NCBI GenBank assembly: GCA_964532425.1
Contig: CAZHIA010000003.1
Coordinates: 201,748-265,747 of the forward strand
Direction: 5' to 3'
Source of the DNA: an uncultured Candidatus Saccharibacteria bacterium
Lineage (GTDB): Bacteria; Patescibacteriota; Doudnabacteria; UBA920
Length of the DNA stretch: 64,000 nucleotides
In this document: one piece after another, positions 1 to 64,000 of the stretch
Layout: every line of letters begins with the position of its first letter
Position numbering within the stretch: the stretch's first letter is position 1
Program-made: the position numbers and the translations under genes
Notes under the pieces: model-generated
The model's database searches: none
What the model was told of the DNA's origin: nothing
What the model saw: only the letters and a program-made list of their open reading frames with translations

Positions 1-189
1 CTTTGAGGACACTTGCCTCTGCGCTGAACATCTTCTCCCAATCCGGGCTATACGCCACGACGCGGTAAATTTTGTTTTGGTATGATTCGATTGACATAGG
101 CCTCTCTATAATACCACTACTCCGGGAGAAAATCCATGTAATCAAGCGCAAGTTTTCAACAACCCGCATTATTAACATCCATACTCTGA

Positions 190-798
190 TTATGCTTGTC
201 CTGCGAGTAGTATTCGAAGATAAGATTCCACCGGATGCTCCGCATCCACCAAATAGCATATTCCACCAAGCTTGCTGAAAATTTGATGAACCCGCCGGGA
301 ATCATCAATAGCAATACAGTCACGCAAGTCCGCCTTGAACTTGTCGGCGTATTTCAGAAATAACTCTCCTTCGTTGTCCGTTTTGTGGAGACCCTCTTCG
401 AATGAGTTTGACACTATATCAAAACATTGTTTCAACCGGAGGCGAGGTTCGGTAAACATGGAAAAACTGTCCATGTTTCCGGTCAGCAATATCACAACGT
501 ATTGTTTACGCAGACGGCCGATAGACCGCAGCACTTCTTCAGAAACGGACATTGTCTGGCAATCCTGGACGAATATATCCCAGAGCTCTCCAAAAGGAAT
601 GCCTAGGTTTTCCGATACGATCCTGTTTATCTGCTCAGCTGAATATTTTCCGCGCATCCACTCATTGACCAGCGTGGTGTCCTGCCTGAATAATAACTCC
701 TGGACCTGCTCATGCTGGACCGGCGGCAAGCTTCTCCAGTACCGCTCATAGCACAGCACACCGTCAAAATCCATAAATAAAATGGGTTTGTTTTCCAT
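190..798 (-). CDS. HAD-superfamily hydrolase
   Basis: N-terminal FMDFDGVL (DxDG motif I of HAD phosphatases); 202-aa ORF. Confidence 0.55.
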   Translation of the reverse strand: MENKPILFMDFDGVLCYERYWRSLPPVQHEQVQELLFRQDTTLVNEWMRGKYSAEQINRIVSENLGIPFGELWDIFVQDCQTMSVSEEVLRSIGRLRKQYVVILLTGNMDSFSMFTEPRLRLKQCFDIVSNSFEEGLHKTDNEGELFLKYADKFKADLRDCIAIDDSRRVHQIFSKLGGICYLVDAEHPVESYLRILLAGQA

Positions 799-896
799 AT
801 AGAAATTTTATCAAAAAACCGCTGTTCAGGCGAAATGACAACTCTTGACCAGAGCCCTGCTTTTCGCTATACTAGTTCGTTGTTCAAGGAGGCAAA

Positions 897-1577
897 ATGA
901 CACGCAAAATGATGTCCGCAGTAGTTACTCTGGTGCTGCTTCTCTGCGTTACCGTGACAGCGCAAACCGCTCAACAGCCCCAGCAGGATCAGACCAGCCT
1001 CGGCAGTGTCCTCGACAAGCTCAAAGACCCCGAGTCAGTCAAGCAGCTTCAGCAAGCACTGTCCGTACTGCAGGAAGTTGCCCAGACCAAGGCTCAGGTG
1101 ACAAAACCAGGAGATCATAAGTCTGTCGGCGATGCGCTCGACAAAGGCCTGGACATGGCCAAGACCACGGTCGTCTATCTGGCGGGCAAGATCGAACAAG
1201 TGGCGCCGAAGCTGTGGGAGGTTCTCAAGCTCCAACAGTACGTCAAGGGAGCCACACTCCTCATCAACCCTTTTGGGTTCCTGATTGTCGTACTGCTGTA
1301 CCGGCATTACGTACAAAAATGGTGGAAGCCGCTGCCAGTCGACAATAATCCTGACAGCCCGCTCTTCCATGAATCGACAAGTTCGGAGGACGTTCCATTG
1401 CCAACCCGCAAAGGTTGGCGCAGCATCTTTACGGTCGCCGTGCCACTGGCCTCCCTGGTCGGTGGCGGCATCTGGTTCTACTCCTCCATCACGCAGGCGA
1501 TCGGGTACTTTATTAACCCGAACTACTACGCATTGAAAGACATCATCGCCATGGTTCGCAACCCTGGTGTCTTCTAA
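897..1577 (+). CDS. hypothetical secreted/membrane protein
   Basis: SD AAGGAGG 6 nt upstream of ATG; N-terminal hydrophobic signal-like segment and internal TM stretches. Confidence 0.6.
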   Translation: MTRKMMSAVVTLVLLLCVTVTAQTAQQPQQDQTSLGSVLDKLKDPESVKQLQQALSVLQEVAQTKAQVTKPGDHKSVGDALDKGLDMAKTTVVYLAGKIEQVAPKLWEVLKLQQYVKGATLLINPFGFLIVVLLYRHYVQKWWKPLPVDNNPDSPLFHESTSSEDVPLPTRKGWRSIFTVAVPLASLVGGGIWFYSSITQAIGYFINPNYYALKDIIAMVRNPGVF

Positions 1578-1605
1578 AGCTCCATCGTACCGAGGTATAA
1601 TGGAC

Positions 1606-1637
1606 AACGGGGACGGAATAACATTCCGTCCCCGTTT
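1606..1637. terminator. bidirectional rho-independent terminator hairpin
   Basis: 13-bp stem ACGGGGACGGAAT/ATTCCGTCCCCGT with 3-nt loop, T-run after; between convergent genes. Confidence 0.5.
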
Positions 1638-1674
1638 ATATTTCTAAACTCTTCTGAATTTTCCTTTGAACAAT

Positions 1675-2031
1675 TTATTTGACCACATACCCGCTGGCGT
1701 TGAATTTTTCGGAAAAGGTTTGGATGACCCCTCCGGTTTCGTCTTTCACATGAAAGGTTACCGGATGCCCGGCACGGTATTCCTGCGCACTGACATCCAT
1801 GCCAAAATTATGAAGCCCTACACCGACCGCTTCGGAAATGATACGCGATTTAAAATCATCCCATGAACCGGCACTATATTGCCTTACGTTCAGCTTTAGT
1901 TCGTGCGGCTTGCCGTCACCTTTTATAAAACCCACAGTAATTGAATAACGACCTTGGGGTATTTCGCCAGAATCATAACGATTTTCCGGTGCGATTGATT
2001 GTTCGCGATTCATAAAATTGAATTTAGGCAT
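1675..2031 (-). CDS. hypothetical protein
   Basis: ORF on minus strand; start uncertain (internal Met chosen to limit overlap with upstream gene). Confidence 0.4.
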   Translation of the reverse strand: MPKFNFMNREQSIAPENRYDSGEIPQGRYSITVGFIKGDGKPHELKLNVRQYSAGSWDDFKSRIISEAVGVGLHNFGMDVSAQEYRAGHPVTFHVKDETGGVIQTFSEKFNASGYVVK

Positions 2032-2407
2032 GTTGCGCATCAAGCAGCAACACAGCCCGTTTAATTGCAACGAACGAGTATCCCCAGAGCAGGGGCAGCC
2101 AGAGCGGCATGAGGTTAAACAGGCTTCGGCGGGTAAATGTTTCTACCCCGGTACTGACAAAAATTGTTTCGGAAAAGGTCAGAGCGACAAAACCGACAAT
2201 GAAGATTAGAAGTTCTCGTTTGATCATCTTTATGGCAAACGATACCGCTATAATGACTATATAAGCTAAGGCCAAAAAATAGTCATTTTTAATTATCGGA
2301 ATCAACCCAATCATAATAAGGATGGGTATAAAATTGAGGATGATGTATTTTATGGTTTTCATATAATTTGACAATTGACAGAAAGTGATATATAATGCGT
2401 CTATCAC
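2024..2407 (-). CDS. hypothetical membrane protein
   Basis: 127-aa ORF, four hydrophobic helices. Confidence 0.45.
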   Translation of the reverse strand: MIDALYITFCQLSNYMKTIKYIILNFIPILIMIGLIPIIKNDYFLALAYIVIIAVSFAIKMIKRELLIFIVGFVALTFSETIFVSTGVETFTRRSLFNLMPLWLPLLWGYSFVAIKRAVLLLDAQHA

Positions 2408-2420
2408 GATGAGAGCAGGT

Positions 2421-2975
2421 TCATAAGGTTTTGTCCTTATGCAATTGGCTCTCGTTTTGATTTTCTCCGCCTGTCTGGGCGGTTTTTCTGTATTCTAATT
2501 TCTGTTTTAAGTTATTCATAAAATCCAGCTTGTCTACCGCAAATGACCTCAGTAGCTTGGAATATTTGTGAACATTCGGAACTAGTAATTTTAAAAGTTT
2601 TCCATGAGTGTTCAAATATTCGATCAGGCAATAAAAATCACCGTCTCCGGTCACAATTAAAGCTCTCTCATAATTGGGGAACTGTATCATTGTATGAAGT
2701 ACTAATTCAGCGTCCACATTCCCCTTCACTGTAATTTCATTACCTTTCTTAATTTCCAATGTCGGCTTGAAAACGAGAATATACCCTTGTTTCTGCAGGG
2801 TGGTATACAACCCCTGATTTCCGGGCATATATCCAATAAACAAATACGCCTGTTCGATCTTGTATTTATCACGCAAATAAACCCTGAATCTGCCAAAATC
2901 TAAACGCCAACCTTGAGATTTTATGGCAAGGTTTAAATTTTGACTGTCAATGAATGCGTAATTGTGTATTCCCAT
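2421..2975 (-). CDS. NYN/LabA-like PIN-fold domain protein
   Basis: AFIDSQNL ... VTGDGDF motifs typical of NYN (LabA-like) domain. Confidence 0.55.
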   Translation of the reverse strand: MGIHNYAFIDSQNLNLAIKSQGWRLDFGRFRVYLRDKYKIEQAYLFIGYMPGNQGLYTTLQKQGYILVFKPTLEIKKGNEITVKGNVDAELVLHTMIQFPNYERALIVTGDGDFYCLIEYLNTHGKLLKLLVPNVHKYSKLLRSFAVDKLDFMNNLKQKLEYRKTAQTGGENQNESQLHKDKTL

Positions 2976-3020
2976 TCAATCAGAAGTTTATTTCCACTCA
3001 CAAGTGGAGTTGTACTATTG

Positions 3021-3788
3021 TTAAATGAATAACATCGCCATTAGCGGGGTAATGACGTGAATGACGATATCAGCCGAAAAGTGAGCGACCATAGCAGACT
3101 CAAGTCCCTTCTTCCAGTACAGCCAGCCGAAAATGACCCCGGGAACACCGTTCAGCAAGATTGCCCGTAGCACCACGACCGGAGTTATGGCAGTTACGCC
3201 CCCAGTAATCGGCAAGTGTCCCAACCCGAAAAAGACAGCCGCAAGAACTATGGCGATCCAAATACCCACACTCGTCGGATACCCTTCCGGCGTTTTTTTA
3301 ATTTTTGAAATTATCCAGGCAAGCAAGGTCACTAAGAATAGCCGACAGACAACCTCTTCGGCAATGCCGCCGTAGAACGAAGCAAAAAAGGTCTTCCACG
3401 TAGCAATAGACATTTCAACCTTGAGGAAATCCATGGAGACATTTTGGAACGGGATACTCATTAAAATGATAAGTACTCCCGATAAAATACCAAGACCGAT
3501 TGATGCTCCCGCAATCGATTTCAGATACGTCGTTTGGCTCTCCCCTTTTACCATACCTTCCAGGATCGGCAACCGGAATCCGGTTCGCTGGGCCAGGAAC
3601 AAACCTAAGAATACCGCAATCGAAAACATGACAATAGCCTGCACAAACGCAGCCACCATGAGCGCAGAACTGAACACCTTGGCCAAAGCGGGACTTAGCG
3701 CCATCTCATACGGCACCACCATCATCGAAGTCACCACGCATGCAGCCAGCAGAATAAAAAATACTTTCCAGTTGATTTTGTTTCTCAT
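3021..3788 (-). CDS. CPBP-family intramembrane metalloprotease (CAAX protease-like)
   Basis: multi-TM; EEVVCRLFL (EExxxR) and FFGLGHL (HxxxH/N-like) motifs. Confidence 0.65.
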   Translation of the reverse strand: MRNKINWKVFFILLAACVVTSMMVVPYEMALSPALAKVFSSALMVAAFVQAIVMFSIAVFLGLFLAQRTGFRLPILEGMVKGESQTTYLKSIAGASIGLGILSGVLIILMSIPFQNVSMDFLKVEMSIATWKTFFASFYGGIAEEVVCRLFLVTLLAWIISKIKKTPEGYPTSVGIWIAIVLAAVFFGLGHLPITGGVTAITPVVVLRAILLNGVPGVIFGWLYWKKGLESAMVAHFSADIVIHVITPLMAMLFI

Positions 3789-3906
3789 TGCTTTAAAGAG
3801 TTTATTAACAGCAATAATTATATCATAAAGTAAGTGTTGACAATTCAGCGGTTTTATGCCAATATATCATGTTGTCTGAAAATGAAGAGGAGGAAGTAAA
3901 AACAAT

Positions 3907-4821
3907 ATGCGCCCAGATACAGGCAGTCTCATGTCTACTGCATTCACCTCACCCGCAGGCACCGGCACGGTAACCGTGTGCCACTATCCAATCATCGCAG
4001 CCTTGGTGGCCGCGGAAGGGATCCTCGGCAAAGACCGGGTATGGAACGCCATCAACACCCGCCAGCAACAGTTCTTAGCAGAATCGTTCGCTGCCGGTCG
4101 CGGCCAGATTGGGAAGATTCCGGAAATCGAGTCCATAACATCCTGGGATTACCAAGTAATCAACCAGTTCCTCAGCAGCCGGGGGTTCGACATCCAGCTC
4201 GACGCGTTCGCTCCCAACGAATTCGGCGCCGCCAGCGTACTCAAGCTGGCCATGCAATGGCTGGAAGCCGGAGAAGCAGGCGTACTGATGGGGCCCGGAC
4301 GCCGCACATACGACGCAGTCATCATGAAAGGAGACGGCTTCGCACTGCGCTCCTCGCCGAATCTGGCCCACCCCGTAGTGGTGCTGAAGACGAAGACCTC
4401 AGACCTCGTACTACTGACCAAGGTCGATAAGCCGGTTAGCGAGCTCGAGCTGCCGCAGGTCGCCCGGAATATGTTCACTGCCGGGCCATCGGCGGACTAT
4501 GCCGAAGAAGTCGCATTCCCCATGGTCGACCTGGATATGCAGCCGGACATTTCCTGGCTGCTTCAGATGCACACCGTTGACTCGGCGGGTATGCCCTGGA
4601 AGATCAGCCAGGCGCTACAGCAAACCAAGTTCGCCATGGACGAATTCGGCGCCATAGTCGAAAGCGCTGCCGCACTCGGCATGCGCTGCCTGTGCATTCC
4701 GAACCGGTACGAGATTAACGGCCCGTTCGTAGCCGCGGTCTATCGACCTTCCCTGAAGCTGCCGGTTTTCATCGGCTACCTTGATACGGACTGCTGGAGC
4801 CGGCCCAACCGGACCGTGTAA
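3907..4821 (+). CDS. hypothetical protein (high-GC gene)
   Basis: 304-aa ORF with markedly higher GC than flanks; followed by hairpin terminator; shadow ORFs on both strands. Confidence 0.5.
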   Translation: MRPDTGSLMSTAFTSPAGTGTVTVCHYPIIAALVAAEGILGKDRVWNAINTRQQQFLAESFAAGRGQIGKIPEIESITSWDYQVINQFLSSRGFDIQLDAFAPNEFGAASVLKLAMQWLEAGEAGVLMGPGRRTYDAVIMKGDGFALRSSPNLAHPVVVLKTKTSDLVLLTKVDKPVSELELPQVARNMFTAGPSADYAEEVAFPMVDLDMQPDISWLLQMHTVDSAGMPWKISQALQQTKFAMDEFGAIVESAAALGMRCLCIPNRYEINGPFVAAVYRPSLKLPVFIGYLDTDCWSRPNRTV

Positions 4822-4843
4822 CCATCAGTCGCGCAAACACTCT

Positions 4844-4873
4844 AGCCACCAGTTCACGCTGGTGGCTTTTATT
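4844..4873 (+). terminator. rho-independent terminator
   Basis: AGCCACCAG-TTCACG-CTGGTGGCT followed by TTTTATT. Confidence 0.55.
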
Positions 4874-4913
4874 AATCCCCTCCATGGTGGCCATGAAGGA
4901 ACCAAATTTATGT

Positions 4914-4942
4914 AAAAAGCCCACCAATTTACATTGGTGAGC
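4914..4942 (-). terminator. putative terminator hairpin for 4929..5459 gene
   Basis: CACCAAT/ATTGGTG stem overlapping stop codon, T-run on minus strand. Confidence 0.35.
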
Positions 4943-5459
4943 TGATGGATTGGCGGTACCAAATTTGCTGCCAGTTATAGGTCCGATCCTTTATTTCGTC
5001 GATAATCTGTTGGACCTTCGAAAGCGGTAGCCGCTGGTACGGCCAGGGCAGCGGGCAGAGCCTGGCTGCGAGCTGGATGAATGGTTTCTCGAACGTGTAA
5101 TCGCGTCCCGTTTGGGAATAGCAGTGCCACGCGAGCACCTTATGGATAAGCAACCGTGCCAACAATTGACCTGGAAATGATTCTATTGAGTAGTCATTAT
5201 AAGAAAATAGATTCAGCTGTATCGGTGCCGGTCGAACAAATCGCGCCTCGGCTTCGGCTTGCAACTGTTCTTCATCCCACTCGTCCAGGCTTATGTTCTG
5301 CGGCAAAGGCATGAGCTTAAAAGCCGTTTCGATCATTAACGATCTGCGGGCCCGGCTATTGGAGATTCCTCCACTATCGTAGTACTGCCACAGCCTGCGG
5401 AGAATGAGTCTCGCAAGTTCCTGATCAGATAATTCCTTCAGAGTTCGTTTGCCGTTCAT
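4929..5459 (-). CDS. hypothetical protein
   Basis: 176-aa ORF; no recognisable motif. Confidence 0.5.
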   Translation of the reverse strand: MNGKRTLKELSDQELARLILRRLWQYYDSGGISNSRARRSLMIETAFKLMPLPQNISLDEWDEEQLQAEAEARFVRPAPIQLNLFSYNDYSIESFPGQLLARLLIHKVLAWHCYSQTGRDYTFEKPFIQLAARLCPLPWPYQRLPLSKVQQIIDEIKDRTYNWQQIWYRQSISSPM

Positions 5460-5562
5460 AATCCTCCTTAGAAAAAATATTATACACCGCTGAATGAAAA
5501 TATAAAAGCACCGCCGAATGGGGGTGCTTTTGCTAGGTGAATTTTTGCGAGTTTACCGGTCC

Positions 5563-6423
5563 CTACCACTGTTCCGCGAGGATATCTGTGGCAACCTTGA
5601 TCTTCCGTTCGAGAAATGGGGAAAACTGAGGCGAGTCGGACCACATGAACGATTTCTTCTCCATGTCGCCCGGGAGCTTCGCCATCTCGAATCTTGCCAT
5701 GGCTGCCACATGCTGAGCAAGCGGCGGATTTGCTAAGGCCTCTGGCATGACCGCATACAGCAAATATTCGGCTTCCAACAGGCGAAGCGGAGCGGCAAAC
5801 ACAAAGCCTTCGCGCAGCTCAGGATAGAGGCTGGCAAGGGCAATCGACTCGTTGTCCAACAACCCAACCAGCTCCGCATCATACGTTCCCACTCGACCCA
5901 TCATGTCCGGATGGATTGTATACGTCGCGTACGGAACACCGTTTACTACTGTCTGCGTTTCCACCCACGGACCAAGCTTGTCTTGCAACTTGGCGAGCAA
6001 CTGACAAACCAGGTCCTCTGGCATGTGGTTTACCTGGGCCAGCTGGATGGAGCTGATGGGACCGCAGGCCATGAGACCGCGAAGAACGCGATGGCAAGCC
6101 ATATATGTCATAATCTGTCTGCTAAGTTCAGCCATGGCGAAACCATGGACCGCGTCGTAGAGCATGCGCCGCTTTTCAGGGTCGTTGTTCATTGCCCAGA
6201 CCGGGTAATTAGCAGGCTGGGATGGAGTGGCTTCTCTCTTAACTATGACGCCCTCAGTCTCGAAATAGTCAATAAAGCTTTTGGCTTCCTCGCGCGTTAC
6301 TTTAGCCAAGTACTCGATTTCCTGAAGGCCGAAAACCATCAAGCTACAAATGGCTCTCCGAACGCGATCAATCGGTTCCATCTTCGGAACTTCCGGCAGC
6401 GTTAGAATCACTTTCTTATACAT
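5563..6423 (-). CDS. hypothetical protein
   Basis: start moved to MYKKVIL Met preceded by AGGAGG at 7 nt spacing. Confidence 0.55.
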   Translation of the reverse strand: MYKKVILTLPEVPKMEPIDRVRRAICSLMVFGLQEIEYLAKVTREEAKSFIDYFETEGVIVKREATPSQPANYPVWAMNNDPEKRRMLYDAVHGFAMAELSRQIMTYMACHRVLRGLMACGPISSIQLAQVNHMPEDLVCQLLAKLQDKLGPWVETQTVVNGVPYATYTIHPDMMGRVGTYDAELVGLLDNESIALASLYPELREGFVFAAPLRLLEAEYLLYAVMPEALANPPLAQHVAAMARFEMAKLPGDMEKKSFMWSDSPQFSPFLERKIKVATDILAEQW

Positions 6424-6526
6424 ACTTTCCTCCTGTAAAACATTCAACAATACCACAACAGGCGATTTTGGTCAACTCTTTATTTTTTTAGTAAAATAAT
6501 CTATAATATCAAAGAATCTAACACGT

Positions 6527-6576
6527 TGGGGTGTCGCCAAGTGGTAAGGCATCCCGATTGGATCGGGGCATTCGAA
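6527..6576 (+). tRNA. tRNA-Pro(UGG)-like 5' segment (acceptor 5' strand, D arm, anticodon arm, variable loop, first 3 nt of T stem); interrupted
   Basis: TGGGGTG-TC-GCC-AAGTGGTAA-GGC-A-TCCCG-ATTGGAT-CGGGG-CATTC-GAA then diverges; anticodon TGG at 6559-6561. Confidence 0.45.
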
Positions 6577-6581
6577 AGAGT

Positions 6582-6821
6582 ATGTACTCGGTATATATCT
6601 TAGAGAATCCCCTAGGGAAGCTCTACATTGGGCAGACCGATAATGTTGCGGAAAGATTGGAAAGGCACAATCGGAGCGGTACAAATTATACATCCCACAA
6701 AGGTCCCTGGAGAATAATTTATACAAAAGAGTTTTTGACCCGTTCCGAAGCGCTAGGGTATGAAAAGTATTTAAAAAGTCTTAAAAGTTCCCGGTATATA
6801 AAAACTGAGATCGTTCGTTAA
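6582..6821 (+). CDS. GIY-YIG nuclease, YhbQ/UPF0213-like (79 aa)
   Basis: VYILENPLGKLYIGQTDNVAERLERHN = GIY-YIG core (YIG, Arg, Glu), aligns with E. coli YhbQ; AAGAG SD-like upstream; ORF begins inside the tRNA fragment. Confidence 0.75.
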   Translation: MYSVYILENPLGKLYIGQTDNVAERLERHNRSGTNYTSHKGPWRIIYTKEFLTRSEALGYEKYLKSLKSSRYIKTEIVR

Positions 6822-6930
6822 TTTTTTTCTTCCACCCTATTGGGGTGTCGCCAAGTGGTAAGGCAGCGCCCTTTGGAGGCGCCATTCGAAGGTTCGAATC
6901 CTTCCACCCCAGCCAGGTGGAAGAAAAAAA
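6822..6930. repeat. perfect 15-bp inverted repeats TTTTTTTCTTCCACC / GGTGGAAGAAAAAAA bracketing tRNA-Gln
   Basis: IR-L 6822-6836, IR-R 6916-6930; exact reverse complements. Confidence 0.8.
6841..6915 (+). tRNA. tRNA-Gln(UUG), CCA encoded
   Basis: cloverleaf: acceptor TGGGGTG/CACCCCA (U1-A72), G73, D arm GCC-AAGTGGTAA-GGC, anticodon arm GCGCC-CTTTGGA-GGCGC (TTG 6873-6875), T arm GAAGG-TTCGAAT-CCTTC. Confidence 0.85.
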
Positions 6931-6946
6931 TTAGCCAATGCATCTA

Positions 6947-7011
6947 GTCAGTGGTAAGACATCCCGATTGGATCGGGACATTCGAAGGTTCGAATCCTTC
7001 CACCCCAGCCA
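6947..7011 (+). tRNA. tRNA-Pro(UGG)-like 3' segment (D arm through CCA) lacking a matching 5' acceptor strand
   Basis: GTC-AGTGGTAA-GAC-A-TCCCG-ATTGGAT-CGGGA-CATTC-GAAGG-TTCGAAT-CCTTC-CACCCCA-G-CCA; 7 nt at acceptor position (ATGCATC) cannot pair with CACCCCA. Confidence 0.45.
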
Positions 7012-7013
7012 TG

Positions 7014-7046
7014 AAAAAAGTATCCCCGTAAGGTGATACTTTTTTC
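7014..7046 (+). terminator. rho-independent terminator after tRNA cluster
   Basis: 14-bp stem AAAAAAGTATCCCC/GGTGATACTTTTTT (1 mismatch), GTAA loop, T-run. Confidence 0.55.
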
Positions 7047-7292
7047 ATTATGCGGACAAGATGGTGGTACCTTTCTCGATTTCGCACCGCCAATAATGAT
7101 GCTGATATAATTTCTTGTTTCTAACCTCTCTCTGTCTCTCCCCATTTCATTGGGGAGAGGACATACTAAGAAGCCAATCTATAATTACATATGAACTAGC
7201 GCGAGTGGCCAGCATAAAAGATACCCTGGACATGAGCTTCTATATATGGTATCCTGTGAGGTCTTAAAAAGACTTTCGAACAAGGAGGTAGT

Positions 7293-7667
7293 ATGGAAAC
7301 AGCTCACACAGGTGACAACTTACCGCATTTCCAAATCTGTGGGTGCGGCAAGCATGGAAGAGTAGTATTTCCCGACGGCAGGACCGGAGGGGAATTCGCA
7401 TCACAGGCACAAGGCAGACTTTGGATGGAGTACGCGGCACTGGTCGACGCATTCCAAAACGTGGATATCTTCCCCGAGGGAAAACTACAGCACCTCTTCG
7501 AAGAGATTCAAATCTCCCCGCTCCCCGACCAAATCGAACCCGACGCTTACATTCTCAAGGTAGTCGACACCTGGAATGCGGCCAAACTCCACCAACCCAG
7601 CCTGAACCCGGTTAATTTCCACCATGTCATGGACCGGCTGTGGGATTATAATGCCTTTGAGCAGTAA
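7293..7667 (+). CDS. hypothetical protein
   Basis: SD AAGGAGG then ATG; 124 aa; higher-GC block. Confidence 0.6.
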   Translation: METAHTGDNLPHFQICGCGKHGRVVFPDGRTGGEFASQAQGRLWMEYAALVDAFQNVDIFPEGKLQHLFEEIQISPLPDQIEPDAYILKVVDTWNAAKLHQPSLNPVNFHHVMDRLWDYNAFEQ

Positions 7668-7675
7668 CCAGCCTC

Positions 7676-7708
7676 GGCGGCGCGATCACCTCGCGCCGCC
7701 TTTATTTT
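7676..7708 (+). terminator. rho-independent terminator
   Basis: GGCGGCGCGA-TCACC-TCGCGCCGCC then TTTATTTT. Confidence 0.6.
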
Positions 7709-7711
7709 AAA

Positions 7712-7738
7712 TCTCCTCCATGGGGACCATGGAGGAGA
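7712..7738. repeat. 12-bp perfect palindrome TCTCCTCCATGG-GGA-CCATGGAGGAGA
   Basis: member of CCATGG-cored hairpin family. Confidence 0.6.
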
Positions 7739-7821
7739 CCACCATTGACATACATCACTAAATGTGTTATTTTTATTTGTTCAATTTGCTATTTTCAAAA
7801 ACCTCAGGAGGAAGCAAAAAG

Positions 7822-8265
7822 ATGACTCTGTTTCCCAATCAGATCATGGCTAAGCTGGCCCAGCTTGACCCTACTGCGTGTATCCGATACAGATCAAGCT
7901 TTAAGGAGACTGATCCGCGAGTTTGGTATGTTGACCTGGGTCGCATCGTGGTAAGTTCGGAGCGCGGTGGCTTTAACAGCCATCTCCACGGCACAGACGG
8001 CCCAACTCCCGACATAGCGTTATATAAAACGTGGGAAGCCATACTGGAATTTTTCCGAACGTATCCGGAAGGGTTCTTCCTGCTCTTCAGCTGCCCTCCC
8101 AATGTTCCCATCCCCGGTGATACTCCGCAAGCGTGGGTCCGCTGGGATGAACGCCAGGACGATTGGGTGAATGTCAAGCCGACAGCTCAAAGTCTGCAGG
8201 CACATCACATACCAGCCGATAGGATCGTTTCCTACACGGACCACGCTCTCGCAAGTCGGCGATAA
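7822..8265 (+). CDS. hypothetical protein
   Basis: start set at MTLFPNQ Met preceded by GGAGGAAG; 147 aa. Confidence 0.5.
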   Translation: MTLFPNQIMAKLAQLDPTACIRYRSSFKETDPRVWYVDLGRIVVSSERGGFNSHLHGTDGPTPDIALYKTWEAILEFFRTYPEGFFLLFSCPPNVPIPGDTPQAWVRWDERQDDWVNVKPTAQSLQAHHIPADRIVSYTDHALASRR

Positions 8266-8284
8266 CAGATAAAGGAGATATACA

Positions 8285-8803
8285 ATGAGCGCGCATGTTG
8301 TGACACCTATTGTCGACCCGACGAATCCGGTCGACTACTCCAAGACCGTAACGCCGCCCAACTACAAGTGCGGCAAGTGTGGCGCTACGAACTGCAAACT
8401 CTGGCGCGAATACAACACGTTTCTCGAGCACCAGCAACTGCTCTGCGTGAAATGTGCCGGAGAAGAAGAGCGAAAGAAGGTTTGCGACATTGATGCGAAC
8501 GGAAAAATCCAGTTCGAACGGCTCTGGCGCACGGACCAGATCGGCTGGATGATCCCCGCTGTACCGACCGAAGAGAATGATACCTTCTGGGGATATTCGT
8601 CGGTTCCCGCTGCCGGCTGTGAGTGGTGGTACCGGCTGCCCTCCATCTCCGAACAAACCAGAAACGAGCTCAGAAAGCTCGCTGTGACAGTCATCGATCA
8701 TGCGAAGAGTCGAGCGCGCCGCGGCCGCAAGCCGTCCATGGCGTATTGGGGAGAACGAAACCCCAACAAAGCGCTCGCGCTCGCTCGTAAGTTCGCGGCA
8801 TAA
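8285..8803 (+). CDS. hypothetical protein with CxxC...CxxC zinc-ribbon
   Basis: SD AAAGGAGA; CGKCGATNC and CVKCAG cysteine pairs. Confidence 0.55.
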   Translation: MSAHVVTPIVDPTNPVDYSKTVTPPNYKCGKCGATNCKLWREYNTFLEHQQLLCVKCAGEEERKKVCDIDANGKIQFERLWRTDQIGWMIPAVPTEENDTFWGYSSVPAAGCEWWYRLPSISEQTRNELRKLAVTVIDHAKSRARRGRKPSMAYWGERNPNKALALARKFAA

Positions 8804-8818
8804 GCCGCGCAAATTCAA

Positions 8819-8858
8819 ACGCCTGTCCAGGACCAAATCTTGGACAGGCGTATTTTAT
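8819..8858 (+). terminator. rho-independent terminator
   Basis: ACGCCTGTCCA...TGGACAGGCGT followed by ATTTTATT. Confidence 0.55.
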
Positions 8859-8860
8859 TA

Positions 8861-8889
8861 AACCCCTTGATGGTTACCATCAAGGGGTT
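8861..8889. repeat. 13-bp perfect palindrome AACCCCTTGATGG-TTA-CCATCAAGGGGTT
   Basis: between convergent genes; CCATCA/TGATGG core, 3-nt loop. Confidence 0.6.
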
Positions 8890-8898
8890 GTTGATGTA

Positions 8899-9237
8899 TC
8901 AGTCGCGACTTTTGCTGCGGGCAACTTCCACTTCGAGCTCGGTCATAAACTCTTCCTTGGTACAGAGGCCAAGCGACTCGAACTCGCCAAGAAAGTGCCA
9001 CCAGCCCGCGACTTTGTGCTGCCAGAATAGCTGCATGGCGCGTTTTTTGTCGGCTTCGGTCCGGACTGCCGGATAGACATCGCGCCTGCCTACGTCCAGG
9101 CCGTGATCCGCAAGAAATCGATACTGCTGGCCCAATTGGGAAAGATCGCCGTCGCCGACAATGAAGTCGTACTCGGCATCATACCTGCCAGCATGGGACA
9201 GGGAATCTAAAGTTCCCGGAGCAAATGAAAATTGCAT
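8899..9237 (-). CDS. hypothetical protein
   Basis: start at MQFSFAPG Met with AAGGAGG SD; 112 aa. Confidence 0.5.
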   Translation of the reverse strand: MQFSFAPGTLDSLSHAGRYDAEYDFIVGDGDLSQLGQQYRFLADHGLDVGRRDVYPAVRTEADKKRAMQLFWQHKVAGWWHFLGEFESLGLCTKEEFMTELEVEVARSKSRD

Positions 9238-9302
9238 GACGACCTCCTTTTTAGAACTCAATAGAGTACACCCGACCGGCCAAAAAGTCAATCGCCGACA
9301 TA

Positions 9303-9338
9303 AATAAAACCCGCAGCGCGTAGTGATACGCGCTGCGG
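9303..9338 (-). terminator. rho-independent terminator of rtcB
   Basis: CCGCAGCGCGTA-TCAC-TACGCGCTGCGG followed by GTTTTATTT on minus strand. Confidence 0.6.
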
Positions 9339-9346
9339 ACCGAAGA

Positions 9347-10585
9347 CTAATCCTTATATGGGTCGAATTCGTTCTCGCCCGCCATGGCGACAATGAGCGG
9401 ACGAAGCGTGTGGAGGATTTCGATTGTATCCCCCTGCGCTTTCAATACATCCGGCAGCCGGCGATAAGCGTGCGGACTTTCGTCCAAGCCTCCACCTCGC
9501 AATATGACACCCTTTTCGGCCAGCCAAGCCTGCATCATCTCCGGACTGACCTTGCCCGGTTTGATGATTTCACCGGAGCGGAACTTGCGCTTACCCGCGG
9601 CTTCGGTCCGGCTCATGACCCTGCCGGCACCGTGCACCGTGGAGAACAACGCCTGTTCCTGGTCGAAAAGAACTTCCGGTTCGGTAGACACCGTACCCTG
9701 GACAATGACGGCATCGTCCCCCATTGAGCCGCCAATAAAACCTTTCTGTCCGGGATACGCCGGAGTAGCGCCCTTACGGACTACAATAAGATCGCGGCCG
9801 CCATGCGCCTCTTCCCAGGCGAAGTTGTGATGGTTATGAACCAGCTCAACTTCTTTGGCCCCGAGAATTGAAACAACTTTTCTCGCAACCCACTCGCGGC
9901 CGGTGTACGCGTACTCCCCGGCCAACTGCATCAGGTGCCAGTAGTCGTGGCCAAGTGGGTCGCTGAGCGACAACAGAATCTCGACCTCTTGCGCACCGCG
10001 GGCCTCCCACGGCTTGTTCTGCGAGAGGTTCAAAAACCCCGTTGCCACGCCATGACCAAAGCCACGGGAACCGAAGTGCACACCAACCCAGAGCACGCCG
10101 TTTTCATCTGCGAGCACATCCACGTAGTGGTTGCCCGAGCCGACGGTGCCCAGCTGGTTACGGGCGCGGTCTTTGAGACTGTCGCGCTGGCTCCGGTCGC
10201 CAACGAGCGACCACGCATCACTCTCAAAGAGCGGATGGTCAACCGGCGCATCGCCCGCGTTGTTAGCGCGGCCAACACCGAAGCTGATGGTCGCAGCGAT
10301 CTGGTCCGCGATCTCCGCAAGCCGCTTGTTAATGGCTGGCTGATCACTGCCGAGACTCGAAAGTGAAAGGTCAGTCCTTATGGCTGCGTTGCCGCAGGCG
10401 ATATCGAAACCGACACCCACGACACTGACTTTGTTGTCATACGCTGCCACGCCACCAATGGGCATGACATAACCCTTGTGGCCATCGGCCATAAGGGCTG
10501 CAAATTCCGCCCGGCTGGCCACATCAGCAAGCTGGGCAAATGTGCCTTCATCGTGAGTACCGAAAACTCCCAAGATTCTTCCCAT
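9347..10585 (-). CDS. rtcB: RNA ligase RtcB (short ~410-aa form)
   Basis: DGHKGYVMPIGGV, GFDIACG and C-terminal HNHAG-like His motifs of RtcB family. Confidence 0.8.
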   Translation of the reverse strand: MGRILGVFGTHDEGTFAQLADVASRAEFAALMADGHKGYVMPIGGVAAYDNKVSVVGVGFDIACGNAAIRTDLSLSSLGSDQPAINKRLAEIADQIAATISFGVGRANNAGDAPVDHPLFESDAWSLVGDRSQRDSLKDRARNQLGTVGSGNHYVDVLADENGVLWVGVHFGSRGFGHGVATGFLNLSQNKPWEARGAQEVEILLSLSDPLGHDYWHLMQLAGEYAYTGREWVARKVVSILGAKEVELVHNHHNFAWEEAHGGRDLIVVRKGATPAYPGQKGFIGGSMGDDAVIVQGTVSTEPEVLFDQEQALFSTVHGAGRVMSRTEAAGKRKFRSGEIIKPGKVSPEMMQAWLAEKGVILRGGGLDESPHAYRRLPDVLKAQGDTIEILHTLRPLIVAMAGENEFDPYKD

Positions 10586-10799
10586 AATGATTTCCTCCCT
10601 TGAAATTCTTCATATTATACACTATTTTATAATTTTTGTCAAGAGTAAGCCATTTTTAAACTTAGCCTTCTCTGTTACATTATTTGGTTTACACTCTCAC
10701 TACGATACAAAGAAGTATCACAGCAAGGGGTGGAAATAAAAAAACCGCGCCTGAGAAAACCCAAAGCGCGGGATTGAAACTACTGGACCACAGTGGTCC

Positions 10800-11705
10800 T
10801 TACCGATTGCCAATGGACAAATTACCGGAGCCGATTACCACTTTGTGCGGGCGGTTTTCCACGTACGCCAAGCTCACATTACCTGATCCCGTCATTCTCA
10901 CATCCGCGTCTTGGGCCTTGCCGCCAAAATTTACGTTACCGGAACCGGTCATGTCGACTTTGATGTTAGAAACAGCCCCGCGGTCGATGCGTACTTGAGC
11001 AGAACCGACGAGATTAATGTTCACGTGCCCATTCGTCTCGGCGATGCGAATTCTTCCGCTCCCGCTGAGAAGCAGATCTGTGTCAGTGACCTTTCCAGCT
11101 TGGATTTGGTTCGATCCGTCCAGGTTCACCAGAAGCGGGCCGAGCGTATCCCCCACCTCGGTTTTACCTCTGACCCGGTTCAGTCTCACCGGTGCGCCTT
11201 GGGGAACCTTGATGTCGACCTTCGCTAAGTCGGCACCTCCACCAGCCGTCAAGACAACATTGTTGACGATCGAATCGAAGACTCTGCCGGAAATAACAGT
11301 AGCGCCACTGACTACATACTTCGTGGCCCGGCTGGGCTGCCCGGAAATTACAAGGCACCCTTTTGATTCGTTCATAACAATCGCCTCGACCGCATCCTGC
11401 TCCCCTGAGATAGTCACCTCGATGACATCTCCTGCATGGGGCTCTATGGAAACCTTGGCGTGAACGCCGGAAACTTCCAGCACCTGGCTCCGGAATAACA
11501 ACGGACCTTTCGTAACCAATTCTGGTCCGGTGTCATTTGGCGGCGAACCGATGGTAATGTATCCCTTACCGCGATTGACGACCTGACCTGTCGATACATC
11601 ACACCAGCTGCCGTCTTCAAACTCAACGCGGCCGCCTTTGATAGCACTGAACAGCTTGTCCGAGTATACGTCTTTACCGTTTATGTTGGCAATAAGTTTT
11701 GCCAT
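10800..11705 (-). CDS. DUF2807/DUF4097-like (head GIN domain) beta-repeat protein
   Basis: repeated LSGSGRIRI / MTGSGNVNF / MTGSGNVSL strands; start moved to MAKLIAN Met with GGGGGA SD. Confidence 0.5.
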   Translation of the reverse strand: MAKLIANINGKDVYSDKLFSAIKGGRVEFEDGSWCDVSTGQVVNRGKGYITIGSPPNDTGPELVTKGPLLFRSQVLEVSGVHAKVSIEPHAGDVIEVTISGEQDAVEAIVMNESKGCLVISGQPSRATKYVVSGATVISGRVFDSIVNNVVLTAGGGADLAKVDIKVPQGAPVRLNRVRGKTEVGDTLGPLLVNLDGSNQIQAGKVTDTDLLLSGSGRIRIAETNGHVNINLVGSAQVRIDRGAVSNIKVDMTGSGNVNFGGKAQDADVRMTGSGNVSLAYVENRPHKVVIGSGNLSIGNR

Positions 11706-11914
11706 TACGTCCCCCTTTAAATCAGCGAATAAACTCCAGTATTCATGCTGACCTGCCAGTTTACCATATAAACCGCATCCTGAAAAGACCGTTTTTCTTA
11801 TGCACCAAACCCTCTTCTCCTGCCGTAGTACTATGTATGAAATAAACCAATAGGAAACTTGTATTAATGAATGCAACCTCAAAAGAGATTATTAAGTCGG
11901 AAAGGAACATAATT

Positions 11915-12727
11915 ATGAGCATATCGAAAAAAACCGCAATCATAACCGGAGCAGCCATTATCATTGCCAGCGCCGGTATTATCCGCGTCAGCTCTGCAGC
12001 CGGAACTTCGAGCACCCGTATGAGCAATCTGGTCAATGCCATTGCCAGCAAATTTAACCTTAACCCAAATGATGTCCAGCAGGTGGTTGACCAGACTCTG
12101 CAGCAGGAGCGGTCACAGCGGCAAGCGCAGTTTCTCCAAAATTACACCACGAGAATCAACCAGGCAGTGCAGAATGGACAGCTGACCCAGGATCAGGCCA
12201 ATAAAATTTTGGCTAAAGAACAGGAAGTCCAGAATTTTCTGAACAGTCTTTCCGGAAAGACCGCACAGGAACGCCAGTCCGCAGTACAGCAGGAACTCAC
12301 CTCCCTTCAGCAGTGGGCACAGGATAATAACATTCCGCAACAATACTTACCCATCGGCTTTGCCATGAAAGGCCATATGCGCGGCGGTTTCGGTATGATG
12401 GGACAGCACCCGGCTGCAGTCGGAACCGTCACGGGCGTATCTGGCAATAGCATTACCATAACTGACGGAAACAACACGACCTACACCGTAGATGCATCGA
12501 AGGCAACAATCACGAAATTGACCCCGGGCACCAACGGCGCAGCACCAACCCAAGCCACCGTGGCTGTGTCCCAGATCCAGACCGGCGACAAACTTGCGGT
12601 TGTAGGAACTCTTTCCGGCAATACCATTTCCGCTACGCAAATTACTGACGGCGTATTCGGCCGCATGGGAATGGGCGCAGGCATGGGCAGATGGATGATG
12701 CAGCCGGCCAACTCGGCAACCCAGTAA
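11915..12727 (+). CDS. hypothetical secreted Gln-rich protein
   Basis: start at MSISKK with GGAAAGGA SD; N-terminal signal/anchor; Q-rich coiled region; Gly/Met-rich tail. Confidence 0.5.
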   Translation: MSISKKTAIITGAAIIIASAGIIRVSSAAGTSSTRMSNLVNAIASKFNLNPNDVQQVVDQTLQQERSQRQAQFLQNYTTRINQAVQNGQLTQDQANKILAKEQEVQNFLNSLSGKTAQERQSAVQQELTSLQQWAQDNNIPQQYLPIGFAMKGHMRGGFGMMGQHPAAVGTVTGVSGNSITITDGNNTTYTVDASKATITKLTPGTNGAAPTQATVAVSQIQTGDKLAVVGTLSGNTISATQITDGVFGRMGMGAGMGRWMMQPANSATQ

Positions 12728-12787
12728 AAAACCGAGTCTGAATATCACAATTCAGGATCACGTCAAAAATATTGAAAGGAAATTCAT

Positions 12788-13702
12788 ATGCCGCTCAAAA
12801 TTAAATTGATGGCAACAGCAGCGCTGCTGGCCTCACTGCTCGGCTTTTCGATTCTGACTGCCGCACCGGCGCTCGCCTATAGCGGCAGGCACCAAGCCAA
12901 CCCGCCGAACATTACCGTCATCCGCCATCGCTTCGGAAACAGAGGCTTTGGTTTGGCATTCGGCTACTACCGTCTCATGAGTCCCCAAACCGGGGCAACC
13001 ACTGCATTAACGCCGCAAGCGAGCACCGTAGCACAACAGGCCTCCCCTGCCGTAGTCTACATAAACGCATATAAGAATGTACCGACATATTCGGTTGAGT
13101 ATACCCAGGCAGCTGACGGGACCATTCAGGTCAATCAAACGCAGACCGGCACCGTTAATCAGGAGATATCTTCGGGAAGCGGATTCTTCATTACATCCGG
13201 CGGTTATATACTGACCAACAAACATGTAGTCTCTGATGCGACCAACACATATATGGTCAACTATAACAACACGGAAATTCCTGCCCAAGTCATCTACCGG
13301 GATCCGAACTACGATCTGGCCATAGTGAAAGTCGATGGCAACAATTATCCCACACTCCCACTCGCAGATTCGTCAGGCGTGACTGTCGGCGAAAACGTAG
13401 TGGCTGTAGGGAACGCCCTTGGCCGGATTACTGACTACGCCACGCAGGGCACGGTCACCGCGCTATCCCAAAACATCACCGTTGACGGCGATAACGGCAG
13501 TGCTGAAAACTTGCAGAACGTGCTGCAAACGAACGCCAAACTTTACCCAGGCGATTCCGGCGGCCCGCTTTTGGACTTGAACGGAAAAGTGATTGGGGTC
13601 AATACCGCCACAACTGTTGGCAGCAGATTCGCCTCAGCCGGATTTTCCATTCCTATCAACACCGCAAAGAGCGTAATCTCCGCAGCCGGCATTACTATGT
13701 AA
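12788..13702 (+). CDS. trypsin-like (S1/Do-family) serine protease without PDZ domain
   Basis: signal peptide; catalytic triad contexts TNKHVV, DLAIVKV, GDSGGPLLD. Confidence 0.75.
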   Translation: MPLKIKLMATAALLASLLGFSILTAAPALAYSGRHQANPPNITVIRHRFGNRGFGLAFGYYRLMSPQTGATTALTPQASTVAQQASPAVVYINAYKNVPTYSVEYTQAADGTIQVNQTQTGTVNQEISSGSGFFITSGGYILTNKHVVSDATNTYMVNYNNTEIPAQVIYRDPNYDLAIVKVDGNNYPTLPLADSSGVTVGENVVAVGNALGRITDYATQGTVTALSQNITVDGDNGSAENLQNVLQTNAKLYPGDSGGPLLDLNGKVIGVNTATTVGSRFASAGFSIPINTAKSVISAAGITM

Positions 13703-13716
13703 ATACTTCAGTATTA

Positions 13717-13750
13717 AAATCCGCCCCGCAATGTGCAGGGGCGGATTTTG
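13717..13750 (+). terminator. rho-independent terminator
   Basis: AAATCCGCCCC-loop-GGGGCGGATTTT. Confidence 0.6.
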
Positions 13751-13776
13751 CATCTGACAAATGTATGGACAACCGG

Positions 13777-14133
13777 CTATCGCGGAGTAAAAATCACCTT
13801 CCTGCCACGGCGGTAGTAGACCGGCATTCCTTCATAACTTCGCGGAAACACCGCTGGTTGTTTCAGGGGAATCGCTTTACTGCCAATCGTTTCTCTTCCT
13901 TTGGGAAGATGCTCCGACTGGCGCGCATCAAGCGAAATTTCTGCCGGAATGTATTCTACGAGTAAGGCATCAATTCCCACCGGACAGCCAAACCCTTTAC
14001 TCCAGGCAGCTGTTGACTGCCAAGACGAATAGAGAGCTATTATCTGAACGGGTGGAATATCGTCCCCCTCGAGCGTACCAGGCCTGTTCCAGAATTGTTT
14101 ACTGAACCGCTCCCTCACTTGGTTTTTATCCAA
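13777..14133 (-). CDS. hypothetical protein
   Basis: 118-aa ORF, no motif recognised. Confidence 0.4.
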   Translation of the reverse strand: MDKNQVRERFSKQFWNRPGTLEGDDIPPVQIIALYSSWQSTAAWSKGFGCPVGIDALLVEYIPAEISLDARQSEHLPKGRETIGSKAIPLKQPAVFPRSYEGMPVYYRRGRKVIFTPR

Positions 14134-14263
14134 ACACCCTCCTTTTTAAGCCCTCCCATTCTACCTAACATTTAGCTTTTGTCAACCTGCCGGGTATCCC
14201 CGCGGAGGTATGCAATTTGACTTTTCTTCCAAAGCTGATACATTGACCCAGAAGGAGGAATAT

Positions 14264-14608
14264 ATGCCGGTAACTATGATACCCCGGCAAGTCGGCAACA
14301 TTACCGTATTTGACTGCGCCGGTCGCATTACGCTCGGCGAAGGAGCCACACACTTGCGCGACACTCTTCGCGAAGCGGCCGCAAAAGGCAATCAGCAGAT
14401 CTTGCTAAACCTGCACGGCGTTACCTATGTCGATCCGTCCGGCATTGGAGAGCTGGTATCCGGATTCACGACTATCACAAACCACGGCGGCCGATTAAAA
14501 CTCCTCGCGCCGGTCAGACGCGTCGAAGACCTCCTGAGAATTACCAAGCTGTATACGGTCTTTGAAGTATTCACCGACGAACCAACCGCAATACGCAGTT
14601 TCAACTAA
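14264..14608 (+). CDS. STAS-domain anti-sigma-factor antagonist (SpoIIAA-like)
   Basis: start MPVTM with GAAGGAGG SD; ITVFDCAGRITLG ... VTYVDPSGIGELV ... STAS pattern. Confidence 0.65.
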   Translation: MPVTMIPRQVGNITVFDCAGRITLGEGATHLRDTLREAAAKGNQQILLNLHGVTYVDPSGIGELVSGFTTITNHGGRLKLLAPVRRVEDLLRITKLYTVFEVFTDEPTAIRSFN

Positions 14609-14628
14609 AACTCCAGAAAGGACTGATC

Positions 14629-14874
14629 ATGACCTGCCCGAAATGCAAAGGAAGAAAATCTGTCATAGTCAAAGTTCCCGCTCTCGGCAACATTCACGCC
14701 GAAGTCAGCTGCCCGGACTGCAAAGGCACGGGTAAAATCGGCGAACCAGGAGTCTGCCAGGAATGCAACGGAAGCCGGACCGTTATGCACGACATGGGCG
14801 GTTTCTTCGCCGAAGTCAGATGCCCAAGCTGTTCAGCTCCCGTAGTCTTGGAGCCCGAACAAGCAAGCTCATAG
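14629..14874 (+). CDS. small DnaJ-type zinc-finger protein (4 x CxxCxG)
   Basis: CPKCKGRK, CPDCKGTG, CQECNGSR, CPSCS repeats. Confidence 0.55.
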   Translation: MTCPKCKGRKSVIVKVPALGNIHAEVSCPDCKGTGKIGEPGVCQECNGSRTVMHDMGGFFAEVRCPSCSAPVVLEPEQASS

Positions 14875-14894
14875 ACATCGGCTGGCACACAACA

Positions 14895-14925
14895 ACCCGG
14901 ACCACTTTGGTCCGGGTCTTTTTTA
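14895..14925 (+). terminator. rho-independent terminator
   Basis: ACCCGGACC-ACTT-GGTCCGGGT then TCTTTTTTATTT. Confidence 0.65.
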
Positions 14926-14929
14926 TTTC

Positions 14930-15760
14930 TTATATTATTGGGTGAACGGGCAGCTTACGCTTGCCCCTACGGAGAACGATCGAATGTGATAAAAGCGGAA
15001 CAAATCGGTTCTCATATGGTTGATCCATAACAAAAAGTAACGGGTGGCACTGCGTAGAGTGCCACCCGTGCTGTACGAGCGTTATGCGACAATGGAGGTC
15101 TACCGCACGGCGCACAGAGAGTGCGCTAAATATGGTTATGTTTCCTGCGAAATGTAGCAGAGCCGTATCGGATATCGCAAGACACCACATCGTGCCCACA
15201 TCTTCGGTCCCAGTCCTAGCTCACTGCGCTAGATTGTTCCGTGCAACTTCCACGGGATGAACCGGATTGTCAACATCAAACTTCGATGTATCCTCCTACC
15301 TTAGGTAGTGGTCTGGGCTGAATCCCTTTAATCTCAGATCCTGAAGCTACCCTGAGATTTTCGACCAACCATTGCAACTGGACATTATTCAACTTTAGGC
15401 CCGGGTACCACCCTGGCATCAACTTGCCGAACTTCCGGCAAGACTTGAAAGTAGTCCTTGTGTACTTCAGACAGTCTTTCTTGTTTTTCCAAGGGCCTCA
15501 TCCTATGCGGGAACCAAATCCCACGTTCGGCTTCCAGGCAAACTGCTGCCCTTCTCGCCTTATCGTCACGGCATCAGGAATCGAGTTTACGGCTCTTTAA
15601 CAGAACCGATGGTTCTTTCTTGTCATTTCTAATGTCCAGTACGGATTTTTGGTCCGTAAAATCATTTTACTCTTTGTGTGTACAGTGTCAAATTAGTTAT
15701 CAACAAGCGGGAAAAGTGCACTGATCCGTAACAACACCAGTTTCCCCGCGTCAGACCTCC
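14930..15760. other. ORF-free hairpin-rich segment (candidate structured ncRNA or decayed gene)
   Basis: no ORF above ~90 aa on either strand; multiple strong hairpins (e.g. 15040-15069 CGGGTGGCAC/GTGCCACCCG; 15107-15126; 15423-15440). Confidence 0.3.
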
Positions 15761-15774
15761 GGTAAGGAGGAATA

Positions 15775-16419
15775 TTGTTTAAACCAGCTGTCTGTATATG
15801 CGTGTTTGTCGCCAGTGTTCCCGCCCTGGCACAGTACCAGAGTGGGTTCGGCGTGGAATTACGACCGGGAGTCTTGATTCTACCGGATTACCTACAATCC
15901 ACAACGCTGCGGATCAACCCCACACTCACCCAAACCTTCCTCGCTCCCCACCGGGGTTTTTACCTGTTCAGCGGCAGCATTGCACCGGAATTGTATTGGC
16001 ACCGCTTTGCGGTCCGTGGCGGACCGGTATTTACCTACCCGATGTACCCGACCAGGGACACTACGGCATTAACCTCAAGCCAGTTCTCAATCGGCATGGA
16101 GCAAAAGATGATTGTCTCCGGCTTTGGGGAAATGCAGTTCAACTTAACGAAAAGTTTCTCGGTCATAGCGGGCTACACCCAGAACCGCTACAACCTCGAA
16201 GCCAACTACCCTCCGGGTACGATAAATCGCTTCTCCCGGCATACACTCCGTTTACCCTACGGCGGCATCCGTTTCCAGCCCAGTGTGCTCGGAATGTACG
16301 CTACAATCGGTCCACTGTCCGAAAGCATGACACTACTGCGGCCAAATACCGACATAACCATGAGCACTCCAACTTATTTCGTCTCCGCAGGTCTGGTCTT
16401 TGACTTCTCCTGGCATTAG
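15775..16419 (+). CDS. secreted beta-rich protein, outer-membrane beta-barrel-like
   Basis: TAAGGAGG SD then TTG start; signal peptide; alternating amphipathic strands; C-terminal ...VFDFSWH. Confidence 0.45.
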   Translation: MFKPAVCICVFVASVPALAQYQSGFGVELRPGVLILPDYLQSTTLRINPTLTQTFLAPHRGFYLFSGSIAPELYWHRFAVRGGPVFTYPMYPTRDTTALTSSQFSIGMEQKMIVSGFGEMQFNLTKSFSVIAGYTQNRYNLEANYPPGTINRFSRHTLRLPYGGIRFQPSVLGMYATIGPLSESMTLLRPNTDITMSTPTYFVSAGLVFDFSWH

Positions 16420-16564
16420 CAGACCGCTTCACAAAGCGAGGTTAGAAAAAACCTCGCAACCGAAAGCCGTTTCATCCGCTCCGGCGGTCTTGGAACGGCC
16501 ATTTTCATTTCCAAATAGCTGCTCCTGAACTATACTTAAAGCATAGATATTGCAGGAGGAAATA

Positions 16565-17680
16565 ATGCAGTTTCTTACCGGCATCGACACTCCGATGCCA
16601 GATGTTATGAAAGATGGCGGCGTTGTCTGGAACCATCATGCGAAATGGAATCAATGGGAAACACATTGGGAAGATGACCTGCGCTGGCATGCCGACAACG
16701 GTTTTCGGCTGTTACGCTTCAATATTCCATGGTCGCTGATCCAGCCCAAACAGAACATCTTTGACTTCACGGTACTTGGGCCACAGATCGAGCTTGCCCG
16801 CAAACTTGGCATCGAGATCGTCTATCCGCTCGCGCACTTCAACTACCCGTACTGGATCTGCCGTGACGACGAGCTTCATCCCACACTGGCTTCAGGATTA
16901 GCTGATGCACTGGCACTGTATGCCGAGGTAGCCAAACGGGAATTCTCTTTCCACTATATTATTCCCATAGTCGAAATCAGCATCGATTGTATGCTGCGTA
17001 GCGCGGATTCGCGATGGGCTGACCACAGCGGAGTCTGGGCGCCCCATGCCCGGGGCGTTCGCGAAGTGATGGAACACAATCTCACCAGGGCTTTCGTGAC
17101 CGCCGCGGCCAACCTCCAGCACCGATCCGGCTCGCTGATCCTCTGCTCAGAACCTGCTTCCGCGCTGGACATCGTAAAAAATATCAGTCGCTATTGCGAC
17201 ATCCTCGGCATGGATTACTATCCAAAATTCCACCGTCATCCAAAAAACGGCGAACCAGATCTCTCAGACCGCCTCAAACAATGGAGCATCCTGTTCAAAC
17301 GCCCGATCGCCATAACCGAATACGGAATTCCCGAAACGTACGATTGGGACAGGCAACGCGACCAGCCCGATTTGCACATTCGTGCCGGAGATTGCCGGAA
17401 CCGGACCCAGGCAGCCAAGTACTTATTCCGGGAGATCCGCAAAGCCAAACAAGCCGGAGTGACGATTCCCTTCGCGGGATGGTTCCCGAGCATTGATAAC
17501 CGCGGCTGGGAAAGCCTGCTCACGAAAGACCCAGGAAATGCTGCCGGCAATCGCGCCGGCATTGTCGATCTGGAGTGGGAAGATAGCAAACTCCGGCGCG
17601 TCCCCTGCGCTGAACTGGTTGCGGAACTTCACACCCTTAGCGATTACAAGCAAGCCAAAGAAGCATCCACATCAACGTAA
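16565..17680 (+). CDS. TIM-barrel glycoside hydrolase (GH1/GH5-like)
   Basis: AGGAGG SD; ITEYGIPE resembles GH1 nucleophile motif I/VTENG. Confidence 0.5.
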   Translation: MQFLTGIDTPMPDVMKDGGVVWNHHAKWNQWETHWEDDLRWHADNGFRLLRFNIPWSLIQPKQNIFDFTVLGPQIELARKLGIEIVYPLAHFNYPYWICRDDELHPTLASGLADALALYAEVAKREFSFHYIIPIVEISIDCMLRSADSRWADHSGVWAPHARGVREVMEHNLTRAFVTAAANLQHRSGSLILCSEPASALDIVKNISRYCDILGMDYYPKFHRHPKNGEPDLSDRLKQWSILFKRPIAITEYGIPETYDWDRQRDQPDLHIRAGDCRNRTQAAKYLFREIRKAKQAGVTIPFAGWFPSIDNRGWESLLTKDPGNAAGNRAGIVDLEWEDSKLRRVPCAELVAELHTLSDYKQAKEASTST

Positions 17681-17685
17681 GACAC

Positions 17686-17716
17686 AAAAACCCCGTCGCG
17701 ATCGCGACGGGGTTTT
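17686..17716. terminator. bidirectional terminator
   Basis: AAAAA-CCCCGTCGCGATCGCGACGGGG-TTTT palindrome between convergent genes. Confidence 0.65.
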
Positions 17717-17764
17717 ACTATTCACTCAGCACTAATCACTATGTACTATGAGCTAATTACTGTA

Positions 17765-19507
17765 TCACTTCTTCTCCACCGGCCTTGTCGGCGCAATATG
17801 GTAATAGCTCAAAATGAATTGCGCTAATTCTCCCCACGCCGGAGCGGCGGTGCTCTCCGCGAAGCTGACATCGCGAGGATGGTCGATGCGCACAAGCATG
17901 ACAAACTGAGGATCGTCTATAGGGCCGTATCCGATAAAGGAACCAATATTGTCATCTGTCACATACCTGCCGTCTTTGGAAACCTGGGCAGTACCAGTCT
18001 TGCCTCCGATATAGTAACCGGACACCCCCGCTTTTTTCCCATGCCCGTTTTCCACCACGCTCACCAGCATCGCAGAAAGAATGTTCGCAGTTTTGGCGCT
18101 TATGACCTGGCCTACAACTTCAGGCTGTGTCGCATAGGTCTTTCCTTCCGGAGTGATGCGTGACTGGACAATATACGGCTTCATCATCTTGCCTTCATTA
18201 GCGAGTGCACCATACGCCTGTAGCATTTGGATTGGCGTGACCATAAACCCCTGACCAAAGCTCGCCGTGTCATAATTGACCGCAATATTGGCGCGTAGGT
18301 TATCCAAATTCCCGGACGTCTCAGCCACCTCGATACCAGTTTTCCGCCCAAACCCAAAACGCTGAATAGCTTTGTAAAATTCAGGGTTGCCGATCTGATT
18401 CTTGGAAAAAATCGCCCCGGTGTTCAAGGACTCCTCTAAGACTTGGGTCATGGTCCGTATGCCGTGAGCTTTGTGGTCCGAGTTCTGGATTTTTGTGCCA
18501 TCCACTTCTTCCACTACGCCAGTATCGTTGTACGTCGTATCCGGAGTGACTTTGCCGGCATCTACGGCTGCAGCCATGGTCACCGACTTGAATGTCGAAC
18601 CCGGTTCATAATTTCCGGTTGTGCATTCGTTATTGAACACTTTGGGATCGGTGGCTTTGTTATATTCATTCGGATCAAAATCCGGGTATCCGGCCATTGC
18701 CAAAATGGCACCGGTCTTCGGATTGGCCACTATAACACACCCGCTGTCAGCTCCGTGAGCAACAACCGAATCTTTCAGAACTTGCTGGGCTTTGAACTGA
18801 ATCGTTTTATCAACGGTCAAAATAAGATTATCCCCATCACGGGCCGGCACAAAGGACCGCTTGGAGCCAAAGATCCAGGCACCGTTCGTATCTTTTTCTT
18901 CTTCGAGCAAACCCGGAGTTCCGGCGAGCTGGGATTCAAAAGCCCGTTCGAGCCCATAGAGGCCAACCTTCTTGCTGTCCTTGTTATAGCCGACAAAACC
19001 CAATACCTGACTGAGCAGATTTTTCTCAGGATAAAAACGGGTATCCTCGGAATCAAAATAAATACCCGGTAAATTCAGGTCTTTGATTTTTTGTTGCTGC
19101 TCATCGGTCAATTGCTTCTTAATGGGAACATATTTCTTTTCCGTGTTCGTGAGTTTAACCAGCACGTCCTTGCTGTCCATGGCAATCACGGGTGAAAGCT
19201 TGGCCGCTGCATCGGCAGGGTTTACGATCTCCTGGGGTACGGCATAAACCAGATAACTCTTAATATCCGTCGCCACGTCGGCAGCATCGCCGGACAGGCG
19301 ATCCACGATTTTAATTTCACCACGGCTGGGAAAAAGCTTTTGGTAAATGCTATGCTGGTCTTCGGCCCGAGCCCGCGCAGCGGCTCCCCTAACAACCTGA
19401 AGATAGAACAGGCGCGAGACAAGTACCGTAAAACATACCAATAAAAAAACCGTAAGGACGGTGGTGCGGTTTGTAAAAACGTCATTGCGAACTTTTCGAC
19501 TTGGCAT
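17765..19507 (-). CDS. ftsI: peptidoglycan D,D-transpeptidase FtsI (class B PBP)
   Basis: N-terminal TM, PBP dimerisation region, transpeptidase STFK-like/SxN/KTG(T) context; downstream of ftsL-rsmH-mraZ. Confidence 0.85.
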   Translation of the reverse strand: MPSRKVRNDVFTNRTTVLTVFLLVCFTVLVSRLFYLQVVRGAAARARAEDQHSIYQKLFPSRGEIKIVDRLSGDAADVATDIKSYLVYAVPQEIVNPADAAAKLSPVIAMDSKDVLVKLTNTEKKYVPIKKQLTDEQQQKIKDLNLPGIYFDSEDTRFYPEKNLLSQVLGFVGYNKDSKKVGLYGLERAFESQLAGTPGLLEEEKDTNGAWIFGSKRSFVPARDGDNLILTVDKTIQFKAQQVLKDSVVAHGADSGCVIVANPKTGAILAMAGYPDFDPNEYNKATDPKVFNNECTTGNYEPGSTFKSVTMAAAVDAGKVTPDTTYNDTGVVEEVDGTKIQNSDHKAHGIRTMTQVLEESLNTGAIFSKNQIGNPEFYKAIQRFGFGRKTGIEVAETSGNLDNLRANIAVNYDTASFGQGFMVTPIQMLQAYGALANEGKMMKPYIVQSRITPEGKTYATQPEVVGQVISAKTANILSAMLVSVVENGHGKKAGVSGYYIGGKTGTAQVSKDGRYVTDDNIGSFIGYGPIDDPQFVMLVRIDHPRDVSFAESTAAPAWGELAQFILSYYHIAPTRPVEKK

Positions 19508-19678
19508 AGAGGTTATAAGTACACCTGCCGAAAAACGGAAAAGAAATAAGGTAGAAATAAAGTTGAGATACAGTGGAAATACAATTGTATTTCTATGGTA
19601 TTTCTACCATATTTCTATTTATTTCTTGTTTAATTGATTAGTATTCCATTTCGACAAAAGGTCATTTTGAACAGTCTC

Positions 19679-20041
19679 CTATCTCCGAGTAAGTTGTGTC
19701 TGTTGCAAATACTGTGTCTGCCCGACCGGTACGAATTTTGCACCGAGGAAATCTCCCTGGATAGAGGCGATAGACGACTGCTCGGCCATCTTCAGACCAA
19801 GCTTCTTGTTTTCTTCGGTTAGCTGGTTGACCCGGGTCTGCAGACGCTTGATTTCATATCCCCTGGATGCATTAATATTGACACCGAGCAGATACGCCAT
19901 CAACACCACCGCATTGGCAACCGTCAATACCAAAACCATCGCTACAATGAGCGGTTGCGGCTTTGCCACCGTGTGAACCTTTACTGAGCGAGCTGGTGTG
20001 GGGGCCGAAAAAAACGTCGGCATGGATAGCGTTTTGAACAT
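19679..20041 (-). CDS. cell-division protein FtsL-like
   Basis: single TM plus coiled-coil LQTRVNQLTEENKKL; position between rsmH and ftsI. Confidence 0.5.
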   Translation of the reverse strand: MFKTLSMPTFFSAPTPARSVKVHTVAKPQPLIVAMVLVLTVANAVVLMAYLLGVNINASRGYEIKRLQTRVNQLTEENKKLGLKMAEQSSIASIQGDFLGAKFVPVGQTQYLQQTQLTRR

Positions 20042-20106
20042 AGCGTGTTGGTGTGTTTCTTTGTTTTCCAGAATTATTTTGTTTCTGGCGGGCTTAAAAT
20101 TTTTAT

Positions 20107-21069
20107 TTATAGTTTGATAATTGCACGCAGCTTGGCAGGCTTGCTTCGCGGGTTTGTAGCGAGCTCATCCGGTGAGGCAGTAACTGGCTTTTTGTCCAGC
20201 AGCCTTGCTTTTGGGTTCTTTCCGCAGATGCACTGGGGAAATTCCGGCGGACAAACACAGCCTTTTGCCAGGCGCTGGAAGAATTGCTTGACAATCCGGT
20301 CCTCGAGCGAGTGAAAACTGACCACTGCCAGCCTGCCGCCCGGGGCAAGAATATCGAACGCCTTAGGCAGAAAGTCCTGCAGGCTGTCCAGCTCCCCGTT
20401 GACCGCGATGCGAACGGCCTGGAATACACGGCGGGCAGAGTCGCCAGCCTTGTGCCGAACCGGCTTTGGTAGTGCCGCTTCAATGATCCGGTATAAGTCG
20501 GTTGTGTATTTAATTTCTGATCCGTCCCCTGGGGAATCACCCTTTCTGGCTTCCGAAATTTTTCTGGCTATCTGGCGGGAGAATTTTTCCTCGCCATATT
20601 CCCAGAAAATAGCTGCCATTTCTTGCTCGGTCCATCCCCCATTCAGGTAGAACCTGGCATCATCTTTCTGACGCTGATCGAATCGCATATCGAGCAGCTC
20701 TTTTTTTTGAAAGCTGATACCACGTTCCGCCTGGTCAAGCTGGTAGCTAGAAAACCCCAGGTCAGCCACTATGCCATTGACGATATTAAAACCGTGTCGT
20801 GTGGTTAACGCATCGATCTCGCGAAAATTGCCATGTGCTATGGTCCAATTCTTAATTTCAAGATCTTGTTTTTGTTTCTCTGCATTTTTGACCGCATCGA
20901 GATCCGCATCAATCGATAAGACGGATCCGGTGCTCCCCACTTTCTCCAAAATTGCTTTGCTGTATCCCGCGCCGCCTAGCGTGGCGTCGACGAAACTCTC
21001 ACCGGTACAGGGACCAAGATGCGAAATAACTTCTCCCAAAAGGACAGGTACATGGTGGTAATCGGTCAT
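20107..21069 (-). CDS. rsmH: 16S rRNA (cytosine1402-N4)-methyltransferase RsmH
   Basis: HVPVLL, DATLGGAGYS, KGFSF motifs. Confidence 0.9.
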   Translation of the reverse strand: MTDYHHVPVLLGEVISHLGPCTGESFVDATLGGAGYSKAILEKVGSTGSVLSIDADLDAVKNAEKQKQDLEIKNWTIAHGNFREIDALTTRHGFNIVNGIVADLGFSSYQLDQAERGISFQKKELLDMRFDQRQKDDARFYLNGGWTEQEMAAIFWEYGEEKFSRQIARKISEARKGDSPGDGSEIKYTTDLYRIIEAALPKPVRHKAGDSARRVFQAVRIAVNGELDSLQDFLPKAFDILAPGGRLAVVSFHSLEDRIVKQFFQRLAKGCVCPPEFPQCICGKNPKARLLDKKPVTASPDELATNPRSKPAKLRAIIKL

Positions 21070-21090
21070 GAATTAATGGTTTTCGGTATA

Positions 21091-21188
21091 CAATTCCCAA
21101 TTTCCAATATCCAATTCCCAATGGCTGGATTTTGTTGGGAAACCTGCCTGCCGGCAGGCAGGTTAGAAATTGGGTATTAGAAATTAAT
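21091..21188. repeat. MITE-like element: CCAATTTCCAAT-type arms around GC palindrome CCTGCCTGCCGGCAGGCAGG
   Basis: between rsmH and mraZ; related copy at 36848-36948. Confidence 0.55.
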
Positions 21189-21190
21189 TA

Positions 21191-21619
21191 TTACACCCCC
21201 AGCGTTCCCAGCTGCTCCGCGATATTATTGCTTTCCTTCTCGGTCTGCAACTTGTACGTATTCCAGAGTTCCTCGCTCCAAATTTCAACACGGTTGAACA
21301 AGCCGGCGAACACAATCTTCTTGTTGATTTTGGCGAAGTCCTTCAAGTAAGCAGGCAGGTTAATTCTCCCCTGCTTATCTATCTCGCAGTCCATTGCCCC
21401 GGCCAGCATCAGACGGGAAAAAGCTCTGGTGTTGGCCGTGGAAATGGGCAGGCTGGCCAGCTTTTCCGCCAGCTTCTTCCACTCGTCCATGGTATACAAA
21501 AACAGCGAATTATCGAGCCCACGGGTCACTACGACTTTAGCCTTCAGTTGGGTGCGGAATTTCGCTGGTATGGAAATTCTTCCTTTTTCATCGATATTAG
21601 CTTGGTATTCGCCGATGAA
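21191..21619 (-). CDS. mraZ: transcriptional regulator MraZ
   Basis: MFIGEYQANIDEKGRISIPAKFR ... second DxxGRxxIP repeat. Confidence 0.85.
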   Translation of the reverse strand, partial: FIGEYQANIDEKGRISIPAKFRTQLKAKVVVTRGLDNSLFLYTMDEWKKLAEKLASLPISTANTRAFSRLMLAGAMDCEIDKQGRINLPAYLKDFAKINKKIVFAGLFNRVEIWSEELWNTYKLQTEKESNNIAEQLGTLGV

Positions 21620-21882
21620 CATAAGATCGCAGATTAAAATCACAGATTTTTAGACACCACGCAGATAGCACTGATAGGGGCCATAAATCCGAAACACCAT
21701 ACTGACGGAGATGACTGACATTGTAGGTTAACCGAATCTTTGCAGAGCATCTGCATTATCTGCGCAAATCTGCGTATCTGTGATCCTTTTTGGTCTGCGG
21801 ACTTCTGCACCCTGCCTGCTCCAGGTAGAGGGAGACTTCGACCTGGCCCAAACAGGTGGGGTGATGCAGAAGCCCTAAAATA

Positions 21883-22181
21883 GTATCCACAAGGTCCACC
21901 ACTTATCCCCACTTTTTACCACTTTGTACCATTTCAAATTCATTATATACCACCTTTTGACACAGGTCAAAGCCTAAACAAGAACCCTGTATATACCAAA
22001 AAACCGCATATAAATGCGGTATAACTTGAATTACTCCCTGTCTTTAAAAAACTTATCCCCCACTCAAAAAATGATTTTATTTATTGTGGTGGATAAAATC
22101 AAAAAAGTGGATAAATTTGACCACAATACCAAGTCAAAGGCAAATTTTTTTAGCTCATGTCAGCACCTATTTTTATCCACG
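21883..22181. promoter_or_regulatory. cluster of six DnaA-box-like 9-mers (each 8/9 to TTATCCACA) in 670-bp AT-rich noncoding region upstream of mraZ
   Basis: GTATCCACA 21883, TTATCCCCA 21903, TTATCCCCC 22053, GGTGGATAA 22088, AGTGGATAA 22106, TTATCCACG 22173. Confidence 0.4.
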
Positions 22182-22195
22182 TAATGACATGACCT

Positions 22196-22300
22196 ATACA
22201 AATCTACAGATGTATCCGAATCTACAAATACCTACAAATTCCGGTAAGTGGAATTTGTAGGTATTTGTAGATCTGTAGCAAATTTGTAAATTTGCAGCAC
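22196..22300. repeat. repeat element containing 21-bp perfect IR CTACAAATACCTACAAATTCC / GGAATTTGTAGGTATTTGTAG
   Basis: IR arms 22222-22242 and 22250-22270; TCTACAGAT and TTTGTAAATT units shared with 39692-39790. Confidence 0.6.
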
Positions 22301-22312
22301 TCCATCGTACAA

Positions 22313-22807
22313 TCATGCATTACGAAGCCCATACATGGCCACTCCGAATGCTACAGAGACGTTCAGACTCTCTTTTTGGCCGAGCATAGGAATTTCCAAA
22401 AGCACATCACACTGCCGTAACAACGATTTACCGATACCACTCACTTCTTCGCCGAGAATTAATGTTAGAGGAAATGTTGGTTTGAATATATTCAAAGGGC
22501 GCAGGCGGCCAATGGCCGCCCCTACATTATTCTCAAGACCAACAATCTGGATACCGGGATGTTCTTTTTTGAGCTTGGTGATTAGCCTGCCGGCTGATCT
22601 GGAATACTCCCAGGGCACGAAATTTTCGGCTCCCAGGGCTGTTTTTGCGATTTTTGAGGCGTGGACCGGGTTATCGGGCGCACCCGTATATCCGGTCAAA
22701 TACAACCGAGTCACACCAAAGGCATCCGCAGTGCGAAAAATAGAACCGACATTAAGGAGCGAGCGGATGTTATGGGCGATGACAAATATTTCTTCGCTAT
22801 TTTTCAT
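22313..22807 (-). CDS. SpoU/TrmH-family RNA 2'-O-methyltransferase
   Basis: SPOUT motifs GLENNVGAAIGR, LILGEE, NVSVAFGVAMY. Confidence 0.7.
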   Translation of the reverse strand: MKNSEEIFVIAHNIRSLLNVGSIFRTADAFGVTRLYLTGYTGAPDNPVHASKIAKTALGAENFVPWEYSRSAGRLITKLKKEHPGIQIVGLENNVGAAIGRLRPLNIFKPTFPLTLILGEEVSGIGKSLLRQCDVLLEIPMLGQKESLNVSVAFGVAMYGLRNA

Positions 22808-22813
22808 AAAAAA

Positions 22814-22917
22814 GCTACGAAACTACGGAATACACGAATCTACGGAAAACTACAAATTCTCTTCATGAAGATCCGTAGTTTTCCGTAGATTCGGATTCTT
22901 TTCGTAGTTTCGTAGTC
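22814..22917. repeat. ~100-bp imperfect palindrome built of CTACGAAACTACGG / CCGTAGTTTTCGTAG units
   Basis: arms ~40 bp each around TCTTCATGAAGA core. Confidence 0.55.
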
Positions 22918-22930
22918 CGAAATTGGTAGC

Positions 22931-23350
22931 CTAATCAAGTAAGTTGAGCCCGATCTCTTCGCTCTTTTTACGACTCATTTCACCTTCCATCTGGATCAAG
23001 AAAATCTCGCAAGTTGCCTGTACCACGAGTTTGAACACATGGCCCCCAGCAACTGAAAAGTCCGTCCTACCGAACATCCCATGCATATGCACTGCAGGTT
23101 TACCGTCCAGCAACGACACATTGCCGTTTAAGCTGATGATTTCCATATCCTCAAACATCGGCTTGCGCCGATATTCCTTTAAATGGGCATTAAAATACCC
23201 CAATTCCAACTCGCGGCAGCTGCCGATGCCATGGAACGCGGCTGCCTTGCTCCCCTGCTTGGTGGCAAAATCAACTAACCCTTCCACTACATCTTCTCCC
23301 TGGTCAAACCTCAGCACGAATCTCCGGTTATCCTGTACGACGATTTTCAT
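22931..23350 (-). CDS. PPC-domain (DUF296) protein
   Basis: 139 aa; FHGIGSCRELELGYF ... pattern of PPC/DUF296 family. Confidence 0.5.
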   Translation of the reverse strand: MKIVVQDNRRFVLRFDQGEDVVEGLVDFATKQGSKAAAFHGIGSCRELELGYFNAHLKEYRRKPMFEDMEIISLNGNVSLLDGKPAVHMHGMFGRTDFSVAGGHVFKLVVQATCEIFLIQMEGEMSRKKSEEIGLNLLD

Positions 23351-23352
23351 GA

Positions 23353-23736
23353 TTACCCCACGCGCACGGTGCGGCTTAATACATCTTTTACTTTCTGGAC
23401 AATGTCATCGACCGATTGGTCGCTCTTAAGCAGGTAATCAGTCGCCCCTGCCTCCACGATCTTGCTGATCGTCTCAACGTCACCAATGTTCGTTAACACA
23501 ACCACCGGAATAGCTGCGGTGTCGGGGTTGGCTTTCAGTTCCCAGAGGACCGAGATACCGTCAAGTTTCGGCATCATAATATCAAGCAGCATGATATTTG
23601 GTTTGACTTCCTTCGACTTCGCTACCGCCTCCTCGCCGTCATATGCCGGCTCAGCTTCAAATCCGTTCTGTTTGAGCGCGTCGCAGAGCGAAGCTGAGAT
23701 CAGCTTGTCATCTTCAGCGACTAATATTTTTGCCAT
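23353..23736 (-). CDS. single-domain response regulator (CheY-like receiver)
   Basis: MAKILVAEDD ... LLDIMMPKLDG ... receiver motifs; start moved to MAKIL. Confidence 0.8.
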   Translation of the reverse strand: MAKILVAEDDKLISASLCDALKQNGFEAEPAYDGEEAVAKSKEVKPNIMLLDIMMPKLDGISVLWELKANPDTAAIPVVVLTNIGDVETISKIVEAGATDYLLKSDQSVDDIVQKVKDVLSRTVRVG

Positions 23737-23774
23737 ACGAATATACTTTAATTGTATTAACACCATTTTAATAC

Positions 23775-23950
23775 ATCGAATCAACGAATGGAACGAATCT
23801 GCGAATATTCTACGAAGCTACGAATTCGTTGATTCGTAGCCCTTCGTAGATTCGCCTGCCTGCCCCGGCACCATCATATGGTGCTCGGGCCTGCCGGTAG
23901 GCAGGCCTGCCTGCCGGTAGGCAGGTCTTGATTCGTAGATTCGATATATT
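23775..23950. repeat. composite repeat: TTCGTAG/CGAAT palindromic units plus two GCCTGCCGGTAGGCAGGC palindromes and GGCACCATCATATGGTGC hairpin
   Basis: intergenic between histidine kinase and response regulator. Confidence 0.5.
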
Positions 23951-23952
23951 GC

Positions 23953-25626
23953 TTAATTTTGCTTATCCAGCGGCAAGGCAAAATAGAAAGTTGACCCCAG
24001 GTTTTCACCGGCGCTTTCCGCCCAGATCTTCCCGCCGTGCGCATCGATGATACCCTTACTCACGACCAGTCCAAGCCCGGTCCCCTTCCGGCTGTGCTCC
24101 AAAGTCTTCAACTGCTTGAACTTAGAAAATAATACCGGCAAATCTTCACGCGCTATTCCAATTCCGGTGTCTTTGACGGAAACAACCACCGTGTGATCGG
24201 CTTCGCCTACGGCAACATTGAGGTTGATCTGCCCGGAATCGGTGTATTTTATGGAATTGCTCAACAAGTTGCCGATCACCTGGGAAATCCTCACCCGGTC
24301 GAAATTCAGTCGGTATTTGTCCGGACAGGTAACGGTCAACTCCAAATGCTTAGTTTGGGCCTGCGGAGTAAACATCTTCACCTGGTCCTTTACCACCTCA
24401 ACTATATCATAGTTTTGCATATTTAACTCAAATTTACCAGCCTCAATCTTGGCCACATCCAACAGGTCGTTGACCAGTTCAAGCATGTTATTAGAGGCAG
24501 TCTCAATGGTCACCATGGTTTCCTTGACCTTAGCCGGATCGGTTCCCTGCGCCAAAGACAGATTCTTAATAAGGGACTCCGAAGACCAGCGAACCGCGGT
24601 CAACGGGGCCCGTAACTCGTGGACCATCATGGCGGTAAATTCCTGTCGGACCTTCTCCAGCGATTTTTCCGATGTGATGTCATGGAAAACTACGGATGCG
24701 CCAATATTTTCTCCCAGCGAGCTCTTCACCGGGCTGATAACCACTTCCAACGCCTTATCTTTCAACAGTACCTCGGATATAACAATGGGCTTGTCCTCAG
24801 CCAGAGCTTGTTCAATTTTCGTGCGCAGGTCCAATTTTCCGGCAAGGGCATCCACAATATCAAACATAGTCAGTGGCTTATCACCACTGATACCGAGCGT
24901 CTGTTTGACCGCCGGATTGGATACCGTCAGCTGATGGTTTAAATCCACCGTGACCACACCGTCAGCCAGGGAATAAATAATGGCAGCCAACTTGCCCTTT
25001 TCGCTCTCGAGTACGGTCTGCAGTTTGGAAACCGCAGTCGCCGCCTGGTTAGTAATGGTATATAAAATGGCAGCCTGCTTTTCCCCGTACCGCCCTTTCT
25101 CGCGTGATGCAACATTAATGAGCCCGACTAACCGTCCGGAAATTACCACCGGGAGGTTAAAATATGATTCCACATCGGCATTGAGATTGTCATCCAATAT
25201 GTTGCCGGTAATGCTTTCATCAATGTGCTGCGGCTTAGTTTCATCATTCATGATCGCCTGGTAAGAGCCAAGCATCTTGAATTTGATCTTTTCGATGAAC
25301 GCATGATTGACCGTGCTTTCGACATGGCACTTGAACACCAGATTGCCATCCTGCGCAACGAGAATATGCGATACTGTATCGTACCCCAACAAATTCCCAA
25401 GCGAGCTGGTAATAATTTCCACGACTTTGCCGGTGTCGAGGCTATAGCCGATGCGCTCGTTGATCTCTTTTAAGACTTGTGCCTGGTAAACCTTCTGCTG
25501 CAGCTCAAGAGATTGGCTGGCTTCGGCGCGCAAAAACTTCCGCTCGCGGTTCGAGGCATACAAATACGCTCCGACCACGATGGCCAGCATGAGAAAATCT
25601 ATGACGAGCAGGAGGTTGATAATCAT
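23953..25626 (-). CDS. sensor histidine kinase (TM, GAF/PAS-like, HisKA, HATPase)
   Basis: H-box HELRAPLTAV; G-boxes DTGIGI, GTGLGLVVSKGII. Confidence 0.8.
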   Translation of the reverse strand: MIINLLLVIDFLMLAIVVGAYLYASNRERKFLRAEASQSLELQQKVYQAQVLKEINERIGYSLDTGKVVEIITSSLGNLLGYDTVSHILVAQDGNLVFKCHVESTVNHAFIEKIKFKMLGSYQAIMNDETKPQHIDESITGNILDDNLNADVESYFNLPVVISGRLVGLINVASREKGRYGEKQAAILYTITNQAATAVSKLQTVLESEKGKLAAIIYSLADGVVTVDLNHQLTVSNPAVKQTLGISGDKPLTMFDIVDALAGKLDLRTKIEQALAEDKPIVISEVLLKDKALEVVISPVKSSLGENIGASVVFHDITSEKSLEKVRQEFTAMMVHELRAPLTAVRWSSESLIKNLSLAQGTDPAKVKETMVTIETASNNMLELVNDLLDVAKIEAGKFELNMQNYDIVEVVKDQVKMFTPQAQTKHLELTVTCPDKYRLNFDRVRISQVIGNLLSNSIKYTDSGQINLNVAVGEADHTVVVSVKDTGIGIAREDLPVLFSKFKQLKTLEHSRKGTGLGLVVSKGIIDAHGGKIWAESAGENLGSTFYFALPLDKQN

Positions 25627-25671
25627 AACAACAGCGGAGGTTCGCGATGAACCAGCCGAATTAGTTGGGTA

Positions 25672-25938
25672 TTAATCAAGTTTCAATTGGGGATATTTCT
25701 TGACCAGTGCGGCCATGGTAATTCCGAACACGTACTCCGAGAGTGCGCGAAATTCATTCATTACGGCTTTGAAGATCATGACTGGGTCGCCGCCCATAGT
25801 CAAAACCACACCCTCGTCGCTAACCTTGATCCCGGGAACCTTGCGCGCCCTGTCGACGGCGATGTTCGGGCCCAATATAACCATCTGTTTCTGAATCAGT
25901 TCGGTCAAGGCTTTTCTATATTCTTCTTGTTCTGCCAT
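25672..25938 (-). CDS. hypothetical small protein
   Basis: 88-aa ORF upstream of kinase. Confidence 0.4.
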   Translation of the reverse strand: MAEQEEYRKALTELIQKQMVILGPNIAVDRARKVPGIKVSDEGVVLTMGGDPVMIFKAVMNEFRALSEYVFGITMAALVKKYPQLKLD

Positions 25939-26147
25939 GATTTTTATTTCATTGAGAAGCTTTATACAGATTTATTATACCACATTTCCACCATGCTACA
26001 CTATTCCTGTTGAAAACCCTGTTCAGATGTCTCGCGGAAGCACGGATAACACGGACCCCGTGGGAATAAGACGGCCATTCCGCGCCATCTGCGAAACCCG
26101 CATATCCGCGAGATAACTATTCCTGAAGGTAGATATTGTACATCACT

Positions 26148-27722
26148 CTAGCTATCACCCATCTCTTTCCACTCATTCCGCTCCCGCAGGCGTCCAAAAC
26201 CTATAGAGTCTCGAATGACATTCCGGGCGGCAATCACCGGCGCGCGGCACACGGTAAAATCGCCATATTTTTTATCAAGCTTGTCTAAGGCCTCATCAAC
26301 GCGCCGGGTGCGCTCGGCGTCGCCGAACAGGCTCAGTTGGTTCACCGCTTCGGACAGGCCGGAAACGGTCACACCTATTAATTTAATACCGCTGATCGGT
26401 CGCTGACGGGAACGCTGATCGGTCGCTGATTTTACAGCCACGTAACCCTCCATATTGATACGGTCAAATATTTTCATACATTCCAAAAAGATTTCCCGAC
26501 CGTCCTGAGTGTTGTAGCCAAGTTTTTTTGACTGGCCATAACACTCATGATCCTTGTCGTGCAGGTGGAAATGTAGCACATTGCCCCATAACCCTTGCAG
26601 CCGCAGGCGACGGCTCACCATTTCGCACAACCGGTAGAGCACGGGCACGAAATACTTCCGTTCCCGGTATTCTTCCGGAAGCGTGTACATATGGCCCATA
26701 GACTTGATGTCTTGTTCGTCCGCCACATCTTCTTTCCAACTGCCTTCCAGCTGTCCCATACTATGCAAATGGTGGCCTAAAATGCCAAACTTGCTGACCA
26801 GCCAGCTTTTAGGGTATTTCCGCAGATCCGCCAGTGTCTTGATTCCCATTTCATTCAGGCGCCGTTCCTGCCGCACGCCAATACCGGGGATATCAATCAA
26901 TTTCAAACGATGGTATAAGTCTTCTTTGGTAAGCACAATAGCCCTGACACCCGCACTCTTCACTCCGCACTCTGCACTTTTCACTACCACCAATCCATCG
27001 GGCTTTTGCAGGTCTGAAGCAATCTTGGCAATGAGTTTATTGGGACCAATACCGACGGAACAGGTCAGGTAGTCACCCACCTCGCGCTTCATCCGCCGCT
27101 TGATGGTTTGGGCAATCTTCACCGCCTCCTCGAACGGGTCGGCTGCTCGGTAATCTTGTTGGTGTTTCATCCAATAATACTCCACTTCGGGATCTTGCCC
27201 GCCCAAAGGCCTCAAGGCCAATGTGGGGGGTCCGCCTGAATGTCTGTCAGGGCTTTCGGCGGAAAAATTGGAAATTGGAAATTTGACCCTGTCATTCGTC
27301 AGGGCCATCCCGTCGCATGACGGGATGGCACCTGACATTTGATAGCTATTCGGCTTCTGGAATGTGGTGATCGGAATTCTGATATTACTTGCCTTCGTAA
27401 TATCCAAAAACACCTCGTCAATGCTGTACACCTCCACTTTGTCCGTATAATCACCCACCACTCTGTGAAGGCGCGAAGCATACAGCCGGTAGCGCTCCGG
27501 ATGCGTCTTGGTCAGGATAATTTTAGGATAGAGCTTTCTTGCCTCCCACACAGCCGTGCCGGTCTTGATGCCCCAACGCTTAGCTTCAATGCTAGCCGCA
27601 ATGATAATACCGCCCAGGTGCTCGCACACGCCGACCGGCTTGCCGCGATACTCAGGATTATCCTGCTGCTCCACCGAAGCGAAGTAGCTGTTCATGTCGA
27701 GATGGAGAATAATGGGAGGCAT
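26148..27722 (-). CDS. dinB: DNA polymerase IV (Y-family, DinB) with extra in-frame segments
   Basis: ILHLDMNSYFASVEQ, SIDEVFLD, IGPNKLIAKIASD core motifs; ~75-aa and ~12-aa insertions relative to E. coli DinB coincide with repeat DNA. Confidence 0.75.
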   Translation of the reverse strand: MPPIILHLDMNSYFASVEQQDNPEYRGKPVGVCEHLGGIIIAASIEAKRWGIKTGTAVWEARKLYPKIILTKTHPERYRLYASRLHRVVGDYTDKVEVYSIDEVFLDITKASNIRIPITTFQKPNSYQMSGAIPSCDGMALTNDRVKFPISNFSAESPDRHSGGPPTLALRPLGGQDPEVEYYWMKHQQDYRAADPFEEAVKIAQTIKRRMKREVGDYLTCSVGIGPNKLIAKIASDLQKPDGLVVVKSAECGVKSAGVRAIVLTKEDLYHRLKLIDIPGIGVRQERRLNEMGIKTLADLRKYPKSWLVSKFGILGHHLHSMGQLEGSWKEDVADEQDIKSMGHMYTLPEEYRERKYFVPVLYRLCEMVSRRLRLQGLWGNVLHFHLHDKDHECYGQSKKLGYNTQDGREIFLECMKIFDRINMEGYVAVKSATDQRSRQRPISGIKLIGVTVSGLSEAVNQLSLFGDAERTRRVDEALDKLDKKYGDFTVCRAPVIAARNVIRDSIGFGRLRERNEWKEMGDS

Positions 27723-27983
27723 GCTATTAATTCAAAATGAAAAATTCAAAATTCAAAATGTAGGTGTCCGCCGAAGGCGGACTCTATAACTTTTAACTTT
27801 ACACTTTTAACTTTGAACTGATATGTGTACGTTCGTTCACCTTATTATGATAGCATAAAAAAACGGCCAAAGCCGTAAGTTGTCCACAAGAAGCTTTCAG
27901 CTATCAGCTTATAGCTGTTAGGAGGGGCCGATAAAAAGAACTTCAATGCTGGTATTCCTATAAGCTAAAAGCTATAAGCTTGC

Positions 27984-28463
27984 CTAATGTTTTTTCTCCT
28001 GCCCTCCCGGCAGGCTCCCGTGGTGTTCGCTTCCCTGGGCGCCGTGTTGTTGGCTGTGCTGTCCGTGTCCCCCGCCATGATGTGCATGGTGGTGAGCCGC
28101 CAGCTCCCGCCGCACATGAACATGGCGCTTCTTATGAAAAAAGAAGATGGTCAAACCGAACAGCAGATATCCTGCCCAGAATGGCCAGCGCTTATATGGC
28201 TCGTAACCAACGATCGGTACTATAACGAGAAAGTCTCCCAGCAGGGAAAGCAACAGCCAGACAATAGCCGTCATCAGTCCTTCCAGGTAGTTAATCACCC
28301 CGAGGCGCCGGCAGCAGGCCAACGTGGCCAGGCAAATTAAAAAGCCGAACAGAACCTGGGCAAACAAAGTATCTATCCCGGTGAATTTGAAAAAAAGGAC
28401 CTTAATGGCAACCGTAAGCAGCCAGGCCAGAAAGCCGTAGCCAAAAAATTTTTTGAAGGTCAT
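27984..28463 (-). CDS. hypothetical membrane protein, His-rich C-terminus
   Basis: four TM helices; HHHAHHGGGHGQH tail. Confidence 0.45.
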   Translation of the reverse strand: MTFKKFFGYGFLAWLLTVAIKVLFFKFTGIDTLFAQVLFGFLICLATLACCRRLGVINYLEGLMTAIVWLLLSLLGDFLVIVPIVGYEPYKRWPFWAGYLLFGLTIFFFHKKRHVHVRRELAAHHHAHHGGGHGQHSQQHGAQGSEHHGSLPGGQEKKH

Positions 28464-28467
28464 ATAA

Positions 28468-28551
28468 ATATAAAACCTTTAACATTTAACATTTGACCTT
28501 TAACTTAATACAAAACCGGTCAAATGTCATATGTCAAAGGTTAAATGTTGT
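28468..28551. repeat. MITE-like element, TTTGACATTTGACC family copy 1
   Basis: AACATTTAACATTTGACC ... GGTCAAATGTCATATGTCAAAGGTTAAATGTT inverted arms. Confidence 0.6.
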
Positions 28552-28563
28552 CTTGGCAATAGA

Positions 28564-29082
28564 CTATTTCACGGTTTTTCTTGCCACGCGCTTGCGCACA
28601 GTCGGTTTGACGGTCGGTTTTATGGTAACCGGCATCCGTTCTACTTCCTTCGAAAGGTCTTCCAACTCCCACAAGCCCTTTTCCAAATCGCGGGCCACAT
28701 CTGCGGTCAAGTGCGAGATACGGGTTTTCAGTGTACCGGGTTGATAAGAGGGCTTGACCCTGGCGCTGGCATACAACAGGTGTTCCAAAAGGCCGCCATG
28801 GATATTGCTTTCATACACTGCCTCATACCAGTATGAACCGATCCAGATCCCATACCAAACACCACCGAGCAGGGCAAAAACCATCGTGATATACTCCAGC
28901 GCCAGGAATTCGATCCCGGATAAGCCGAATGTCAGAAAATCATTGCTCTCTGCTAAGATGACGAAATACAAAAACACTGCGATCCGGTGCAGGATCAAAA
29001 AGAGCAATGCCCCTAACAGCGCGGTGAGAAAAATATAAAAAACTTTTCTCGCTCCATTTGTCATATAATTTTTATTTCCCAA
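28564..29082 (-). CDS. hypothetical membrane protein
   Basis: 172 aa, several TM helices. Confidence 0.45.
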   Translation of the reverse strand: MGNKNYMTNGARKVFYIFLTALLGALLFLILHRIAVFLYFVILAESNDFLTFGLSGIEFLALEYITMVFALLGGVWYGIWIGSYWYEAVYESNIHGGLLEHLLYASARVKPSYQPGTLKTRISHLTADVARDLEKGLWELEDLSKEVERMPVTIKPTVKPTVRKRVARKTVK

Positions 29083-29141
29083 AGATATTATTTGGTTTTA
29101 GTATAGAATAGTTTGCGGAAAAACGCAAATCATTGTTACTA

Positions 29142-29222
29142 ACATGCGACATGTAACCTTTGACATTTGACCAACCGAAACAGATTCACGTCAAATGTTA
29201 AATGTCAATTGTCAAATGTCCT
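29142..29222. repeat. MITE-like element, TTTGACATTTGACC family copy 2
   Basis: TAACCTTTGACATTTGACC ... GTCAAATGTTAAATGTCAATTGTCAAATGTCC. Confidence 0.6.
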
Positions 29223-29229
29223 ATTGGGA

Positions 29230-30237
29230 CTATTTAGTACTCAAGATGCTCTTCTTGTAACTATCCAAATTATCCAAGGCTACACCGGTTCCTTTCGCGA
29301 CGCACAGGAGCGATTCTTCCGCCACGAAACAGGGCACGCCAACCGACTGGGAAATGTAATGGTTCAAATTTTTGAGCAGCGCGGTGCCGCCGGTCATAAC
29401 CATACCCTTGTCAATAATATCCGAAGCCAGCTCCGGCGGTGTTTCCTGCAACACGGTCTTGACCGCCTTGACTATTTCACGCAACTCTTCCTGGATTGCA
29501 TCCACCGCTTCATTGGTAGAGACAGTCACGGTCTTTGGCAGGCCGGTAATCATATCCCGCCCTTTTACCTCCATCAATTCCTCTTCAGGCATGCGGACAG
29601 CCCCGCCAATGGTGACTTTGATATCTTCTGCAGTCCGGTCCCCGATAGCAATGTTGTGGCGGCGCCTGACGAAATCAATGATAGCCTGGTCCAAACGATT
29701 ACCCGCGACGCGCACCGAGGTGGAATTGACGATTCCACCGAGCGACAATACAGCCACGTCCGTGGTCCCGCCTCCGATATCGATGATCAGATTGCCGGAC
29801 GCTGAAGCAATAGGGATACCGGCACCGATCGCCGCTGCTACGGTCTCCTTAATGACATATGCCTGCTTGGCACCAGCTGCAATTGCAGCGTCGATCACCG
29901 CGCGTCGTTCGGTTGAAGTAATACCTCCCGGCACCGAAATCATGACTTCCGGACGGAAGAAACGAATATTACCGAGAGCCTTGTTAATAAAATACCGGAG
30001 CATAGCCTCTGTTACCCGGTAATCAGCAATAACCCCATCCTTCATAGGGCGGCTAGCAACAATCGTCTCTGGAGTACGCCCGAGCATTTCTTTGGCCTCC
30101 TGTCCCACCGCGAGGACCTTATTCTCTTCCAATGAAATAGCAACAACCGTAGGCTCATTGATAATAATCCCCTTTTTGGGGACGAATACCAGAGTATTAG
30201 CCGTTCCGAGATCAATGCCAATTTTCGTTTCAAACAT
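29230..30237 (-). CDS. mreB: rod-shape protein MreB
   Basis: start MFETKIGIDLGTANT; actin-fold phosphate motifs DIGGGTTD. Confidence 0.9.
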   Translation of the reverse strand: MFETKIGIDLGTANTLVFVPKKGIIINEPTVVAISLEENKVLAVGQEAKEMLGRTPETIVASRPMKDGVIADYRVTEAMLRYFINKALGNIRFFRPEVMISVPGGITSTERRAVIDAAIAAGAKQAYVIKETVAAAIGAGIPIASASGNLIIDIGGGTTDVAVLSLGGIVNSTSVRVAGNRLDQAIIDFVRRRHNIAIGDRTAEDIKVTIGGAVRMPEEELMEVKGRDMITGLPKTVTVSTNEAVDAIQEELREIVKAVKTVLQETPPELASDIIDKGMVMTGGTALLKNLNHYISQSVGVPCFVAEESLLCVAKGTGVALDNLDSYKKSILSTK

Positions 30238-30350
30238 GAAATATAATCCTAAACTACGAATAGTATCCAAATGCCCCAAATGGACCCAATTCGATTTGAA
30301 TCATTCGGATTGCGAGTATTCGGAGCATTCGGATTATATTAATATACCTA
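30238..30350. mobile_element. ~100-bp MITE-like derivative (R1-A) of the 42761-43208 GxxExxY cassette, in mreB 5' region
   Basis: ATAATCCTAA...GCCCCAAATGGACCCAATTCGATT...CATTCGGATTGCGAGTATTCGGAGCATTCGGATTATAT; ~80% identical to 48055-48158. Confidence 0.6.
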
Positions 30351-30415
30351 ACGACTTATTATACCAAACGTTGGTGTATTGTTAAAGCCCCATTTTTCCT
30401 GTAAAATAGGCATAT

Positions 30416-31708
30416 ATGTCCAAAAAGGCCCGCTATCTCCTGCTTGTTTTCGGCTTTCTCGTGTTCATAGTCCTGGCTCCCATGATTGTCATGTACGCCA
30501 CCGGCTTACGCTATGATACCGCCTCAGGCAGGTTCACCCCGACAGGATTGATCGCCATCCGGACCGACCCACGGTCCGCCAGCATTACCGTTAATGGAAA
30601 ACCCAGACTCAAGTCAGCAGGTGACATCAAATTTCTGGAACCAGGCGAATACGAAATCTCCATCAAACGAGATGGCTACTTTGAATGGAGCAAGCGACTG
30701 CAAGTCAAGGAGAACCAGGTAACCTGGGCCAACCCCGTACCGAATAAAATATTCCTGTTCCGCAAAGACCAACAACCCCAGCAGCTCGCCAGTAACATCA
30801 CTGATTTCAGCATTATCGGAAGCCAGGTATTAGCGGTCACAAACGGGGGGCTGAGTTTGTTTTCTCTCAACACTCCTCAGGCGAGCGAGAATTATCCCCT
30901 CTCCGAGCCGGTCGACACGATCTTAGCTGTGCAAGGCGACCAGGCTGTTGTTGGCCAGTCTTCCAGCACAAACCCCGCTCTATACTACTTTAACCGCAGC
31001 GACAGAAAGACCACAGACTTAAGTAGCCTGTTCTCTTCAAAGCCGACGGTCAAGATCGCTAGCGATGGCACCCTTTTTGCCCTTGACCAGGGCAGCTTAT
31101 ACCGCCTCAACCCTACTGCCCGCACCAAACAGCTTATCACGACCCACTGTTCTGCGTATGCACTGGAGGGGCATAACCTGTATTACACAACGGACGTTGA
31201 CAGTAAGAATACGCTCTATGTCGCGGGGCTGGACGGCCATAATCCACAAGTGCTATTTGAAAACATTCCAAGCTTCTTAAGCGGAGACATTTTTATCACC
31301 TCGCAAAAGCAGGCATTCCTCAAGGCTGATAACAAACTGTATGTTATCCGATTGGGGTTGGACTTGCTTTCCGATAATGTGGATGAAGTCGATTTCAACC
31401 AGGAAGCCGGCACCCTACTGTTCCACCACGGTGGGGAGGTTAGTAACTACAACTTCGGCCAGCAGAATGTCGACCTGGTCACGAGAAGCGATGAACGACT
31501 CGCTTCACCTATCCTTGACCAGCCAACCAGCGTCGCATTCGTCATCAAGGGCAACCGCGCTGAAGGCATCGAACTCGATCCCCGCGACCGTCAAAATGAG
31601 TACGTCTTCTACGAGGGCAAGAACCTGACTAAAATTTCACTCTACCGTCAATCTACGGCCTTACTGGTGCTCGATGGCGGGACGTTACAGGAGATAAAGA
31701 TCAGGTAG
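30416..31708 (+). CDS. PEGA-domain membrane-anchored protein
   Basis: N-terminal TM; IRTDPRSASITVNGKPRLKSAGDIKFLEPGEYEISIKRDGY = PEGA domain. Confidence 0.6.
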   Translation: MSKKARYLLLVFGFLVFIVLAPMIVMYATGLRYDTASGRFTPTGLIAIRTDPRSASITVNGKPRLKSAGDIKFLEPGEYEISIKRDGYFEWSKRLQVKENQVTWANPVPNKIFLFRKDQQPQQLASNITDFSIIGSQVLAVTNGGLSLFSLNTPQASENYPLSEPVDTILAVQGDQAVVGQSSSTNPALYYFNRSDRKTTDLSSLFSSKPTVKIASDGTLFALDQGSLYRLNPTARTKQLITTHCSAYALEGHNLYYTTDVDSKNTLYVAGLDGHNPQVLFENIPSFLSGDIFITSQKQAFLKADNKLYVIRLGLDLLSDNVDEVDFNQEAGTLLFHHGGEVSNYNFGQQNVDLVTRSDERLASPILDQPTSVAFVIKGNRAEGIELDPRDRQNEYVFYEGKNLTKISLYRQSTALLVLDGGTLQEIKIR

Positions 31709-31756
31709 GGAGAGATGGTTATAGGTTATAGTTCGCAAGATCCTATGGTATTTTAA

Positions 31757-31788
31757 AACCCCCTTATCACAAGGGGGTTAATTTTATT
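31757..31788. terminator. bidirectional terminator
   Basis: AACCCCCTT-ATCACA-AGGGGGTT then AATTTTATT. Confidence 0.6.
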
Positions 31789-31792
31789 CACA

Positions 31793-32209
31793 CTACGCTT
31801 TTACTGACAGAGCTTCGTCGATTGCCTGATTTACGAGTTTGTCTGCCGCTTTGTTCAATTCCCGTCGCACATGGGTAAAACTGATCGATTTGAAATTGCG
31901 AGTCAGCTTAAACACTTCCTGGGCCAGTTTTTGCAGGCTCGGTTCTTTGATCTTGTACAAACCTTTCATTTGCTTGACGACCAACTCCGAATCCATTTGC
32001 ACCTGAATGTCCTGCTCACTACGCTTAACGGCTTCCTGCAGCCCCAGGATCAATGCCCTGTATTCCGCCACATTATTCGTAGCTTCGCCGATATATTCCT
32101 TAAACTCTTCGGTTATCTTACCGTTCTTCTGAAATACCACCCCGATACCAGCCGGGCCGGGATTGCCCCTGGCGCCGCCATCGGTATTGATTACAAGTTT
32201 TTCGGACAT
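31793..32209 (-). CDS. rnhA: ribonuclease HI
   Basis: INTDGGARGNPGPAGIGVV ... DEDHN-type motifs of RNase H. Confidence 0.85.
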   Translation of the reverse strand: MSEKLVINTDGGARGNPGPAGIGVVFQKNGKITEEFKEYIGEATNNVAEYRALILGLQEAVKRSEQDIQVQMDSELVVKQMKGLYKIKEPSLQKLAQEVFKLTRNFKSISFTHVRRELNKAADKLVNQAIDEALSVKA

Positions 32210-32230
32210 TTGTTTTTTAATACTGGTAAT

Positions 32231-33958
32231 TTATCTTTTCCTGATATCTATAACCCTTAATTTCACGCTTTGCCGGCCATTCCAACTGTCAGCGACCAGC
32301 TCAGCTGCCACATCTATAGTATCGCCAAGATTCACATTTTTTGCAAAGTCAGAAGCGTTAAAGACTATGGCGCCAATCTGACGATCCCCGGCTTGCAATT
32401 GCAGCTGTAAATGCTGTTGGCTTGCTCCAACGAGCCGAACCGACCGAACGGATAGGCCCTCTACCAAGAATTTCGGCTTTGTGTTATCCACACCGAACGG
32501 TTCGAACTTAGCCACCGCCGCTGCCGTTTCCAGCGTCAGCTGCCTGGTGTCGAGTATCGCTTCCAGTTCCAATTTGGAGCGCATATCATCTTCACTCAGG
32601 AATTCCTCCGCATACTCCAGCATTTTACGGTAAAAATCCTCATATTCGCCAGCTCTCAAGGTCAGGCCGGCAGCTTGTTTGTGCCCGCCAAACCGGCATA
32701 AATGCTCAGAAGCATGCTTTAGTGCCTCGACCACATTGAATTCCCCTATGGTCCGGGCCGAGCCAGTGGCTGTCTCGCCGTTTTTCTCCATGACAATGAC
32801 CGGCTTCTTGTATTCTTCGACCAGGCGCCCAGCCACCAGGCCGACTACGCCTTTAGACCAGCCTTCACCCATAATGATCAGGATCTTCCGGTCCTTAATG
32901 AGCTCTATTTGTTCCCGGGCTTCACTCAAAATTCGCGCGGTAATATCCTGTCGATTCTGATTAATCTGCTCTAGTTGGTCTGCCCTCACCGCTGCCTGGA
33001 GAGGATTCTCCTCAAGCAGCAGGTGCAAGGCGATATTTGCATGTTGGAGCCGGCCTGCAGCATTCAATCGCGGGGCAATAACGAACCCGATCGTATACGT
33101 ATCCGGCATGCGGGCGGAACAATCCACGTTAGCCCTGGCACACAGAGCCTTGAGGCCTGCCCAGCGCGTTTTAGTCAGAACCGTGAGACCAAACTTTACC
33201 AATATGCGATTTTCTCCCAGCAAGCTGTGACAGTCAGCTACAGTTCCAATCGCGACCAGGTCAAGGAGCCACTTTTCCCAAGCTGCGACAAACGGCTTTT
33301 TGAGCATATCCCGACGCTCTTGAACCTTGCTGTGTTTGGAAAGCAGACCGCAGGCCAATTTGTATGCCACACCGACGCCGGTAATCTCATGGTATGGGTA
33401 TTGATCTGCCGGATTTTTCGGGTTGATGAGCGCCAGAGCATCCGGAACAGGGCCAATAATCTCGTGGTGGTCCGTAATAATCAAATCAAGGTTGTTTTGC
33501 TTACAGTATTCAGCCACATCGACGGAATTTGTACCGCAGTCCACGGTAATCACGAGCTGCGCCCCAAGATTCTTAATCTTATCGAATGCCTCCAAGTTCA
33601 ACCCGTACCCTTCCGTAAACCGGTCCGGGATATAGCTTTCCACCTCGACACCTAAGTATCGGAAAGTCTGCTGCAGCACCGCATTAGCAGTTACCGCGTC
33701 CGCATCGTAGTCTCCGTAAATGAAGATCTTCTCCTTGTTCCCAATCGCCTGCCAGACGCGCTGTACGGCTTTTTCCATATCCATAAACAAAAACGGGTCA
33801 TGGAGGGACTCGTATGATGGGTGCAAGAATTGTTCCGCTTCGGACGGCTCTAAAAGACCTCGGCGATACAGTAGCTGCGCAGTCAAATCATCGTACTCTG
33901 CCAGCTGCTTGCGTATTTGTGCCGGAATTTCAGGCGCTATATTCCAGGTGTGAGGCAT
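32231..33958 (-). CDS. recJ: single-stranded-DNA-specific exonuclease RecJ
   Basis: DHH motifs (IYGDYDADAVT, DCGT, ITDHH) and DHHA1 GGHxxAAG. Confidence 0.85.
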   Translation of the reverse strand: MPHTWNIAPEIPAQIRKQLAEYDDLTAQLLYRRGLLEPSEAEQFLHPSYESLHDPFLFMDMEKAVQRVWQAIGNKEKIFIYGDYDADAVTANAVLQQTFRYLGVEVESYIPDRFTEGYGLNLEAFDKIKNLGAQLVITVDCGTNSVDVAEYCKQNNLDLIITDHHEIIGPVPDALALINPKNPADQYPYHEITGVGVAYKLACGLLSKHSKVQERRDMLKKPFVAAWEKWLLDLVAIGTVADCHSLLGENRILVKFGLTVLTKTRWAGLKALCARANVDCSARMPDTYTIGFVIAPRLNAAGRLQHANIALHLLLEENPLQAAVRADQLEQINQNRQDITARILSEAREQIELIKDRKILIIMGEGWSKGVVGLVAGRLVEEYKKPVIVMEKNGETATGSARTIGEFNVVEALKHASEHLCRFGGHKQAAGLTLRAGEYEDFYRKMLEYAEEFLSEDDMRSKLELEAILDTRQLTLETAAAVAKFEPFGVDNTKPKFLVEGLSVRSVRLVGASQQHLQLQLQAGDRQIGAIVFNASDFAKNVNLGDTIDVAAELVADSWNGRQSVKLRVIDIRKR

Positions 33959-34096
33959 ATATTATATTGTACCAGGCTGGCAATGAAAAACCAATTAACC
34001 GCCAAGATACAAATATAGAAGAATAGAAAATAGAAAAATTACCCAAAGCCATAGATACCCTTAACAAACCATGATAATCAAGAATTTTTAAAAAAA

Positions 34097-34125
34097 CTCA
34101 AAAATATTGACAAAAAACAAAAATT
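34097..34125 (+). promoter_or_regulatory. consensus sigma70 promoter
   Basis: TTGACA (34097-34102), 17-nt spacer, TATAAT (34120-34125). Confidence 0.6.
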
Positions 34126-34158
34126 GTTGTATAATTGTCTCATTCATCCAGGAGGAAC

Positions 34159-34416
34159 ATGCCTAATACAAATCGCCGCAACGGCAAGAGCAAGTATCCC
34201 CTCTTCAATCAAATTAAGGCGGATCGATATTTCCGATTCATCGAACTGCCCGAAGGAGAAGCAGAAAAGGGAAAATATATTCTCCGGAAGTGGGACAATA
34301 AAACAGCGCTCGTCGTAAGCGCCGATGAATACCCTCTTCACCTCAACGGTCCGTTGCGCGTCGGATCCTTCGTCAATGTCAGGACGAACAGCAAGGTCGC
34401 ACTGCAAACTATGTAA
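34159..34416 (+). CDS. hypothetical small basic protein
   Basis: AGGAGG SD then ATG (MPNTNRRNG); 85 aa. Confidence 0.5.
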   Translation: MPNTNRRNGKSKYPLFNQIKADRYFRFIELPEGEAEKGKYILRKWDNKTALVVSADEYPLHLNGPLRVGSFVNVRTNSKVALQTM

Positions 34417-34421
34417 ACGAA

Positions 34422-34469
34422 CTCCCGTTCAAATCCGCATAAAGCGGATCGGAACGGGAGATTTTTTTT
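34422..34469 (+). terminator. rho-independent terminator (nested hairpin)
   Basis: CTCCCGTTC...ATCCGC-ATAAA-GCGGAT...GAACGGGAG then TTTTTTTT. Confidence 0.65.
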
Positions 34470-34599
34470 AAATGAACAAATATTATAAGAATAAGTAAAA
34501 ATGATCAATAATTATTCTTGTCATTTTTAATTTTTGTTCATTTTTGTCATTACAGCCATAAACACCCGCACACGAAACAACGACGAACTCGGTATGCGA

Positions 34600-36201
34600 T
34601 TAGTATAACGAATTTAAAAGGCTTATCCCGGTCATCTCAGCCGGCTTTTCGATGCCGAACAGATCCAAGATGGTCGGAGCCACATCGCAGACCACACCGC
34701 CAGGCACGTGTTCTGCTAGGTTCTCATACTCGCGCGCCTTAGGCGTGACAAAGCGAAATTCTTCCGCGACGACCAGCAACGGCACCGGGTTGGTCGTATG
34801 GTCTTTGTCTATCTCGCCCGTCTTCATGTTGATCATCTGCTCGACATTGCCATGGTCCGCCGTTACCACCAGCGCAGCACCAGCCTGCAAAACAGCATCT
34901 CGAATCTTACCCAGACACTGGTCCAGCGCCTCCACCGCCGCGATACCAGCAGTTAAATTGCCGGTATGGCCGACCATATCACCGTTGGCAAAATTAGCAA
35001 CGAATAAGTTAGTGTCAGTATGGAGGATTTTATCGACGAGCATATCGGTGAGCGCGTCAGCTGACATGCGCGGATTATCGACGTAATTCTTCGTATTATT
35101 TGTCGGGCTGGCTACAATGTACCGGTCCTCTCCGGAATACCGTTCGCTCCGGCCGCAATTGAAAAAGACAGTAACGTGGGCGTATTTCTCGCTCTCTGCC
35201 ATATGGAACTGCGACATGCCTTTTTGAGAGATCACTTCAGCCAGATTGTTGTTGAGGTTCATGGGTCCAAAAGCAACCTTGACCGGGAAATCCGGGCTGT
35301 ACTCGGTCATAGTTGCGATATACATGTTTTGGAAAGGCTGGTGGCGAAACTGTTCGGGGACAATCTCGGAATTAACGAACATTTCCGTCAGCTGCATCAC
35401 GCGGTCTGTTCGGAAATTGAAAAAGATAACCGCGTCATTGTCGGAGATCCTAGCCACGGGCGCGCCGTCCGAACGCAAAATCACGGTCGGCTTGATCATT
35501 TCATCAAAAACATTCTTGGCATAGTTATTGCGGATACAGTCCTCGGCTGATGGTGCCATCTCCCCTGCCCCGTTGACCAGGGCCTGATACGTCAACTCGG
35601 TCTGTTCCCAATGGCCGCCGCGGTCCATAGCGTAAAATCGACCTGCGATGGTGGCTACTTCTCCAGCGCCGATCTCGTCGATCTTTTCGTGTAGCTTGCG
35701 AAGCGATTCCAAGGCCACCTTTTCGTCAGTGTCCCGGCCGTCAGTGAACATATGGATATATACCGAATGGACATGGTGTTCGACCGCCAGCTCAAGCAAT
35801 GCATAAGCATGCTCGTCCAGACTGTGTACCCCACCCGGACTGACCATACCGACCAGATGCAGTTTGGAATTGTTTTTAGCCGCATGGTCAGCAGCCCCGC
35901 AGAGCGCCGGGTTTCGAAAAAACTCATGCATCTGAATCGAATTGGTAATGCGCGGCAAATCCTGGCCGACTATGCGCCCGGCGCCGATATTGAGGTGTCC
36001 AACCTCACTATTCCCCATCTCGCCCCATGGCAGGCCAACCAGAGGTCCTGAAGCCTGAATGGTCGTTACCGGATAATCAGCCACAATTTCATTCAGATTG
36101 GGAGTCCTTGCCTGGCTAATGGCATTGCCATGGCCCGGATGGGACACGCCAAATCCGTCGAAGATGACCAAAACAACTTTGCTGTATGTTTTATGCTCCA
36201 T
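34600..36201 (-). CDS. gpmI: 2,3-bisphosphoglycerate-independent phosphoglycerate mutase
   Basis: VVLVIFDGFGV, DGRDT, HGNVEQM-type motifs. Confidence 0.9.
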   Translation of the reverse strand: MEHKTYSKVVLVIFDGFGVSHPGHGNAISQARTPNLNEIVADYPVTTIQASGPLVGLPWGEMGNSEVGHLNIGAGRIVGQDLPRITNSIQMHEFFRNPALCGAADHAAKNNSKLHLVGMVSPGGVHSLDEHAYALLELAVEHHVHSVYIHMFTDGRDTDEKVALESLRKLHEKIDEIGAGEVATIAGRFYAMDRGGHWEQTELTYQALVNGAGEMAPSAEDCIRNNYAKNVFDEMIKPTVILRSDGAPVARISDNDAVIFFNFRTDRVMQLTEMFVNSEIVPEQFRHQPFQNMYIATMTEYSPDFPVKVAFGPMNLNNNLAEVISQKGMSQFHMAESEKYAHVTVFFNCGRSERYSGEDRYIVASPTNNTKNYVDNPRMSADALTDMLVDKILHTDTNLFVANFANGDMVGHTGNLTAGIAAVEALDQCLGKIRDAVLQAGAALVVTADHGNVEQMINMKTGEIDKDHTTNPVPLLVVAEEFRFVTPKAREYENLAEHVPGGVVCDVAPTILDLFGIEKPAEMTGISLLNSLY

Positions 36202-36363
36202 AATGATGTTTTTGTTTCGTTATCTGATTACTGAAATCTGCGCCCAGTATTGCCTGTATTATACAGGAAATCGCCGAAAATGAAAAAATGCCCTGCCTCC
36301 GCCTCCGTCGGTTGACGGATGACAGACGACAGGGCGGGCACGGCGTCCAGGAACAAGCCTGGT

Positions 36364-36735
36364 TTAAGCGACTTGGAGGGCGCCAGTGGCGAGCAGTGGG
36401 TGTCCGGCTCGCATAACGTTTCCTCTTCTCGTCTTGACGGGTTGGGGAATTTCTTTGCGGAGTATGTACTCCACGCATCCCCGGCCGTCCGGAGCAAATT
36501 CGATCAGGAATTCGGGCATGCGCTCTCTGAGGCGCAACACGACCGTAGCCAAGTTGACCGGATTGTTGGCATCGCGAAGCACGCGGTCAAGATCTGCATG
36601 GTCACGCAGCGGATAGTCATGGGTCTGACCCTTCGTATCCTTGCGGCTGCGAAACACCGACCAGTCTTCCCTCATTCCAATTACCAAATCGTCGAGGATC
36701 GGTCCCAAAGGGTCCTCAAGCTGCTCAGTATTCAA
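36364..36735 (-). CDS. hypothetical protein
   Basis: AGGAGG SD before MNTEQL; competing plus-strand ORF judged a shadow. Confidence 0.4.
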   Translation of the reverse strand: MNTEQLEDPLGPILDDLVIGMREDWSVFRSRKDTKGQTHDYPLRDHADLDRVLRDANNPVNLATVVLRLRERMPEFLIEFAPDGRGCVEYILRKEIPQPVKTRRGNVMRAGHPLLATGALQVA

Positions 36736-36847
36736 TTCATTTGCCTCCTGCTATGGAATTTTTTGTTTACGCCTCATACAATTTTGAAACGCAATTGTAT
36801 TTAAAAGCAATTTGTTTTTTGTGTCAAGATGTGGACAAATGGAAAAA

Positions 36848-36948
36848 TCCAATTTCCAATTCCCAATTTCTAATAAAACACCCAAACTGACCAGTACCAG
36901 TTTGGGTGTTCTGAATTTTTTGGAAATTAGATATTGGAAATTGGAAAT
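36848..36948. repeat. MITE-like element: CCAATTTCCAATTCCCAATTTCTAAT / ATTAGATATTGGAAATTGGAAATTT arms around 13-bp perfect hairpin AACACCCAAACTG/CAGTTTGGGTGTT
   Basis: immediately downstream of pgk stop; same family as 21091-21188. Confidence 0.6.
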
Positions 36949-38175
36949 TTATTTCAATGCTTCTATCCCCGGCAGTTTCTTGCCGGCTAAATATTCCAGC
37001 ATGGCGCCGCCACCGGTGGAGACATGGTCGATATTCTCAAACTGGTGCGATTGCCTCACCGCATCCACCGTTTCTCCGCCACCGACTACGGCATAAGCCT
37101 TGCGGCCGGCAACACCGCCGATGACGCGCGCCAAAGCCATAGTAGCCGTGCGGAACGGCTTGGCTTCAAAATAGCCTAGCGGGCCATTCCAGACGATGGT
37201 TTTGGCTGCTTTGAGCTCTTCCGCATACATGAGAATAGTCTTCGGCCCAACATCCAGGATCATCTCTTGCTTGCCCACCTCATAGGGCGTACGGACCCGA
37301 ATCGAATCGCGGCTCATATTCTTGTCTGCCACTACGACATCCACGGGCAACAGCAGTTTATCCTTGAAATTCTTCGAGATCTCAAAAGCAATGCGTTCCG
37401 CCCCGTCTTCCGCTTTCGACAATCCGACTTCCATACCTTTCGCTTTGAAGATCAATGTAGACAATCCCCCGCCAAGCAGGATCTTGTCAGCCTTTTCCCC
37501 GAGATGGGTAAGCGTCTTGGCTTTGTCGGAAATTTTAATGCCACCCATGAGCAGGACAAAGGGTTTCTTGTGCTTATGAGTCACGACATCAAGCGATTTA
37601 ATCTCTTGCTCCAGTAACGGGCCACAATATGACGGTAATAATTTCGTAATGACAGCTGTCGACGCGGCAGCCCGATGGCACACGGAAAAAGCGTCGTTGA
37701 CATAGACATCACCCAAACGAGCCAGACACCGCGCGAAATATTTGTCATTCTCCTCTTCACCCTTGTAGAAGCGGAGGTTTTCCAGCATGACAATATCCTT
37801 GGCCGTAATATTCTTGAGCTGGTCAGCGTGCAGGTCAGCCATAATGTTCCCGGTGTAGAAGATGAGATGGCTAATGGGGTACTCAGGCAGCGGGTGATGA
37901 GTTTCCAAAAACTTATACCCTAAATGCCCGGCAAGGACCTTGGCCACGGGCTTCAACGACAAACTCTTATCCCGGCCCTCGGGCCTTCCCAAATGCCCGC
38001 AGAGAATAATGCGATTATTCCCTTCCTGAAGCATCCGAATGGTCGGAATAATGGAGGCAATGCGAAAATCATCCGCCACCTTGCCGGTCTTATCGTCAAT
38101 CGGAACATTCACATCCACGCGCAGAAGGATGGTTTTATTTTTTAGGGTAGTGGGTTTTAGATACTTGATGGACAT
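36949..38175 (-). CDS. pgk: phosphoglycerate kinase
   Basis: MSIKYLKPTT...RVDVNVP; GGGA/GGGETV nucleotide-binding motifs. Confidence 0.9.
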   Translation of the reverse strand: MSIKYLKPTTLKNKTILLRVDVNVPIDDKTGKVADDFRIASIIPTIRMLQEGNNRIILCGHLGRPEGRDKSLSLKPVAKVLAGHLGYKFLETHHPLPEYPISHLIFYTGNIMADLHADQLKNITAKDIVMLENLRFYKGEEENDKYFARCLARLGDVYVNDAFSVCHRAAASTAVITKLLPSYCGPLLEQEIKSLDVVTHKHKKPFVLLMGGIKISDKAKTLTHLGEKADKILLGGGLSTLIFKAKGMEVGLSKAEDGAERIAFEISKNFKDKLLLPVDVVVADKNMSRDSIRVRTPYEVGKQEMILDVGPKTILMYAEELKAAKTIVWNGPLGYFEAKPFRTATMALARVIGGVAGRKAYAVVGGGETVDAVRQSHQFENIDHVSTGGGAMLEYLAGKKLPGIEALK

Positions 38176-38655
38176 ATGATACCGATATACGGATTTGAAT
38201 ACTGATGATACGGATAAATACGGATCACCCCTTCCAGTTATCTATCCTCACAATACGCTTGGGTTTGATGTATTTATCCCGAAAATTGACCAGGATTCCA
38301 AGTTTTAGACCACTCTCTTGAAGGTACCGTTGTACTTGATAATAAACGTCTTTTGTTAATAACCGCTTAGCCTTAAACTCGAGTAGCACCAGCCCTTTCA
38401 CTATACCATCTGCAATATTATTTGAATCCCCGATTCTCACTTCCGTTTCAAACCCTATTCCTTTTTCTTTGAATAAGCGCTTAACCACCTCTACGTATTG
38501 CTTCTCTCGAGCATATGGGCCGACTTCGTTATGTGCCGCAAACAGTACACCATTAATGTCAAACGTCAAATCCTCGTAAATCAGTTTACGTTCTCTAGGT
38601 TTGATATCCGTATTATCAGTATCATCCGTACCCATCAGTATATCCGTATCATATT
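38176..38655. mobile_element. GxxExxY-gene cassette flanked by imperfect inverted repeats of ATACGGAT/CAGTAT units
   Basis: flanks 38180-38224 and 38598-38652 are reverse-complement related; inserted between gap and pgk. Confidence 0.5.
38225..38635 (-). CDS. GxxExxY-family protein (PD-(D/E)xK nuclease-like)
   Basis: HNEVGPYAREKQYVEVV ... VLLEFKAKRLL ... GLKLGILVNFR; paralog of 42768..43127. Confidence 0.65.
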   Translation of the reverse strand: MGTDDTDNTDIKPRERKLIYEDLTFDINGVLFAAHNEVGPYAREKQYVEVVKRLFKEKGIGFETEVRIGDSNNIADGIVKGLVLLEFKAKRLLTKDVYYQVQRYLQESGLKLGILVNFRDKYIKPKRIVRIDNWKG

Positions 38656-39679
38656 ATATACTCTTCCCTACTAATATAGCCTCCTCCACCAGCCTATTGC
38701 TATACCCGAACTCGTTATCGTACCAGGCGATGATTTTAACAAAGTTGCCGTCAATAACCTGGGTCAGCGAGAGGTCGACGATGCAGGAAGCGGGATTGCC
38801 GACAATGTCGGATGACACGATCTGCTCAGTGGTGACTTCCAGGATGCCTTTATACGTCTTGTGCTTGCTGGCTTCGGTCATGGCTTTGTTGATCTCTTCC
38901 TTGGTGGTTTTTTTCTTCAGGATGATGGAAAAATCAGAGAGACTGCCGACTGGCGTAGGCACGCGGATGGCCAAGCCGTCAAATTTGCCGCGCAGCTCGG
39001 GAATAGCCTGAGTAGCCGAAATGGCAGCACCGGTGGAGGTGGGTATAATATTGGCCGCAGCGGCACGGGCGCGGCGCAGGTCATTGGCTTTGCCTCCGGG
39101 CGGCGGTCCGTCAACCAAATTTTGTTCGGCGGTATAACTGTGAATAGTGGTCATGAATGCCTTATCAATACCGAATTTGGCTTGCAATACCGCCATAACC
39201 GGCGTGATGCAGTTGGTTGTGCACGAAGCGTTGCTGATAATCGCCTGATCCTTGTAATCCTTCTGATTCACACCAAGCACAATGGTCGGAGTAACACCTT
39301 CGTCTTTGGCCGGGGCGGATATGATAACGCGGCGCGCGCCAGCCTTAATATGGGCAGACGCTTTTTCACTGTCCGTAAAACGCCCGGTAGACTCAATGAC
39401 CACGTCAACTTTTAACTTGCCCCAGGGCAGCATGCTCGGATCTTTTTCCGCAAAGATCGGGTACTTCTTACCTTCGACCACTACCTCCTTTTCGGTGGCT
39501 CCGATATCCAGCGGAAATTTCCCATAATTAGTGTCGTATTTTAACAAGTGCGCCAACACTTGAGGACTCGTCAAATCATTAATCCCCACTACTTCCAATT
39601 CTTTCTTTTCCAGCGCCAATTTAAAGGCCTGGCGTCCAATGCGGCCAAATCCGTTGATACCAACCCTAATCTTTTTCAT
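38654..39679 (-). CDS. gap: glyceraldehyde-3-phosphate dehydrogenase
   Basis: MKKIRVGINGFGRIGR; ASCTTNC catalytic motif. Confidence 0.9.
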   Translation of the reverse strand: MKKIRVGINGFGRIGRQAFKLALEKKELEVVGINDLTSPQVLAHLLKYDTNYGKFPLDIGATEKEVVVEGKKYPIFAEKDPSMLPWGKLKVDVVIESTGRFTDSEKASAHIKAGARRVIISAPAKDEGVTPTIVLGVNQKDYKDQAIISNASCTTNCITPVMAVLQAKFGIDKAFMTTIHSYTAEQNLVDGPPPGGKANDLRRARAAAANIIPTSTGAAISATQAIPELRGKFDGLAIRVPTPVGSLSDFSIILKKKTTKEEINKAMTEASKHKTYKGILEVTTEQIVSSDIVGNPASCIVDLSLTQVIDGNFVKIIAWYDNEFGYSNRLVEEAILVGKSI

Positions 39680-39691
39680 AGCATCTCCATG

Positions 39692-39790
39692 CAAATTTAC
39701 AGATGGTCACAAATCTACAGATACCTACCTATTTCCAATCCTGCATATCTGTAGTTATTTGTAAATTGGCTACTATCTGTAGATTGGCAT
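39692..39790. repeat. repeat element of TCTACAGAT/TTTGTAAATT family
   Basis: AAATTTACAGATGG...AAATCTACAGATACCTACC...ATATCTGTAG...TATCTGTAGATTGG; same motif set as 22196-22300. Confidence 0.55.
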
Positions 39791-39796
39791 TATTTA

Positions 39797-40024
39797 TTAT
39801 TCTGTTTCAATTAATTTTCTTTGCATTTCGCGCTGCTTGAGCAAATTCGATTTCTTGAGCTTAACCTGCTCATGCGTGACCGGCATCCCCTCATACTCGG
39901 TAGACATCATCAACTGCGCTTTCCAAAACAGCACCGAACCGAATGCTAATACCCCCATAAATACTATAACACAAAACCTTAGCTTGACGTTGGCATTCTT
40001 GACTTCGCTTCCGAGTAGCCCCAT
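39797..40024 (-). CDS. hypothetical small membrane protein
   Basis: 75 aa, one TM helix. Confidence 0.35.
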   Translation of the reverse strand: MGLLGSEVKNANVKLRFCVIVFMGVLAFGSVLFWKAQLMMSTEYEGMPVTHEQVKLKKSNLLKQREMQRKLIETE

Positions 40025-40092
40025 GTCTTTCTAGAAATAATTATCTGTACAAACCGATCTATACTGCTTTTCTATCACTAATACCAATCTGA

Positions 40093-41109
40093 CTATTTTC
40101 TATTTTTATATACCTCATCTATTACTCGCTGTTTCACTTTATGATCCGTGATAAGCACCGGCTGGTACGACTTCTTTTTCTTTAACTGAGTTTCTATGAC
40201 GTGCCGGCTCAAGAGTCCAGCTTGCGGCCCGATATGCTGAACTACACTCGCCGCATTGACCGTTCCCCACCGTAACGCTTCCCGATGCGGCAACCCGTAC
40301 GCCAGAGCCGCTATGTACGCCGTAGTGAATGAGTCCCCTGCCCCGGTCGCCTCGACGCGAGGACCGGGAAATTCCGGAATGTAATAAAAACCCTCGCTGC
40401 TCAAACTGAACGCGCCGCGCTGGCCATCGGTCAGCACAACCGCCTGCGGTCCAAGCTTGACCAGGCGTCGGCACAATTCTTCCGGGTCACGGCCGCAGTC
40501 ACCCACCCAGCCTTGCGCCTCTTCGACATTCAGTGACAGCAATGCGGTCCGCTTGAGTATCTGTTCATTAGCCTTGAGACCCTTGCGAAGCTGGAACGTG
40601 CCGGGATTGAATCCGAGCTTGGCCTCATACCGGTCAATATATTTGGCCAGGTCGCCATAGATCTTTTCAAAACCATTAGCCAGGCTGGTTAAATAGATCC
40701 AGCGTGCAGGTACGAGGTTCGGCAGTTTGTAAGTCCGGTGCTCGTGATACACAAATATCGTTCGCTCACCATCGTGGGAGAGCACGGTCGAGGCATTTGT
40801 TCCGTGGCGTTCATCAATCACGATAAACCTTGTCGAAACCCCTTCCTTCTGCATTTTATAGATTATTTCGCGGCCGCCGACATCGTGGGCCAGCACCGTA
40901 TAGAACGCCGTTTTAAGACCCAGCCGCGCCGAACCAACCGCGTTATTGGCAGCATTGCCCGCCACGGTGCGGTAAAATTCCTGAACCGGCAGTTTGTCGC
41001 CCCAGCTGATAATCGCTTTCTGCTGGCCCTCGATATCCTTGATCTCGACATCTTTAACGAACAGGAATGTATCAATGGTCGCATCGCCGATGGAAATAAT
41101 GTCAAACAT
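40093..41109 (-). CDS. PfkB-family carbohydrate kinase (ribokinase/fructokinase-like)
   Basis: MFDIISIGDATID; GGNAANNAVG; GAGDSFTTAYIAALAYG anion-hole/catalytic motifs. Confidence 0.75.
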   Translation of the reverse strand: MFDIISIGDATIDTFLFVKDVEIKDIEGQQKAIISWGDKLPVQEFYRTVAGNAANNAVGSARLGLKTAFYTVLAHDVGGREIIYKMQKEGVSTRFIVIDERHGTNASTVLSHDGERTIFVYHEHRTYKLPNLVPARWIYLTSLANGFEKIYGDLAKYIDRYEAKLGFNPGTFQLRKGLKANEQILKRTALLSLNVEEAQGWVGDCGRDPEELCRRLVKLGPQAVVLTDGQRGAFSLSSEGFYYIPEFPGPRVEATGAGDSFTTAYIAALAYGLPHREALRWGTVNAASVVQHIGPQAGLLSRHVIETQLKKKKSYQPVLITDHKVKQRVIDEVYKNRK

Positions 41110-41283
41110 GACAAATAGTGACTAGCGATTAATGAATAGTAAACAGTAAATAGTTTCGGACAATTAAATTACAGAACACCCACGACTACACTCAAGACTT
41201 CTTAGTACGTTCCCTCTCCAATTCATGGACAAGGGTACCCCAAATTTGCCAAAGGCAAATGAGAGGAATCCCCTGGAGAGAGG

Positions 41284-41786
41284 CAGGGAGAGGTTAACAT
41301 ACGACCTTCCTGATGGTTTCCAATATCCCTTCCATGTTACTATCTAAATCATTATTCCAGAATCTTAAGACCGTATACTTGTGTTCTTCTAAAAACTCTT
41401 GTTTGCTTTTGTCCTTCTGTGAGACTCCTATGGTACCATGTTGGCTGCCATCGAGTTCTATAACCAATCTTTTGCTCTGGCAACAGAAATCTACTACATA
41501 ATCGCCAATTGGCACTTGCCTCTTAAATTTAAGACCATTAAACCTGTTCCCTCGCAAAAAATACCATAACTTAGCTTCCCACGGGGTGGATTTCTTTCTG
41601 AGAAGCTTTGATACTATTGTCAGGTTTTTCCCTTCCAGAATCTAACCTCTCTCCTGTCCTCTCTCCATGCAATGGAGAGAGGAACCTTCTACACAGACTT
41701 TCTGATATTTATAATTCGCATAGATAGTATTAATTTCCACAGTACGTCCCCTCCCCAATGCATGGGGAGGGACAGGGAGAGGTTAA
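41284..41786. mobile_element. DUF559-gene cassette bounded by 14-bp direct repeats CAGGGAGAGGTTAA
   Basis: direct repeats at 41284-41297 and 41773-41786; internal CTCC...CATG...GGAG palindromes (41659-41682, 41746-41773). Confidence 0.5.
41294..41557 (-). CDS. DUF559 (Vsr-like endonuclease fold) protein, N-terminally truncated
   Basis: VPIGDYVVDFCCQSKRLVIELDGSQH ... VLRFWNNDL; TTG start. Confidence 0.6.
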   Translation of the reverse strand: MRGNRFNGLKFKRQVPIGDYVVDFCCQSKRLVIELDGSQHGTIGVSQKDKSKQEFLEEHKYTVLRFWNNDLDSNMEGILETIRKVVC

Positions 41787-42763
41787 AGCCGGGGTTTGTT
41801 TTTCCTCCCCATTACCTTCTTTACCGCACTGACAATGGCTTTTGTACCCATTCCGTATTTTTCGGCCAGTTCATTAGGCGTACCTGACTCGCCAAACACA
41901 TTCGGCATGCCGACCATTTCGATAGGCACGGGGCAGTGCTGTGCCAGCACCTCGCAGACCGCACTACCGCAGCCAGCCATTGTCTGGTGTTCCTCCAGTG
42001 TAACTACGGCCCCGCATTTTTGTGCTGCTGCCACAATCGTCTCAACATCGATCGGTTTGATGGTGTGATTATTGATCACCATCACGCTGAGACCTTCTTT
42101 TTCGAGTTCCCGGGCAGCAAGCAGTCCGCTGTAGAGTATCGGCCCGCTGCCGATTATCGCCGCGTCAGCTCCCTCCCGAAATACGACAGCCTTGCCGATC
42201 TCGAACGGAGCGTCCTCAGTGGTCATCACGGGCGACTTTTCCCGACCCAGTCGAAAATATACCGGTCCGGTAGTTTCAGCGGCTGCTATGGCCGTTTTTT
42301 TGGCTTCTACGGCATCACACGGAACGATCACGGTCAAATTCGGGAGGACTCGGGTAATTGCCACATCTTCGAGCGCCTGGTGAGTCGCCCCGTCAGGGCC
42401 AACCGAGACTCCGGCGTGGCAACCGGCAATCTTTACATTGGCCTGGCTGTAACATACGCTCACGCGCAGCTGATCCCAGGACCGTCCCGGTGAGAATACG
42501 GCATATGAGGTCACAAACGGAATCTTTCCGGCCAGCGCCATCCCCGCTGCCACACCCATCATATTCTGTTCAGCTACTCCACACTCAACGAACCGTTCCG
42601 GGTATTGTTTAGCAAACGCTTCAACGCGGGTGCTTTCTGCCAGATCCGCGGTCAGCACAACCACATTCTCGTCGGCCGCCCCGGCTTCCAATACACCATC
42701 ACCAAAACCATTACGAGTAGGGACTTGTTCGATGTCAGGTTGTCCAATCTTAGAGTTCAACAT
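41783..42763 (-). CDS. transketolase, C-terminal (pyrimidine-binding) subunit
   Basis: PTRNGFGDGVLEAG...; start ATG lies inside the left TIR of the adjacent cassette. Confidence 0.8.
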   Translation of the reverse strand: MLNSKIGQPDIEQVPTRNGFGDGVLEAGAADENVVVLTADLAESTRVEAFAKQYPERFVECGVAEQNMMGVAAGMALAGKIPFVTSYAVFSPGRSWDQLRVSVCYSQANVKIAGCHAGVSVGPDGATHQALEDVAITRVLPNLTVIVPCDAVEAKKTAIAAAETTGPVYFRLGREKSPVMTTEDAPFEIGKAVVFREGADAAIIGSGPILYSGLLAARELEKEGLSVMVINNHTIKPIDVETIVAAAQKCGAVVTLEEHQTMAGCGSAVCEVLAQHCPVPIEMVGMPNVFGESGTPNELAEKYGMGTKAIVSAVKKVMGRKNKPRL

Positions 42764-43208
42764 AATCCTAATTCCCCGAATTAATATCCAAATTCCCCGA
42801 ATAACTGCTATTAAGTACGCGCTTTGGAGACAATCGATACGCTCGAAAATTAACAAGCAATCCTAATTCTAATTTAGATGCTGTTAAATATCTTTGCATC
42901 TGCAAATAATCTTCTTTAGTAATATATGGTTTTGCTTTGAGATCAATAACTATTTTATTCTCAGCCAAGAAATCAACCCTGTTTCCCTTAGGTGATCCTT
43001 CTATGAATAGTTTAATTTCGTACTCCCGTCGATACTCAATTTGTTCTTCTATCAACATTTTTTCGAATTCATCACAATACTGTCTTTCCGACGCAAAACG
43101 TCCCAGCTTTTTATGGACCTTAAACACAATCCAACAATTTTATATGATAATTCTGGCTCCACTATTTGAGGCATTTGGATTGCAGTATTCGGGGAATTAG
43201 GATTATGT
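42761..43208. mobile_element. 448-bp TIR-bounded cassette encoding a GxxExxY protein
   Basis: TIR CATAATCCTAATTCCCCGAAT at 42761-42781, reverse complement at 43188-43208 (21 bp perfect; ~26 bp with internal duplication on left). Confidence 0.7.
42768..43127 (-). CDS. GxxExxY-family protein (PD-(D/E)xK nuclease-like)
   Basis: VDFLAENKIVIDLKAK ... ELGLLVNFR; C-terminal 12 aa encoded by the TIR. Confidence 0.6.
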   Translation of the reverse strand: MFKVHKKLGRFASERQYCDEFEKMLIEEQIEYRREYEIKLFIEGSPKGNRVDFLAENKIVIDLKAKPYITKEDYLQMQRYLTASKLELGLLVNFRAYRLSPKRVLNSSYSGNLDINSGN

Positions 43209-45389
43209 TTCCTTTCCTTGTAAAAACCCTATTATCTGCTCCCGGTGCCTGCGATAAATAATGGATACGCCGACCAAAATAAACCCGAGGGCTATGAACG
43301 ATACAACTCTAAAGCTCAAGTCCAATACGAGGAGATCGTACAAAAAGACCTTCAGAATAGTCACGGCGAACAAGACGACGGCCAGTTTTTTAAGCAATGA
43401 GTTGTTGCGGAAGACTCCCCAGAACATCATCACCGCCGAATACACGATCCACCACAGGCTCAAGATGAGGTTGCGGGCATTTTTTGAATCAAAACCCCGG
43501 TAATGCTCCACAATCTCCCATGAGACAGCTAGCCACAACAACAAACTCGCTCCTACATTGAACACATCACTCAGCTGATTCTGACCCTCGCCGCGGCGGT
43601 AGATATACGCGGCAAACAGCAAGGCCGCAGCCTCAAGTACCATTAATTCGAATTTGGTATTCATCAAGAAAACCGGGTTAGCGTCATATGGCAGCACGAG
43701 AACGCGTACCAGGCTAAACACCAGTAAGATCGCGGCCGTAGCCATAAGCAGCTTTCGTTTGGCCAATGCGGCAATCAGGAGCAACAGCGCCGGATACAAC
43801 ACCCACCATAACGCCATCCACTGGCTGCGAGCCAAGTCAGTCGTCCCGACCAGGGCCGCGGCAATATCCCAGCTGACTCCCGCCCACAGGACCAGGATTG
43901 CAACAATCTCCATAGCATCCCGCGCCTTGTCTCCGGTTTGCGGGTCCGGATACCGGCTATAGAGCCAGCCAGCATACAAAAGCGCCAAGGTATCGGCAAA
44001 CATCAGACCGAATTTGGCATTGAACAGGAAAACGAGATCTTGTGACGTATACGGCTCCACGACGGATTTGAACAGCGCCAAGAACAGAATCACCACACTC
44101 CACATGCGGAGCTCTTCGCGCTTCAATAATGCGCCGATCGTAATACCAAACAACCCCAAAGCCAACCAAGCGAGAGCCAAGGCCTTCCCCTGCCATTCCC
44201 AACCGGCGGCACAGACCAGCATGACAGCTCCCACAATCGATAATCCGTAGTTCAGCATACGGTATTCCAGCCGGTCAACTAAGGCATAAGCAAACAGGAA
44301 CAGCACACCGCCGAGCAACGCCACCGGTGCAAGCAGCGAATGATAGTTCTCATTAAGAAGCAGCGCGATGGATATAAAATAGAACAAGCCGGACAGAGTC
44401 GCTACAATTGAAGCATCTTTTTCGAAATTTTTCGGAAGCACCCCCTGTGCGTGATGATACCTGGTCAAAAAACCGAGACCGAGCACGAATAGCACAGACG
44501 TGAAAATGATAAAGAACAGGCTCGGATAGGTATTGCCCGCATTCGAGTAAGCGGAACCCCAGACGGCAAAATCGAGCGTTGCCCCAACCAGGGCTAGCAG
44601 CATCAATTCCAGCCAATATTTTCTCGCCAGAACGACCAACACAGCAATGTTAAGCAGCGTAAGATAAATGAGCAGCGGCCCCTGCTGGTCATGACCGGTA
44701 GACAAAACGAGCGGTGACCCATAAGCCCCAAAAAATGCCAATGCCCCCAAAGCCAGAGAAGAATGCCGATATGCCAGCCAGACGGATAGCGCGGCAACAC
44801 CGAGCATAAGCACGAACGCCAGCGGCTGGGGCAGCAATCCATAAAAATGGAAGCCGGCATACAAAGTGAAATACAACAAGGCAATACCGCCTCCTGTAAT
44901 GGCTAGCGCGTAATTACCATACCGTTCCTTCCACAATTCTCCAAGATAGATCAGCAATCCGCCAACGGCCAATCCGAGCGCAATACGGACCCACTCATTG
45001 ATCCAGCCCATGTCAACGGCGATCTTATAAAAAAACGCAACGCCTAAAACCAGAGCAGCGACCCCGATCTTGTTGAGCCAAGAAATCGCGCGGTCCGTAT
45101 TCATCTCGCTGTGCCGTTCCTCAGGCCTGGCAGAGACAGGGGCTTGGAAGGTCCGTGCTTCCGGCTCGCGGTGCGACGGAAAAGGCGTATGATGAATTTC
45201 CGGCTGCTGCAGCGCGGCATTGTATTCGGCTTCGGTCGGCGGACGTGGCGCAGGGCGCGGCGGAGCGGACGCAAGTCCCTGGCTCCGCAGACGCGCTTCC
45301 AATTCATGTACGCGATTGTTGATACTGGCAATCCAAAAGATCAGAATAAGAACGACAACGAACAGTACGAATTCAATGAATCCGGACAT
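43203..45389 (-). CDS. DUF2339-like polytopic membrane protein
   Basis: 728 aa, >20 predicted TM helices in repeated blocks; stop codon overlaps right TIR. Confidence 0.55.
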   Translation of the reverse strand: MSGFIEFVLFVVVLILIFWIASINNRVHELEARLRSQGLASAPPRPAPRPPTEAEYNAALQQPEIHHTPFPSHREPEARTFQAPVSARPEERHSEMNTDRAISWLNKIGVAALVLGVAFFYKIAVDMGWINEWVRIALGLAVGGLLIYLGELWKERYGNYALAITGGGIALLYFTLYAGFHFYGLLPQPLAFVLMLGVAALSVWLAYRHSSLALGALAFFGAYGSPLVLSTGHDQQGPLLIYLTLLNIAVLVVLARKYWLELMLLALVGATLDFAVWGSAYSNAGNTYPSLFFIIFTSVLFVLGLGFLTRYHHAQGVLPKNFEKDASIVATLSGLFYFISIALLLNENYHSLLAPVALLGGVLFLFAYALVDRLEYRMLNYGLSIVGAVMLVCAAGWEWQGKALALAWLALGLFGITIGALLKREELRMWSVVILFLALFKSVVEPYTSQDLVFLFNAKFGLMFADTLALLYAGWLYSRYPDPQTGDKARDAMEIVAILVLWAGVSWDIAAALVGTTDLARSQWMALWWVLYPALLLLIAALAKRKLLMATAAILLVFSLVRVLVLPYDANPVFLMNTKFELMVLEAAALLFAAYIYRRGEGQNQLSDVFNVGASLLLWLAVSWEIVEHYRGFDSKNARNLILSLWWIVYSAVMMFWGVFRNNSLLKKLAVVLFAVTILKVFLYDLLVLDLSFRVVSFIALGFILVGVSIIYRRHREQIIGFLQGKET

Positions 45390-45399
45390 AAATTTCTTA

Positions 45400-45996
45400 T
45401 TATTGGTCTAGGTGGGCTATCGCACTGCCGGTCTTGTAAGAATTGAACTCTGTCTTGTTGACCGTGATAATCTGTTCCTCATCGATAGGTGCCTCGTCAA
45501 GCGCTGACTGAAGAAGCTGCTGCTTGACCCCATTCTCGATATCAACCTGGTAGATCTTGGAGTTCCCCTGTAATCGGATATATTGGGCGGTTAAGTAAAA
45601 ATCAAACTCATCTTGGGAAACGGTCTGCACTTCCTCATGCTTGTTGTGATATGACTTGAATACCGTTTCATTGAGCATGGGGAGTTTATAGTTGTGCTCG
45701 GAAACCCAATACACGGTCTGGTCACCCTCGAGCTGGATAAGTCGCGGGCCGTCAGGATACTGGCGGAAAGACAGCAAGCCGTCGCTGTTCACGAACGAAC
45801 TGCCATTGGTAAACCCGTTATTGTTCGGCGTGACATAGTTATACCAGTCAGAGGGCATCTGCAGGCCTCCCCCCTGCATCTGGAGCATGGGCACGGCCGA
45901 ATCGGTCGTAGACGCATTATCTGCCAACAAAGTCGCCGGCCCAACCAGGGCCAGTATAAAGACTATGGCAGCGGTGATGAAATGTTTACGGTTCAT
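45400..45996 (-). CDS. hypothetical secreted protein
   Basis: signal peptide MNRKHFITAAIVFILALVGPATLLA. Confidence 0.5.
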   Translation of the reverse strand: MNRKHFITAAIVFILALVGPATLLADNASTTDSAVPMLQMQGGGLQMPSDWYNYVTPNNNGFTNGSSFVNSDGLLSFRQYPDGPRLIQLEGDQTVYWVSEHNYKLPMLNETVFKSYHNKHEEVQTVSQDEFDFYLTAQYIRLQGNSKIYQVDIENGVKQQLLQSALDEAPIDEEQIITVNKTEFNSYKTGSAIAHLDQ

Positions 45997-46041
45997 ATAT
46001 TAATCTTTTAATCCTTAAATTTTTAAATTTTAAATTTGATA

Positions 46042-46893
46042 TTATTGATGCTCGCTGGTAATCCGGCCGCGCAGTGTTCGCAGCTCATTTAAAGCTAGGG
46101 CTGCCTGCTCCTTGTCAGGTGGAATGCCGTGCCATTCGTACCGGTATTCCATAAAATCAATGCCTTTACCTGGGATCGTGTGGGCAATAATCACCGTCGG
46201 CTTTTCATAGATCGCCTTAGCTTCCATACACGCATCGATCATCTCCTGAACGTTATGGCCATCGACTTCGAGCACGTGCCAATTGAATGCTTCATATTTC
46301 GCTTTCAGACTCTCAAGTGGCATAACATCTTCCGTAAAGCCGCTGATCTGGATATTATTGCGGTCAATAATCGCCGTGAGATTACTGAGCCGGTACTTGC
46401 CGGCGAACATGACAGCCTCCCAAGTTTGCCCTTCTTCCTGTTCACCATCGGACATAACCAAGTAGACCCGGCTGCGCGAACGGCTCATTCGCAGGGCCAA
46501 AGCCATGCCGCAGGCCTGGCTCGAACCTTGACCTAAAGGGCCGGATGAAGTTTCCACGCCTGGCAGTGCTAAGTTATGAGGGTGCCCCTGAAGCCTACTG
46601 CCAAGCTTGCGCAGACTCATAAGTTCCGCTTTAGGAAAATAGCCGGACTCCGCCAGAGTGGCATAGAGCACGGGTGCGAGATGTCCGCAGGACAGTACGA
46701 GCCGGTCGCGACCATCCCACGAAGGATTTGCCGGGTCATGATCGAGTACGCGGAAATATAAAGCTGCAAAGGCATCAGCCATATCCAAAGAACCAGCGCT
46801 ATGGCCGGACTGAGCCTCAAGCAGCATCTGGATGATATCCTGCCTGATATCGTTGGCTTTGTACTTGAGTTCGTTAATAGATAATTGTTGCAT
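46042..46893 (-). CDS. transketolase, N-terminal (TPP-binding) subunit
   Basis: GHSAGSLDMAD, GHLAPVLYA, GPLGQG TPP motifs. Confidence 0.85.
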   Translation of the reverse strand: MQQLSINELKYKANDIRQDIIQMLLEAQSGHSAGSLDMADAFAALYFRVLDHDPANPSWDGRDRLVLSCGHLAPVLYATLAESGYFPKAELMSLRKLGSRLQGHPHNLALPGVETSSGPLGQGSSQACGMALALRMSRSRSRVYLVMSDGEQEEGQTWEAVMFAGKYRLSNLTAIIDRNNIQISGFTEDVMPLESLKAKYEAFNWHVLEVDGHNVQEMIDACMEAKAIYEKPTVIIAHTIPGKGIDFMEYRYEWHGIPPDKEQAALALNELRTLRGRITSEHQ

Positions 46894-46937
46894 TTGGTAT
46901 CAATATCCCTCAAAATTGCGGGATGCCCTGAATGCTA

Positions 46938-47594
46938 TTAGGAAATATTGCCTTGGACCGCTGATTGCAACGAATCCAGCGCACTTTGCACATCTCCGGC
47001 TTTGACCAATGCGGACCCGATGACTACAAGGTCCGCCCCGGCATCAATTACAGCTTTGATATTTGTTTCATTTATGCCGCCATCTACTTCAATTATAGCA
47101 TTCGGACACATTTTTCTCAATTCCGCAACACGTTTGGGGGTGCTTGGAATAAAACTCCCGCCCTGAAAACCCGGTTCAACACTTAACAACAAAAAGTGGT
47201 TTGTGAGCCCTTCAAACGCCTTCAGCACGGAAACATGGGTTTGAGGGCATAGAGCCACCCCGGATTCAAGACCTTCGGCTCTGATCGCATCAAGCGCTTT
47301 AATGATGCCTGCCAGCCCGGAAAACGCCTCATAGTGAATAATGATCGAAGTAAAGCCAGGTATCTGGTAATCCAGAAAGTCAGATGGCTCCCAAACCATA
47401 AGATGGGCTTCCCAAAGGAACGCCGGGTTCAAACTATCCATCTCAACGACCGGCAGTGTCTGGTGGGATACAAACTTTCCGTCGCCAAAATCCACCTGGA
47501 TACGCTCAATTCCGGGCAGCTTGGTAACTCGCGCCACTTTGTCGAGAAACCCAGATTCGTTCTCTTCTAAAATTGCCGGGACGATAACGCTCAT
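46938..47594 (-). CDS. rpe: ribulose-phosphate 3-epimerase
   Basis: PSILSAD-like start context, HLMV, VDGGIN motifs. Confidence 0.9.
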   Translation of the reverse strand: MSVIVPAILEENESGFLDKVARVTKLPGIERIQVDFGDGKFVSHQTLPVVEMDSLNPAFLWEAHLMVWEPSDFLDYQIPGFTSIIIHYEAFSGLAGIIKALDAIRAEGLESGVALCPQTHVSVLKAFEGLTNHFLLLSVEPGFQGGSFIPSTPKRVAELRKMCPNAIIEVDGGINETNIKAVIDAGADLVVIGSALVKAGDVQSALDSLQSAVQGNIS

Positions 47595-47601
47595 AAAATG
47601 C

Positions 47602-48057
47602 TCATACCAGATTAGTTCGTTCTATGCTTTCTATCTCCCTAATTCGGCGCTTGTGGCGTTCCTCGGTGCCAAATGGAGTCTGTAAAAATGCTTTGACGAT
47701 CTTTCTTGCCTCAACCACGGTGATGAAGTCGGCTGGCAGGCTCAGTACATTCGCAAAATCATCATGACGACTCGCCTTGGCTTCTTTGATATTCCAAACC
47801 AGAGCCGACCGCACGCCCCTGAATTTATTAGCTACGATAGAAACCCCTTGGCCACTGCGGCAAATCAACAGTCCCATATTAGTCTTCGGCTGCTTTGCAA
47901 CTTCAGTCGCAACCTTGGTAGCATAGGGAGGATAATCATCACTCTTGTCTAATTTCTCCGGACCCAAATCCACATACTCTATCCCCTGCTTCACAAAAAA
48001 TTTCTTCAATTCTTCCTTAAGTTTATAGCCTCCGTGGTCAGATGCGATAAATAACAT
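47602..48057 (-). CDS. rpiB: ribose-5-phosphate isomerase B
   Basis: MLFIASDHGGYKLKEEL ... LICRSGQGVSIVANK. Confidence 0.9.
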   Translation of the reverse strand: MLFIASDHGGYKLKEELKKFFVKQGIEYVDLGPEKLDKSDDYPPYATKVATEVAKQPKTNMGLLICRSGQGVSIVANKFRGVRSALVWNIKEAKASRHDDFANVLSLPADFITVVEARKIVKAFLQTPFGTEERHKRRIREIESIERTNLV

Positions 48058-48158
48058 AATCCTAATGCTCCGAATTGGTATCCGTATGCCCCGAATGGAC
48101 CCATTCGATTCGGGTCATTCGGATTGCAAGCATTCGGATAATTCGGATTATATTTACA
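48055..48158. mobile_element. ~100-bp MITE-like derivative (R1-B) of the GxxExxY cassette; terminus overlaps rpiB start codon
   Basis: CATAATCCTAATGCTCCGAAT...GCCCCGAATGGACCCATTCGATT...CATTCGGATTGCAAGCATTCGGATAATTCGGATTATAT. Confidence 0.6.
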
Positions 48159-48864
48159 TGTTAATTATTTGATTAAAATGCTTCGGAATGAGGCTGTCTG
48201 CGCCAACCAGCAAGCCGTCGACGTGCGGCTGTTCCAAATACGGCTTGGCATTGAAGACATTGACGCTGCCGCCGTAGAGCACGGTTTTTACATTGTAACG
48301 AGTCTTGATGTAAAGAGAGATCTTTTCCGCATGGTCCGGGGTCGGTACTTTTTTGGTCAAGTACGGGTCACCGCTCGAGATGGCCCAAACAGGTTCGTAT
48401 GCCACCACGACCTTGGACGGATCAATACCGCGCAAATCCAGTTCCAGCTGGCCTTTCAGGACATCTACCACGGCTAAATCATCTTCCTCAGCTGTCGTTC
48501 CATAACCAACACAGAGAATGGGAGTGATTTTGTGTTCAACCAGGGTCCTGAGCTTAAAATTGACCTGGTCATCCGTTTCCCCAGTCCCACGCTTCTCACT
48601 ATGGCCGATGATGCAATATTTGATTTTGAGTGCCTTGAGCTGCACCGGCGAGATCTGGCCAGTGAACGCGCCGCGTTCTTCCCAAAAGCAGTCCTGGCTG
48701 CCTATATTGGGGAAATCTACCAATCCCATAAAAGCCGGCGGCGGACAGATGACCACCTTGCTGTTCGCTTCGCGCGAAATCTTGGCAGCCAGCCTGACTG
48801 CCTCTTTCGGAGTCGCCGGATTTAGTTTCCAGTTGGCTACGATCAATTTTTGAGGGAGTTTCAT
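48154..48864 (-). CDS. tpiA: triosephosphate isomerase
   Basis: VANWKLN, IGHSE(K)R, YGGSV motifs. Confidence 0.9.
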   Translation of the reverse strand: MKLPQKLIVANWKLNPATPKEAVRLAAKISREANSKVVICPPPAFMGLVDFPNIGSQDCFWEERGAFTGQISPVQLKALKIKYCIIGHSEKRGTGETDDQVNFKLRTLVEHKITPILCVGYGTTAEEDDLAVVDVLKGQLELDLRGIDPSKVVVAYEPVWAISSGDPYLTKKVPTPDHAEKISLYIKTRYNVKTVLYGGSVNVFNAKPYLEQPHVDGLLVGADSLIPKHFNQIINM

Positions 48865-48865
48865 A

Positions 48866-49291
48866 TCAGGTAAGTTTAGCGTTATTGTTCGAAAGCCGTT
48901 CTATTTCACGAAGTAGCAAGTCTTTTTGCTTTTGCACTTGCCGGGTGGCTGTCCATAAGAACAAATCGCCGAGGGTAAAATATAAAACGGTCTCGATGGG
49001 ACGCTCGACGTTGGCATGTGTGAGCCGGTCCAGGAACAAGCTGGCGATTGCCACCATAACCCCCGCCAGTCCGAATATCCAGCACAACCCTTCCTTTGCC
49101 TCATCCGGCATCCACCGGGCAAACCCGAAACACGCAAGCCCGGCCGCGAGGTGAATAAGGTTTTGTTCGTCATCCAGCCACCACAGGTTGTGTAACGCGC
49201 TTTCATCGGCCGTTGGGCCGAGCACGCCAAAGAAACCCAGCGCCGCAAGGATCAGGAGGAACAAGCCCATGCCAAGTAAAAATTTTTTCAT
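48866..49291 (-). CDS. hypothetical membrane protein
   Basis: 141 aa, four TM helices. Confidence 0.45.
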   Translation of the reverse strand: MKKFLLGMGLFLLILAALGFFGVLGPTADESALHNLWWLDDEQNLIHLAAGLACFGFARWMPDEAKEGLCWIFGLAGVMVAIASLFLDRLTHANVERPIETVLYFTLGDLFLWTATRQVQKQKDLLLREIERLSNNNAKLT

Positions 49292-49319
49292 ATGGCTGTA
49301 TGCATATTACGACCCGGGA

Positions 49320-50318
49320 TCAGGAAAGATCGCCTCTCAAAAACTTTGCTGTTTCTTCCGGCGGCATGGGATTGACCGGTATGCCGGTCGCATACTCAAA
49401 GCCGGCCCAAATAGTGATCCGCGGGAAAATAGTCAGGTGCCAGTGGTACGACTTCTCTTCGTGTTCTTGCTGCACATTTCCCCGGTCGATCGGCATGGTA
49501 TGAATGTAGAAATTCAGCGGCGGATCGGACAATTTCGTGTAAAGTTGCCCGAGCGTAACCTTCAGAACGAACGACAAATGATGAATCTCTTCCGAAGTCA
49601 ACTCTTCAAACCGGGCACAATGCCTTTTGGGCAGGATCCATGTTTCGAAGGGACTGCGGCTAGCATATGCGGAAATAACCACAAAATGCTCGCTTTCAAA
49701 GACCACACGGTCGTGGACAGTGAGCTCCTCTTTAATGATATCACAATACGCGCAGGCCCGGTGATTTTGGTAGTAGTGATAGCACCCCATGATCTCCCCA
49801 TGTATATGGGGAGGGACGATGGGAGTGGCGATAAGCTGGTAGTGAGGATGAACAATGGAGGCACCCGCATCGCGCCCGTGATTATGGAAGACCTGTACAT
49901 ACGCCAGTTCGGGATGATTTGTTAATCGCTGCATCCGCTCGATAAAAGTCTTCAAAGTCAACTCGACGACCCCGATTGACTGCAGGGCTACAGGCTCGTT
50001 GTGCTTGCGCGTGATAATCACCTCATGATCGCCGTCGCCGGAATGCGAAACGTAAAATTCGCGGTGGCGGTACGCCGCGGTATGTTCAAGCGCCTGGAAT
50101 TTATTCGGAATCACCCGAATTTCCCAGTTTTTACCGTTGGGTATGCGCTCTACTTCTTTGTTCAGGTGCTCGTTACCGGGACAAAATACGCATTTTTCAT
50201 CGACTTCCGGTATCCCGGTCATGACACTGTACGTTGCATACTGGTCTGGCCGCTTGGCCCGGTTCGGGGCAATCAAGACCCACTGTTTTGTAATTGGATT
50301 TTGCCGAAACTCGCTCAT
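49320..50318 (-). CDS. galactose-1-phosphate uridylyltransferase-like (GalT/HIT family)
   Basis: CVFCPG zinc site; HPHYQLIA (HxHxQ) motif; start moved to MSEFRQNP. Confidence 0.7.
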   Translation of the reverse strand: MSEFRQNPITKQWVLIAPNRAKRPDQYATYSVMTGIPEVDEKCVFCPGNEHLNKEVERIPNGKNWEIRVIPNKFQALEHTAAYRHREFYVSHSGDGDHEVIITRKHNEPVALQSIGVVELTLKTFIERMQRLTNHPELAYVQVFHNHGRDAGASIVHPHYQLIATPIVPPHIHGEIMGCYHYYQNHRACAYCDIIKEELTVHDRVVFESEHFVVISAYASRSPFETWILPKRHCARFEELTSEEIHHLSFVLKVTLGQLYTKLSDPPLNFYIHTMPIDRGNVQQEHEEKSYHWHLTIFPRITIWAGFEYATGIPVNPMPPEETAKFLRGDLS

Positions 50319-50545
50319 AATTTTATAGAGTGTAGGTCCGCCGAAGCTTTCTGATAAAAGGCAGCTCACACACTCTGGAATTAAATATTTATTTTAGAAA
50401 AATATTACAAGCACCGAAAGCGAAGGCGGAACGGAATTCAGACATTTATTTTCTTATAGTATGGAGATCCGCCGAAGCTTCAGCGAAGGCGGGACGGAAC
50501 TCATTTATGTTGTTATTGAGCAAAAATCCTCCAAGGTTCTCTGGC

Positions 50546-51121
50546 CTATACGCTGCCTGCCGGTTGCAGAATACCCATTTTGATTTTTACGGCATACCAT
50601 ATGCCAAAGGCCATACCGCACTGCCACAGGATGTAAAGGAGAATAAACGGAAAAATACTGCGAATGCCACTCGTGTCTTGAAGCTCGAACGCCCCGACCA
50701 TCCCAAGCAAGCCGCCGCACAGGCCTAAAATCAACACCCATTGCCAACTGTAGACCCGATATAACGCATTGACCGTGGCCAATAACAGAAGAGCTCCGAT
50801 TAAGCCGCCCGCGAAAAATGAAGCCCACGGCTGCCGCTCACACGAACCAAAAACTATGCCGCAATTACTGTCGAGCCAGCCAAAAGCATAGATGGTCGAC
50901 CAGACCGCAGCCATATAAAAACCAGCTGAGGCCAGCAGGAGCACCACCCGTTTCCACAATCGGGCATCACCAACACCCATACGAGAGAACATTACCATGA
51001 GCACAAGCGAAAAGAGTATCCCGGGTATGGGATTAAACAACAACATCCCATCTGTAACCAGGTTACTTGCCGATGACAGAACCGCCGAGACCACGCTCCC
51101 TGCTAAAATTAGTAGTGCCAT
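50546..51121 (-). CDS. hypothetical membrane protein
   Basis: 191 aa, 5-6 TM helices. Confidence 0.45.
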   Translation of the reverse strand: MALLILAGSVVSAVLSSASNLVTDGMLLFNPIPGILFSLVLMVMFSRMGVGDARLWKRVVLLLASAGFYMAAVWSTIYAFGWLDSNCGIVFGSCERQPWASFFAGGLIGALLLLATVNALYRVYSWQWVLILGLCGGLLGMVGAFELQDTSGIRSIFPFILLYILWQCGMAFGIWYAVKIKMGILQPAGSV

Positions 51122-51128
51122 ATTTGAT

Positions 51129-51515
51129 TTAATAAAGGCTTTTTATTTTATCGAGATAATTTTGTAGTAAAATCTGAGCGGCTAAACTATCTACATCCTT
51201 TTTCCCGCCCGGCAATTTAGCTGCCATGACGCTCGATAACCGCTCATCGATGGTTCTCACCGGCAACCCCGTCTCGCTTTCTAGATTTACCTTGAAACTT
51301 TTTACTTCTTCCGTCTTTTTTGTCTCTTCACCGTCCATGTTCAGGGGCCAGCCCAGCACAATCTCCCCAACCTCTTCGTCCGCAATGAGCAACCTGATTT
51401 TTTCCCAAAACTCTTTTGGTGACAGAATTCCGAGCTCGCGGGCAAACGTCTGCGATTCATCGCTGATCGCTAACCCTATCCTCTTTTCACCGTAATCAAT
51501 TCCTAGGATCTTCAT
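51129..51515 (-). CDS. ruvX: pre-16S rRNA nuclease / Holliday-junction resolvase-like YqgF (RuvX)
   Basis: MKILGIDYGEKRIGLAISD RNase H-fold start. Confidence 0.85.
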   Translation of the reverse strand: MKILGIDYGEKRIGLAISDESQTFARELGILSPKEFWEKIRLLIADEEVGEIVLGWPLNMDGEETKKTEEVKSFKVNLESETGLPVRTIDERLSSVMAAKLPGGKKDVDSLAAQILLQNYLDKIKSLY

Positions 51516-51593
51516 GACATTTAACCTTTGACATATGACATTTGACCTGCTGCAATGTATGTTAAATGTTAATGGTCAAATGTTAAATGTTGC
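51514..51593. repeat. MITE-like element, TTTGACATTTGACC family copy 3
   Basis: ACATTTAACCTTTGACATATGACATTTGACC ... TTAAATGTTAATGGTCAAATGTTAAATGTT. Confidence 0.6.
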
Positions 51594-51594
51594 T

Positions 51595-52893
51595 TTATTT
51601 CGTTTCCCCCAACGTCACTTGCACCGTCTTTTCACTGCCTTTATCATACACCTTCATAGTCACCGTATCACCGGCATTGGAGGAACCCAGTGCGTCTGTT
51701 AACGTATGGTTTTCATTAATCTGCTGCCCATTCACCTCTTCGATAATGTCATTTTCCACCAGCCCTGCCTTGTCAGCCGGGCTCCCCGGAATCACCGCAA
51801 ACTCGTTGGCGTTCTGGCCGCGTATGACCAGCGCACCGTAGTTTTTCGGCAGTTTTTCCTGCTGGGCAACATCGGCAGTAATAATCACGTACCGGACACC
51901 CAGATACGGTCTCGTAATCTTTCCGCTTTTCTGGAAACTGGTCACTGCCTTGCTGGCTGCATTGGATGGGATGGCAAAGCCGACAAGCTGGCCCTGTTGG
52001 TCAACTGCCGTATTGATGCCAATCACTTGTCCTACAACGTTCAAAAGCGGCCCGCCAGAGTTGCCGGGGTTAATAGCCGCATCCGTCTGGATGACTCCCG
52101 AGAGTTCCTCGCTGCCGGTCTCCCCGCCTGCCGTAATGCGCCGCCCGATGCCTGACACAATACCGGTCGTGACCGTATTTTGGTATTGTCCCAGACTGTT
52201 GCCGATGGCAATAACGCGCTGGCCAACCTGCAGTTGCGAAGAGTCCGCCAAAGACAGCTTCGGGGCGTTTTGAATATTAACTTTTACGATGGCCAAGTCG
52301 TTCACCGGGTCCCGCGACAAAACCTGGGCATCGTATTTTTTCCCGTCCGAGGTCAATACCGTATAGCTCGCCTGAGTATCTTCAACTACATGCTTGTTAG
52401 TCAAAATCAAACCATCGCTACTGATGAAAAAACCGGTACCCGCGCCGACTTGCTGGACATTGGGTGACGTAGGAGCAGCAGGCTGCTGGCCACCGCCATT
52501 ATTGAAGAAAAAATTGAAAAAGGGGTCATTTTCGAAAGGATTAATCCCATACCCCGGGATCTTGCTCAAATCCTTGGAAATAACAATAGAGACCACGGCC
52601 GGACTGGTTTTTTTGACAACATCGATGACCGCGGAATCCTCTGTCAGTGATACGGATTGCTGGAGAGAGGCATTACCGCTTTGACTGCCGAGGGCCCGGT
52701 CTATGCCGGGAATCTTAAGGCCGTACCACACGCCGAACACGCCGCCTGCCGCGCCTGCCATCATACTGACCACAATGGTCAGTATCAGCGTACTAACGCT
52801 GAGTGATGGCCCTTTGCGCTCATGCGACTGAGCAACGGAAGGTATTTGCTGAATAGGGTTTGTGTTGATAGGTTCCATAAAATGTAAGATCAA
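51595..52893 (-). CDS. htrA: HtrA/DegP-family serine protease with PDZ domain
   Basis: TM anchor; GSGFFIS..LILTNKHVV, DLAIVKV, GNSGGPLLN; C-terminal PDZ. Confidence 0.85.
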   Translation of the reverse strand: MILHFMEPINTNPIQQIPSVAQSHERKGPSLSVSTLILTIVVSMMAGAAGGVFGVWYGLKIPGIDRALGSQSGNASLQQSVSLTEDSAVIDVVKKTSPAVVSIVISKDLSKIPGYGINPFENDPFFNFFFNNGGGQQPAAPTSPNVQQVGAGTGFFISSDGLILTNKHVVEDTQASYTVLTSDGKKYDAQVLSRDPVNDLAIVKVNIQNAPKLSLADSSQLQVGQRVIAIGNSLGQYQNTVTTGIVSGIGRRITAGGETGSEELSGVIQTDAAINPGNSGGPLLNVVGQVIGINTAVDQQGQLVGFAIPSNAASKAVTSFQKSGKITRPYLGVRYVIITADVAQQEKLPKNYGALVIRGQNANEFAVIPGSPADKAGLVENDIIEEVNGQQINENHTLTDALGSSNAGDTVTMKVYDKGSEKTVQVTLGETK

Positions 52894-53047
52894 TTACCGA
52901 GCTCGGCACCACCCAAGCGCACGCGCTAAAAACCTGGTTGTTCTATCAAAATAAGGCTTATTATACGGGAGGGCACCTGAATAAATTATACCATATTATC
53001 CATAACGAAACCGGCCGCCAAAACTGGCGGCCGGTTGTACGGGAGTA

Positions 53048-54775
53048 TTAAGGTCCTGTGTTGAGCATGCAGGGATTGGGGATATTGTACTGCTGCATCT
53101 CCGCAGCCGTCCATTCACCGCAGAACTGTGCGACCGTACACACCCCGGAATCGACTTCCATTTGCGATAGCGGGTTACTACGCGACCAAGCCTTACATTG
53201 CTTATCAGGAATCGTCAGGGTGCTCAACGAACTGGTCGCCAGGCCGGTGGCAAGCGAATAAGCAGGGATAACACAAGTACTCTGTTCCTTGATAACCACC
53301 CCCTGGAACAAGTACTGGTTGAGCAGGGCCTGCGTTATGTTCGAAGCAATCTTCGCTGCCGGAATCAAATTGCTGTTAGATGGATCAGACATGTTGAGAG
53401 CTTTCTGCAAACTTACCCGAATGCTCTCCAAGAACATCTGGGCCGGCTTTAAGATGTCCCCGAGCAGCGTTCGGGCGGATTTCATCCCCGGTGCATTCAA
53501 TTCATTATTCACAGCTTCTTTGGCTGCGGCAATAGACTGCTGCGCCACATCCTGATAATCCATCTCCCAACCATCAGGCCTGGACAAGTAATCTCCGGCT
53601 CTGCCCATTTTCGAATAGAAATCCGGATCACTGGGATTAAGCGTTGCCGGGTCATACCCCAAATGCTGGTCGGCTTTAGCTTTCAAAGCCGCTCTCATAT
53701 CCGGCGACATCCCGCACGTAATTTGGGGAATAAAATTCTGAATGAGCTGCTTATCAATGTTGTCCGGCACGTACTTCTTTAGATAATCCTGGACATACTG
53801 ACCGCTCATCACGGCATCGGCATAGTATAGATAGTTTGAAATGCGGTACGTTTGTTCAAGCTTGTTAATGAGCATATTAACAAACGCAAGCTCAAACTGG
53901 ACCAAGGCGGTCGCAATGATGACTTCGACAATTTGTTTAACTTTTTCCCAAACGTCTATAGTCAGCCATTGGGCATGGGCAGCAGGTACAAATATATTGC
54001 CTTTGGCTAATCCGGCGTCAGACTGTTCCTGGTAGTATGCCGTCAGATTATATTTCGAATTTAAATGCTGGTAATTACTCTGTGCATTCATTACCCCCTC
54101 ATGGGCAACCAAATAGTCCTGATAGACTGATGGCCAGGGATCATCCAGACTGCCTTCTGCATATGCTTGGGCATTTTTTACGACATCAACATAGGCTTGC
54201 AACGCGAGTATGGCGCCTTTATGGAACTGCACAGCTTCAGAAGGCACCGAGAGCTGTCTATATTTCTCCAAAGCGTCCTGGGCTTTGGAAACAAGCGGCT
54301 GGACACTGGCTCCGTTCGTGCCCTTGGCAAATAAATCATTCAGCATAGGGTCGGCCGCACTCCCCAATTCCTGAAAATAACCACCGCCTTTCATCATATA
54401 ATCACCGATCTCTTTGCGGCCGGTTTTTTTTGCGACTTTTATTTCGGAGTCAGGCACTGCCGGAGGCGTGAATTGCTGATCAGCCTTAAGCGCTTTTACC
54501 ACTTCCTGTTCCACCACTGCTTGCGGCATAACTTCTTCGAACAGCATTTGGCTGGCTTTCGGGCTGGTATTGAGCGCTGCCAGGTAAGCCATAGTCGCCT
54601 GCATTCGATCCTGGTACGCCTTCTCCGCCGCCGAATAATTTGTCTGATCCACGTAGACCGTCTGCGGTCGATGCCAAATCGAGACAACGAGCAAGACCAC
54701 AATCAACGCGATCGTGGTGAAAAATAGTTGTTTTTGTTCTTTTGTTTCTAACATAGAGTGAGCGCTTAAGCGCAA
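53048..54775 (-). CDS. hypothetical large exported/anchored protein
   Basis: N-terminal TM helix; 575 aa; no motif recognised. Confidence 0.45.
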   Translation of the reverse strand: MRLSAHSMLETKEQKQLFFTTIALIVVLLVVSIWHRPQTVYVDQTNYSAAEKAYQDRMQATMAYLAALNTSPKASQMLFEEVMPQAVVEQEVVKALKADQQFTPPAVPDSEIKVAKKTGRKEIGDYMMKGGGYFQELGSAADPMLNDLFAKGTNGASVQPLVSKAQDALEKYRQLSVPSEAVQFHKGAILALQAYVDVVKNAQAYAEGSLDDPWPSVYQDYLVAHEGVMNAQSNYQHLNSKYNLTAYYQEQSDAGLAKGNIFVPAAHAQWLTIDVWEKVKQIVEVIIATALVQFELAFVNMLINKLEQTYRISNYLYYADAVMSGQYVQDYLKKYVPDNIDKQLIQNFIPQITCGMSPDMRAALKAKADQHLGYDPATLNPSDPDFYSKMGRAGDYLSRPDGWEMDYQDVAQQSIAAAKEAVNNELNAPGMKSARTLLGDILKPAQMFLESIRVSLQKALNMSDPSNSNLIPAAKIASNITQALLNQYLFQGVVIKEQSTCVIPAYSLATGLATSSLSTLTIPDKQCKAWSRSNPLSQMEVDSGVCTVAQFCGEWTAAEMQQYNIPNPCMLNTGP

Positions 54776-54975
54776 AACACATTATTTGTCTCTCCTCATG
54801 AAGAAAGAAGGGACCCGTTTAACGGGTAGAGGGGTTTCTAACCAAACCTAATATTTGTTTTATTATACCACACAGCCAGCGGTATGAGTAATGCGGTAAC
54901 CCACCCGCCGGCGAGGCAGGTGCTGCGCGTTTCGGTTATCAATATACGACAAACGAAGATACAGCATCGATTCCT

Positions 54976-56598
54976 CTATTCTATAAGCTCCCCCCCGAAC
55001 AGTTTGATTGCACTATCTAAGGCCCCGGCATGGTCAACTGGCACAGACTCTTCTTTCTTAACAATCTCAGTGGTCAAGCCAACCCGCTTGCCTGAAACCT
55101 CGGCAATAGTATCGCAAATAAGCTTCAAGTTTTTCTGATTCTCCAAATTTTGCTTATGGAATAAGTACTTAACGCCCAAGACCGCTTTACCATCGCGAAT
55201 ATCTTGCAGCGGGGAATTTTTTAACAAATTAGCGAGCGGGCCATTATGCTGTTTCAAACGGTCAATAACCGCCGGCCAGGAGGCATGAAGTTCTTCCACG
55301 GTTACCGTTGAATCGTACTGACTGGAATATGCGGCAGAAGACTCTTTAGCTGTGGTAGATTGGTCGATCGCTCCTGCAGATTCCGCTACAATCGACGAGG
55401 GTGGTTGCGTGGTCTGGGCCGGAGTTTGCGTCACGGTAAAAACAGGGGCTGCAGCCTTTTGCCCGCTACTTGGTACCACAGCACGCTGCACCGGAACTTC
55501 TGGCGCGCTCCGCTTCAAGCACGCTTCCACCGCAGCCAACAAGAGCGGAATTTCAGGTTCAGGCGCACCGGGAATTTCCTTGAATGAACGTAAAAACAAA
55601 CGGATCACAAAGACAATTTCGTTCACGGTAAGTTCCCGGGACAGTTCCAAAACTTTCTGGTCATGGCTTTCACCGAGCCCTGGCAACTGCTTGCCAGCGG
55701 TGACCTTACAGACCAAAACTTTTCTCAAATATTCCAAAAAATCACGATTAAAAACCGCCGCATCCAACCCCTGCTGGCCTAAATTCTCAAAGAATTCCGG
55801 CACAGTTGCTGCCGCACCGATAACAATCTTCCGGAGGAGATCTTCCGACAAAGCTACGTCGGTCACGCCCAGAAGCTGCCGGCACTCTTCGAGCGTCGCC
55901 GTGTTGCCCAGAGTCTGCACCTTGCCGAGCAAAGACAAGGCGTCGCGCATGCCACCTTCGGCCCGCTGGGCGATCAAAGTAAAAATCTCCGGATCAAACT
56001 GCAAGTCTTCCTGAGCAGCGACCTGGGAAAGATGCCCAGCAAGGTCCTGAATTGACAAGGACTTGAAGTCAAACCGCTGGGTACGTGAAATGATGGTGGC
56101 CGGGACTTTATTAATCTCAGTCGTGGCTAATATGAACATAGCATGCGCCGGCGGCTCTTCCAATGTCTTCAGCAAAGCATTAAACGCCCCCTTGCTCAGC
56201 ATATGGACTTCATCGATGATAAACACCTTGTATTTGCCGGCAGTCGGACTGAACTTGATATGCTCGATAAGGTCGCGGATATTGTCGACGCCGGTATTGG
56301 AAGCGGCATCAATCTCTACCAGATCCATAAAGCTGCCATCGGCGATCTGAGTGCACACCTCGCATGTACCGCACGGTTCGCCCACTTTGGCCTTTTGGCA
56401 ATTCACCGCTTTGGCCATAATGCGCGCAATGGATGTTTTGCCGACACCGCGACCACCGGTAAATAAGTAAGCATGCGCCGGCTTGCCGGCTTTGGCCTGG
56501 TTTTTAAGCGTCCGGACAATATGTTGCTGCCCCACCACTTCCGCAAAGGTCTGGGGCCTGTATTTTCTATATAAAACCGCCATGTTTTTGTGTATCAA
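54976..56598 (-). CDS. dnaX: DNA polymerase III subunit gamma/tau
   Basis: YRPQTFAEVVGQ, GGRGVGKTS Walker A, zinc module CQKAKVGEPCGTCEVC, DEVHMLS. Confidence 0.85.
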   Translation of the reverse strand: MIHKNMAVLYRKYRPQTFAEVVGQQHIVRTLKNQAKAGKPAHAYLFTGGRGVGKTSIARIMAKAVNCQKAKVGEPCGTCEVCTQIADGSFMDLVEIDAASNTGVDNIRDLIEHIKFSPTAGKYKVFIIDEVHMLSKGAFNALLKTLEEPPAHAMFILATTEINKVPATIISRTQRFDFKSLSIQDLAGHLSQVAAQEDLQFDPEIFTLIAQRAEGGMRDALSLLGKVQTLGNTATLEECRQLLGVTDVALSEDLLRKIVIGAAATVPEFFENLGQQGLDAAVFNRDFLEYLRKVLVCKVTAGKQLPGLGESHDQKVLELSRELTVNEIVFVIRLFLRSFKEIPGAPEPEIPLLLAAVEACLKRSAPEVPVQRAVVPSSGQKAAAPVFTVTQTPAQTTQPPSSIVAESAGAIDQSTTAKESSAAYSSQYDSTVTVEELHASWPAVIDRLKQHNGPLANLLKNSPLQDIRDGKAVLGVKYLFHKQNLENQKNLKLICDTIAEVSGKRVGLTTEIVKKEESVPVDHAGALDSAIKLFGGELIE

Positions 56599-56730
56599 CT
56601 GATGTCTTTAACCTGTTCATTATACCATCGACGTCATAAAACTACAAAAGTGGCGAGCCTCTTTGCCTAGACTGCCATATTGGGCAGTAAGGCAGTATTT
56701 TTGCATTTCAGTAGTAATATATTGTGAGGC

Positions 56731-56767
56731 AAAAAAGAAACCCCAGCTACCCGAAGGTGCTGGGGTT
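56731..56767 (-). terminator. rho-independent terminator
   Basis: AACCCCAGC-ACCTTCGGGTA-GCTGGGGTT then TTTCTTTTTTG on minus strand. Confidence 0.6.
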
Positions 56768-56782
56768 GGCGAACTTGTACTA

Positions 56783-57112
56783 CTAGCTGGATCGCTTCTT
56801 GGGCGTGCGGCGCCGTTTCGGCTGCCGCCGCTCGTAGGTCTGCCCGGCCTCGAACGCTTGCTTCAGCAAGTTTTCGAGGAGGCTCAAAAAGGTCACTGAG
56901 TCTCCGAGGTGCTGAAGATTCGGGTCACAGAGGGACATCAGAATTTTGCCAATCCTCTCATACTTGGGCCCGGTCTCGATCACCCCGGCTAGTTTAGGAT
57001 TGCCTCCAAAAAATCGACTGAGCTCCGCCTCACTCAAGTCGAGAGGCCGGAAGCCTGCTCTTTCCACAATAGCGGCAACTGTGCCGTTTTGGATCGCAAA
57101 ACCAACTCTCAT
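56783..57112 (-). CDS. hypothetical protein with basic C-terminal tail
   Basis: AGGAGG SD; 109 aa; RRQPKRRRTPKKRSS tail. Confidence 0.5.
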   Translation of the reverse strand: MRVGFAIQNGTVAAIVERAGFRPLDLSEAELSRFFGGNPKLAGVIETGPKYERIGKILMSLCDPNLQHLGDSVTFLSLLENLLKQAFEAGQTYERRQPKRRRTPKKRSS

Positions 57113-57340
57113 AAAAACTCCTCCTATCGTTTTTCGTTCCCATCCTACCTTTAACCATACTGAGTTACAGGGAGAAATCTGCCCACGAGTATCAGCATGG
57201 ACAATTTTCTCCCAATAATTGGAAACTATATTTTATCACATTTTACAAATTTTGTCAATCACATACGGAAAATATAAAAAACCGGCCAAAAAGCCGGTTT
57301 ATCTGTGTTAATCCGTAAAAAAATCAGTGTTTATCAGTGT

Positions 57341-58006
57341 TCATTTCTTAAACACAAAAATCTTATATCCGATAAAATTCCAAATCAGTGAGATAGCGGT
57401 AGCTGCCAGTTTGCCAATATTCAGGTTATCGCCTGCGTTCGCAGTCACGGATCCGTGAGTAGTAGTAAGATACAGTACGAGCGAATTGATAAGAAAGCCA
57501 ATCACGCTCACAATAAAGAATGACAAATACGGCTGATGCTGTTCACTTCCTTTTTCCTTAAAGAAGCCGAACGCATACCAGAGAATGACCTGGGCTAGGA
57601 TGAATACAATAAGGATACCAAGGAAGAACAGCGGGCGGGCTGCCACATGGCCTCCGAACAGCACGAGCCCGAAGATTAACACTCCCACGACGCCAACTGC
57701 AACCAGACGCAGAAAATTCTTGACCGCATCCACCACCGCTTCCGTTCCGAAAGCCCAGTACTTGTTCCAGTAGTAGCTCTGAATGACCGCAAGGATAAAC
57801 CCTGGCAAGTTAACCCAGCCGATCCCAACCCCCTTAGTAATACCGAACTGGGATGACATGTAATTCAGGACCAGGGCATCCATAGCGGTATTGAACACGC
57901 CAATAGCACCAAAGCGCAAAATCTGTAAAACGATCGGGTTTTTTTGCAAAACTTCGGAAATTTTCTGCCTGAACGAAATCGTAGTGACTGTTTGTGTTTG
58001 TTCCAT
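57341..58006 (-). CDS. GtrA-family membrane protein (extended)
   Basis: RFGAIGVFNTAMD ... NFIGYKIFVF GtrA signatures; start ambiguous (ATG 58006 or GTG 58054). Confidence 0.55.
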   Translation of the reverse strand: MEQTQTVTTISFRQKISEVLQKNPIVLQILRFGAIGVFNTAMDALVLNYMSSQFGITKGVGIGWVNLPGFILAVIQSYYWNKYWAFGTEAVVDAVKNFLRLVAVGVVGVLIFGLVLFGGHVAARPLFFLGILIVFILAQVILWYAFGFFKEKGSEQHQPYLSFFIVSVIGFLINSLVLYLTTTHGSVTANAGDNLNIGKLAATAISLIWNFIGYKIFVFKK

Positions 58007-58107
58007 AAAGCTGGTTAATCTTCTTTGATATAAAACGCTGATGGTCACCGGCACTGCATCGTTTTCAGCGAGCGTTCCGCGTAGCCATCAGCGTAATTTG
58101 AGCGTGA

Positions 58108-58725
58108 TTATAGCTCTTCATCCTCATCAATAACCAGGCGGTTCCCTGCCAGACCGTCACCCATTTCCAGGTCGGTGTGGGATGTGGAAGAATCCTTCTT
58201 GATGACATTCTCAACCGCGGCCCATTCGGCTTCCGTATCTTTGGGTACGATAATGGTCACTTCATCCCCGGGTTCGGCTTTAAAATAGGTCAGGCTGGCC
58301 AGCAAAACCCTGAACGGATGACCTTCCGCAAGCACTCGAAAATCACCGCGGTCATCCACGGTCAGAATTCCCAACATTTTCTTACGCTCTACTGGACCGA
58401 TCTGTTTATAAATAAATGATCCATCCTCGGCAATGGTGAGCTTCAGTACATCCCCTTCTACCAACTTTGATTTGGAGGCGTAGTTGGCAGGGACCGGGTA
58501 CTGTTTTTTGTCGGGACCGATCATATTCTGCCCGTCAAACACACCCTCAATAACCTTGCCGCCTTCGGATACCGTTAAAGCCTGAGCCTTTTCAGAAAGC
58601 TGACCTAAAGGCTTGATCGGCTGGCCACCCATCATTTCCCTAAGCAACTGCTTGGCCGACTGGATATTTTTTTCCGCAGATTCGATCATCTGCGCGATAA
58701 GAGCCAAATTAGAAAGTTTGTCCAT
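58108..58725 (-). CDS. hypothetical protein
   Basis: 205 aa, acidic C-terminus. Confidence 0.45.
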   Translation of the reverse strand: MDKLSNLALIAQMIESAEKNIQSAKQLLREMMGGQPIKPLGQLSEKAQALTVSEGGKVIEGVFDGQNMIGPDKKQYPVPANYASKSKLVEGDVLKLTIAEDGSFIYKQIGPVERKKMLGILTVDDRGDFRVLAEGHPFRVLLASLTYFKAEPGDEVTIIVPKDTEAEWAAVENVIKKDSSTSHTDLEMGDGLAGNRLVIDEDEEL

Positions 58726-58862
58726 AAGTTTTTTGTTTTTTACTTTGGGTTATAAAAAGCGTTAGGGTTGCAGCTCTTTTTGTTTCAAACTGTAAGACGC
58801 ATACCTCCCTCAATTATAACATAAACATTTAAAACCGCAAGTAATACTGCTATTTTTACCCT

Positions 58863-59306
58863 TCAAGCCGGTTGAGCAACCTGGGAGAACTGGCGAGCCA
58901 CCTCTGAATCGGATAACAAATAACTGCAGAATGCTGGGTATTTAACGCATAACTCTTGTACTGTCGCCCCAGGCCGCGCAGCCGTTTGCAGAAATTCGGA
59001 AGACATCACCATATCCTGTTTGAACAGCTCAGCCGCAAATTCCCGGACCTGTTGTTCGTAGACTACAATATCCGATGGGTCATATCCGAAATGAAGCGCC
59101 ATCTTCAGGACCGTAAACTCTTCAAACTCCTTCTCAATATCCGCCAAAAACCCCAGCACCTCATCCTCGTTTTTAAGCGTCTGAATGGCATAGAGAACGC
59201 GCGAAGAAATTTCCGCCGCCCTCCGGATACTGGTCCGCCGGCTCCGGATGATCTCTGACAGGAACAATGCTACAAGATTTTTTAGATTTTGGTTTGGTTC
59301 GAACAT
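58863..59306 (-). CDS. hypothetical protein
   Basis: 147-aa ORF. Confidence 0.45.
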   Translation of the reverse strand: MFEPNQNLKNLVALFLSEIIRSRRTSIRRAAEISSRVLYAIQTLKNEDEVLGFLADIEKEFEEFTVLKMALHFGYDPSDIVVYEQQVREFAAELFKQDMVMSSEFLQTAARPGATVQELCVKYPAFCSYLLSDSEVARQFSQVAQPA

Positions 59307-59324
59307 GTTTGTGTGATGTATGTT

Positions 59325-59585
59325 TCAATGATGGCCGTGGCCGCCGGATTTCTTCGCGCCTCCACCGCCACCTTTGCCTCCCCATATGGCGGCGCCTAAA
59401 AAGTCACCGATTATCGATGCAAAACCCGACATAGTTTCAATGAACTGCTCCGGACTATTTATGGCGCGCAGCTGGTTGATGGGCTGCATGATCGTAGAAT
59501 CAAAAAATTCGCGCCAAAACCCGCCTGACGATTTCTTTTTTGGCTCTTCGTGGTGTCCTCCACCTTCTGGTCCGTGTCCCGACAT
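59325..59585 (-). CDS. hypothetical Gly/His-rich small protein
   Basis: GGGHHEE... GGKGGGGGAKKSGGHGHH low-complexity ends. Confidence 0.4.
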   Translation of the reverse strand: MSGHGPEGGGHHEEPKKKSSGGFWREFFDSTIMQPINQLRAINSPEQFIETMSGFASIIGDFLGAAIWGGKGGGGGAKKSGGHGHH

Positions 59586-59589
59586 ATAA

Positions 59590-59823
59590 TTATTCTTTAA
59601 ACTGGTATGCCGGGTCTTGAAGCCGGTCTTTTAATTCCTGCAGCTCCGGGAACCCCTGCAGATTCTCATCAATGAAAGCAATGAGCTCATTCCGAGACTT
59701 TACAGTCTCCAGGAACGGTACATAAATTTTCATCATCTCATAAACTCTTTTCAAATCGGCTCGCTTTTCCTGCAGCAACTCGGCCATGTACACCGAATAA
59801 ATATGAATATAGTTTTCTTCCAT
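59590..59823 (-). CDS. hypothetical small protein
   Basis: 77-aa ORF 4 nt downstream of ATPase-cluster gene. Confidence 0.4.
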   Translation of the reverse strand: MEENYIHIYSVYMAELLQEKRADLKRVYEMMKIYVPFLETVKSRNELIAFIDENLQGFPELQELKDRLQDPAYQFKE

Positions 59824-59926
59824 AATGTTATTATAACAACATTAGCACTATAACGGCAACTATTCACTCCTTTATCCCGTCGAGAACTTGATACCTTTAT
59901 AACTTTCTACTTGATAACTTAATTAC

Positions 59927-62464
59927 TTACAGCCCTCGTTCGATACTTCCCGGCCCGGCCGACATCATTTCCGCCGCACGACTCGATTCCAGTATTTCAT
60001 CCTCAACTTCCGCCCTGGGACGGCCATACTTGAGGCGGGACAGCTGCCGGATAGCCTTGGCCAGTTCGGGGTTATGTTCTTTAGGCAGCCAAGGGGTAGC
60101 CAAATTGAACGGCTTGGTAGCCGCACCGTTGACCAGCATTTTAATGTAGACATTGCCGCGCTCAATGTTAGTTAGGTCGAACTGGTTGAACGTTGGAGAA
60201 AATTCCTTTTCCAGGAATTCAGCATCTTCCGCACCGGCACGAAAAGTGATTATGGTACCGGCATTACCGAAGACCGCATCTCGCAAGTCCGAAGAACCTG
60301 CTCCCTGCGCCCCAGCCTGCGACTGCAGTTGCGCCAGATACTGGTGGGCAATAACCAGTCCCAGATGGTACTTTCTGGCTTCAGATAGAATGGAGGCGAA
60401 GGCGTCGGTGATGAAATTTTGAAACTCGTCCACATACAGCAAAAAGTCGCGGCGCTGCGATTCCGGTACATTGGCACGGCTCATGGCAGCCATTTGGATC
60501 TTGCTGACCAAAATGAGCCCCAAAAGCTTGGCATTGATCTCGCCGGTGAGCCCTTTGGACAAATTCACTAAGAGTACCTTACCGTCATCCATGACCTTGC
60601 GAAAATTAAAAGCACTCTTCGGCTGGCCGACAATGTTGCGCATCATGGCATTTTCTACAAAGCGCCCGACTTTGGAGACCAAGTAGCCCAACATCTCCGA
60701 CTTGTGGAAGTCAGACGTCTTGGCCATTTCCTTTTCCCAGAACAACCGAACGACCGGGTCTTTGACCTTATTCACCTTGTATTTTTGGAAATCAGTGTCG
60801 GTGAATATGCGCGGAATGTCCGTAATCGTACCAGGGTGTTCCTCATCCGCCATAAGCGTGAGCATGGCATTGCGCATATTATGCTCGAACATCGGGCCGA
60901 GCATGGACGGGTCAGTCACCAACTTATAGAAAATGGAGATCATCTCCTGCACCGCAAAATCCTTCTGCTCCTCATTGTCTACTTCCAGCATATTGAGGCC
61001 CATAGGGCGATCCATGTCGAACGGCTCGAACAGCACGACGTCTTCGGCCCGCTCCTTGGGTACGCGCTCCAAAATATCCTGGGTCAAATCCCCGTGCGGA
61101 TCAATGACGCACAAGCCTTCGCCATTCACGATATCCTGTATGGCCATATTAGCCAGCAGCCAGCTCTTGCCGCCTCCGGTACGGCCAAGCACATACGTGT
61201 GGCGCAAGCGGTCTGACTTGGCCATATAAATAGGCGTTTGCATGCCGCGGTAGATATTGGTGCCCAAAAACAACCCTGCAGTCGGTACGTTAATGGGCGG
61301 CGGTGCCTTTTTTGACATGAGCCATTTAATGTTCGGCGTCTCGATGAACGGCGTAGGCAAATGCCACAGACTCGTCAGCTCCTCAGTATTCAAAATATTC
61401 CTGACACCCTCGTCACGAAACACGCGCAGCACGTAATCCTGTAAAATGTCGTCCTTTTTGCGCTTTTTCGTGTGAAATCCGTTGAAGGGCGGCATATTGA
61501 ACTGCAGAAATGACGACAGGATGTTGCGCATGTGAATGCCGGCATTTCCTGGTATGGTCGATGAAGTGACCACGCGGATGTTCGTTTTGTATCCGGGACG
61601 GCTGGCTTTTTCTTCTAAACGCTTCACAATCTCCTGCTGCATGGGTGTCAGCTGGATTGGCGAATAATATCCGGTCAGGTCCTTGTGGGCGTGGTCCCCC
61701 TGCTGGCCGCTGCCGGACAGGCTGGAAGTAACACCATGTAGCAGATCATGCATCATACGGGCGAACTTGCCTTTTTCCACCAGCTCGGGATTCTTGCCTT
61801 GCTGAATCTCGAGCGCCATGTGCCGCGGGCGACTCTGCCACACGGTCCCGGCCGGACAAACCACAAATTGGATTGCCGCACCTTCGGTCTCGGTTAGCTT
61901 GCTCATGGCATTGGTAATGGCATTGAGCGGATCTGATTCCATGTTCTTATAAGTGCGGAACGGGTAGACATACTGTTTATTCAACTGCAGCTCTTCCACT
62001 TCCACGGTCCCGCCCTGGACGAACGGATTATAGCCGCGCACCTCTTCTACGAAGGCATGGGGGTACTGGGCCTGCAACTGCTTTTCAACGAGCTGCTGCA
62101 AATGGCGTGGGCAATTGATATAGAACGCAACCTTCTTGTCCGTGCAGGCAATTTCAAAACTATAATAGTCACTACCCTTCAGCCAGCCCTTACTACCACC
62201 ACCTTCGGATAAGGTTGTGAACAACTGCTCGCCGAGCGAAATCATGGCCTTCTTTTCTTCTTCAGATTTCTGGCGGTTGTCATCGCCTGAGTTCTCTTTC
62301 GGCATCTGGATTTCCAGAAAAACCCATTCCAAAACCCGGGGCGCAACATGCTTGGTATGATAGATGTGGCGTTTGTAGTAATAAAAAAAGACAGCAATAA
62401 AAATTGCTATCAGAGCAGCCAAAACTACCACCGCAATATTGGTAACACTCAATTCAAACGGCAT
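59927..62464 (-). CDS. membrane-anchored P-loop ATPase, type IV secretion coupling-protein-like (VirD4/TraG/DUF87 family)
   Basis: N-terminal TM; Walker A YVLGRTGGGKSWLL; Walker B LLYVDEFQNF; LVIAHQYLAQL resembles TraG-D_C HQ motif. Confidence 0.65.
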   Translation of the reverse strand: MPFELSVTNIAVVVLAALIAIFIAVFFYYYKRHIYHTKHVAPRVLEWVFLEIQMPKENSGDDNRQKSEEEKKAMISLGEQLFTTLSEGGGSKGWLKGSDYYSFEIACTDKKVAFYINCPRHLQQLVEKQLQAQYPHAFVEEVRGYNPFVQGGTVEVEELQLNKQYVYPFRTYKNMESDPLNAITNAMSKLTETEGAAIQFVVCPAGTVWQSRPRHMALEIQQGKNPELVEKGKFARMMHDLLHGVTSSLSGSGQQGDHAHKDLTGYYSPIQLTPMQQEIVKRLEEKASRPGYKTNIRVVTSSTIPGNAGIHMRNILSSFLQFNMPPFNGFHTKKRKKDDILQDYVLRVFRDEGVRNILNTEELTSLWHLPTPFIETPNIKWLMSKKAPPPINVPTAGLFLGTNIYRGMQTPIYMAKSDRLRHTYVLGRTGGGKSWLLANMAIQDIVNGEGLCVIDPHGDLTQDILERVPKERAEDVVLFEPFDMDRPMGLNMLEVDNEEQKDFAVQEMISIFYKLVTDPSMLGPMFEHNMRNAMLTLMADEEHPGTITDIPRIFTDTDFQKYKVNKVKDPVVRLFWEKEMAKTSDFHKSEMLGYLVSKVGRFVENAMMRNIVGQPKSAFNFRKVMDDGKVLLVNLSKGLTGEINAKLLGLILVSKIQMAAMSRANVPESQRRDFLLYVDEFQNFITDAFASILSEARKYHLGLVIAHQYLAQLQSQAGAQGAGSSDLRDAVFGNAGTIITFRAGAEDAEFLEKEFSPTFNQFDLTNIERGNVYIKMLVNGAATKPFNLATPWLPKEHNPELAKAIRQLSRLKYGRPRAEVEDEILESSRAAEMMSAGPGSIERGL

Positions 62465-62487
62465 GGATTTTTGTTTTTAGCTTCCGC

Positions 62488-62886
62488 TTATTTCAGCTCG
62501 GGGTCCTGGTTGTTCCTCTTAAACTGCTCGGAGGCGTTCAAGATTTCATCCATTATATTAGGCAGATCTTTATTTCCGATCCCGATCTTCTGTGAATCGT
62601 TGTCAACGGTTTGATTAAGCAAGGCTGCCAATTCTCTTGCGCCATACACGGGTTTGTTGGAGGTTTCAGGGACAGCAACATTTCCAGAACCGTGGATTTC
62701 TATTACTTCTTTGGCAGCTTCCAACTGTTGGGCATCTGCGGTCTCCTGGTCGGCTACAGGCACTTCTGGTTCATGACCAGCTTCAATAGCGTCCCGGTTT
62801 TCCGGTTGTGGTCCTGTCTCGATCGATTCCGCTTTCTGAAACCCCTGTTCTAGCTTCGGTTTTTCTGCTTCAGGCATTGGTGTCAT
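62488..62886 (-). CDS. hypothetical acidic protein
   Basis: 132 aa, Glu/Pro-rich N-terminus. Confidence 0.4.
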   Translation of the reverse strand: MTPMPEAEKPKLEQGFQKAESIETGPQPENRDAIEAGHEPEVPVADQETADAQQLEAAKEVIEIHGSGNVAVPETSNKPVYGARELAALLNQTVDNDSQKIGIGNKDLPNIMDEILNASEQFKRNNQDPELK

Positions 62887-63070
62887 GCATTAATTATACC
62901 ACAAACCATAAATAACCCATAATCTTAGCTTTTTCCAGAGCTTCTGTCAAACCTCAGAGCTCAAAAAGAATGAACTTCTGATAGATAAAAGCAATTCTTC
63001 CGGGCCTTTCCCATATATTAAAACCGACGCCAGTCCAGAGCAGGACTTAAGCGCCGGTCGCACATACCTT

Positions 63071-63850
63071 TTACTTCATGTACAAAAATGCGGTTTTCAA
63101 CTTCTTCCCGTTGAAATACAGATCAAGCGTATGCCGGCCCGGCCCCGCTGCCGGTACCTGCAAGTTAACCTGTACGGTCGCGAATCGCTTTGGTGCCGCA
63201 CCGACAAACAACACAGTTTCTCCCGGCTGGACCTGGCCGTCAAACGTCCAGGACAGCACACCTTTCGGCTTGGGCAGCCATTCACCCGTAGGAGCGATTC
63301 CCGGCGGCAGCGGATTATCAAACATACCGAAAGCCGTGCCGAGCAATGCTACGAACCCAGGCGACGAAGCTGGTAATGGGTTGACGTAATCCACAGCTGC
63401 GTATGGCGGCAGGGCGCTTAAGACTATCGGATCGCCGCCGGCATCCTGGAATAAAGCCGGTGAGGCCTCGTGGACAAACACCTTTACCGGTTCGCTCGCC
63501 ATGCCGTTATTGTTGACGACGATAGCGGCATTATTACCAGGTGCCAGGTACGGGGTTACGAAGTTAATCTGCTGCGGCGAGACGTACAAGAGGTTGCACA
63601 TCACGCCGTTTACACTGACCGTGACCCCGCCTAAGCTGTATGGTAGTGGCGTGGATGGGTTACTGTAGTCAGCCTGGACACTGTAGATGGCCAGGTTGTT
63701 CCCTTTTATGGTATATACCGCACCGGGAGTGATAGCACCCACTTCCCCTGCGGGATTGGTTATACCGGAGAAGTCAAATTTGGGTACCTGGGTTTGCTGA
63801 GCGGCTGCCAGGATGGCAACCAGCAAAAATACCGACGCGAACTTGCACAT
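63071..63850 (-). CDS. secreted protein with TIGR03437-like (Solibacter-type) C-terminal domain
   Basis: signal peptide; ...LLYVSPQQINFVTP... and ...ATVQVNLQVPAAGPG... resemble IPT/TIG-like module and the QVN.QVP hallmark. Confidence 0.45.
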   Translation of the reverse strand: MCKFASVFLLVAILAAAQQTQVPKFDFSGITNPAGEVGAITPGAVYTIKGNNLAIYSVQADYSNPSTPLPYSLGGVTVSVNGVMCNLLYVSPQQINFVTPYLAPGNNAAIVVNNNGMASEPVKVFVHEASPALFQDAGGDPIVLSALPPYAAVDYVNPLPASSPGFVALLGTAFGMFDNPLPPGIAPTGEWLPKPKGVLSWTFDGQVQPGETVLFVGAAPKRFATVQVNLQVPAAGPGRHTLDLYFNGKKLKTAFLYMK

Positions 63851-64000
63851 GAACTTCCTCCTCTGGGATCAGACTTCCGCCAAACACGTGCCGGAAATCT
63901 TCATATCATAGAAGGAAAAGGTAACTTTGTCAAAAGGGAAAACAGCCGTCAAATTTTACCCTCGGCTAACCATTTTTGTTCGAGTTTCCGGATCTCTGAT

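What the first reader, a model, noticed from the sequence alone, without database searches (positions are those of the whole stretch)
30238..30350. Gene-less ~100-bp derivatives of the GxxExxY element sit in the 5' regions of mreB and rpiB and donate the ribosome-binding module
Segments 30238-30350 (upstream of mreB) and 48055-48158 (upstream of rpiB) are ~80% identical to each other. Each equals the left end (CATAATCCTAAT-[G/T]C[T/C]CCGAAT-...-CCCCGAAT) plus the right end (CATTCGGATTGCAAG-[C/T]ATTCGGA-TAATTCGGATTATAT) of the 448-bp element with the ORF deleted, which is the classic MITE-from-parent-element relationship. At rpiB the element's terminal CAT is the rpiB start codon (ATG at 48057) and its AATCCTAA supplies an AGGA SD-like box. 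At mreB the same box lies 13 nt upstream of the ATG. Three essential genes (tktC, rpiB, mreB) therefore appear to draw translation-initiation signals from one mobile-element terminus.
Basis: seen in the sequence. Interest (0 to 1): 0.7.

Follow-up and report, generated by a model that had tools for sequence, protein, structure and literature searches.

The report
Oriented hairpin repeat filling gene spacers
The two ~100-bp segments are gene-less copies of a ~95-bp palindromic repeat, spread through Patescibacteria genomes, that fills the gap between one gene's stop codon and the next gene's start in a fixed orientation and has longer copies carrying a small nuclease-fold gene of unknown function in the hairpin loop.

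Summary
Segments 30238-30350 and 48055-48158 are about 79% identical. Their ends match the ends of the 448-bp element at 42761-43208, whose loop holds a GxxExxY (PDDEXK_3) ORF.

All three are long imperfect hairpins. About 20 further copies occur in other Patescibacteria genomes between unrelated gene pairs. All 18 aligned short copies point the same way as the downstream gene. Most start 4-8 nt after the upstream stop codon and end in UAGGA 7-10 nt before the next start codon.

Orthologous spacers in two syntenic relatives carry different hairpins, and copies resemble same-genome copies more than orthologous ones. So this is a turning-over repeat family, not a conserved leader.

- The longer form encodes a nuclease-fold protein, not a known transposase, and no target-site duplication is seen.
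- Whether the ORF was deleted or inserted cannot be decided.
- At rpiB and tktC the AGGA is only 2 nt from the ATG. GGATTATG (L030) or GGATTCTATG (L005) precedes rpiB in relatives that lack the element, so that context looks native.
- SD use is unproven, and the box is predicted to be paired.

All ten GxxExxY genes examined lie between inverted repeats. Verdict: a new variant of palindromic, MITE/IVS-like elements; moderately interesting.

The parts
30238..30350 (-). ORF-less copy of the CCGAAT hairpin element. It makes up the whole predicted 5' UTR of mreB. The core runs ATAATCC 30243-30249 to GGATTAT 30331-30337. AGGA is at 30250-30247, 9 nt before ATG 30237.
30358..30385 (-). Near-consensus sigma-70-type promoter (TTAACA, 16-nt spacer, TG-n-TATAAT; 11 of 12 matches). 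The predicted transcription start at about 30351 lies at the 5' edge of the hairpin. A TATAAT box (GGTATAAT) also lies just upstream of the orthologous L007 element.
29230..30237 (-). mreB. It matches the MreB profile from residue 1, so ATG 30237 is the start.
48056..48153 (-). ORF-less copy that fills the entire 96-nt spacer between the tpiA stop (TAA, 48156-48154) and the rpiB ATG (48057-48055). In transcript orientation its 5' end lies 2-5 nt after the tpiA stop codon, depending on where the end is drawn. AGGA is followed by TT and then the ATG.
47602..48057 (-). rpiB. There is no alternative in-frame start upstream, and the profile match begins at residue 2.
48154..48864 (-). tpiA, the cistron upstream of the rpiB copy.
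42761..43208 (-). Long (448-bp) copy of the same hairpin. Its outer arms, 42759-42781 and 43187-43209, are 23 nt and 100% complementary. The DUF2339 stop codon (TAA, 43205-43203) lies inside the 5' terminal ATAATCC. The transketolase C-subunit ATG (42763-42761) is fused to the 3' terminal GGATTAT.
42768..43174 (-). GxxExxY / PDDEXK_3 ORF in the apical loop. Its ATG (43174-43172) lies in the 5'-arm module AATCCAAATG. Its stop codon is the TAG of the 3'-terminal ATTAGGATT (42770-42768). A 1-nt deletion in a T run near 43127-43131, relative to the intact L007 homologue, breaks the frame after about 17 codons.
41783..42763 (-). Transketolase C-terminal subunit, downstream of the long copy.
43203..45389 (-). 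DUF2339 membrane protein, upstream of the long copy.
38173..38660 (-). Second GxxExxY element (ORF 38225-38635) in a hairpin of unrelated sequence. Its arms (38174-38194 and 38634-38654) are built of GATACGGAT units. It fills the spacer between the gap stop codon (38654) and ATG 38175 of the next gene. It shows the same architecture with different arms.

Best explanation
The two segments are non-coding copies of a dispersed, oriented, palindromic repeat of about 95 bp (here called the 'CCGAAT hairpin') found in Patescibacteria.

Anatomy, read on the transcript strand: 5'-ATAATCCGAAT-TAT-CCGAAT-ACTGC-AATCCRAATG-AC-CCGAAA-loop-TTYGGRGC-ATTCGGAT-AYTA-ATTCGG-RGC-ATTAGGATTAT-3'.

Shown:
- The element is always co-oriented with the flanking genes and occupies the whole spacer.
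- It begins a few nucleotides after the upstream stop codon. Its own ATAATCC offers a TAA.
- It ends with UAGGA, usually 7-10 nt before the next start codon.
- Longer copies of about 450-470 bp carry a GxxExxY (PD-(D/E)XK fold) ORF in the apical loop. That ORF starts in the 5' arm and stops at the UAG of UAGGA.
- Copies turn over at orthologous sites and are homogenised within genomes.

Inferred:
- It is a selfish, MITE/IVS-like element that is tolerated in very compact operons for two reasons. The stem folds the insertion out of the way, bringing stop and start codons together. The termini also restore punctuation: a stop at the 5' end and an SD-like box, sometimes with the ATG, at the 3' end.
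- The SD-like box is sequestered in the stem. Downstream initiation would then depend either on the terminating upstream ribosome opening the base of the stem (translational coupling) or on RNase III cutting the stem.
- Spread or homogenisation probably uses the loop-encoded nuclease together with recombination between arms.

At mreB the copy forms the entire 5' UTR behind a conserved promoter. At rpiB and tktC the terminal GGATTAT is fused to a start context that looks native.
For: - Family and palindrome.
- Independent copies: about 20 in genome and metagenome collections, between unrelated gene pairs.
- Positional rules: an upstream stop lies between -8 and +1 of the 5' end in 13 of the 19 complete copies tabulated. 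AGGA lies 7-10 nt before an ATG or TTG that opens a long ORF in 15 of the 18 aligned short copies.
- Orientation: all 18 aligned short copies are co-oriented with the downstream gene. The profile scores about 100 bits in that orientation against about 50 in reverse.
- Long forms: the ORF lies in the loop and its start and stop lie in the arms, in the window, L018 and L007.
- Turnover: the tpiA-rpiB spacer of the 80%-identical syntenic relative L030 and of L005 holds other hairpins. L005 has this element upstream of gap, where the window has a different hairpin.
- Within-genome similarity: the mreB copy is nearest to the rpiB copy (79%), not to the orthologous L007 mreB copy (70%). The L007 mreB copy has L005, from its own genome, among its three equal-nearest copies (83%).
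- Architecture of the gene family: 10 of 10 GxxExxY genes examined, including Flavobacteriales and other non-CPR contigs, are intercistronic and flanked by inverted repeats made of short tandem units. Their N- and C-terminal tails are arm-encoded.
- Protein: the fold is PD-(D/E)XK and the E, D and K motif residues are conserved.
- mreB promoter at the 5' edge of the hairpin.
Against: - No target-site duplication and no recognisable transposase. Mobility is inferred from distribution only.
- Only 3 copies occur in 64 kb, and the per-genome copy number is unknown.
- Stem covariation is almost absent because the sequences are so similar.
- The G-U versus A-C asymmetry (32 vs 18 in the family; 11 vs 12 in other hairpins) does not decide between an RNA-level and a DNA-level structure.
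- Most core genes of this genome lack an SD, and the GGA is predicted paired (P about 1) even in promoter-proximal copies, which have no upstream ribosome to open the stem. The SD and coupling step is therefore weak.
- The window's own GxxExxY copy is frameshifted.
- The mreB copy is retained at the orthologous site in a relative, which could also reflect a host function.
Confidence: 0.6

Rival explanations
1. The short hairpins came first and are the targets. The GxxExxY gene is a homing-type selfish ORF that invades the apical loops of pre-existing hairpins by cutting 'empty' hairpins and being copied in through arm homology. On this reading the ~100-bp copies are empty sites rather than deletion derivatives.
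For: - The conserved GxxExxY core sits in hairpins of quite different arm sequence: CCGAAT, GATACGGAT, CACAGAG and CCGCGGATTA units.
- Start and stop codons and the terminal peptide tails are recruited from whichever arms are present.
- Other small ORF families occupy similar positions: a GIY-YIG-like ORF (identified by eye from its translation) at L005 5155-5520 between TTCGACCTTGTGGAGAA-type repeats, and a PF05635 gene between rpiB and rpe on the P0061 contig, whose flanks could not be read.
- Many hairpin families in the window have no ORF-bearing copy.
- Junction motifs (…ATTG|…|GCAGTTATTCGG) are shared by the loops of several short copies and by the ORF ends of long copies, as an insertion into a TTGCAGT loop would produce.
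Against: - The same junctions are equally well explained by deletion.
- This does not explain how ORF-less hairpins themselves reach new spacers.
- No cleavage data exist.
- Arms of 40 bp are short for homologous repair.
Confidence: 0.3
2. The hairpin is primarily a host cis-regulatory RNA module kept by selection: an intercistronic RNase III processing site, a translational-coupling device, or a 5'-UTR stabiliser. Its repeat-family appearance comes from recombination between functionally equivalent modules.
For: - Strict co-orientation with genes and exact stop-to-start placement.
- Conserved asymmetric internal loops, and the conserved G-A mismatch that keeps UAGGA.
- Retention upstream of mreB in two genomes whose mreB genes are only 74% identical, together with a TATAAT -10 box.
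- Nearly every co-directional spacer in this region and in L005 carries some long hairpin abutting the start codon.
- The stems are of the length and type cut by RNase III in rRNA intervening sequences (PMC4990558).
Against: - Orthologous spacers carry unrelated hairpins or none. L030 has an extra hairpin at 4010-4187 that the window lacks, so no particular sequence is required.
- 80-85% identity between distant lineages at unrelated loci indicates copying, not convergence.
- Partial copies lie inside coding regions or are fused to truncated genes (L002, L019).
- The association with a nuclease ORF is typical of selfish DNA.
- A selfish origin and a secondary host function are not mutually exclusive.
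Confidence: 0.2
3. The segments are vertically inherited, lineage-specific leader sequences of mreB and rpiB, and their similarity is a remnant of local duplication. There is no mobile or repeat-family dynamic.
For: The mreB copy is present at the orthologous position in Candidatus Doudnabacteria MAG CAVYGQ01 (L007).
Against: - About 20 copies lie at unrelated loci in different metagenomes and CPR lineages.
- The rpiB spacer in syntenic relatives holds different hairpins.
- Same-genome copies are more alike than orthologous ones.
Confidence: 0.03
4. The hairpins belong to another known class of palindromic or repeat features: integron attC sites, intrinsic terminators, or CRISPR/TIGR arrays.
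For: They are imperfect palindromes of attC-like length lying between co-oriented ORFs. Their arms are built of short tandem units. TIGR arrays occur in Patescibacteria (PMC12045711).
Against: - The ends are ATAATCC and GGATTAT, not RYYYAAC and GTTRRRY. The flanking genes are housekeeping genes (tpiA, rpiB, mreB, tkt, gap), and none of the roughly 35 window ORFs scanned matched an integrase.
- The terminator scan found none at either site.
- There are no variable spacers, no 36-nt dual-spacer units and no Nop-domain Tas or cas gene. Copies are single and dispersed.
- No Rfam family matches, even at E <= 1.
Confidence: 0.02

Closest known systems
Bacterial MITE-like palindromic intergenic repeats: Neisseria Correia/NEMIS, enterobacterial ERIC/IRU (RU-1), pneumococcal RUP/BOX (reviews PMC3184786, PMC2229807)
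   Same: They are about 100-150 bp imperfect palindromes, dispersed in transcribed intergenic regions, co-transcribed with neighbouring genes and folding into long RNA hairpins. From my own knowledge, some affect mRNA processing or expression of neighbours, and some have longer ORF-bearing relatives.
   Different: No target-site duplication is detectable. The longer relative encodes a PD-(D/E)XK GxxExxY protein rather than an IS transposase. Orientation is strict, placement is exact from stop codon to start codon, and the 3' end carries a conserved UAGGA. The family is shared across many Patescibacteria genomes.
ORF-bearing 23S rRNA intervening sequences (e.g. the 428-nt Coxiella burnetii IVS encoding S23p/PF05635; PMC4990558)
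   Same: A long stem closes off an insertion of about 430-470 nt, a small ORF sits in the loop, and ORF-less versions exist. The insertion is tolerated because the stem restores the context of the host RNA, and the stems are RNase III substrates. A PF05635 gene occupies a comparable intercistronic position (between rpiB and rpe) in a relative.
   Different: The location is mRNA spacers and a 5' UTR, not rRNA helices. The ORF family is GxxExxY/PDDEXK_3. RNase III excision has not been shown here.
REP/REPIN elements and their RAYT genes (PMC3337134)
   Same: A protein-coding gene flanked by inverted copies of a palindromic repeat, with many ORF-less copies of the same repeat elsewhere in extragenic positions, often just after stop codons. 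Within-genome homogeneity.
   Different: REPs are short GC-rich hairpins mobilised by an IS200/IS605-type tyrosine (HUH) transposase. Here the repeat is an AT-rich hairpin of about 95 bp, the protein has a PD-(D/E)XK fold, and several different hairpin families with their own GxxExxY genes coexist in one genome.
Free-standing or intron-borne homing endonuclease genes (including PD-(D/E)XK ones such as I-Ssp6803I; own knowledge)
   Same: A small nuclease-fold ORF is present or absent at otherwise homologous sites, here the long and short forms of one hairpin. It is co-oriented with and silent towards host genes.
   Different: There is no intron or intein. The 'site' is the loop of a dispersed palindrome. 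Cleavage specificity is unknown.
Translational coupling through RBS-sequestering structures (review PMC12548453; Q-beta coat-gene SD hairpin, PMC2978339)
   Same: The SD and start of the downstream cistron are paired in a structure whose other strand lies just 3' of the upstream stop codon.
   Different: The two strands are 90-450 nt apart in sequence and belong to a repeat element. Coupling has not been tested.

Membership tests
MITE (non-autonomous derivative of an IS or transposon) | Short, non-coding, with terminal inverted repeats | tested here: met
   96-113 bp, palindromic over the full length. The mini-ORF from the arm ATG to the terminal TAG keeps its frame in only 9 of 17 copies.
MITE (non-autonomous derivative of an IS or transposon) | Multiple dispersed copies at non-homologous sites | tested here: met
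   3 copies in the window and about 20 in other genomes and metagenomes between unrelated genes. The per-genome copy number is not measurable with the data held.
MITE (non-autonomous derivative of an IS or transposon) | Target-site duplication flanking each copy | tested here: inconclusive
   The flanks in alignment A2 show no direct repeat of 2 nt or more. Only the self-complementary terminal AT/TA could hide one.
MITE (non-autonomous derivative of an IS or transposon) | Shares termini with an autonomous element encoding a transposase | tested here: not met
   The longer relatives exist (window 42761-43208, L018 4147-4617, L007 7693-). Their only ORF is GxxExxY/PF13366, a PD-(D/E)XK fold closest to Cas4 and restriction-endonuclease folds. 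No transposase family matched.
REP/REPIN-RAYT | Short (about 20-40 bp) GC-rich palindromes mobilised by an IS200/IS605-like HUH tyrosine transposase gene flanked by REPs | tested here: not met
   The repeat is an AT-rich hairpin of about 95 bp and the flanked gene is PDDEXK_3. The extragenic position after stop codons is shared.
rRNA intervening sequence (IVS) | Located in a 23S/16S rRNA helix and excised by RNase III | tested here: not met
   The copies lie between protein-coding genes or in a 5' UTR, and there is no rRNA in the window. RNase III processing is not testable with these tools.
rRNA intervening sequence (IVS) | Extended stem-loop, optionally with a small ORF in the loop | tested here: met
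Integron attC site | R''-L''/L'-R' core sites (RYYYAAC ... GTTRRRY), promoterless cassettes, nearby intI | tested here: not met
   The termini are ATAATCC and GGATTAT. The flanking genes are tpiA, rpiB, mreB, tkt and gap.
Intrinsic (Rho-independent) terminator | Short GC-rich stem followed by a U tract | tested here: not met
   No terminator-like site was found at either element. The base of the stem is AU-rich and is followed directly by a start codon.
Homing endonuclease gene | Nuclease ORF present or absent at otherwise homologous sites | tested here: met
   Long and short forms of the same hairpin occur within one genome or contig (the window; L018 4147-4617 and 7196-7291).
Homing endonuclease gene | The enzyme cleaves the ORF-less allele and is copied in by repair | not testable with these tools
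GxxExxY protein family (TIGR04256 / PF13366) for the loop ORFs | Profile match above the curated cut-off | tested here: met
   42768-43127 scores 70 bits against a cut-off of 35. 38225-38635 scores 52.4 bits against 35.
TIGR-Tas array | Tandem 36-nt units (edge repeat, spacer A, loop repeat, spacer B) next to a Nop-domain Tas gene (PMC12045711) | tested here: not met
   The hairpins are single and dispersed, their arm units are 9-14 nt without variable spacers, and no Tas-like gene was seen among those annotated.

The most novel reading that the evidence does not exclude
GxxExxY/PDDEXK_3 genes form a very large family: 22,346 representatives of 50%-identity clusters at E <= 1e-3. Together with small GIY-YIG and PF05635 genes, they may define an unrecognised class of bacterial selfish elements, here called 'hairpin-loop residents'. 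A long palindrome made of short tandem units would insert between cistrons, loop itself out at the RNA level (an mRNA counterpart of rRNA intervening sequences), and restore stop, RBS and start signals with its termini. It would spread or be homogenised through a structure-specific nuclease encoded in its loop, acting on hairpin or cruciform DNA. In Patescibacteria such hairpins would then occupy a large fraction of operon spacers and shape translation initiation of core genes such as mreB, rpiB, tkt and gap.
Probability: 0.3. Interest if true: 0.8.

Novelty: new variant of a known kind. Interest (0 to 1): 0.6.

Why it matters
1. It gives a concrete, testable context for a very large protein family of unknown function (GxxExxY, PF13366/TIGR04256). 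Every member examined here sits in the loop of an intercistronic palindrome. That points to a nuclease acting on hairpin, cruciform or arm DNA, or to a homing-type selfish gene.

2. It shows how a repeat element can live inside tightly packed operons of reduced Patescibacteria genomes. It folds out as a hairpin and carries its own punctuation. This bears on how translation of core genes (mreB, rpiB, transketolase) is initiated in organisms that cannot yet be grown alone.

3. Practically, these hairpins mislead gene callers. The consequences seen here are arm-encoded low-complexity tails and over-extended starts such as TTG 30279 for mreB and TTG 42856 for tktC. Fused ORFs, suggested by the many 270-650 aa hits, may be another consequence but were not examined. 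The elements deserve a covariance or HMM model of their own.

Tried and rejected
- Sliding-window RNAfold scans of the whole window, as an MFE threshold and as a single-hairpin filter, were far too noisy. Ungapped inverted-repeat detection worked instead.
- Exact-protein look-ups of the window's MreB and RpiB found no source contig, and the cluster look-up gave no name. The source organism is therefore only placed near Candidatus Doudnabacteria, by similarity to L005/L007.
- A conserved mini-ORF (arm ATG to terminal TAG) in the short copies keeps its frame in only 9 of 17 copies, so it is not a conserved feature.
- Strand asymmetry of G-U versus A-C mismatches, used to decide between RNA and DNA structure, was inconclusive. 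RNAalifold covariation was almost nil because the sequences are too similar.
- I expected the SD to be free in promoter-proximal copies and sequestered in intercistronic ones. Prediction shows it paired in both.
- There were no matches in viral contigs, in plasmids, or in Rfam at gathering score or at E <= 1.
- Literature searches for GxxExxY, PDDEXK_3, PF05635 and for hairpins or MITEs in Patescibacteria found no description of this element.
- attC, terminator and TIGR/CRISPR readings were rejected (see rival explanations).
Full report
**1.
The window region concerned is a long run of minus-strand genes. mreB is 29230-30237, rpiB is 47602-48057, tpiA is 48154-48864, and the transketolase C-terminal subunit is 41783-42763. 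A DUF2339 membrane protein is at 43203-45389.

Segment 30238-30350 lies directly upstream of the mreB ATG (30237). Segment 48055-48158 fills the 96-nt gap between the tpiA stop codon (48156-48154) and the rpiB ATG (48057-48055). The two segments are 79% identical. Their halves align at about 80-85% to the two ends of the 448-bp element 42761-43208 (repeat families D6 and D10).

The internal ORF of that element matches GxxExxY/TIGR04256 (E = 2e-19) and PF13366 PDDEXK_3 (E = 1e-20). A profile built later from 18 family members scores the two window copies at E = 1.6e-29 and 5e-22. This is not chance similarity.

**2. Each copy is a long imperfect hairpin.**
On the transcript (minus) strand the rpiB copy folds at -38 kcal/mol (z = -4.2) and the mreB copy at -32.5 kcal/mol (z = -3.3). 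The joined ends of the 448-bp element fold at about -52 kcal/mol. Its outermost 23 nt are 100% complementary across 405 nt. The ORF therefore sits in the apical loop of the same hairpin.

**3. It is a widespread family with strict placement rules.**
One scan each of the genome and metagenome collections, using a 21-nt arm pattern, returned 7 and 15 loci. About four of these (L001, L003, L012, L015) look like chance matches to the pattern, as expected for a pattern of this length. The rest come from Candidatus Doudnabacteria, Saccharibacteria and other Patescibacteria MAGs and from groundwater or soil metagenomes.

Eighteen short copies align cleanly (alignment A2). In transcript orientation the consensus is 5'-ATAATCCGAAT-TAT-CCGAAT-ACTGC-AATCCRAATG-AC-CCGAAA-(loop)-TTYGGRGC-ATTCGGAT-AYTA-ATTCGG-RGC-ATTAGGATTAT-3'.

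Three rules emerge:
- All 18 aligned short copies are co-oriented with the downstream gene. The profile scores about 100 bits in that orientation and about 50 in reverse.
- Of the 19 complete copies tabulated, 13 have the stop codon of a long upstream ORF between 8 nt before the 5' end and 1 nt inside it. In the latter case the TAA of the terminal ATAATCC is used as the stop (window DUF2339 and L021).
- In 15 of the 18 aligned short copies the 3'-terminal AGGA lies 7-10 nt before an ATG or TTG that opens a long ORF.

One mismatch is conserved. The 5' arm has AAUCCGAAU and the 3' arm has AUUAGGAUU, giving a G-A mismatch that preserves UAGGA in 17 of 18 copies.

Three copies have no upstream ORF and instead follow a -10-like box: mreB in the window, mreB in L007, and L009. 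In the window the promoter is TTAACA-16-TGnTATAAT, with 11 of 12 matches and its -10 ending at 30358. That places the transcription start near 30351, at the 5' edge of the hairpin. The predicted mreB 5' UTR is therefore the element.

**4. Long forms.**
Besides the window's 448-bp copy, L018 (4147-4617) and L007 (from 7693) carry ORF-bearing copies. L018 also has a short copy on the same contig. The GxxExxY ORF either starts at the ATG inside the arm module AATCCRAATG (window, L007) or just after the arm (L018). It reads through the whole 3' arm, encoding ...HSDxNSxH, and stops at the TAG of ATTAGGATT.

The window's copy has a 1-nt deletion in a T run after about codon 17 relative to L007. This is either a recent pseudogene or a homopolymer sequencing error.

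**5. The family turns over; it is not a conserved leader.**
Two syntenic relatives were recovered. L005 and L007 come from one 949-kb Doudnabacteria contig whose genes are about 65-75% identical to the window at nucleotide level. L030 comes from a Logan contig that is 80% identical over 4 kb, with RpiB 87% identical.

- In L030 the tpiA-rpiB spacer holds a distantly related hairpin built of GCGAAT/TCGAAT units.
- In L005 the same spacer holds an unrelated hairpin built of CGCTGA units.
- The window's copy is much closer to copies at unrelated loci in other genomes (L022, L010, L004) than to either orthologous spacer.
- Conversely, L005 carries the CCGAAT element upstream of gap, where the window has a different hairpin at 39691-39785.
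- The mreB copy is present at the orthologous site in L007. Yet the window's mreB copy is nearest to the window's rpiB copy (79%) rather than to L007's mreB copy (70%). L007's mreB copy has L005, from its own genome, among its three equal-nearest copies (83%).

This pattern indicates within-genome homogenisation or replacement.

**6. What must be corrected.**
- (a) No target-site duplication is visible in the 18 pairs of flanks. The ORF of the long form is not a known transposase. 'MITE from parent element' is therefore an analogy.
- (b) The direction of derivation is open. Several short copies have loops such as ...ATTGCAGTATAATTCGG, matching the 5' junction (CCCGAATTG|TGG...) and the 3' junction (...AATA|GCAGTTATTCGG) of long copies. 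Deletion of the ORF and insertion of the ORF into a TTGCAGT loop predict the same sequence.
- (c) At rpiB and tktC the AGGA is separated from the ATG by only TT, unlike the 7-10 nt in the rest of the family. In L030 the sequence AAAGGGATTATG, and in L005 GCGGATTCTATG, precede rpiB without the element. The GGATT...ATG context therefore looks ancestral, and the element's terminal GGATTAT appears fused to it, possibly through microhomology. GGAG (rpiB) and GGGG (tktC), 10 nt upstream and inside the element, are the more plausible SD boxes.
- (d) Only about 10 of 42 core genes between 17.7 and 64 kb have any SD-like box, and several of those boxes lie in the 3' ends of hairpins. The GGA is predicted paired with probability about 1 in most copies, including the promoter-proximal ones. 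That the box serves as an SD, and how it becomes accessible, is inference.

**7. The wider picture.**
A second GxxExxY ORF (38225-38635, E = 6e-14) sits in a hairpin of unrelated sequence built of GATACGGAT units. It again fills the spacer from a stop codon (gap, 38654) to the next ATG (38175).

Homologues of the loop protein have low-complexity N- and C-terminal tails, such as ...SGHSDINSGN, MRTNANTANTANK... and MGTDDTDNTD..., which are translations of hairpin arms. Six further GxxExxY loci were fetched:
- rpsO-X-NYN (L023)
- recA-X-ssb (L026)
- thrB-X-thrC in a Flavobacteriales MAG (L028)
- L029, L032 and L033

Five of the six are same-strand insertions between co-oriented genes; L032 lies between two opposite-strand genes. 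All six are flanked by inverted repeats made of short tandem units, although the L026 match is only 11 nt. Together with the four loci above (two in the window, L018 and L007, the last cut off at the locus end), 10 of 10 show this architecture.

Other small ORF families sit in comparable positions:
- A GIY-YIG-like ORF (identified by eye from its translation) in L005 5155-5520, flanked by TTCGACCTTGTGGAGAA-type repeats.
- A PF05635 '23S rRNA IVS protein' gene between rpiB and rpe in another relative, whose DNA could not be read.

The window itself carries at least nine more long spacer hairpins of other sequence families, each built of 6-10-nt degenerate tandem units. L030 has one at 4010-4187 that the window lacks.

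**8. Mechanism.**
Shown: the anatomy, the orientation, the placement rules, the turnover, and the ORF-in-loop architecture.

Inferred:
- The element is selfish DNA that survives in compact operons because the stem loops the insertion out. This brings the upstream stop and downstream start to the base of one helix, while its termini supply a stop (TAA in ATAATCC) and an SD-like box.
- The box is paired with the first 8 nt of the 5' arm, and that arm begins 4-8 nt after the stop codon. A terminating ribosome would therefore open the base of the stem, which is translational coupling as reviewed in PMC12548453.
- Alternatively, RNase III could cut the roughly 40-bp stem, as it does for rRNA intervening sequences (PMC4990558), and free the downstream leader.
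- Copying or homogenisation is most simply attributed to the loop-encoded nuclease plus recombination between arms.

Confidence is about 0.6 in the overall reading and much lower in any single expression or mobility step.

**9. Comparison and novelty.**
The element works like bacterial MITE-type palindromic repeats (Correia, ERIC; PMC3184786, PMC2229807), like REPIN/RAYT systems (PMC3337134), and most closely like ORF-bearing rRNA intervening sequences (PMC4990558). It fails defining membership features of each:
- There is no transposase and no target-site duplication.
- It is not a short GC-rich REP with an HUH transposase.
- It is not in rRNA.

It matches no Rfam family. Full-text searches found no description of it, nor of hairpin-embedded GxxExxY genes. 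The library does not cover subscription journals, and database family comments may mention related contexts. I rate it a new variant of a known kind, with interest 0.6.

Noticed in passing
window 38173-38660: A second GxxExxY ORF (38225-38635) lies in a hairpin with unrelated arms built of GATACGGAT units. It fills the spacer between gap and the next gene. Its N-terminal MGTDDTDNTD is encoded by the arm.
   Followed up: partly
window 19539-19619, 22204-22278, 22809-22902, 27891-27981, 28467-28549, 29141-29220, 36843-36950, 39691-39785, 51517-51590: At least nine more long spacer hairpins of other sequence families, with units such as ACATTTGAC, CCAATTTCC, ATCTACAGAT and CTACGGAAA. Most fill a whole stop-to-start spacer. 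Some carry AAGG 9-12 nt before the ATG.
   Followed up: partly
window 43120-43131: The GxxExxY ORF of the 448-bp element has a 1-nt deletion in a T run relative to the intact L007 homologue. This could be a pseudogene, an assembly error or a slippery site.
   Followed up: partly
L005 4022-4195 and 5155-5520: In the Doudnabacteria relative, a small GIY-YIG-like ORF (identified by eye from its translation, not by a profile search) sits after tktC, flanked by TTCGACCTTGTGGAGAA-type repeats. An ORF-less hairpin of the same units precedes tktC.
   Followed up: no
contig of P0061 (JGI 3300071358, no DNA available): A PF05635 (23S rRNA intervening-sequence protein / bAvd-like) gene is inserted between rpiB and rpe in a relative. 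Its position resembles that of the GxxExxY genes.
   Followed up: no
L002 4742-4805: In a Saccharibacteria MAG, a half-length stretch of the CCGAAT element lies in frame inside a miaA-like ORF (…GTGKIEGQWQHSPFGSFGLQHSDHSDYVYVYKSIPHHLID…). This recalls Rickettsia palindromic elements found inside genes.
   Followed up: partly
L019 414-460 versus L014 1540-1660: These are orthologous loci. L014 has an intact element followed by efp. In L019 the 5' arm is joined directly to about codon 50 of efp, which suggests a deletion with one end in the hairpin loop, or an assembly artefact.
   Followed up: partly
L020 3022-3126 versus L016 523-615: These are orthologous copies from one metagenome. L020 has an extra 14-nt GC palindrome (CCGCCAGCTGGCGG) nested in the 3' arm.
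   Followed up: no
L030 4010-4187 versus window 46029-46045: The 80%-identical relative has an extra hairpin of about 100 nt built of CGCGGAT units, right after the tktN stop codon. The window lacks it. This is a presence/absence polymorphism of another hairpin family.
   Followed up: partly
L029 3411-3566; L026 3399-3640: The 3' flank of these GxxExxY genes carries three to four tandem copies of an arm-containing unit of about 46 nt. In L026 the region is interrupted by an N run. This suggests tandem amplification of hairpin arms.
   Followed up: no
window 1-17700: This part differs from the rest. Genes lie on both strands and many have strong AAGGAGG-type SD boxes. tRNA-Gln (6841-6915) has partial copies at 6526-6576 and 6936-7011, and there is an RtcB ligase gene at 9347-10585. 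It may be an integrated element next to the tRNA.
   Followed up: partly
search of 1.84 billion representatives: Many of the best GxxExxY hits are 270-650 aa long, with the domain at one end, in the middle, or present twice. These may be read-through fusions with neighbouring genes or tandem copies.
   Followed up: no
window 30279 and 42856: The mechanical ORF list extends mreB to TTG 30279 and tktC to TTG 42856, through the hairpin arms. Gene callers may over-extend such genes, which could explain why the exact MreB look-up found no record.
   Followed up: partly

What the first reader, a model, noticed from the sequence alone, without database searches (positions are those of the whole stretch)
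38176..38655. Second GxxExxY cassette inserted between gap and pgk, flanked by inverted ATACGGAT-unit repeats
A 136-aa paralog of the 42768-43127 protein sits between glycolytic neighbours that are normally adjacent. Its flanks (38180-38224 and 38598-38652) are reverse-complement related arrays of ATACGGAT and CAGTAT units (GATATACGGATTTGAATACTGATGATACGGATAAATACGGATC versus GATATCCGTATTATCAGTATCATCCGTACCCATCAGTATATCCGTATC). The end sequences differ from the 42761 element, so GxxExxY cargo is carried by at least two distinct TIR families. The N-terminal 12 codons of the ORF are encoded by the repeat.
Basis: seen in the sequence. Interest (0 to 1): 0.6.

Follow-up and report, generated by a model that had tools for sequence, protein, structure and literature searches.

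The report
Nuclease gene inside a hairpin repeat element
The small nuclease gene between gap and pgk is the gene-carrying member of a widespread, apparently undescribed family of hairpin-forming repeat elements that fill the gaps between co-transcribed genes in CPR (Patescibacteria) bacteria, which gives a first functional lead for the uncharacterised GxxExxY protein family.

Summary
A 136-aa GxxExxY (PF13366, PD-(D/E)XK) gene lies between gap and pgk. It is flanked by inverted arrays of ATACGGAT/ATACTGAT units, far beyond chance.

This is not a local oddity. In 72 homologous cassettes from many CPR phyla the same arms (GATACCAATATAC… / …GTATATTGGTATC, units TAC-N-[A/G]AT) flank the gene.

The same ends also occur as 80-130 nt ORF-less hairpins. 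I found 25 in about 0.84 Mb, and they best match the arms of the cassette in their own genome.

Both kinds fill operon junctions exactly. The left end lies within about 7 nt of the upstream stop codon. The right end lies 2-12 nt (cassettes) or 6-28 nt (hairpins) before the next ATG.

The window's second GxxExxY cassette uses TCC/CCC-type units of the same design. It has its own ORF-less partner at 48058-48153.

The gap-pgk site is occupied in most relatives, empty in one, and holds three cassette types.

No target-site duplication, recognised transposase or sense-strand RNA bias was found.

Best reading: a REPIN/RAYT-like pairing of hairpin repeats with a Cas4/RecB-like nuclease. The nuclease's action on the arms is inferred, not shown.

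The parts
38176..38652 (-). Whole cassette: 5' arm, GxxExxY ORF and 3' arm. It fills the entire gap-pgk intergenic space.
   Evidence: Outer ends are ATGATACGG.../...CCGGTATCAT, in inverted orientation. Homologous cassettes have the same ends.
38598..38654 (-). Upstream (5') arm. In gene orientation it reads ATATGATACGGATATACTGATGGGTACGGATGATACTGATAATACGGAT, made of TAC-N-GAT units. It starts at the last base of the gap stop codon and contains the ORF's ATG and codons 1-12.
   Evidence: The N-terminal peptide M-x-T[DN]DT[DN]NT[DN] is kept in homologues because the DNA repeat is kept. In other homologues the array lies wholly upstream of the ATG.
38225..38635 (-). GxxExxY protein gene, 136 aa. 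It is a minimal PD-(D/E)XK nuclease with D76, E86-x-K88 and Q100-x-x-x-Y104.
   Evidence: PF13366 and TIGR04256 above their cutoffs. Conserved columns. AlphaFold model pLDDT 85. Nearest solved folds are Cas4 SSO0001 and lambda-type exonucleases, weakly.
38174..38225 (-). Downstream (3') arm. In gene orientation it reads ATCCGTATTTATCCGTATCATCAGTATTCAAATCCGTATATCGGTATCATAT. It begins at the ORF stop codon and ends at the pgk ATG (38173-38175), overlapping its first two bases.
38654..39694 (-). gap (type I GAPDH), the upstream host gene. Its stop codon TAA (38654-38656) touches the cassette's left end.
36949..38175 (-). pgk, the downstream host gene. Its ATG follows the cassette's right end directly.
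42759..43209 (-). Second GxxExxY cassette, between a DUF2339 membrane-protein gene and the transketolase C-terminal-part gene. It has a perfect 23-nt terminal inverted repeat (AACATAATCCTAATTCCCCGAAT). That repeat contains both the upstream stop codon (TAA) and the downstream ATG. The ORF carries a 1-nt deletion in a T run.
   Evidence: (I8, I23).
48058..48153 (-). ORF-less hairpin between tpiA and rpiB. It has the same right terminus (TTAGGATTATGTT) and ATTCGG(G/A)-type units as the second cassette. The rpiB ATG lies inside that terminus.
   Evidence: (MFE -41.8 kcal/mol, z -4.7).

Best explanation
The 38176-38652 segment is the ORF-bearing member of a CPR-wide family of hairpin-type intergenic repeat elements.

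Anatomy. Each element has two arms of about 45-50 nt in inverted orientation. Each arm is an array of four to five 7-nt units (TAC-N-[A/G]AT in this family), 8-11 nt apart. The arms end in a conserved terminus, GATACCAATATAC / GTATATTGGTATC. Most copies are 80-130 nt hairpins with a short loop. In the 'master' copy the loop holds a gene for a minimal Cas4/RecB-like PD-(D/E)XK nuclease, the GxxExxY protein.

Position. The elements occupy junctions between co-directional genes. They start at the upstream stop codon and end at the downstream start codon.

Proposed mechanism (inferred, not shown). The nuclease recognises the unit arrays of its own repeat type and cuts at or near the termini. It thereby copies, moves or homogenises hairpins within the genome. 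This resembles the way a single-copy RAYT transposase serves its REPIN hairpins, but with an unrelated enzyme fold. Because the arms can pair in the transcript, the stop and start codons of the neighbouring genes are held side by side. This may let the element sit in an operon junction without breaking co-expression, and may couple translation of the nuclease to the upstream gene.
For: Shown.
1. 72 homologous cassettes from many CPR phyla have the same two termini and unit arrays. The terminal 18 nt pair in 87% of cells, with two-sided changes at columns 1, 4, 7 and 15. None of 500 shuffles reached the observed number of cells changed on both sides.
2. There are 25 ORF-less hairpins with the same termini in 15 loci, about 0.84 Mb in all. 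Each resembles the arms of the cassette in its own locus: median rank 2 of 72, and rank 3 or better in 13 of 21.
3. In this window, the second cassette and the ORF-less hairpin at 48058-48153 share terminus and units.
4. Unit type agrees between the two arms in 114 of 165 cassettes, against 57 expected and a maximum of 73 in 1000 shuffles. It also follows the protein tree: the nearest protein neighbour has the same unit type in 31 of 47, against 11 expected.
5. Position. In 58 of 72 cassettes a co-oriented ORF ends near the left end, mostly -7 to +2 nt from it. In 64 of 72 a co-oriented ORF starts near the right end, mostly 2-12 nt after it. 21 of 25 ORF-less hairpins lie between co-directional genes and none between convergent genes.
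6. Signs of movement. One gap-pgk junction is empty (L015). Three cassette types occupy that junction (TAC, CAC in L008, CGC in L126). The same type occurs in unrelated contexts. The window copy is closer to a non-syntenic copy (75%, L006) than to any syntenic copy (49-69%).
7. The variable N of each unit and the spacers between units are not complementary between arms. Columns 6, 14 and 18 pair in 25-38%, at or below the random expectation I calculated from the base counts. Selection therefore appears to act on the unit sequence, as for protein-binding sites, not on a perfect stem.
8. The protein keeps the catalytic D...ExK and QxxxY residues. Its model most resembles Cas4 and lambda-exonuclease folds.

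The REPIN/RAYT features used for comparison are taken from PMC3337134.
Against: - Nothing shows that the nuclease binds or cuts the arms. Co-divergence of protein and arms is also expected from simple common descent of a linked unit.
- No target-site duplication was found.
- No near-identical copies were seen. ORF-less copies within a genome are only about 85% alike by eye. No insertion polymorphism between very close genomes was seen.
- In this 64-kb window the ATACGGAT type has no ORF-less copy.
- The gap-pgk location is old and largely syntenic, so the window copy may no longer move.
- The fold matches are weak (best E 2e-3, TM 0.47).
- A 120-aa single-domain nuclease has no obvious separate DNA-binding module.
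Confidence: 0.5

Rival explanations
1. Homing-type invader. The hairpin repeats exist and spread for other reasons. The GxxExxY gene is a free-standing homing-endonuclease-like gene. It cuts ORF-less hairpins in or near the loop and is copied into them by repair, using the two arms as homology.
For: - The cassette looks like a hairpin whose loop was replaced by the ORF.
- Occupied and empty alleles of one junction exist.
- Several GxxExxY genes occur per genome: two in this 64-kb window and two in L008.
- PD-(D/E)XK homing endonucleases are known, for example I-Ssp6803I (own knowledge).
Against: - ORF ends overlap the arms: the N-terminus here, and the C-terminal 'SGHSDINSGN' tails in the second family. 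This implies a long joint history, not repeated fresh invasion.
- Only one ORF-bearing copy per unit type is seen per locus, next to up to six ORF-less ones. That is not what an efficient homing gene would leave.
- The empty L015 junction has no hairpin at all.
Confidence: 0.2
2. Host-serving RNA element. The unit-array hairpins are functional parts of polycistronic mRNAs, for example processing or stability sites or translational-coupling devices. The GxxExxY protein is a factor acting on them, or a passenger.
For: - The elements lie almost only between co-directional genes. They abut, or even contain, the stop and start codons.
- This genome has such hairpins in many junctions, some enclosing terminator-like GC hairpins.
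- Predicted stems are stable: the mean is -33 kcal/mol for the two arms joined by a short artificial linker.
- tRNA-splicing endonucleases, which cut RNA, appear among the weak fold matches.
Against: - There is no strand bias of the kind RNA structure leaves. G.U-type mismatches on the sense strand (118) equal those on the antisense strand (127).
- Sense and antisense folding energies do not differ (p 0.55 and 0.82).
- The N positions and spacers do not covary to keep pairing.
- No Rfam family matches.
- The junction works without any hairpin in L015.
Confidence: 0.12
3. A classical TIR transposon or MITE family, moved by a transposase encoded elsewhere, carries GxxExxY as cargo.
For: - Terminal inverted repeats with several subterminal repeats are typical of transposase-binding ends.
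- ORF-less short copies look like MITEs.
Against: - No target-site duplication.
- No transposase is linked to the repeats in any of the loci whose gene calls I inspected.
- The cargo co-diverges with the ends across phyla and unit types. This is unusual for cargo and expected for the element's own enzyme.
Confidence: 0.08
4. An ordinary vertically inherited gene. Its flanking repeats are merely local regulatory sites or products of slippage, with no mobility.
For: - Seven loci from other genomes carry a cassette of this family in the same gap-pgk junction, as does the window.
- Divergence of the protein (49-74%) is in the range of Pgk (53-74%).
Against: - The same arms are conserved across many phyla in unrelated contexts.
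- ORF-less copies with the same termini exist.
- An empty site exists, and three cassette types occupy one junction.
- The correlation with housekeeping-gene divergence is weak (rho 0.26-0.41, not significant).
Confidence: 0.05

Closest known systems
REPIN-RAYT systems (REP doublets forming hairpins, with their REP-associated tyrosine transposases) of Pseudomonas and Enterobacteria
   Same: - A short enzyme gene is flanked by inverted copies of an extragenic repeat.
- Many ORF-less hairpin copies of about 90 nt lie in extragenic space.
- Each enzyme type has its own repeat type.
- Inheritance is largely vertical and the position in the genome is stable.
- There is no target-site duplication.

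The REPIN/RAYT features are from PMC3337134, PMC3116915 and PMC5581495.
   Different: - The enzyme is a roughly 120-aa PD-(D/E)XK Cas4/RecB-like nuclease, not an HUH/Y1 transposase.
- The arms are arrays of 7-nt units, not a single REP palindrome with a GTAG head.
- The elements sit exactly between stop and start codons of co-directional genes.
- The host range is CPR/Patescibacteria.
Correia/NEMIS elements of Neisseria and other bacterial MITEs (own knowledge)
   Same: They are short TIR-bounded elements without a known dedicated transposase. They are often co-transcribed with neighbouring genes and able to fold into long hairpins in the transcript.
   Different: - Correia elements duplicate a TA target and carry no ORF-bearing relative. 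Here no duplication is found and an ORF-bearing member exists.
- The unit-array architecture of the arms differs.
IS200/IS605-family elements (own knowledge)
   Same: A small enzyme gene is associated with hairpin-forming ends, and insertion makes no target duplication.
   Different: IS200/IS605 ends are sub-terminal imperfect palindromes that are not inverted copies of each other. The enzyme is HUH TnpA. No such protein is present here.
Intervening sequences (IVS) of 23S rRNA that carry small ORFs (own knowledge)
   Same: A small ORF lies in the loop of a long stem formed by flanking inverted repeats inside a transcript. The arrangement can make the insertion harmless to the host RNA.
   Different: The cassette lies between protein-coding genes, not in an rRNA helix. 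No evidence of RNA-level selection was found.
Cas4 / RecB / lambda-exonuclease branch of PD-(D/E)XK nucleases
   Same: D...ExK plus QxxxY motifs are conserved. These are the best structural matches: 4ic1 Cas4 SSO0001, 3sz4 and 3slp.
   Different: The GxxExxY protein is about half the size. It has no Fe-S cluster cysteines and no extra domains. Matches are weak (E at best 2e-3, TM about 0.47). No solved relative is detectable by sequence.

Membership tests
GxxExxY protein family (TIGR04256 / Pfam PF13366 PDDEXK_3) | Profile score above the curated cutoff | tested here: met
   PF13366 scores 57.5 bits (cutoff 22). TIGR04256 scores 52.4 bits (cutoff 35).
GxxExxY protein family (TIGR04256 / Pfam PF13366 PDDEXK_3) | PD-(D/E)XK catalytic core (D ... 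E-x-K) and the N-terminal G..E..Y helix | tested here: met
   G39...E44-x-x-Y47, D76 and E86-F-K88 are invariant or nearly so in 38 sequences. The model shows an alpha/beta core.
Classical TIR insertion sequence or transposon | Terminal inverted repeats | tested here: met
Classical TIR insertion sequence or transposon | Encodes a recognised transposase (DDE, serine, tyrosine or HUH) | tested here: not met
   The only ORF is a 136-aa PD-(D/E)XK protein, and it matches no transposase family.
Classical TIR insertion sequence or transposon | Target-site duplication flanking the ends | tested here: not met
   In 95 elements, identical flanking 2-5-mers are no more frequent than in shuffled pairs.
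MITE | Short ORF-less copies with the same TIRs, several per genome | tested here: met
   25 ORF-less hairpins in 15 loci, up to six in 12 kb (L085). In the window this holds only for the second cassette's type (48058-48153).
REPIN-RAYT system | Enzyme gene flanked by inverted copies of the dispersed repeat, with a specific enzyme-repeat association | tested here: met
   The defining features are taken from PMC3337134.
REPIN-RAYT system | The enzyme is an HUH/Y1 (IS200-like) tyrosine transposase | tested here: not met
   The protein is PD-(D/E)XK. The element is therefore analogous to this system, not a member.
REPIN-RAYT system | One enzyme gene per repeat type per genome | not testable with these tools
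   Only a 64-kb window of this genome is available. The rest of the 285,837-bp contig listed as the longest for P0001 could not be fetched.
Homing endonuclease gene | Occupied and empty alleles of the same site | tested here: met
   The L015 gap-pgk junction is empty. Seven loci from other genomes, and the window, are occupied.
Homing endonuclease gene | The enzyme cleaves the empty site | not testable with these tools
   This needs biochemistry.
rRNA intervening sequence | Located within an rRNA helix | tested here: not met
   The cassette lies between gap and pgk. Rfam finds only two tRNA matches in the window.
Known anti-phage defence systems (PADLOC) | Match to a defence-system protein model | tested here: not met
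   No PADLOC family matches either GxxExxY protein.

The most novel reading that the evidence does not exclude
GxxExxY proteins are the dedicated enzymes of a previously undescribed class of bacterial repeat. These repeats are operon-junction hairpins built from arrays of nnC-N-[A/G]AT units. Each nuclease clade has co-evolved with its own unit type. This would be a second, independently evolved REPIN/RAYT-like partnership, based on a Cas4/RecB-like nuclease. Its hairpins embed the neighbouring genes' stop and start codons and so keep operon expression intact.
Probability: 0.3. Interest if true: 0.85.

Novelty: new variant of a known kind. Interest (0 to 1): 0.7.

Why it matters
GxxExxY/PDDEXK_3 is a large family. 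The 2012 survey of the PD-(D/E)XK superfamily lists its function as 'Unknown' (PMC3424549). Full-text searches found no later functional work.

Linking it to a conserved, dispersed hairpin repeat gives a concrete and testable function: sequence-specific action on TAC-N-AAT-type arrays. It also suggests that the REPIN/RAYT way of life (PMC3337134) has a counterpart with a different enzyme fold in the reduced genomes of CPR bacteria.

It also matters for annotation. The repeat-encoded N- and C-terminal tails of these proteins are probably incidental. Stop and start codons of core metabolic genes can lie inside repeat ends. Short-read assemblies break in these arms.

Tried and rejected
- **Sense-strand RNA stem.** G.U-compatible mismatches are equal on the two strands (118 against 127). 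Sense and antisense folding energies do not differ. The N and spacer positions do not covary. This reading is not supported, though not excluded.
- **Target-site duplication.** None was found at boundary offsets 0-3 for k = 2-5.
- **Known RNA family.** The Rfam gathering search of the window found only two tRNA matches.
- **Defence system.** No PADLOC hit. The PHROG hits are families of unknown function.
- **Phage carriage.** The terminus pattern gave 42 hits in viral contigs. These are isolated chance matches without arrays; only one has a partner terminus, and it also lacks an array.
- **Strict vertical inheritance.** Protein divergence correlates only weakly with gap/pgk divergence.
- **A functional N-terminal TDDTDNTD peptide.** Rejected. 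In many homologues the array lies upstream of the ATG, and the segment is disordered in the model.
- **Literature.** Searches for GxxExxY, PDDEXK_3, PF13366, CPR plus inverted repeats, and Patescibacteria plus MITE found nothing on this association.

Full report
**1. The observation**

The ORF at 38225..38635 on the minus strand encodes 136 aa. It matches Pfam PF13366 (PDDEXK_3; 57.5 bits, cutoff 22) and NCBIfam TIGR04256 (GxxExxY; 52.4 bits, cutoff 35). The ORF at 42768..43127 matches the same families. The two proteins are 34% identical.

The neighbours are a type I GAPDH gene (38654..39694) and pgk (36949..38175), both on the same strand.

The flanks are inverted copies of one another. The repeat finder reports arms of 21 nt (90% complementary) and 18 nt (94%). 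A local alignment of the 5' flank with the reverse complement of the 3' flank runs over about 50 nt and scores 56. In 1000 dinucleotide shuffles the mean was 17.6 and the maximum 33. In 1000 random position pairs of the window the maximum was 49.

ATACGGAT occurs 7 times in the window against 1.7 expected. Five of the seven lie in these flanks. The ATG and the first 12 codons lie within the upstream arm.

**2. The flanks belong to the gene family, not to this locus**

The protein has hundreds of relatives in CPR/Patescibacteria metagenome bins, with Doudnabacteria closest.

Their N-termini keep M-x-T[D/N]DT[D/N]NT[D/N]. Some C-termini end in tails such as QYYPYHPH. These are translations of the repeat units: ACGGAT gives TD, and TATCCGTAT gives YPY.

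I fetched loci for exact homologues and 80 loci from a scan of one genome per species. In 72 cassettes both termini could be located. They come from Doudna-, Magasanik-, Woese-, Harrison-, Levy-, Azam-, Taylor-, Falkow-, Jorgensen- and Jacksonbacteria, among others.

- The 5' arm reads G-A-T-R-C-N-A-A-T-A-T-A-C-N-A-A-T, followed by two or three more TAC-N-AAT units. The 3' arm mirrors it.
- Doudnabacteria-like copies, including the window, have G at the fifth unit position (ACGGAT, ACTGAT), with the matching C in the other arm. Most others have A with T.
- On the terminal 18 nt of 87 distinct elements, 87.4% of cells pair. Columns 1, 4, 7 and 15 change on both sides (AU to GC). None of 500 shuffles reaches the observed number of cells changed on both sides.
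- The N position of each unit and the spacers (columns 6, 14, 18) pair in only 25-38%. That is at or below the random expectation I calculated from the base counts.
- In many homologues the array lies wholly upstream of the ATG. Residues 1-15 of the window protein are disordered in the model.

The repeat is therefore a nucleic-acid feature, and its translation is incidental.

**3. ORF-less copies**

I searched the fetched loci (0.84 Mb) for the two termini 45-175 nt apart. This found 25 short hairpins of 69-146 nt in 15 loci, with up to six in 12 kb of L085. They contain the same unit arrays and fold with -27 to -65 kcal/mol.

Each resembles the arms of the cassette in its own locus more than the cassettes of other genomes. 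The own cassette has median rank 2 of 72, rank 1 in 8 of 21, and rank 3 or better in 13 of 21. Such within-genome likeness implies copying or homogenisation inside genomes.

In the window itself the ATACGGAT type has no ORF-less copy. The second cassette does have one. The 96-nt hairpin at 48058-48153, between tpiA and rpiB, shares its right terminus (TTAGGATTATGTT) and its ATTCGG(G/A) units.

**4. Position**

In 58 of 72 cassettes a co-oriented ORF ends near the left terminus, mostly -7 to +2 nt from it. In 64 of 72 a co-oriented ORF starts near the right terminus, mostly 2-12 nt after it.

Of the 25 ORF-less hairpins, 21 lie between co-directional genes with similar spacing (start codon 6-28 nt after the right end). 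None lies between convergent genes.

In the window the arm begins at the last base of the gap stop codon. It ends by overlapping the first two bases of the pgk ATG. In the second cassette the upstream stop (TAA) and the transketolase ATG both lie inside the perfect 23-nt terminal repeat (AACATAATCC… / …GGATTATGTT). The rpiB ATG lies in the same terminus of the ORF-less copy.

**5. History at gap-pgk**

Among the fetched loci that contain gap or pgk:

- Seven from other genomes carry a cassette of this family in the junction: L010, L012, L013, L014, L017, L043 and L074. In L074 the ORF is interrupted and pgk was not detected in the locus.
- L008 carries a 35%-identical relative with CAC-type units there, and a TAC-type cassette 3 kb upstream.
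- L126 carries a CGC-type cassette of the second protein group there.
- L015 has an empty 47-nt spacer with no array, and its cassette lies elsewhere.

The window protein is 75% identical to a copy between Nramp and infC (L006), but only 49-69% identical to the syntenic copies. Protein identity correlates only weakly with gap/pgk identity (rho 0.26-0.41, not significant).

The junction is therefore an old and recurrent home. Inheritance is mostly vertical, with occasional replacement or movement.

**6. One design, several unit types**

Relatives of the second GxxExxY protein are flanked by arrays whose units are TCC-, CCC-, CAC-, CGC- or TAC-N-[A/G]AT. Their C-terminal tails (SGHSDINSGN and similar) are translations of the 3' arm.

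The commonest unit type agrees between the two arms in 114 of 165 cassettes, against 57 expected and a maximum of 73 in 1000 shuffles. Within the second group, the nearest protein neighbour has the same unit type in 31 of 47 cases, against 11 expected and a maximum of 26.

The two 'TIR families' of the finding are thus variants of one architecture.

The window holds many further intergenic hairpins with tandem-unit arms, using CTAC-, TTC- and GTC-type and other units. Some enclose GC-rich terminator-like hairpins.

**7. The protein**

D76, E86-x-K88 and Q100-x-x-x-Y104 are conserved. This is the motif set of the RecB/Cas4/lambda-exonuclease branch (own knowledge).

The AlphaFold model (pLDDT 85) matches Cas4 SSO0001, LHK and lambda exonucleases, tRNA-splicing endonucleases and Hjc. 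All matches are weak (E at best 2e-3, TM about 0.47).

There is no solved relative by sequence, no defence-system match and no functional literature.

**8. DNA or RNA?**

- Mismatches that would be G.U on the sense strand (118) equal those that would be G.U on the antisense strand (127).
- Sense and antisense folding energies do not differ, for the hairpins or for the cassette arms joined by a short artificial linker.
- The N and spacer positions are not kept complementary.

This argues for selection on the unit sequences in both arms, as for arrays of protein-binding sites at element ends. It argues against selection on an RNA stem. It does not exclude that the transcript folds.

No target-site duplication is present. 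This argues against DDE-type transposition. It is compatible with the mechanisms of IS200/IS605 and REPINs (own knowledge).

**9. Interpretation**

The best-supported reading is a two-part system: dispersed junction hairpins plus one ORF-bearing copy that encodes a small nuclease. It is analogous to REPINs and their RAYT (features from PMC3337134), but uses an unrelated enzyme fold.

- **Shown:** the shared ends, the ORF-less copies, the genome-specific likeness, the arm-arm and arm-protein concordance, the junction position, the empty site and the multiple occupants.
- **Inferred:** that the nuclease recognises and cuts the arrays, and that folding of the arms in the mRNA keeps stop and start codons adjacent and so preserves operon expression.

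The rivals are a homing gene invading pre-existing hairpins, host-serving RNA elements, a classical transposon with cargo, and a plain vertical gene. They are weighed in their own section of this report.

**10. Verdict**

The 'inserted cassette' idea is partly right. The segment opens onto a broader and apparently undescribed phenomenon. I rate it a new variant of a known kind (a REPIN/MITE-like repeat with an associated enzyme), with moderate confidence in the mechanism and high confidence in the anatomy.

Noticed in passing
window 36843-36950 and 21060-21195: Two ORF-less hairpins have arms that are arrays of AATTTCCAAT-type units. Each encloses a GC-rich inner hairpin. The first starts right after the pgk stop codon, and its inner hairpin is followed by a T run, so it looks like a terminator.
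   Followed up: partly
window 22214-22272 and 22835-22896: Two complete hairpins with CTACAAAT / CTACGGAA units lie one on each side of a SpoU-family methyltransferase gene (22313..22807, PF00588). The first stem is 23 nt and 100% complementary.
   Followed up: partly
window 28467-28549 and 29141-29208: Hairpins with ACATTTGAC / GTCAAATGT units flank a 172-aa ORF (28564..29082) that has no Pfam match.
   Followed up: partly
window 19539-19619, 23810-23950, 27715-27990, 39712-39785: Further long intergenic hairpins with tandem-unit arms. Their units are TAGAAATA; CTACGAAT with CCTGCCGGCAGG; AAGCTTATAGC and TCAAAGTTAAAAG; and CTACAGAT just upstream of gap. Unit-array hairpins seem to be a general feature of this genome's junctions.
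   Followed up: partly
window 41105-41790: An N-terminally truncated DUF559 (Vsr-like endonuclease) ORF lies at 41294..41557. It is flanked by TAACCTCTCCCTGYCYCTC repeats. A long hairpin lies upstream, and a further copy of the repeat lies downstream. This may be a second kind of nuclease-in-repeat cassette.
   Followed up: no
window 43100-43174: The second GxxExxY gene is frameshifted. MPQIVEPELSYKIVGLC (ORF 43052..43174) matches the family N-terminus, and the rest continues in another frame (42768..43127). The cause is TGTTTAAG where TGTTTTAAG is expected. The same sequence is present in an independent short-read assembly, L001.
   Followed up: yes
L001 and L002 (window 38188-44845 and 38213-40064): Two independent Logan assemblies of this organism are exact substrings of the window. 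Both break inside the 3' arm of the cassette. This suggests the array confuses short-read assembly, or recurs elsewhere in the sample.
   Followed up: partly
window 38633-38656: Between the gap stop codon and the nuclease ATG, the arm holds a five-codon mini-ORF (ATG ATA CGG ATA TAC TGA). Its start follows the stop closely (TAATATG). Its stop overlaps the nuclease start (TGATG). L004 and L006 have the same layout, with ATGA and TGATG overlaps. Copies with G at the unit's N position lack the stop codon, so the layout is not universal.
   Followed up: partly
L008 10092-10551 and L126 (gap-pgk junction): The gap-pgk junction holds three different cassette types in different genomes: TAC-type, CAC-type and CGC-type. 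In L008 and L126 the last codons and the stop codon of gap lie inside the element's left terminus.
   Followed up: partly
window 36202-36842: About 640 nt between gpmI (34600..36201) and the hairpin after pgk hold no ORF with a Pfam match. The 123-aa ORF 36364..36735 gave no hit.
   Followed up: no
window 6814-6938: A 34-nt inverted repeat (82% complementary) brackets and overlaps a tRNA gene (6841-6912). A second, weak tRNA match lies at 6945-7000.
   Followed up: no
L048 1575-2222: Here the GxxExxY ORF lies between two complete ORF-less hairpins (1575-1685 and 2105-2222), not between single arms. This is closer to the way RAYT genes are flanked by REPINs.
   Followed up: partly

What the first reader, a model, noticed from the sequence alone, without database searches (positions are those of the whole stretch)
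41284..41786. DUF559 (Vsr-like endonuclease) gene cassette with 14-bp direct repeats inserted between the PfkB kinase and tktC
CAGGGAGAGGTTAA occurs at 41284-41297 and 41773-41786, bracketing an N-terminally truncated DUF559 ORF (TTG start, 87 aa) plus ~230 bp. That ~230-bp stretch contains the CTCC...CATG...GGAG palindromes CCTCTCTCCATGCAATGGAGAGAGG (41659-41682) and TCCCCTCCCCAATGCATGGGGAGGGA (41746-41773). Direct repeats flanking a lone restriction-endonuclease-fold gene suggest site-specific or homing-like insertion. Together with the two GxxExxY cassettes, three small nuclease-family selfish units have colonised a single conserved metabolic operon.
Basis: partly seen in the sequence, partly recalled or inferred. 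Interest (0 to 1): 0.6.

Follow-up and report, generated by a model that had tools for sequence, protein, structure and literature searches.

The report
DUF559 cassette flanked by BoxC-like repeats
A small nuclease gene sits as a lineage-specific insert between two sugar-metabolism genes, and the "direct repeat" around it is the tail of a hairpin repeat (the CPR version of E. coli's orphan BoxC/PIT "triplex" repeat) that brackets DUF559 genes in many phyla, so gene and repeat probably form one selfish unit.

Summary
The 14-mer direct repeat is real and exact, but it is not a target-site duplication. It is the purine-rich tail of a ~46-nt module: a pyrimidine arm, a loop, a purine arm and a purine tail ending in GGTTAA. 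Three copies cluster at this locus. One is inverted just upstream of the ORF. One covers the ORF's stop codon. One extra copy covers the tktC stop codon.

The DUF559 ORF is not truncated. It has 115 codons and matches Pfam DUF559 end to end. ATT replaces the ATG that homologues use.

None of 57 Doudnabacteria relatives from reference genomes has DUF559 at this junction, and 30 have a gap under 140 nt. One metagenomic relative has it there.

Homologues 65-71% identical lie in other operons, between the same inverted modules. Across 72 DUF559 genes from several phyla, 65% have the 5' module and 57% the 3' module. ORF-less and internally deleted derivatives exist.

The module matches E. coli BoxC/PIT/TM_ECO, a repeat with no known partner gene.

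Best reading: a compact selfish DUF559 element with hairpin-bearing terminal inverted repeats, here nearly silent or decaying. That the nuclease moves it is inferred, not shown.

The parts
41741..41790 (+). Module R. An extra, solo 3'-type copy of the hairpin+tail module, read hairpin to tail on the + strand. It contains the right-hand 14-mer (41773-41786) and the TAA stop codon of tktC (41783-41785 on the minus strand).
   Evidence: Covariance-model hit of 49 bits, E=1e-11. Sequence. No relative has such a module after tktC.
41686..41740 (-). AT-rich spacer between modules R and M.
   Evidence: R, the spacer and M fold into a single long hairpin of -81.8 kcal/mol, z=-8.4.
41638..41690 (-). 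Module M, the 5' module of the cassette: hairpin TCCTCTCTCCAT/ATGGAGAGAGGA plus tail ACAGGAGAGAGGTTAG. It supplies the Shine-Dalgarno-like GGAGAGAGG 4 nt before the ATT and the in-frame TAG.
   Evidence: Covariance-model hit of 40.2 bits. It occupies the same position and has the same sequence type as the 5' modules of L066, L067 and L068.
41294..41641 (-). Full-length DUF559 (Vsr-fold) endonuclease ORF of 115 codons plus stop. ATT at 41639-41641 stands where homologues have ATG.
   Evidence: Pfam PF04480, 125 bits, profile positions 3-107 of 109. Alignment with 19 homologues, in which all 43 invariant columns are kept. PDB 3HRL E=2.6e-26 and 3R3P (I-Bth0305I) E=9e-4.
41204..41297 (+). Module L, the 3' module of the cassette. 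It contains the left-hand 14-mer (41284-41297) and the TAA stop of DUF559 (41294-41296 on the minus strand). Its hairpin is interrupted by a 45-nt insertion.
   Evidence: Partial covariance-model hit at 41266-41301, 18.6 bits.
41229..41273 (.). 45-nt insertion, with its own small hairpin, inside the loop of module L.
   Evidence: Comparison of L with R (D1, D3, I4).
7117..7167 (-). Solo copy of the same module, 34 kb away and not next to any DUF559 gene. Its outer flank ACATACTAAGAAG is shared with module L.
   Evidence: Covariance-model hit of 36 bits.
41783..42760 (-). tktC (transketolase C-terminal half), the upstream flanking host gene. Its stop codon lies in module R.
   Evidence: Pfam Transket_pyr and Transketolase_C.
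40093..41109 (-). PfkB-family kinase, the downstream flanking host gene.
   Evidence: Pfam PfkB.

Best explanation
The interval 41110-41786 is a lineage-specific insertion of a compact DUF559 element. It is a 115-codon Vsr-fold endonuclease ORF enclosed tightly by two inverted copies of a ~45-nt module. The module consists of a pyrimidine arm, a loop, a purine arm, a short linker and a purine tail ending in GGTTAA.

This module is the A/T-richer counterpart of the E. coli BoxC/PIT/TM_ECO 'intrastrand triplex' repeat.

Roles of the modules (shown from sequence):
- The 5' module supplies the ribosome-binding site, GGAGAGAGG, and an upstream stop codon.
- The 3' module contains the ORF's own TAA.
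- A third, same-orientation 3'-type module (R) lies on the tktC stop codon.

Inferred steps:
- R is most likely what remains of a tandem or neighbouring cassette copy, as seen intact in L118 and L093.
- The gene has no promoter of its own that I could find, so it is probably read through from tktC.
- Translation should be strongly damped, because R and M pair into one long hairpin that buries the ribosome-binding site.
- Together with ATT in place of ATG, this makes the copy nearly silent or at the start of decay.
- The element family spreads because the DUF559 nuclease nicks or cuts at or near the modules. The break is then repaired by copying from another module-flanked copy, with the modules acting as portable homology arms. 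This resembles homing.
- ORF-less doublets and solo modules are the non-autonomous or decayed derivatives.
For: Insertion:
- 30 of 57 relatives have a tktC-PfkB gap under 140 nt, none has DUF559 there, and none has a module after tktC.

Same cassette in other contexts:
- Homologues 65-71% identical lie between fusA and tuf (L068), between a small membrane ORF and tktN (L066), between tktC and PfkB (L067), and after dnaX (P0001).
- Every one of these for which DNA was available has the hairpin plus GGGGAGAGGTTAA directly before the ATG, and TAACCTCTCCCC plus a hairpin at the stop.

Association statistics:
- The covariance model R1 finds 135 modules in 517 kb of DUF559-selected loci, but only 3 in 700 kb of PfkB-selected Doudnabacteria DNA. 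Two of those 3 flank the L010 DUF559 gene.
- 46 of 71 genes have a 5' module, 41 of 72 a 3' module and 28 of 64 both. 90 of 131 non-overlapping hits abut a DUF559 ORF in the canonical orientation.
- A strict pattern scan found 116 modules, against 0 in reversed-sequence controls.
- In the whole window, with filters off, there are only 4 modules, and 3 of them are at this locus.

Independent test set:
- In 8 annotated plasmid or chromid loci, 6 have modules next to the gene. S. meliloti shows the same module order as the window: a 3'-type module, a 5'-type module, the ORF, then a 3'-type module.

Hairpin structure:
- 91% of cells are paired. 60 cells show compensatory changes against 15 in shuffles (0 of 500 shuffles reach the observed value). 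Almost all of these changes are C-G to U-A, so the pyrimidine/purine asymmetry of the arms is kept.

Derivatives:
- L067 1998-2105 is a 5' and a 3' module with only 8 nt between them, at the position where L066 has the full cassette.
- L118 has two internally deleted mini-cassettes that keep both ORF termini, in tandem with a full copy.
- E. coli BoxC pairs have the same tails-inward architecture.

Copying within a genome:
- The two 5'-type modules of L067 are 51 of 52 nt identical.
- Its 3' module travels with a 30-nt flank to an unrelated downstream ORF.

Nuclease family:
- PDB 3HRL scores E=2.6e-26, and the homing endonuclease I-Bth0305I scores E=9e-4.
- Vsr-like free-standing homing endonuclease genes with upstream hairpins that sequester the ribosome-binding site are documented (PMC2677866).

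Link to the E. coli repeat:
- R1, built without any E. coli sequence, scores E. coli TM#9 at 47.8 bits.
- TM#9 lies inside the ycjD-linked variable segment, which is present in 3378 of 5426 E. coli genomes.
Against: - No nucleotide-level empty site is available for this genome. The closest relative is only 77% identical in PfkB.
- There is no evidence of any kind that DUF559 binds or cuts the module. No strand-transfer enzyme is present.
- The association is not universal. About 35-45% of genes lack a detectable module on a given side, and two cyanobacterial plasmid copies have none. In Deinococcus the tails point outward.
- Holder et al. found no link between TM_ECO and mobile elements or flanking gene function, and no triplex formation in vivo (PMC4666352).
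- The copy in this window may be dead: it has an ATT start, a buried ribosome-binding site and a disrupted 3' hairpin.
- L067 has DUF559 at the same junction, so vertical inheritance with many losses is not excluded.
Confidence: 0.55

Rival explanations
1. The 14-bp direct repeats are a target-site duplication, or the halves of an attachment site, made when a site-specific or transposase-type event inserted a truncated DUF559 gene.
For: The repeat is exact and statistically unexpected, and it brackets the gene.
Against: - The 14-mer is the inner end of a conserved module that occurs at DUF559 genes in unrelated loci and phyla.
- Cassettes in L066, L067 site 2 and L068 have no flanking direct repeat.
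- The repeat unit is about 46 nt including the hairpin, and a fourth copy lies 34 kb away.
- No transposase or integrase is present.
- attC-type core sites are absent.
- The ORF is full length.
Confidence: 0.04
2. The modules are only cis-acting expression signals of an ordinary, non-mobile gene. On this view the 5' hairpin plus tail is a translational attenuator and ribosome-binding site, and the 3' hairpin is a transcript stabiliser. The patchy distribution would come from ordinary gene gain and loss.
For: - The tail carries the Shine-Dalgarno sequence 0-4 nt before the start codon in the CPR copies.
- Structures that bury the ribosome-binding site are predicted.
- Phage homing endonuclease genes use such hairpins (PMC2677866).
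Against: - It does not explain why the 3' end is a sequence-level inverted copy of the 5' end.
- It does not explain why ORF-less doublets and internally deleted mini-cassettes persist and duplicate.
- It does not explain solo copies far from any DUF559 gene.
- It does not explain why the stem sequence, and not only the pairing, is conserved from CPR to Proteobacteria.
- PIT elements showed no promoter or terminator activity (PMC4666352).
Confidence: 0.2
3. BoxC-type modules are autonomous, structure-prone repeats that cause local instability. DUF559 would be a host 'caretaker' nuclease that processes the hairpin or triplex structures. On this view its gene is found next to the modules because they accumulate there or regulate it, not because it mobilises them.
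For: - TM_ECO loci are rearrangement hot spots, and the motif stalls polymerases in vitro (PMC4666352).
- Vsr itself is a repair nickase.
- E. coli has a single ycjD gene but 23 TM copies.
Against: - The ORF is enclosed tightly and in a fixed orientation by the modules, with the start and stop codons inside or abutting the tails.
- Deletion derivatives keep the ORF termini.
- Near-identical cassettes occur in different operons.
- 38% of E. coli genomes lack ycjD, which is odd for a caretaker function.
Confidence: 0.15
4. The locus is only a dead relic: a pseudogenised DUF559 with decayed repeats and no present activity or function.
For: - ATT stands in place of ATG.
- A 45-nt insertion disrupts the 3' hairpin.
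- The Logan annotation of the identical locus calls no gene there.
Against: - The 115-codon frame is intact and retains all 43 columns that are invariant among homologues.
- AUU is a known, though weak, bacterial initiator (general knowledge: infC).
- This reading concerns the state of this copy, not what the element is, so it is compatible with the main explanation.
Confidence: 0.35

Closest known systems
BoxC / PIT (potential intrastrand triplex) / TM_ECO repeats of E. coli and more than 260 other genomes (Hoyne and Maher 2000; Holder et al. 2015, PMC4666352)
   Same: - The three-block design is the same: pyrimidine arm, loop, purine arm, 2-3-nt linker, purine tail. Compare CCCTCGCCCC-TTT-GGGGAGAGGG-TTA-GGGTGAGGGG with CCCCTCCCCA-ATGCA-TGGGGAGGGA-C-AGGGAGAGG.
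- A model built only from DUF559-flanking modules scores E. coli copies at 37-48 bits.
- Both are intergenic.
- Both occur as inverted pairs with the tails pointing inward.
   Different: - The copies here are A/T-richer and end in GGTTAA.
- Copy number is low: 4 in 64 kb, of which 3 are at one locus.
- They are physically coupled to a DUF559 ORF. The published work reports no partner gene and no link to mobile elements.
REPtrons: RAYT (TnpA_REP) genes flanked by inverted REP/REPIN palindromes (own knowledge: Nunvar 2010; Bertels and Rainey 2011; Ton-Hoang 2012)
   Same: A single small gene bracketed by inverted copies of a hairpin repeat that also occurs as solo copies and doublets elsewhere.
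   Different: - The enzyme is a Vsr-fold PD-(D/E)XK nuclease, not an HUH/Y1 transposase.
- The repeat has a third block (the tail) and a strict pyrimidine/purine asymmetry.
- There are far fewer dispersed copies in this genome.
Free-standing homing endonuclease genes, including the Vsr-like/EDxHD family (I-Bth0305I; Dassa 2009, PMC2677866; Taylor 2011, PMC3239194)
   Same: - A small nuclease ORF wedged between conserved genes, with patchy distribution.
- An upstream hairpin that can hide the ribosome-binding site.
- Detectable sequence similarity to I-Bth0305I (E=9e-4).
   Different: - Classical free-standing homing genes rely on homology of the flanking host genes and carry no terminal inverted repeats.
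- Here the element brings its own conserved ends and has MITE-like derivatives.
- It is not in an intron, an intein or a fractured gene.
MITEs and their autonomous parent transposons
   Same: Terminal inverted repeats, together with internally deleted and ORF-less derivatives that keep both ends (L118, L067, E. coli pairs).
   Different: - No DDE or other known transposase.
- No target-site duplication seen.
- The ends are hairpin-forming triplex-type motifs.

Membership tests
DUF559 (Pfam PF04480; Vsr-like restriction-endonuclease fold) | Profile match above the curated cut-off over the whole domain | tested here: met
   125.2 bits against a cut-off of 20.6. Residues 7-113 match profile positions 3-107 of 109. 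PDB 3HRL scores E=2.6e-26.
DUF559 (Pfam PF04480; Vsr-like restriction-endonuclease fold) | Conserved family residues retained (N-terminal TPWExKLW motif, D51, E62/D64, H68, RFWN) | tested here: met
   All 43 columns that are invariant across the 20-sequence alignment are present in the window protein.
Vsr-like/EDxHD homing endonucleases (I-Bth0305I type) | Sequence relationship of the catalytic domain | tested here: met
   The profile of A1 hits 3R3P ('Mobile intron protein') at E=9e-4 over positions 56-112.
Vsr-like/EDxHD homing endonucleases (I-Bth0305I type) | Residence in a group I intron, an intein or a fractured gene, and cleavage of the element-free allele | tested here: not met
   The ORF is intergenic between intact tktC and PfkB. 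Cleavage cannot be tested with these tools.
BoxC / PIT / TM_ECO repeat | Pyrimidine arm, purine arm and purine tail in this order, with short loops | tested here: met
   Modules R, M and 7k show this order. Model R1 scores the window copies at 36-49 bits and E. coli TM copies at 37-48 bits.
BoxC / PIT / TM_ECO repeat | The tail mirrors the purine arm (purine-motif triplet rule) | tested here: inconclusive
   Columns 60/68 covary as the rule predicts (112 G/G, 11 A/A, 4 discordant). Columns 56/72 do not (21 G/A).
BoxC / PIT / TM_ECO repeat | Forms an intrastrand triplex as single-stranded DNA | not testable with these tools
   Shown in vitro only for the E. coli sequence (PMC4666352).
REPtron (RAYT + REP) | Gene flanked by inverted copies of a palindromic repeat that also occurs elsewhere | tested here: met
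   Modules M and L flank the ORF, and R and 7k are extra copies.
REPtron (RAYT + REP) | The gene encodes an HUH/Y1 (IS200/IS605-like) transposase | tested here: not met
   The only Pfam matches are DUF559 and MTES_1575.
IS element or transposon with target-site duplication | Short direct repeats of target DNA immediately outside the terminal inverted repeats, and a transposase gene | tested here: not met
   The direct repeat is part of the module itself. L066, L067 and L068 show no duplication outside the modules. No transposase domain was found.
Integron gene cassette | attC site with complementary R''/R' cores (RYYYAAC...GTTRRRY) 3' of a promoterless ORF | tested here: not met
   By inspection of the sequences, GTTAA is present on the inner side only and there is no complementary RYYYAAC partner. 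No integrase was seen in the ORF list of 38.5-45 kb.
MITE-like non-autonomous derivative | Both terminal repeats kept and the ORF lost or internally deleted | tested here: met
   This applies to the family, not to the window copy. Examples are L067 1998-2105, the L118 mini-cassettes and the E. coli hrpB-mrcB and ygfF-gcvP pairs.

The most novel reading that the evidence does not exclude
DUF559 proteins are the missing trans-acting partner of the BoxC/PIT/TM 'intrastrand triplex' repeats. On this reading a Vsr-fold nuclease recognises the hairpin/triplex-type module and drives its own spread, and that of ORF-less doublets, by break-induced copying. That would define a new class of bacterial mobile element, a nuclease-repeat pair analogous to RAYT-REP but unrelated to it. 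The class would be present from CPR bacteria to E. coli (ycjD) and would account for the genomic instability reported at TM loci.
Probability: 0.3. Interest if true: 0.85.

Novelty: new variant of a known kind. Interest (0 to 1): 0.68.

Why it matters
BoxC/PIT/TM_ECO repeats have been known in E. coli since the 1990s and occur in hundreds of genomes. No function, origin or partner protein has been assigned to them. DUF559 is a very large 'unknown function' family with a solved structure and no known substrate.

The evidence here ties the two together, with start and stop codons sitting inside or abutting the repeat tails, in organisms as far apart as Doudnabacteria, Sinorhizobium and Neisseria. 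That gives both orphans a concrete, testable hypothesis: does YcjD or another DUF559 protein bind or cut BoxC, and does BoxC-linked instability depend on it?

For CPR genomics, it also explains part of the clutter of small nuclease genes inside core operons as compact selfish cassettes that bring their own ribosome-binding site and stop codons.

Tried and rejected
- Target-site duplication: rejected, because the repeat is an internal part of a conserved module.
- Integron attC site: rejected, because the complementary core sites are absent.
- Intrinsic terminator: rejected. No T-run follows the hairpins, and the terminator scan found only a weak unrelated site.
- Own promoter in the 57-nt spacer: nothing convincing on the gene strand.
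- Known RNA family: no Rfam 15 match above chance for the window region or for 9 loci.
- Defence-system membership: PADLOC gives only domain-level similarity to DpdF and Hhe.
- Nucleotide-level empty site for this genome: not obtainable. The best relative is 77% identical in PfkB, and the only exact match is the same locus in a Logan contig.
- The 7k solo module as the end of a decayed DUF559 gene: the upstream frame reads SRFRTANNDADIISCF*, which recalls RFWNNDLD...C*, but tblastn gives nothing significant. I left this as a hint only.
- A longer direct repeat beyond the module (AGAAAGTCTGTGTAG against AGAAGTCTTGAGTGTAG): MAFFT did not support it.
- E. coli ycjD as a clean filled/empty pair: the ycjD-less O157 allele is a larger replacement, so it is not a simple empty site.
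- Structure from the MAFFT alignment A3 with RNAalifold: the alignment was out of register. I replaced it with a hand-given structure, the covariance model R1 and a re-alignment.
Full report
**The observation**

The 14-mer CAGGGAGAGGTTAA is present exactly at 41284-41297 and 41773-41786. It has no other exact copy in the 64 kb, and no shuffle reached the observed count. Both palindromes are there, one base off the stated coordinates. Two parts of the description do not hold.

- The ORF is not truncated. Read on the minus strand, the frame is open from an in-frame TAG (41642-41644) to the TAA at 41294-41296. That is 115 codons, and Pfam DUF559 covers profile positions 3-107 of 109 at 125 bits.
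- Nineteen homologues 60-71% identical, nearly all 114-116 aa long, begin MLEGK exactly where this frame reads ILEGK. ATT at 41639-41641 therefore stands where the family has ATG.
- The repeat is not 14 nt. It is a ~46-nt unit, AGTACGT-CCCCTCCCCA-ATGCA-TGGGGAGGGA-C-AGGGAGAGGTTAA.
- R (41741-41786) and L (41204-41297, with a 45-nt insertion in the loop) are direct copies of this unit.
- M (41638-41690) is an inverted copy.
- A fourth copy lies at 7117-7167.
- A covariance model run with filters off finds exactly these four copies in the window.

**Anatomy in gene orientation**

All genes here are on the minus strand. The order is:

1. tktC, whose TAA stop lies in the tail of R;
2. the hairpin of R;
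3. an AT-rich 57-nt spacer;
4. the hairpin of M;
5. the tail of M, ACAGGAGAGAGGTTAG;
6. ATT and the DUF559 ORF, whose TAA lies in the tail of L;
7. the interrupted hairpin of L;
8. 95 nt;
9. PfkB.

**The organism and the empty sites**

PfkB relatives place the window in Candidatus Doudnabacteria (CPR), at 62-79% protein identity.

- Among 57 loci with both genes, 30 have a tktC-PfkB gap under 140 nt, often 8-25 nt or overlapping.
- None has DUF559 there, and none has a module after tktC. The whole 673-nt interval is therefore lineage-specific.
- The other 27 loci carry different small genes in the same gap: 23S_rRNA_IVP four-helix-bundle proteins, GIY-YIG nucleases, pilin-like proteins and a small membrane ORF.
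- No relative closer than 77% exists in the collections, so a nucleotide-level empty site is not available.
- One metagenomic relative, L067, also has a DUF559 cassette at tktC|PfkB. It ranks only 13th of 48 in housekeeping identity.

**The same cassette elsewhere**

The nearest DUF559 homologues sit in different operons:

- between fusA and tuf (L068);
- between a membrane ORF and tktN (L066);
- between tktC and PfkB (L067);
- after dnaX (P0001).

In all three loci with DNA, the ORF is preceded by [CCCCTCCCCA-loop-TGGGGAGGGG]-GCAGGGGAGAGGTTAA-ATG. It ends in TAA-CCTCTCCCCAG-[CCCTCTCCAT-loop-ATGGAGAGGG]. The modules therefore travel with the gene.

They provide the ribosome-binding site and a stop codon at each end, and they mark where similarity between loci starts and stops.

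**Generality**

A metagenome scan returned 80 further DUF559 loci, 38-66% identical, from CPR and high-GC soil bacteria.

- The flanks show the same design in G+C-rich form: CCCTCTCCCC-loop-GGGGAGAGGG-TT-GGGGTGAGGGG upstream and its reverse complement downstream. A second small hairpin is sometimes inserted.
- A strict pattern scan found 116 modules in 1.3 Mb and none in reversed-sequence controls. Of these, 85 abut a DUF559 ORF in the expected orientation.
- The covariance model R1 found 135 hits in 517 kb of DUF559-selected loci.
- R1 found only 3 hits in 700 kb of PfkB-selected Doudnabacteria DNA. Two of those 3 flank the DUF559 gene of L010.
- By this model 46 of 71 genes have the 5' module, 41 of 72 the 3' module and 28 of 64 both.
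- In an independent set of eight annotated plasmid or chromid loci, six have modules beside the gene.
- Sinorhizobium meliloti reproduces the window's three-module order. Two cyanobacterial plasmids have none.
- The hairpin is 91% paired, with 60 compensatory cells against 15 in shuffles. Almost all are C-G to U-A changes, so one arm stays pyrimidine and the other purine.

**Derivatives and signs of copying**

- L067 1998-2105 is a 5' module, 8 nt and a 3' module, at exactly the place where L066 has the full cassette.
- L118 carries two internally deleted mini-cassettes that keep the first and last ~40 nt of the ORF and both modules. They stand in tandem with a complete copy.
- L093 has three 3'-type modules in tandem upstream of the cassette and two downstream.
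- Within L067 the two 5'-type modules are 51 of 52 nt identical.
- The L067 3' module shares a 30-nt outer flank, including ATGAAAATTTTTA, at two loci whose downstream ORFs are unrelated.
- In the window, L and the distant 7k copy share the outer flank AC(G/A)TACTAAGAAG.

These patterns resemble those of a transposon family with MITE-like offspring and local tandem duplication. On that basis R is most simply the surviving end of a neighbouring copy, but this is inference.

**What is known**

- Rfam 15 has no matching family.
- A text search for the sequence found Holder et al. 2015 (PMC4666352). The module is the E. coli BoxC repeat, later called PIT (potential intrastrand triplex) and TM_ECO.
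- That repeat has 23 copies in MG1655, including five inverted pairs. It occurs in more than 260 genomes.
- It forms a stable triplex in vitro as single-stranded DNA, but no triplex was detected in vivo, and an earlier study cited in the paper found no promoter or terminator activity.
- It is associated with strain-to-strain rearrangement. The authors report no functional pattern among flanking genes and no link to mobile elements.
- The paper never mentions DUF559 or ycjD, and no paper in the library links them.
- R1, which was built without E. coli sequences, scores TM#9 at 47.8 bits and the hrpB-mrcB and ygfF-gcvP pairs at 37-47 bits. Those pairs have the tails-inward, ORF-less architecture.
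- TM#9 lies 168 nt downstream of ycjD, the E. coli DUF559 gene. A degenerate hairpin sits at the ycjD stop codon, and a duplicated 45-nt fragment of the ycjD 3' end lies in between.
- ycjD is present in 3378 of 5426 complete E. coli genomes. In a ycjD-less O157 strain the variable segment includes TM#9, although the allele is a larger replacement.

**How it most likely works**

Shown:

- the architecture;
- the lineage-specific presence;
- the gene-module association;
- the existence of deletion derivatives;
- the fold family, with 3HRL at E=2.6e-26 and the homing endonuclease I-Bth0305I at E=9e-4.

Inferred:

- The gene is read through from tktC, because no convincing promoter lies on its strand.
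- Initiation depends on the tail's GGAGAGAGG. R and M pair into a single hairpin of -81.8 kcal/mol (z=-8.4) that buries this site.
- Together with ATT this makes the copy nearly silent or newly decaying, although the ORF keeps all 43 family-invariant columns.
- For the family, I propose that the nuclease acts on the modules and that breaks are repaired from other module-flanked copies. This would be a homing-like process with portable homology arms.
- Hairpins upstream of free-standing homing endonuclease genes are a documented precedent for the regulatory part (PMC2677866).
- Whether the tail follows the triplex mirror rule is unresolved.

**Verdict**

The 'selfish cassette' intuition is right. 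The 'direct repeat means an insertion signature' argument is wrong.

The broader result is that DUF559 genes are bracketed by BoxC/PIT-type modules across phyla. This appears not to have been described, and it is testable.

Noticed in passing
window 42759-42781 and 43187-43209 (also 42786-42803 and 43163-43180): The GxxExxY gene at 42768-43127 has a perfect 23-nt terminal inverted repeat plus sub-terminal copies. The outer ends of the repeat supply the TAA stop of DUF2339 on one side and the ATG of tktC on the other.
   Followed up: partly
window 38174-38216 and 38605-38654: The second GxxExxY gene (38225-38635) is also bracketed by inverted repeats (21 nt at 90% and 18 nt at 94%). Their sequence differs from that of the first cassette.
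   Followed up: no
window 6527-7010: A GIY-YIG ORF (6531-6821; Pfam) lies between a tRNA-like 5' fragment and an intact tRNA-Gln (6841-6915). A further tRNA-like 3' fragment lies at about 6940-7010. This looks like a nuclease insertion that duplicated part of a tRNA gene.
   Followed up: partly
window 7706-7735: The palindrome TCTCCTCCATGG-GGA-CCATGGAGGAGA lies just after ORF 7293-7667. It has the CTCC..CATG..GGAG flavour of the modules but no purine tail, and the covariance model does not hit it.
   Followed up: no
window 41229-41273: A 45-nt insertion with its own small hairpin (AAATTTGCC/GGCAAAT) lies inside the loop of module L. Its origin is unknown.
   Followed up: no
L002-L064, tktC-PfkB junction: The same junction is a hot spot in relatives. 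It holds 23S_rRNA_IVP four-helix-bundle genes in 4 loci, GIY-YIG genes in 3, pilin-like genes in 5 and a small membrane ORF (MKIFSLQSK...) in 9.
   Followed up: partly
L118 780-1790 and L093 160-1040: These loci carry tandem arrays. L118 has two internally deleted DUF559 mini-cassettes plus one full copy, with a 284-nt period. L093 has five 3'-type modules around one gene, with a period of about 104 nt.
   Followed up: partly
L150 (E. coli MG1655 1351040-1351406): Downstream of ycjD there is a degenerate hairpin at the stop codon, a duplicated ~45-nt fragment of the ycjD 3' end, and BoxC/TM#9. ycjD is absent from 38% of complete E. coli genomes.
   Followed up: partly
L067 4349-4420 and 1626-1700: The 3' module travels with a 30-nt flank that includes ATGAAAATTTTTA. 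This flank provides the start codon and first four codons (MKIF) of two otherwise unrelated downstream ORFs.
   Followed up: partly
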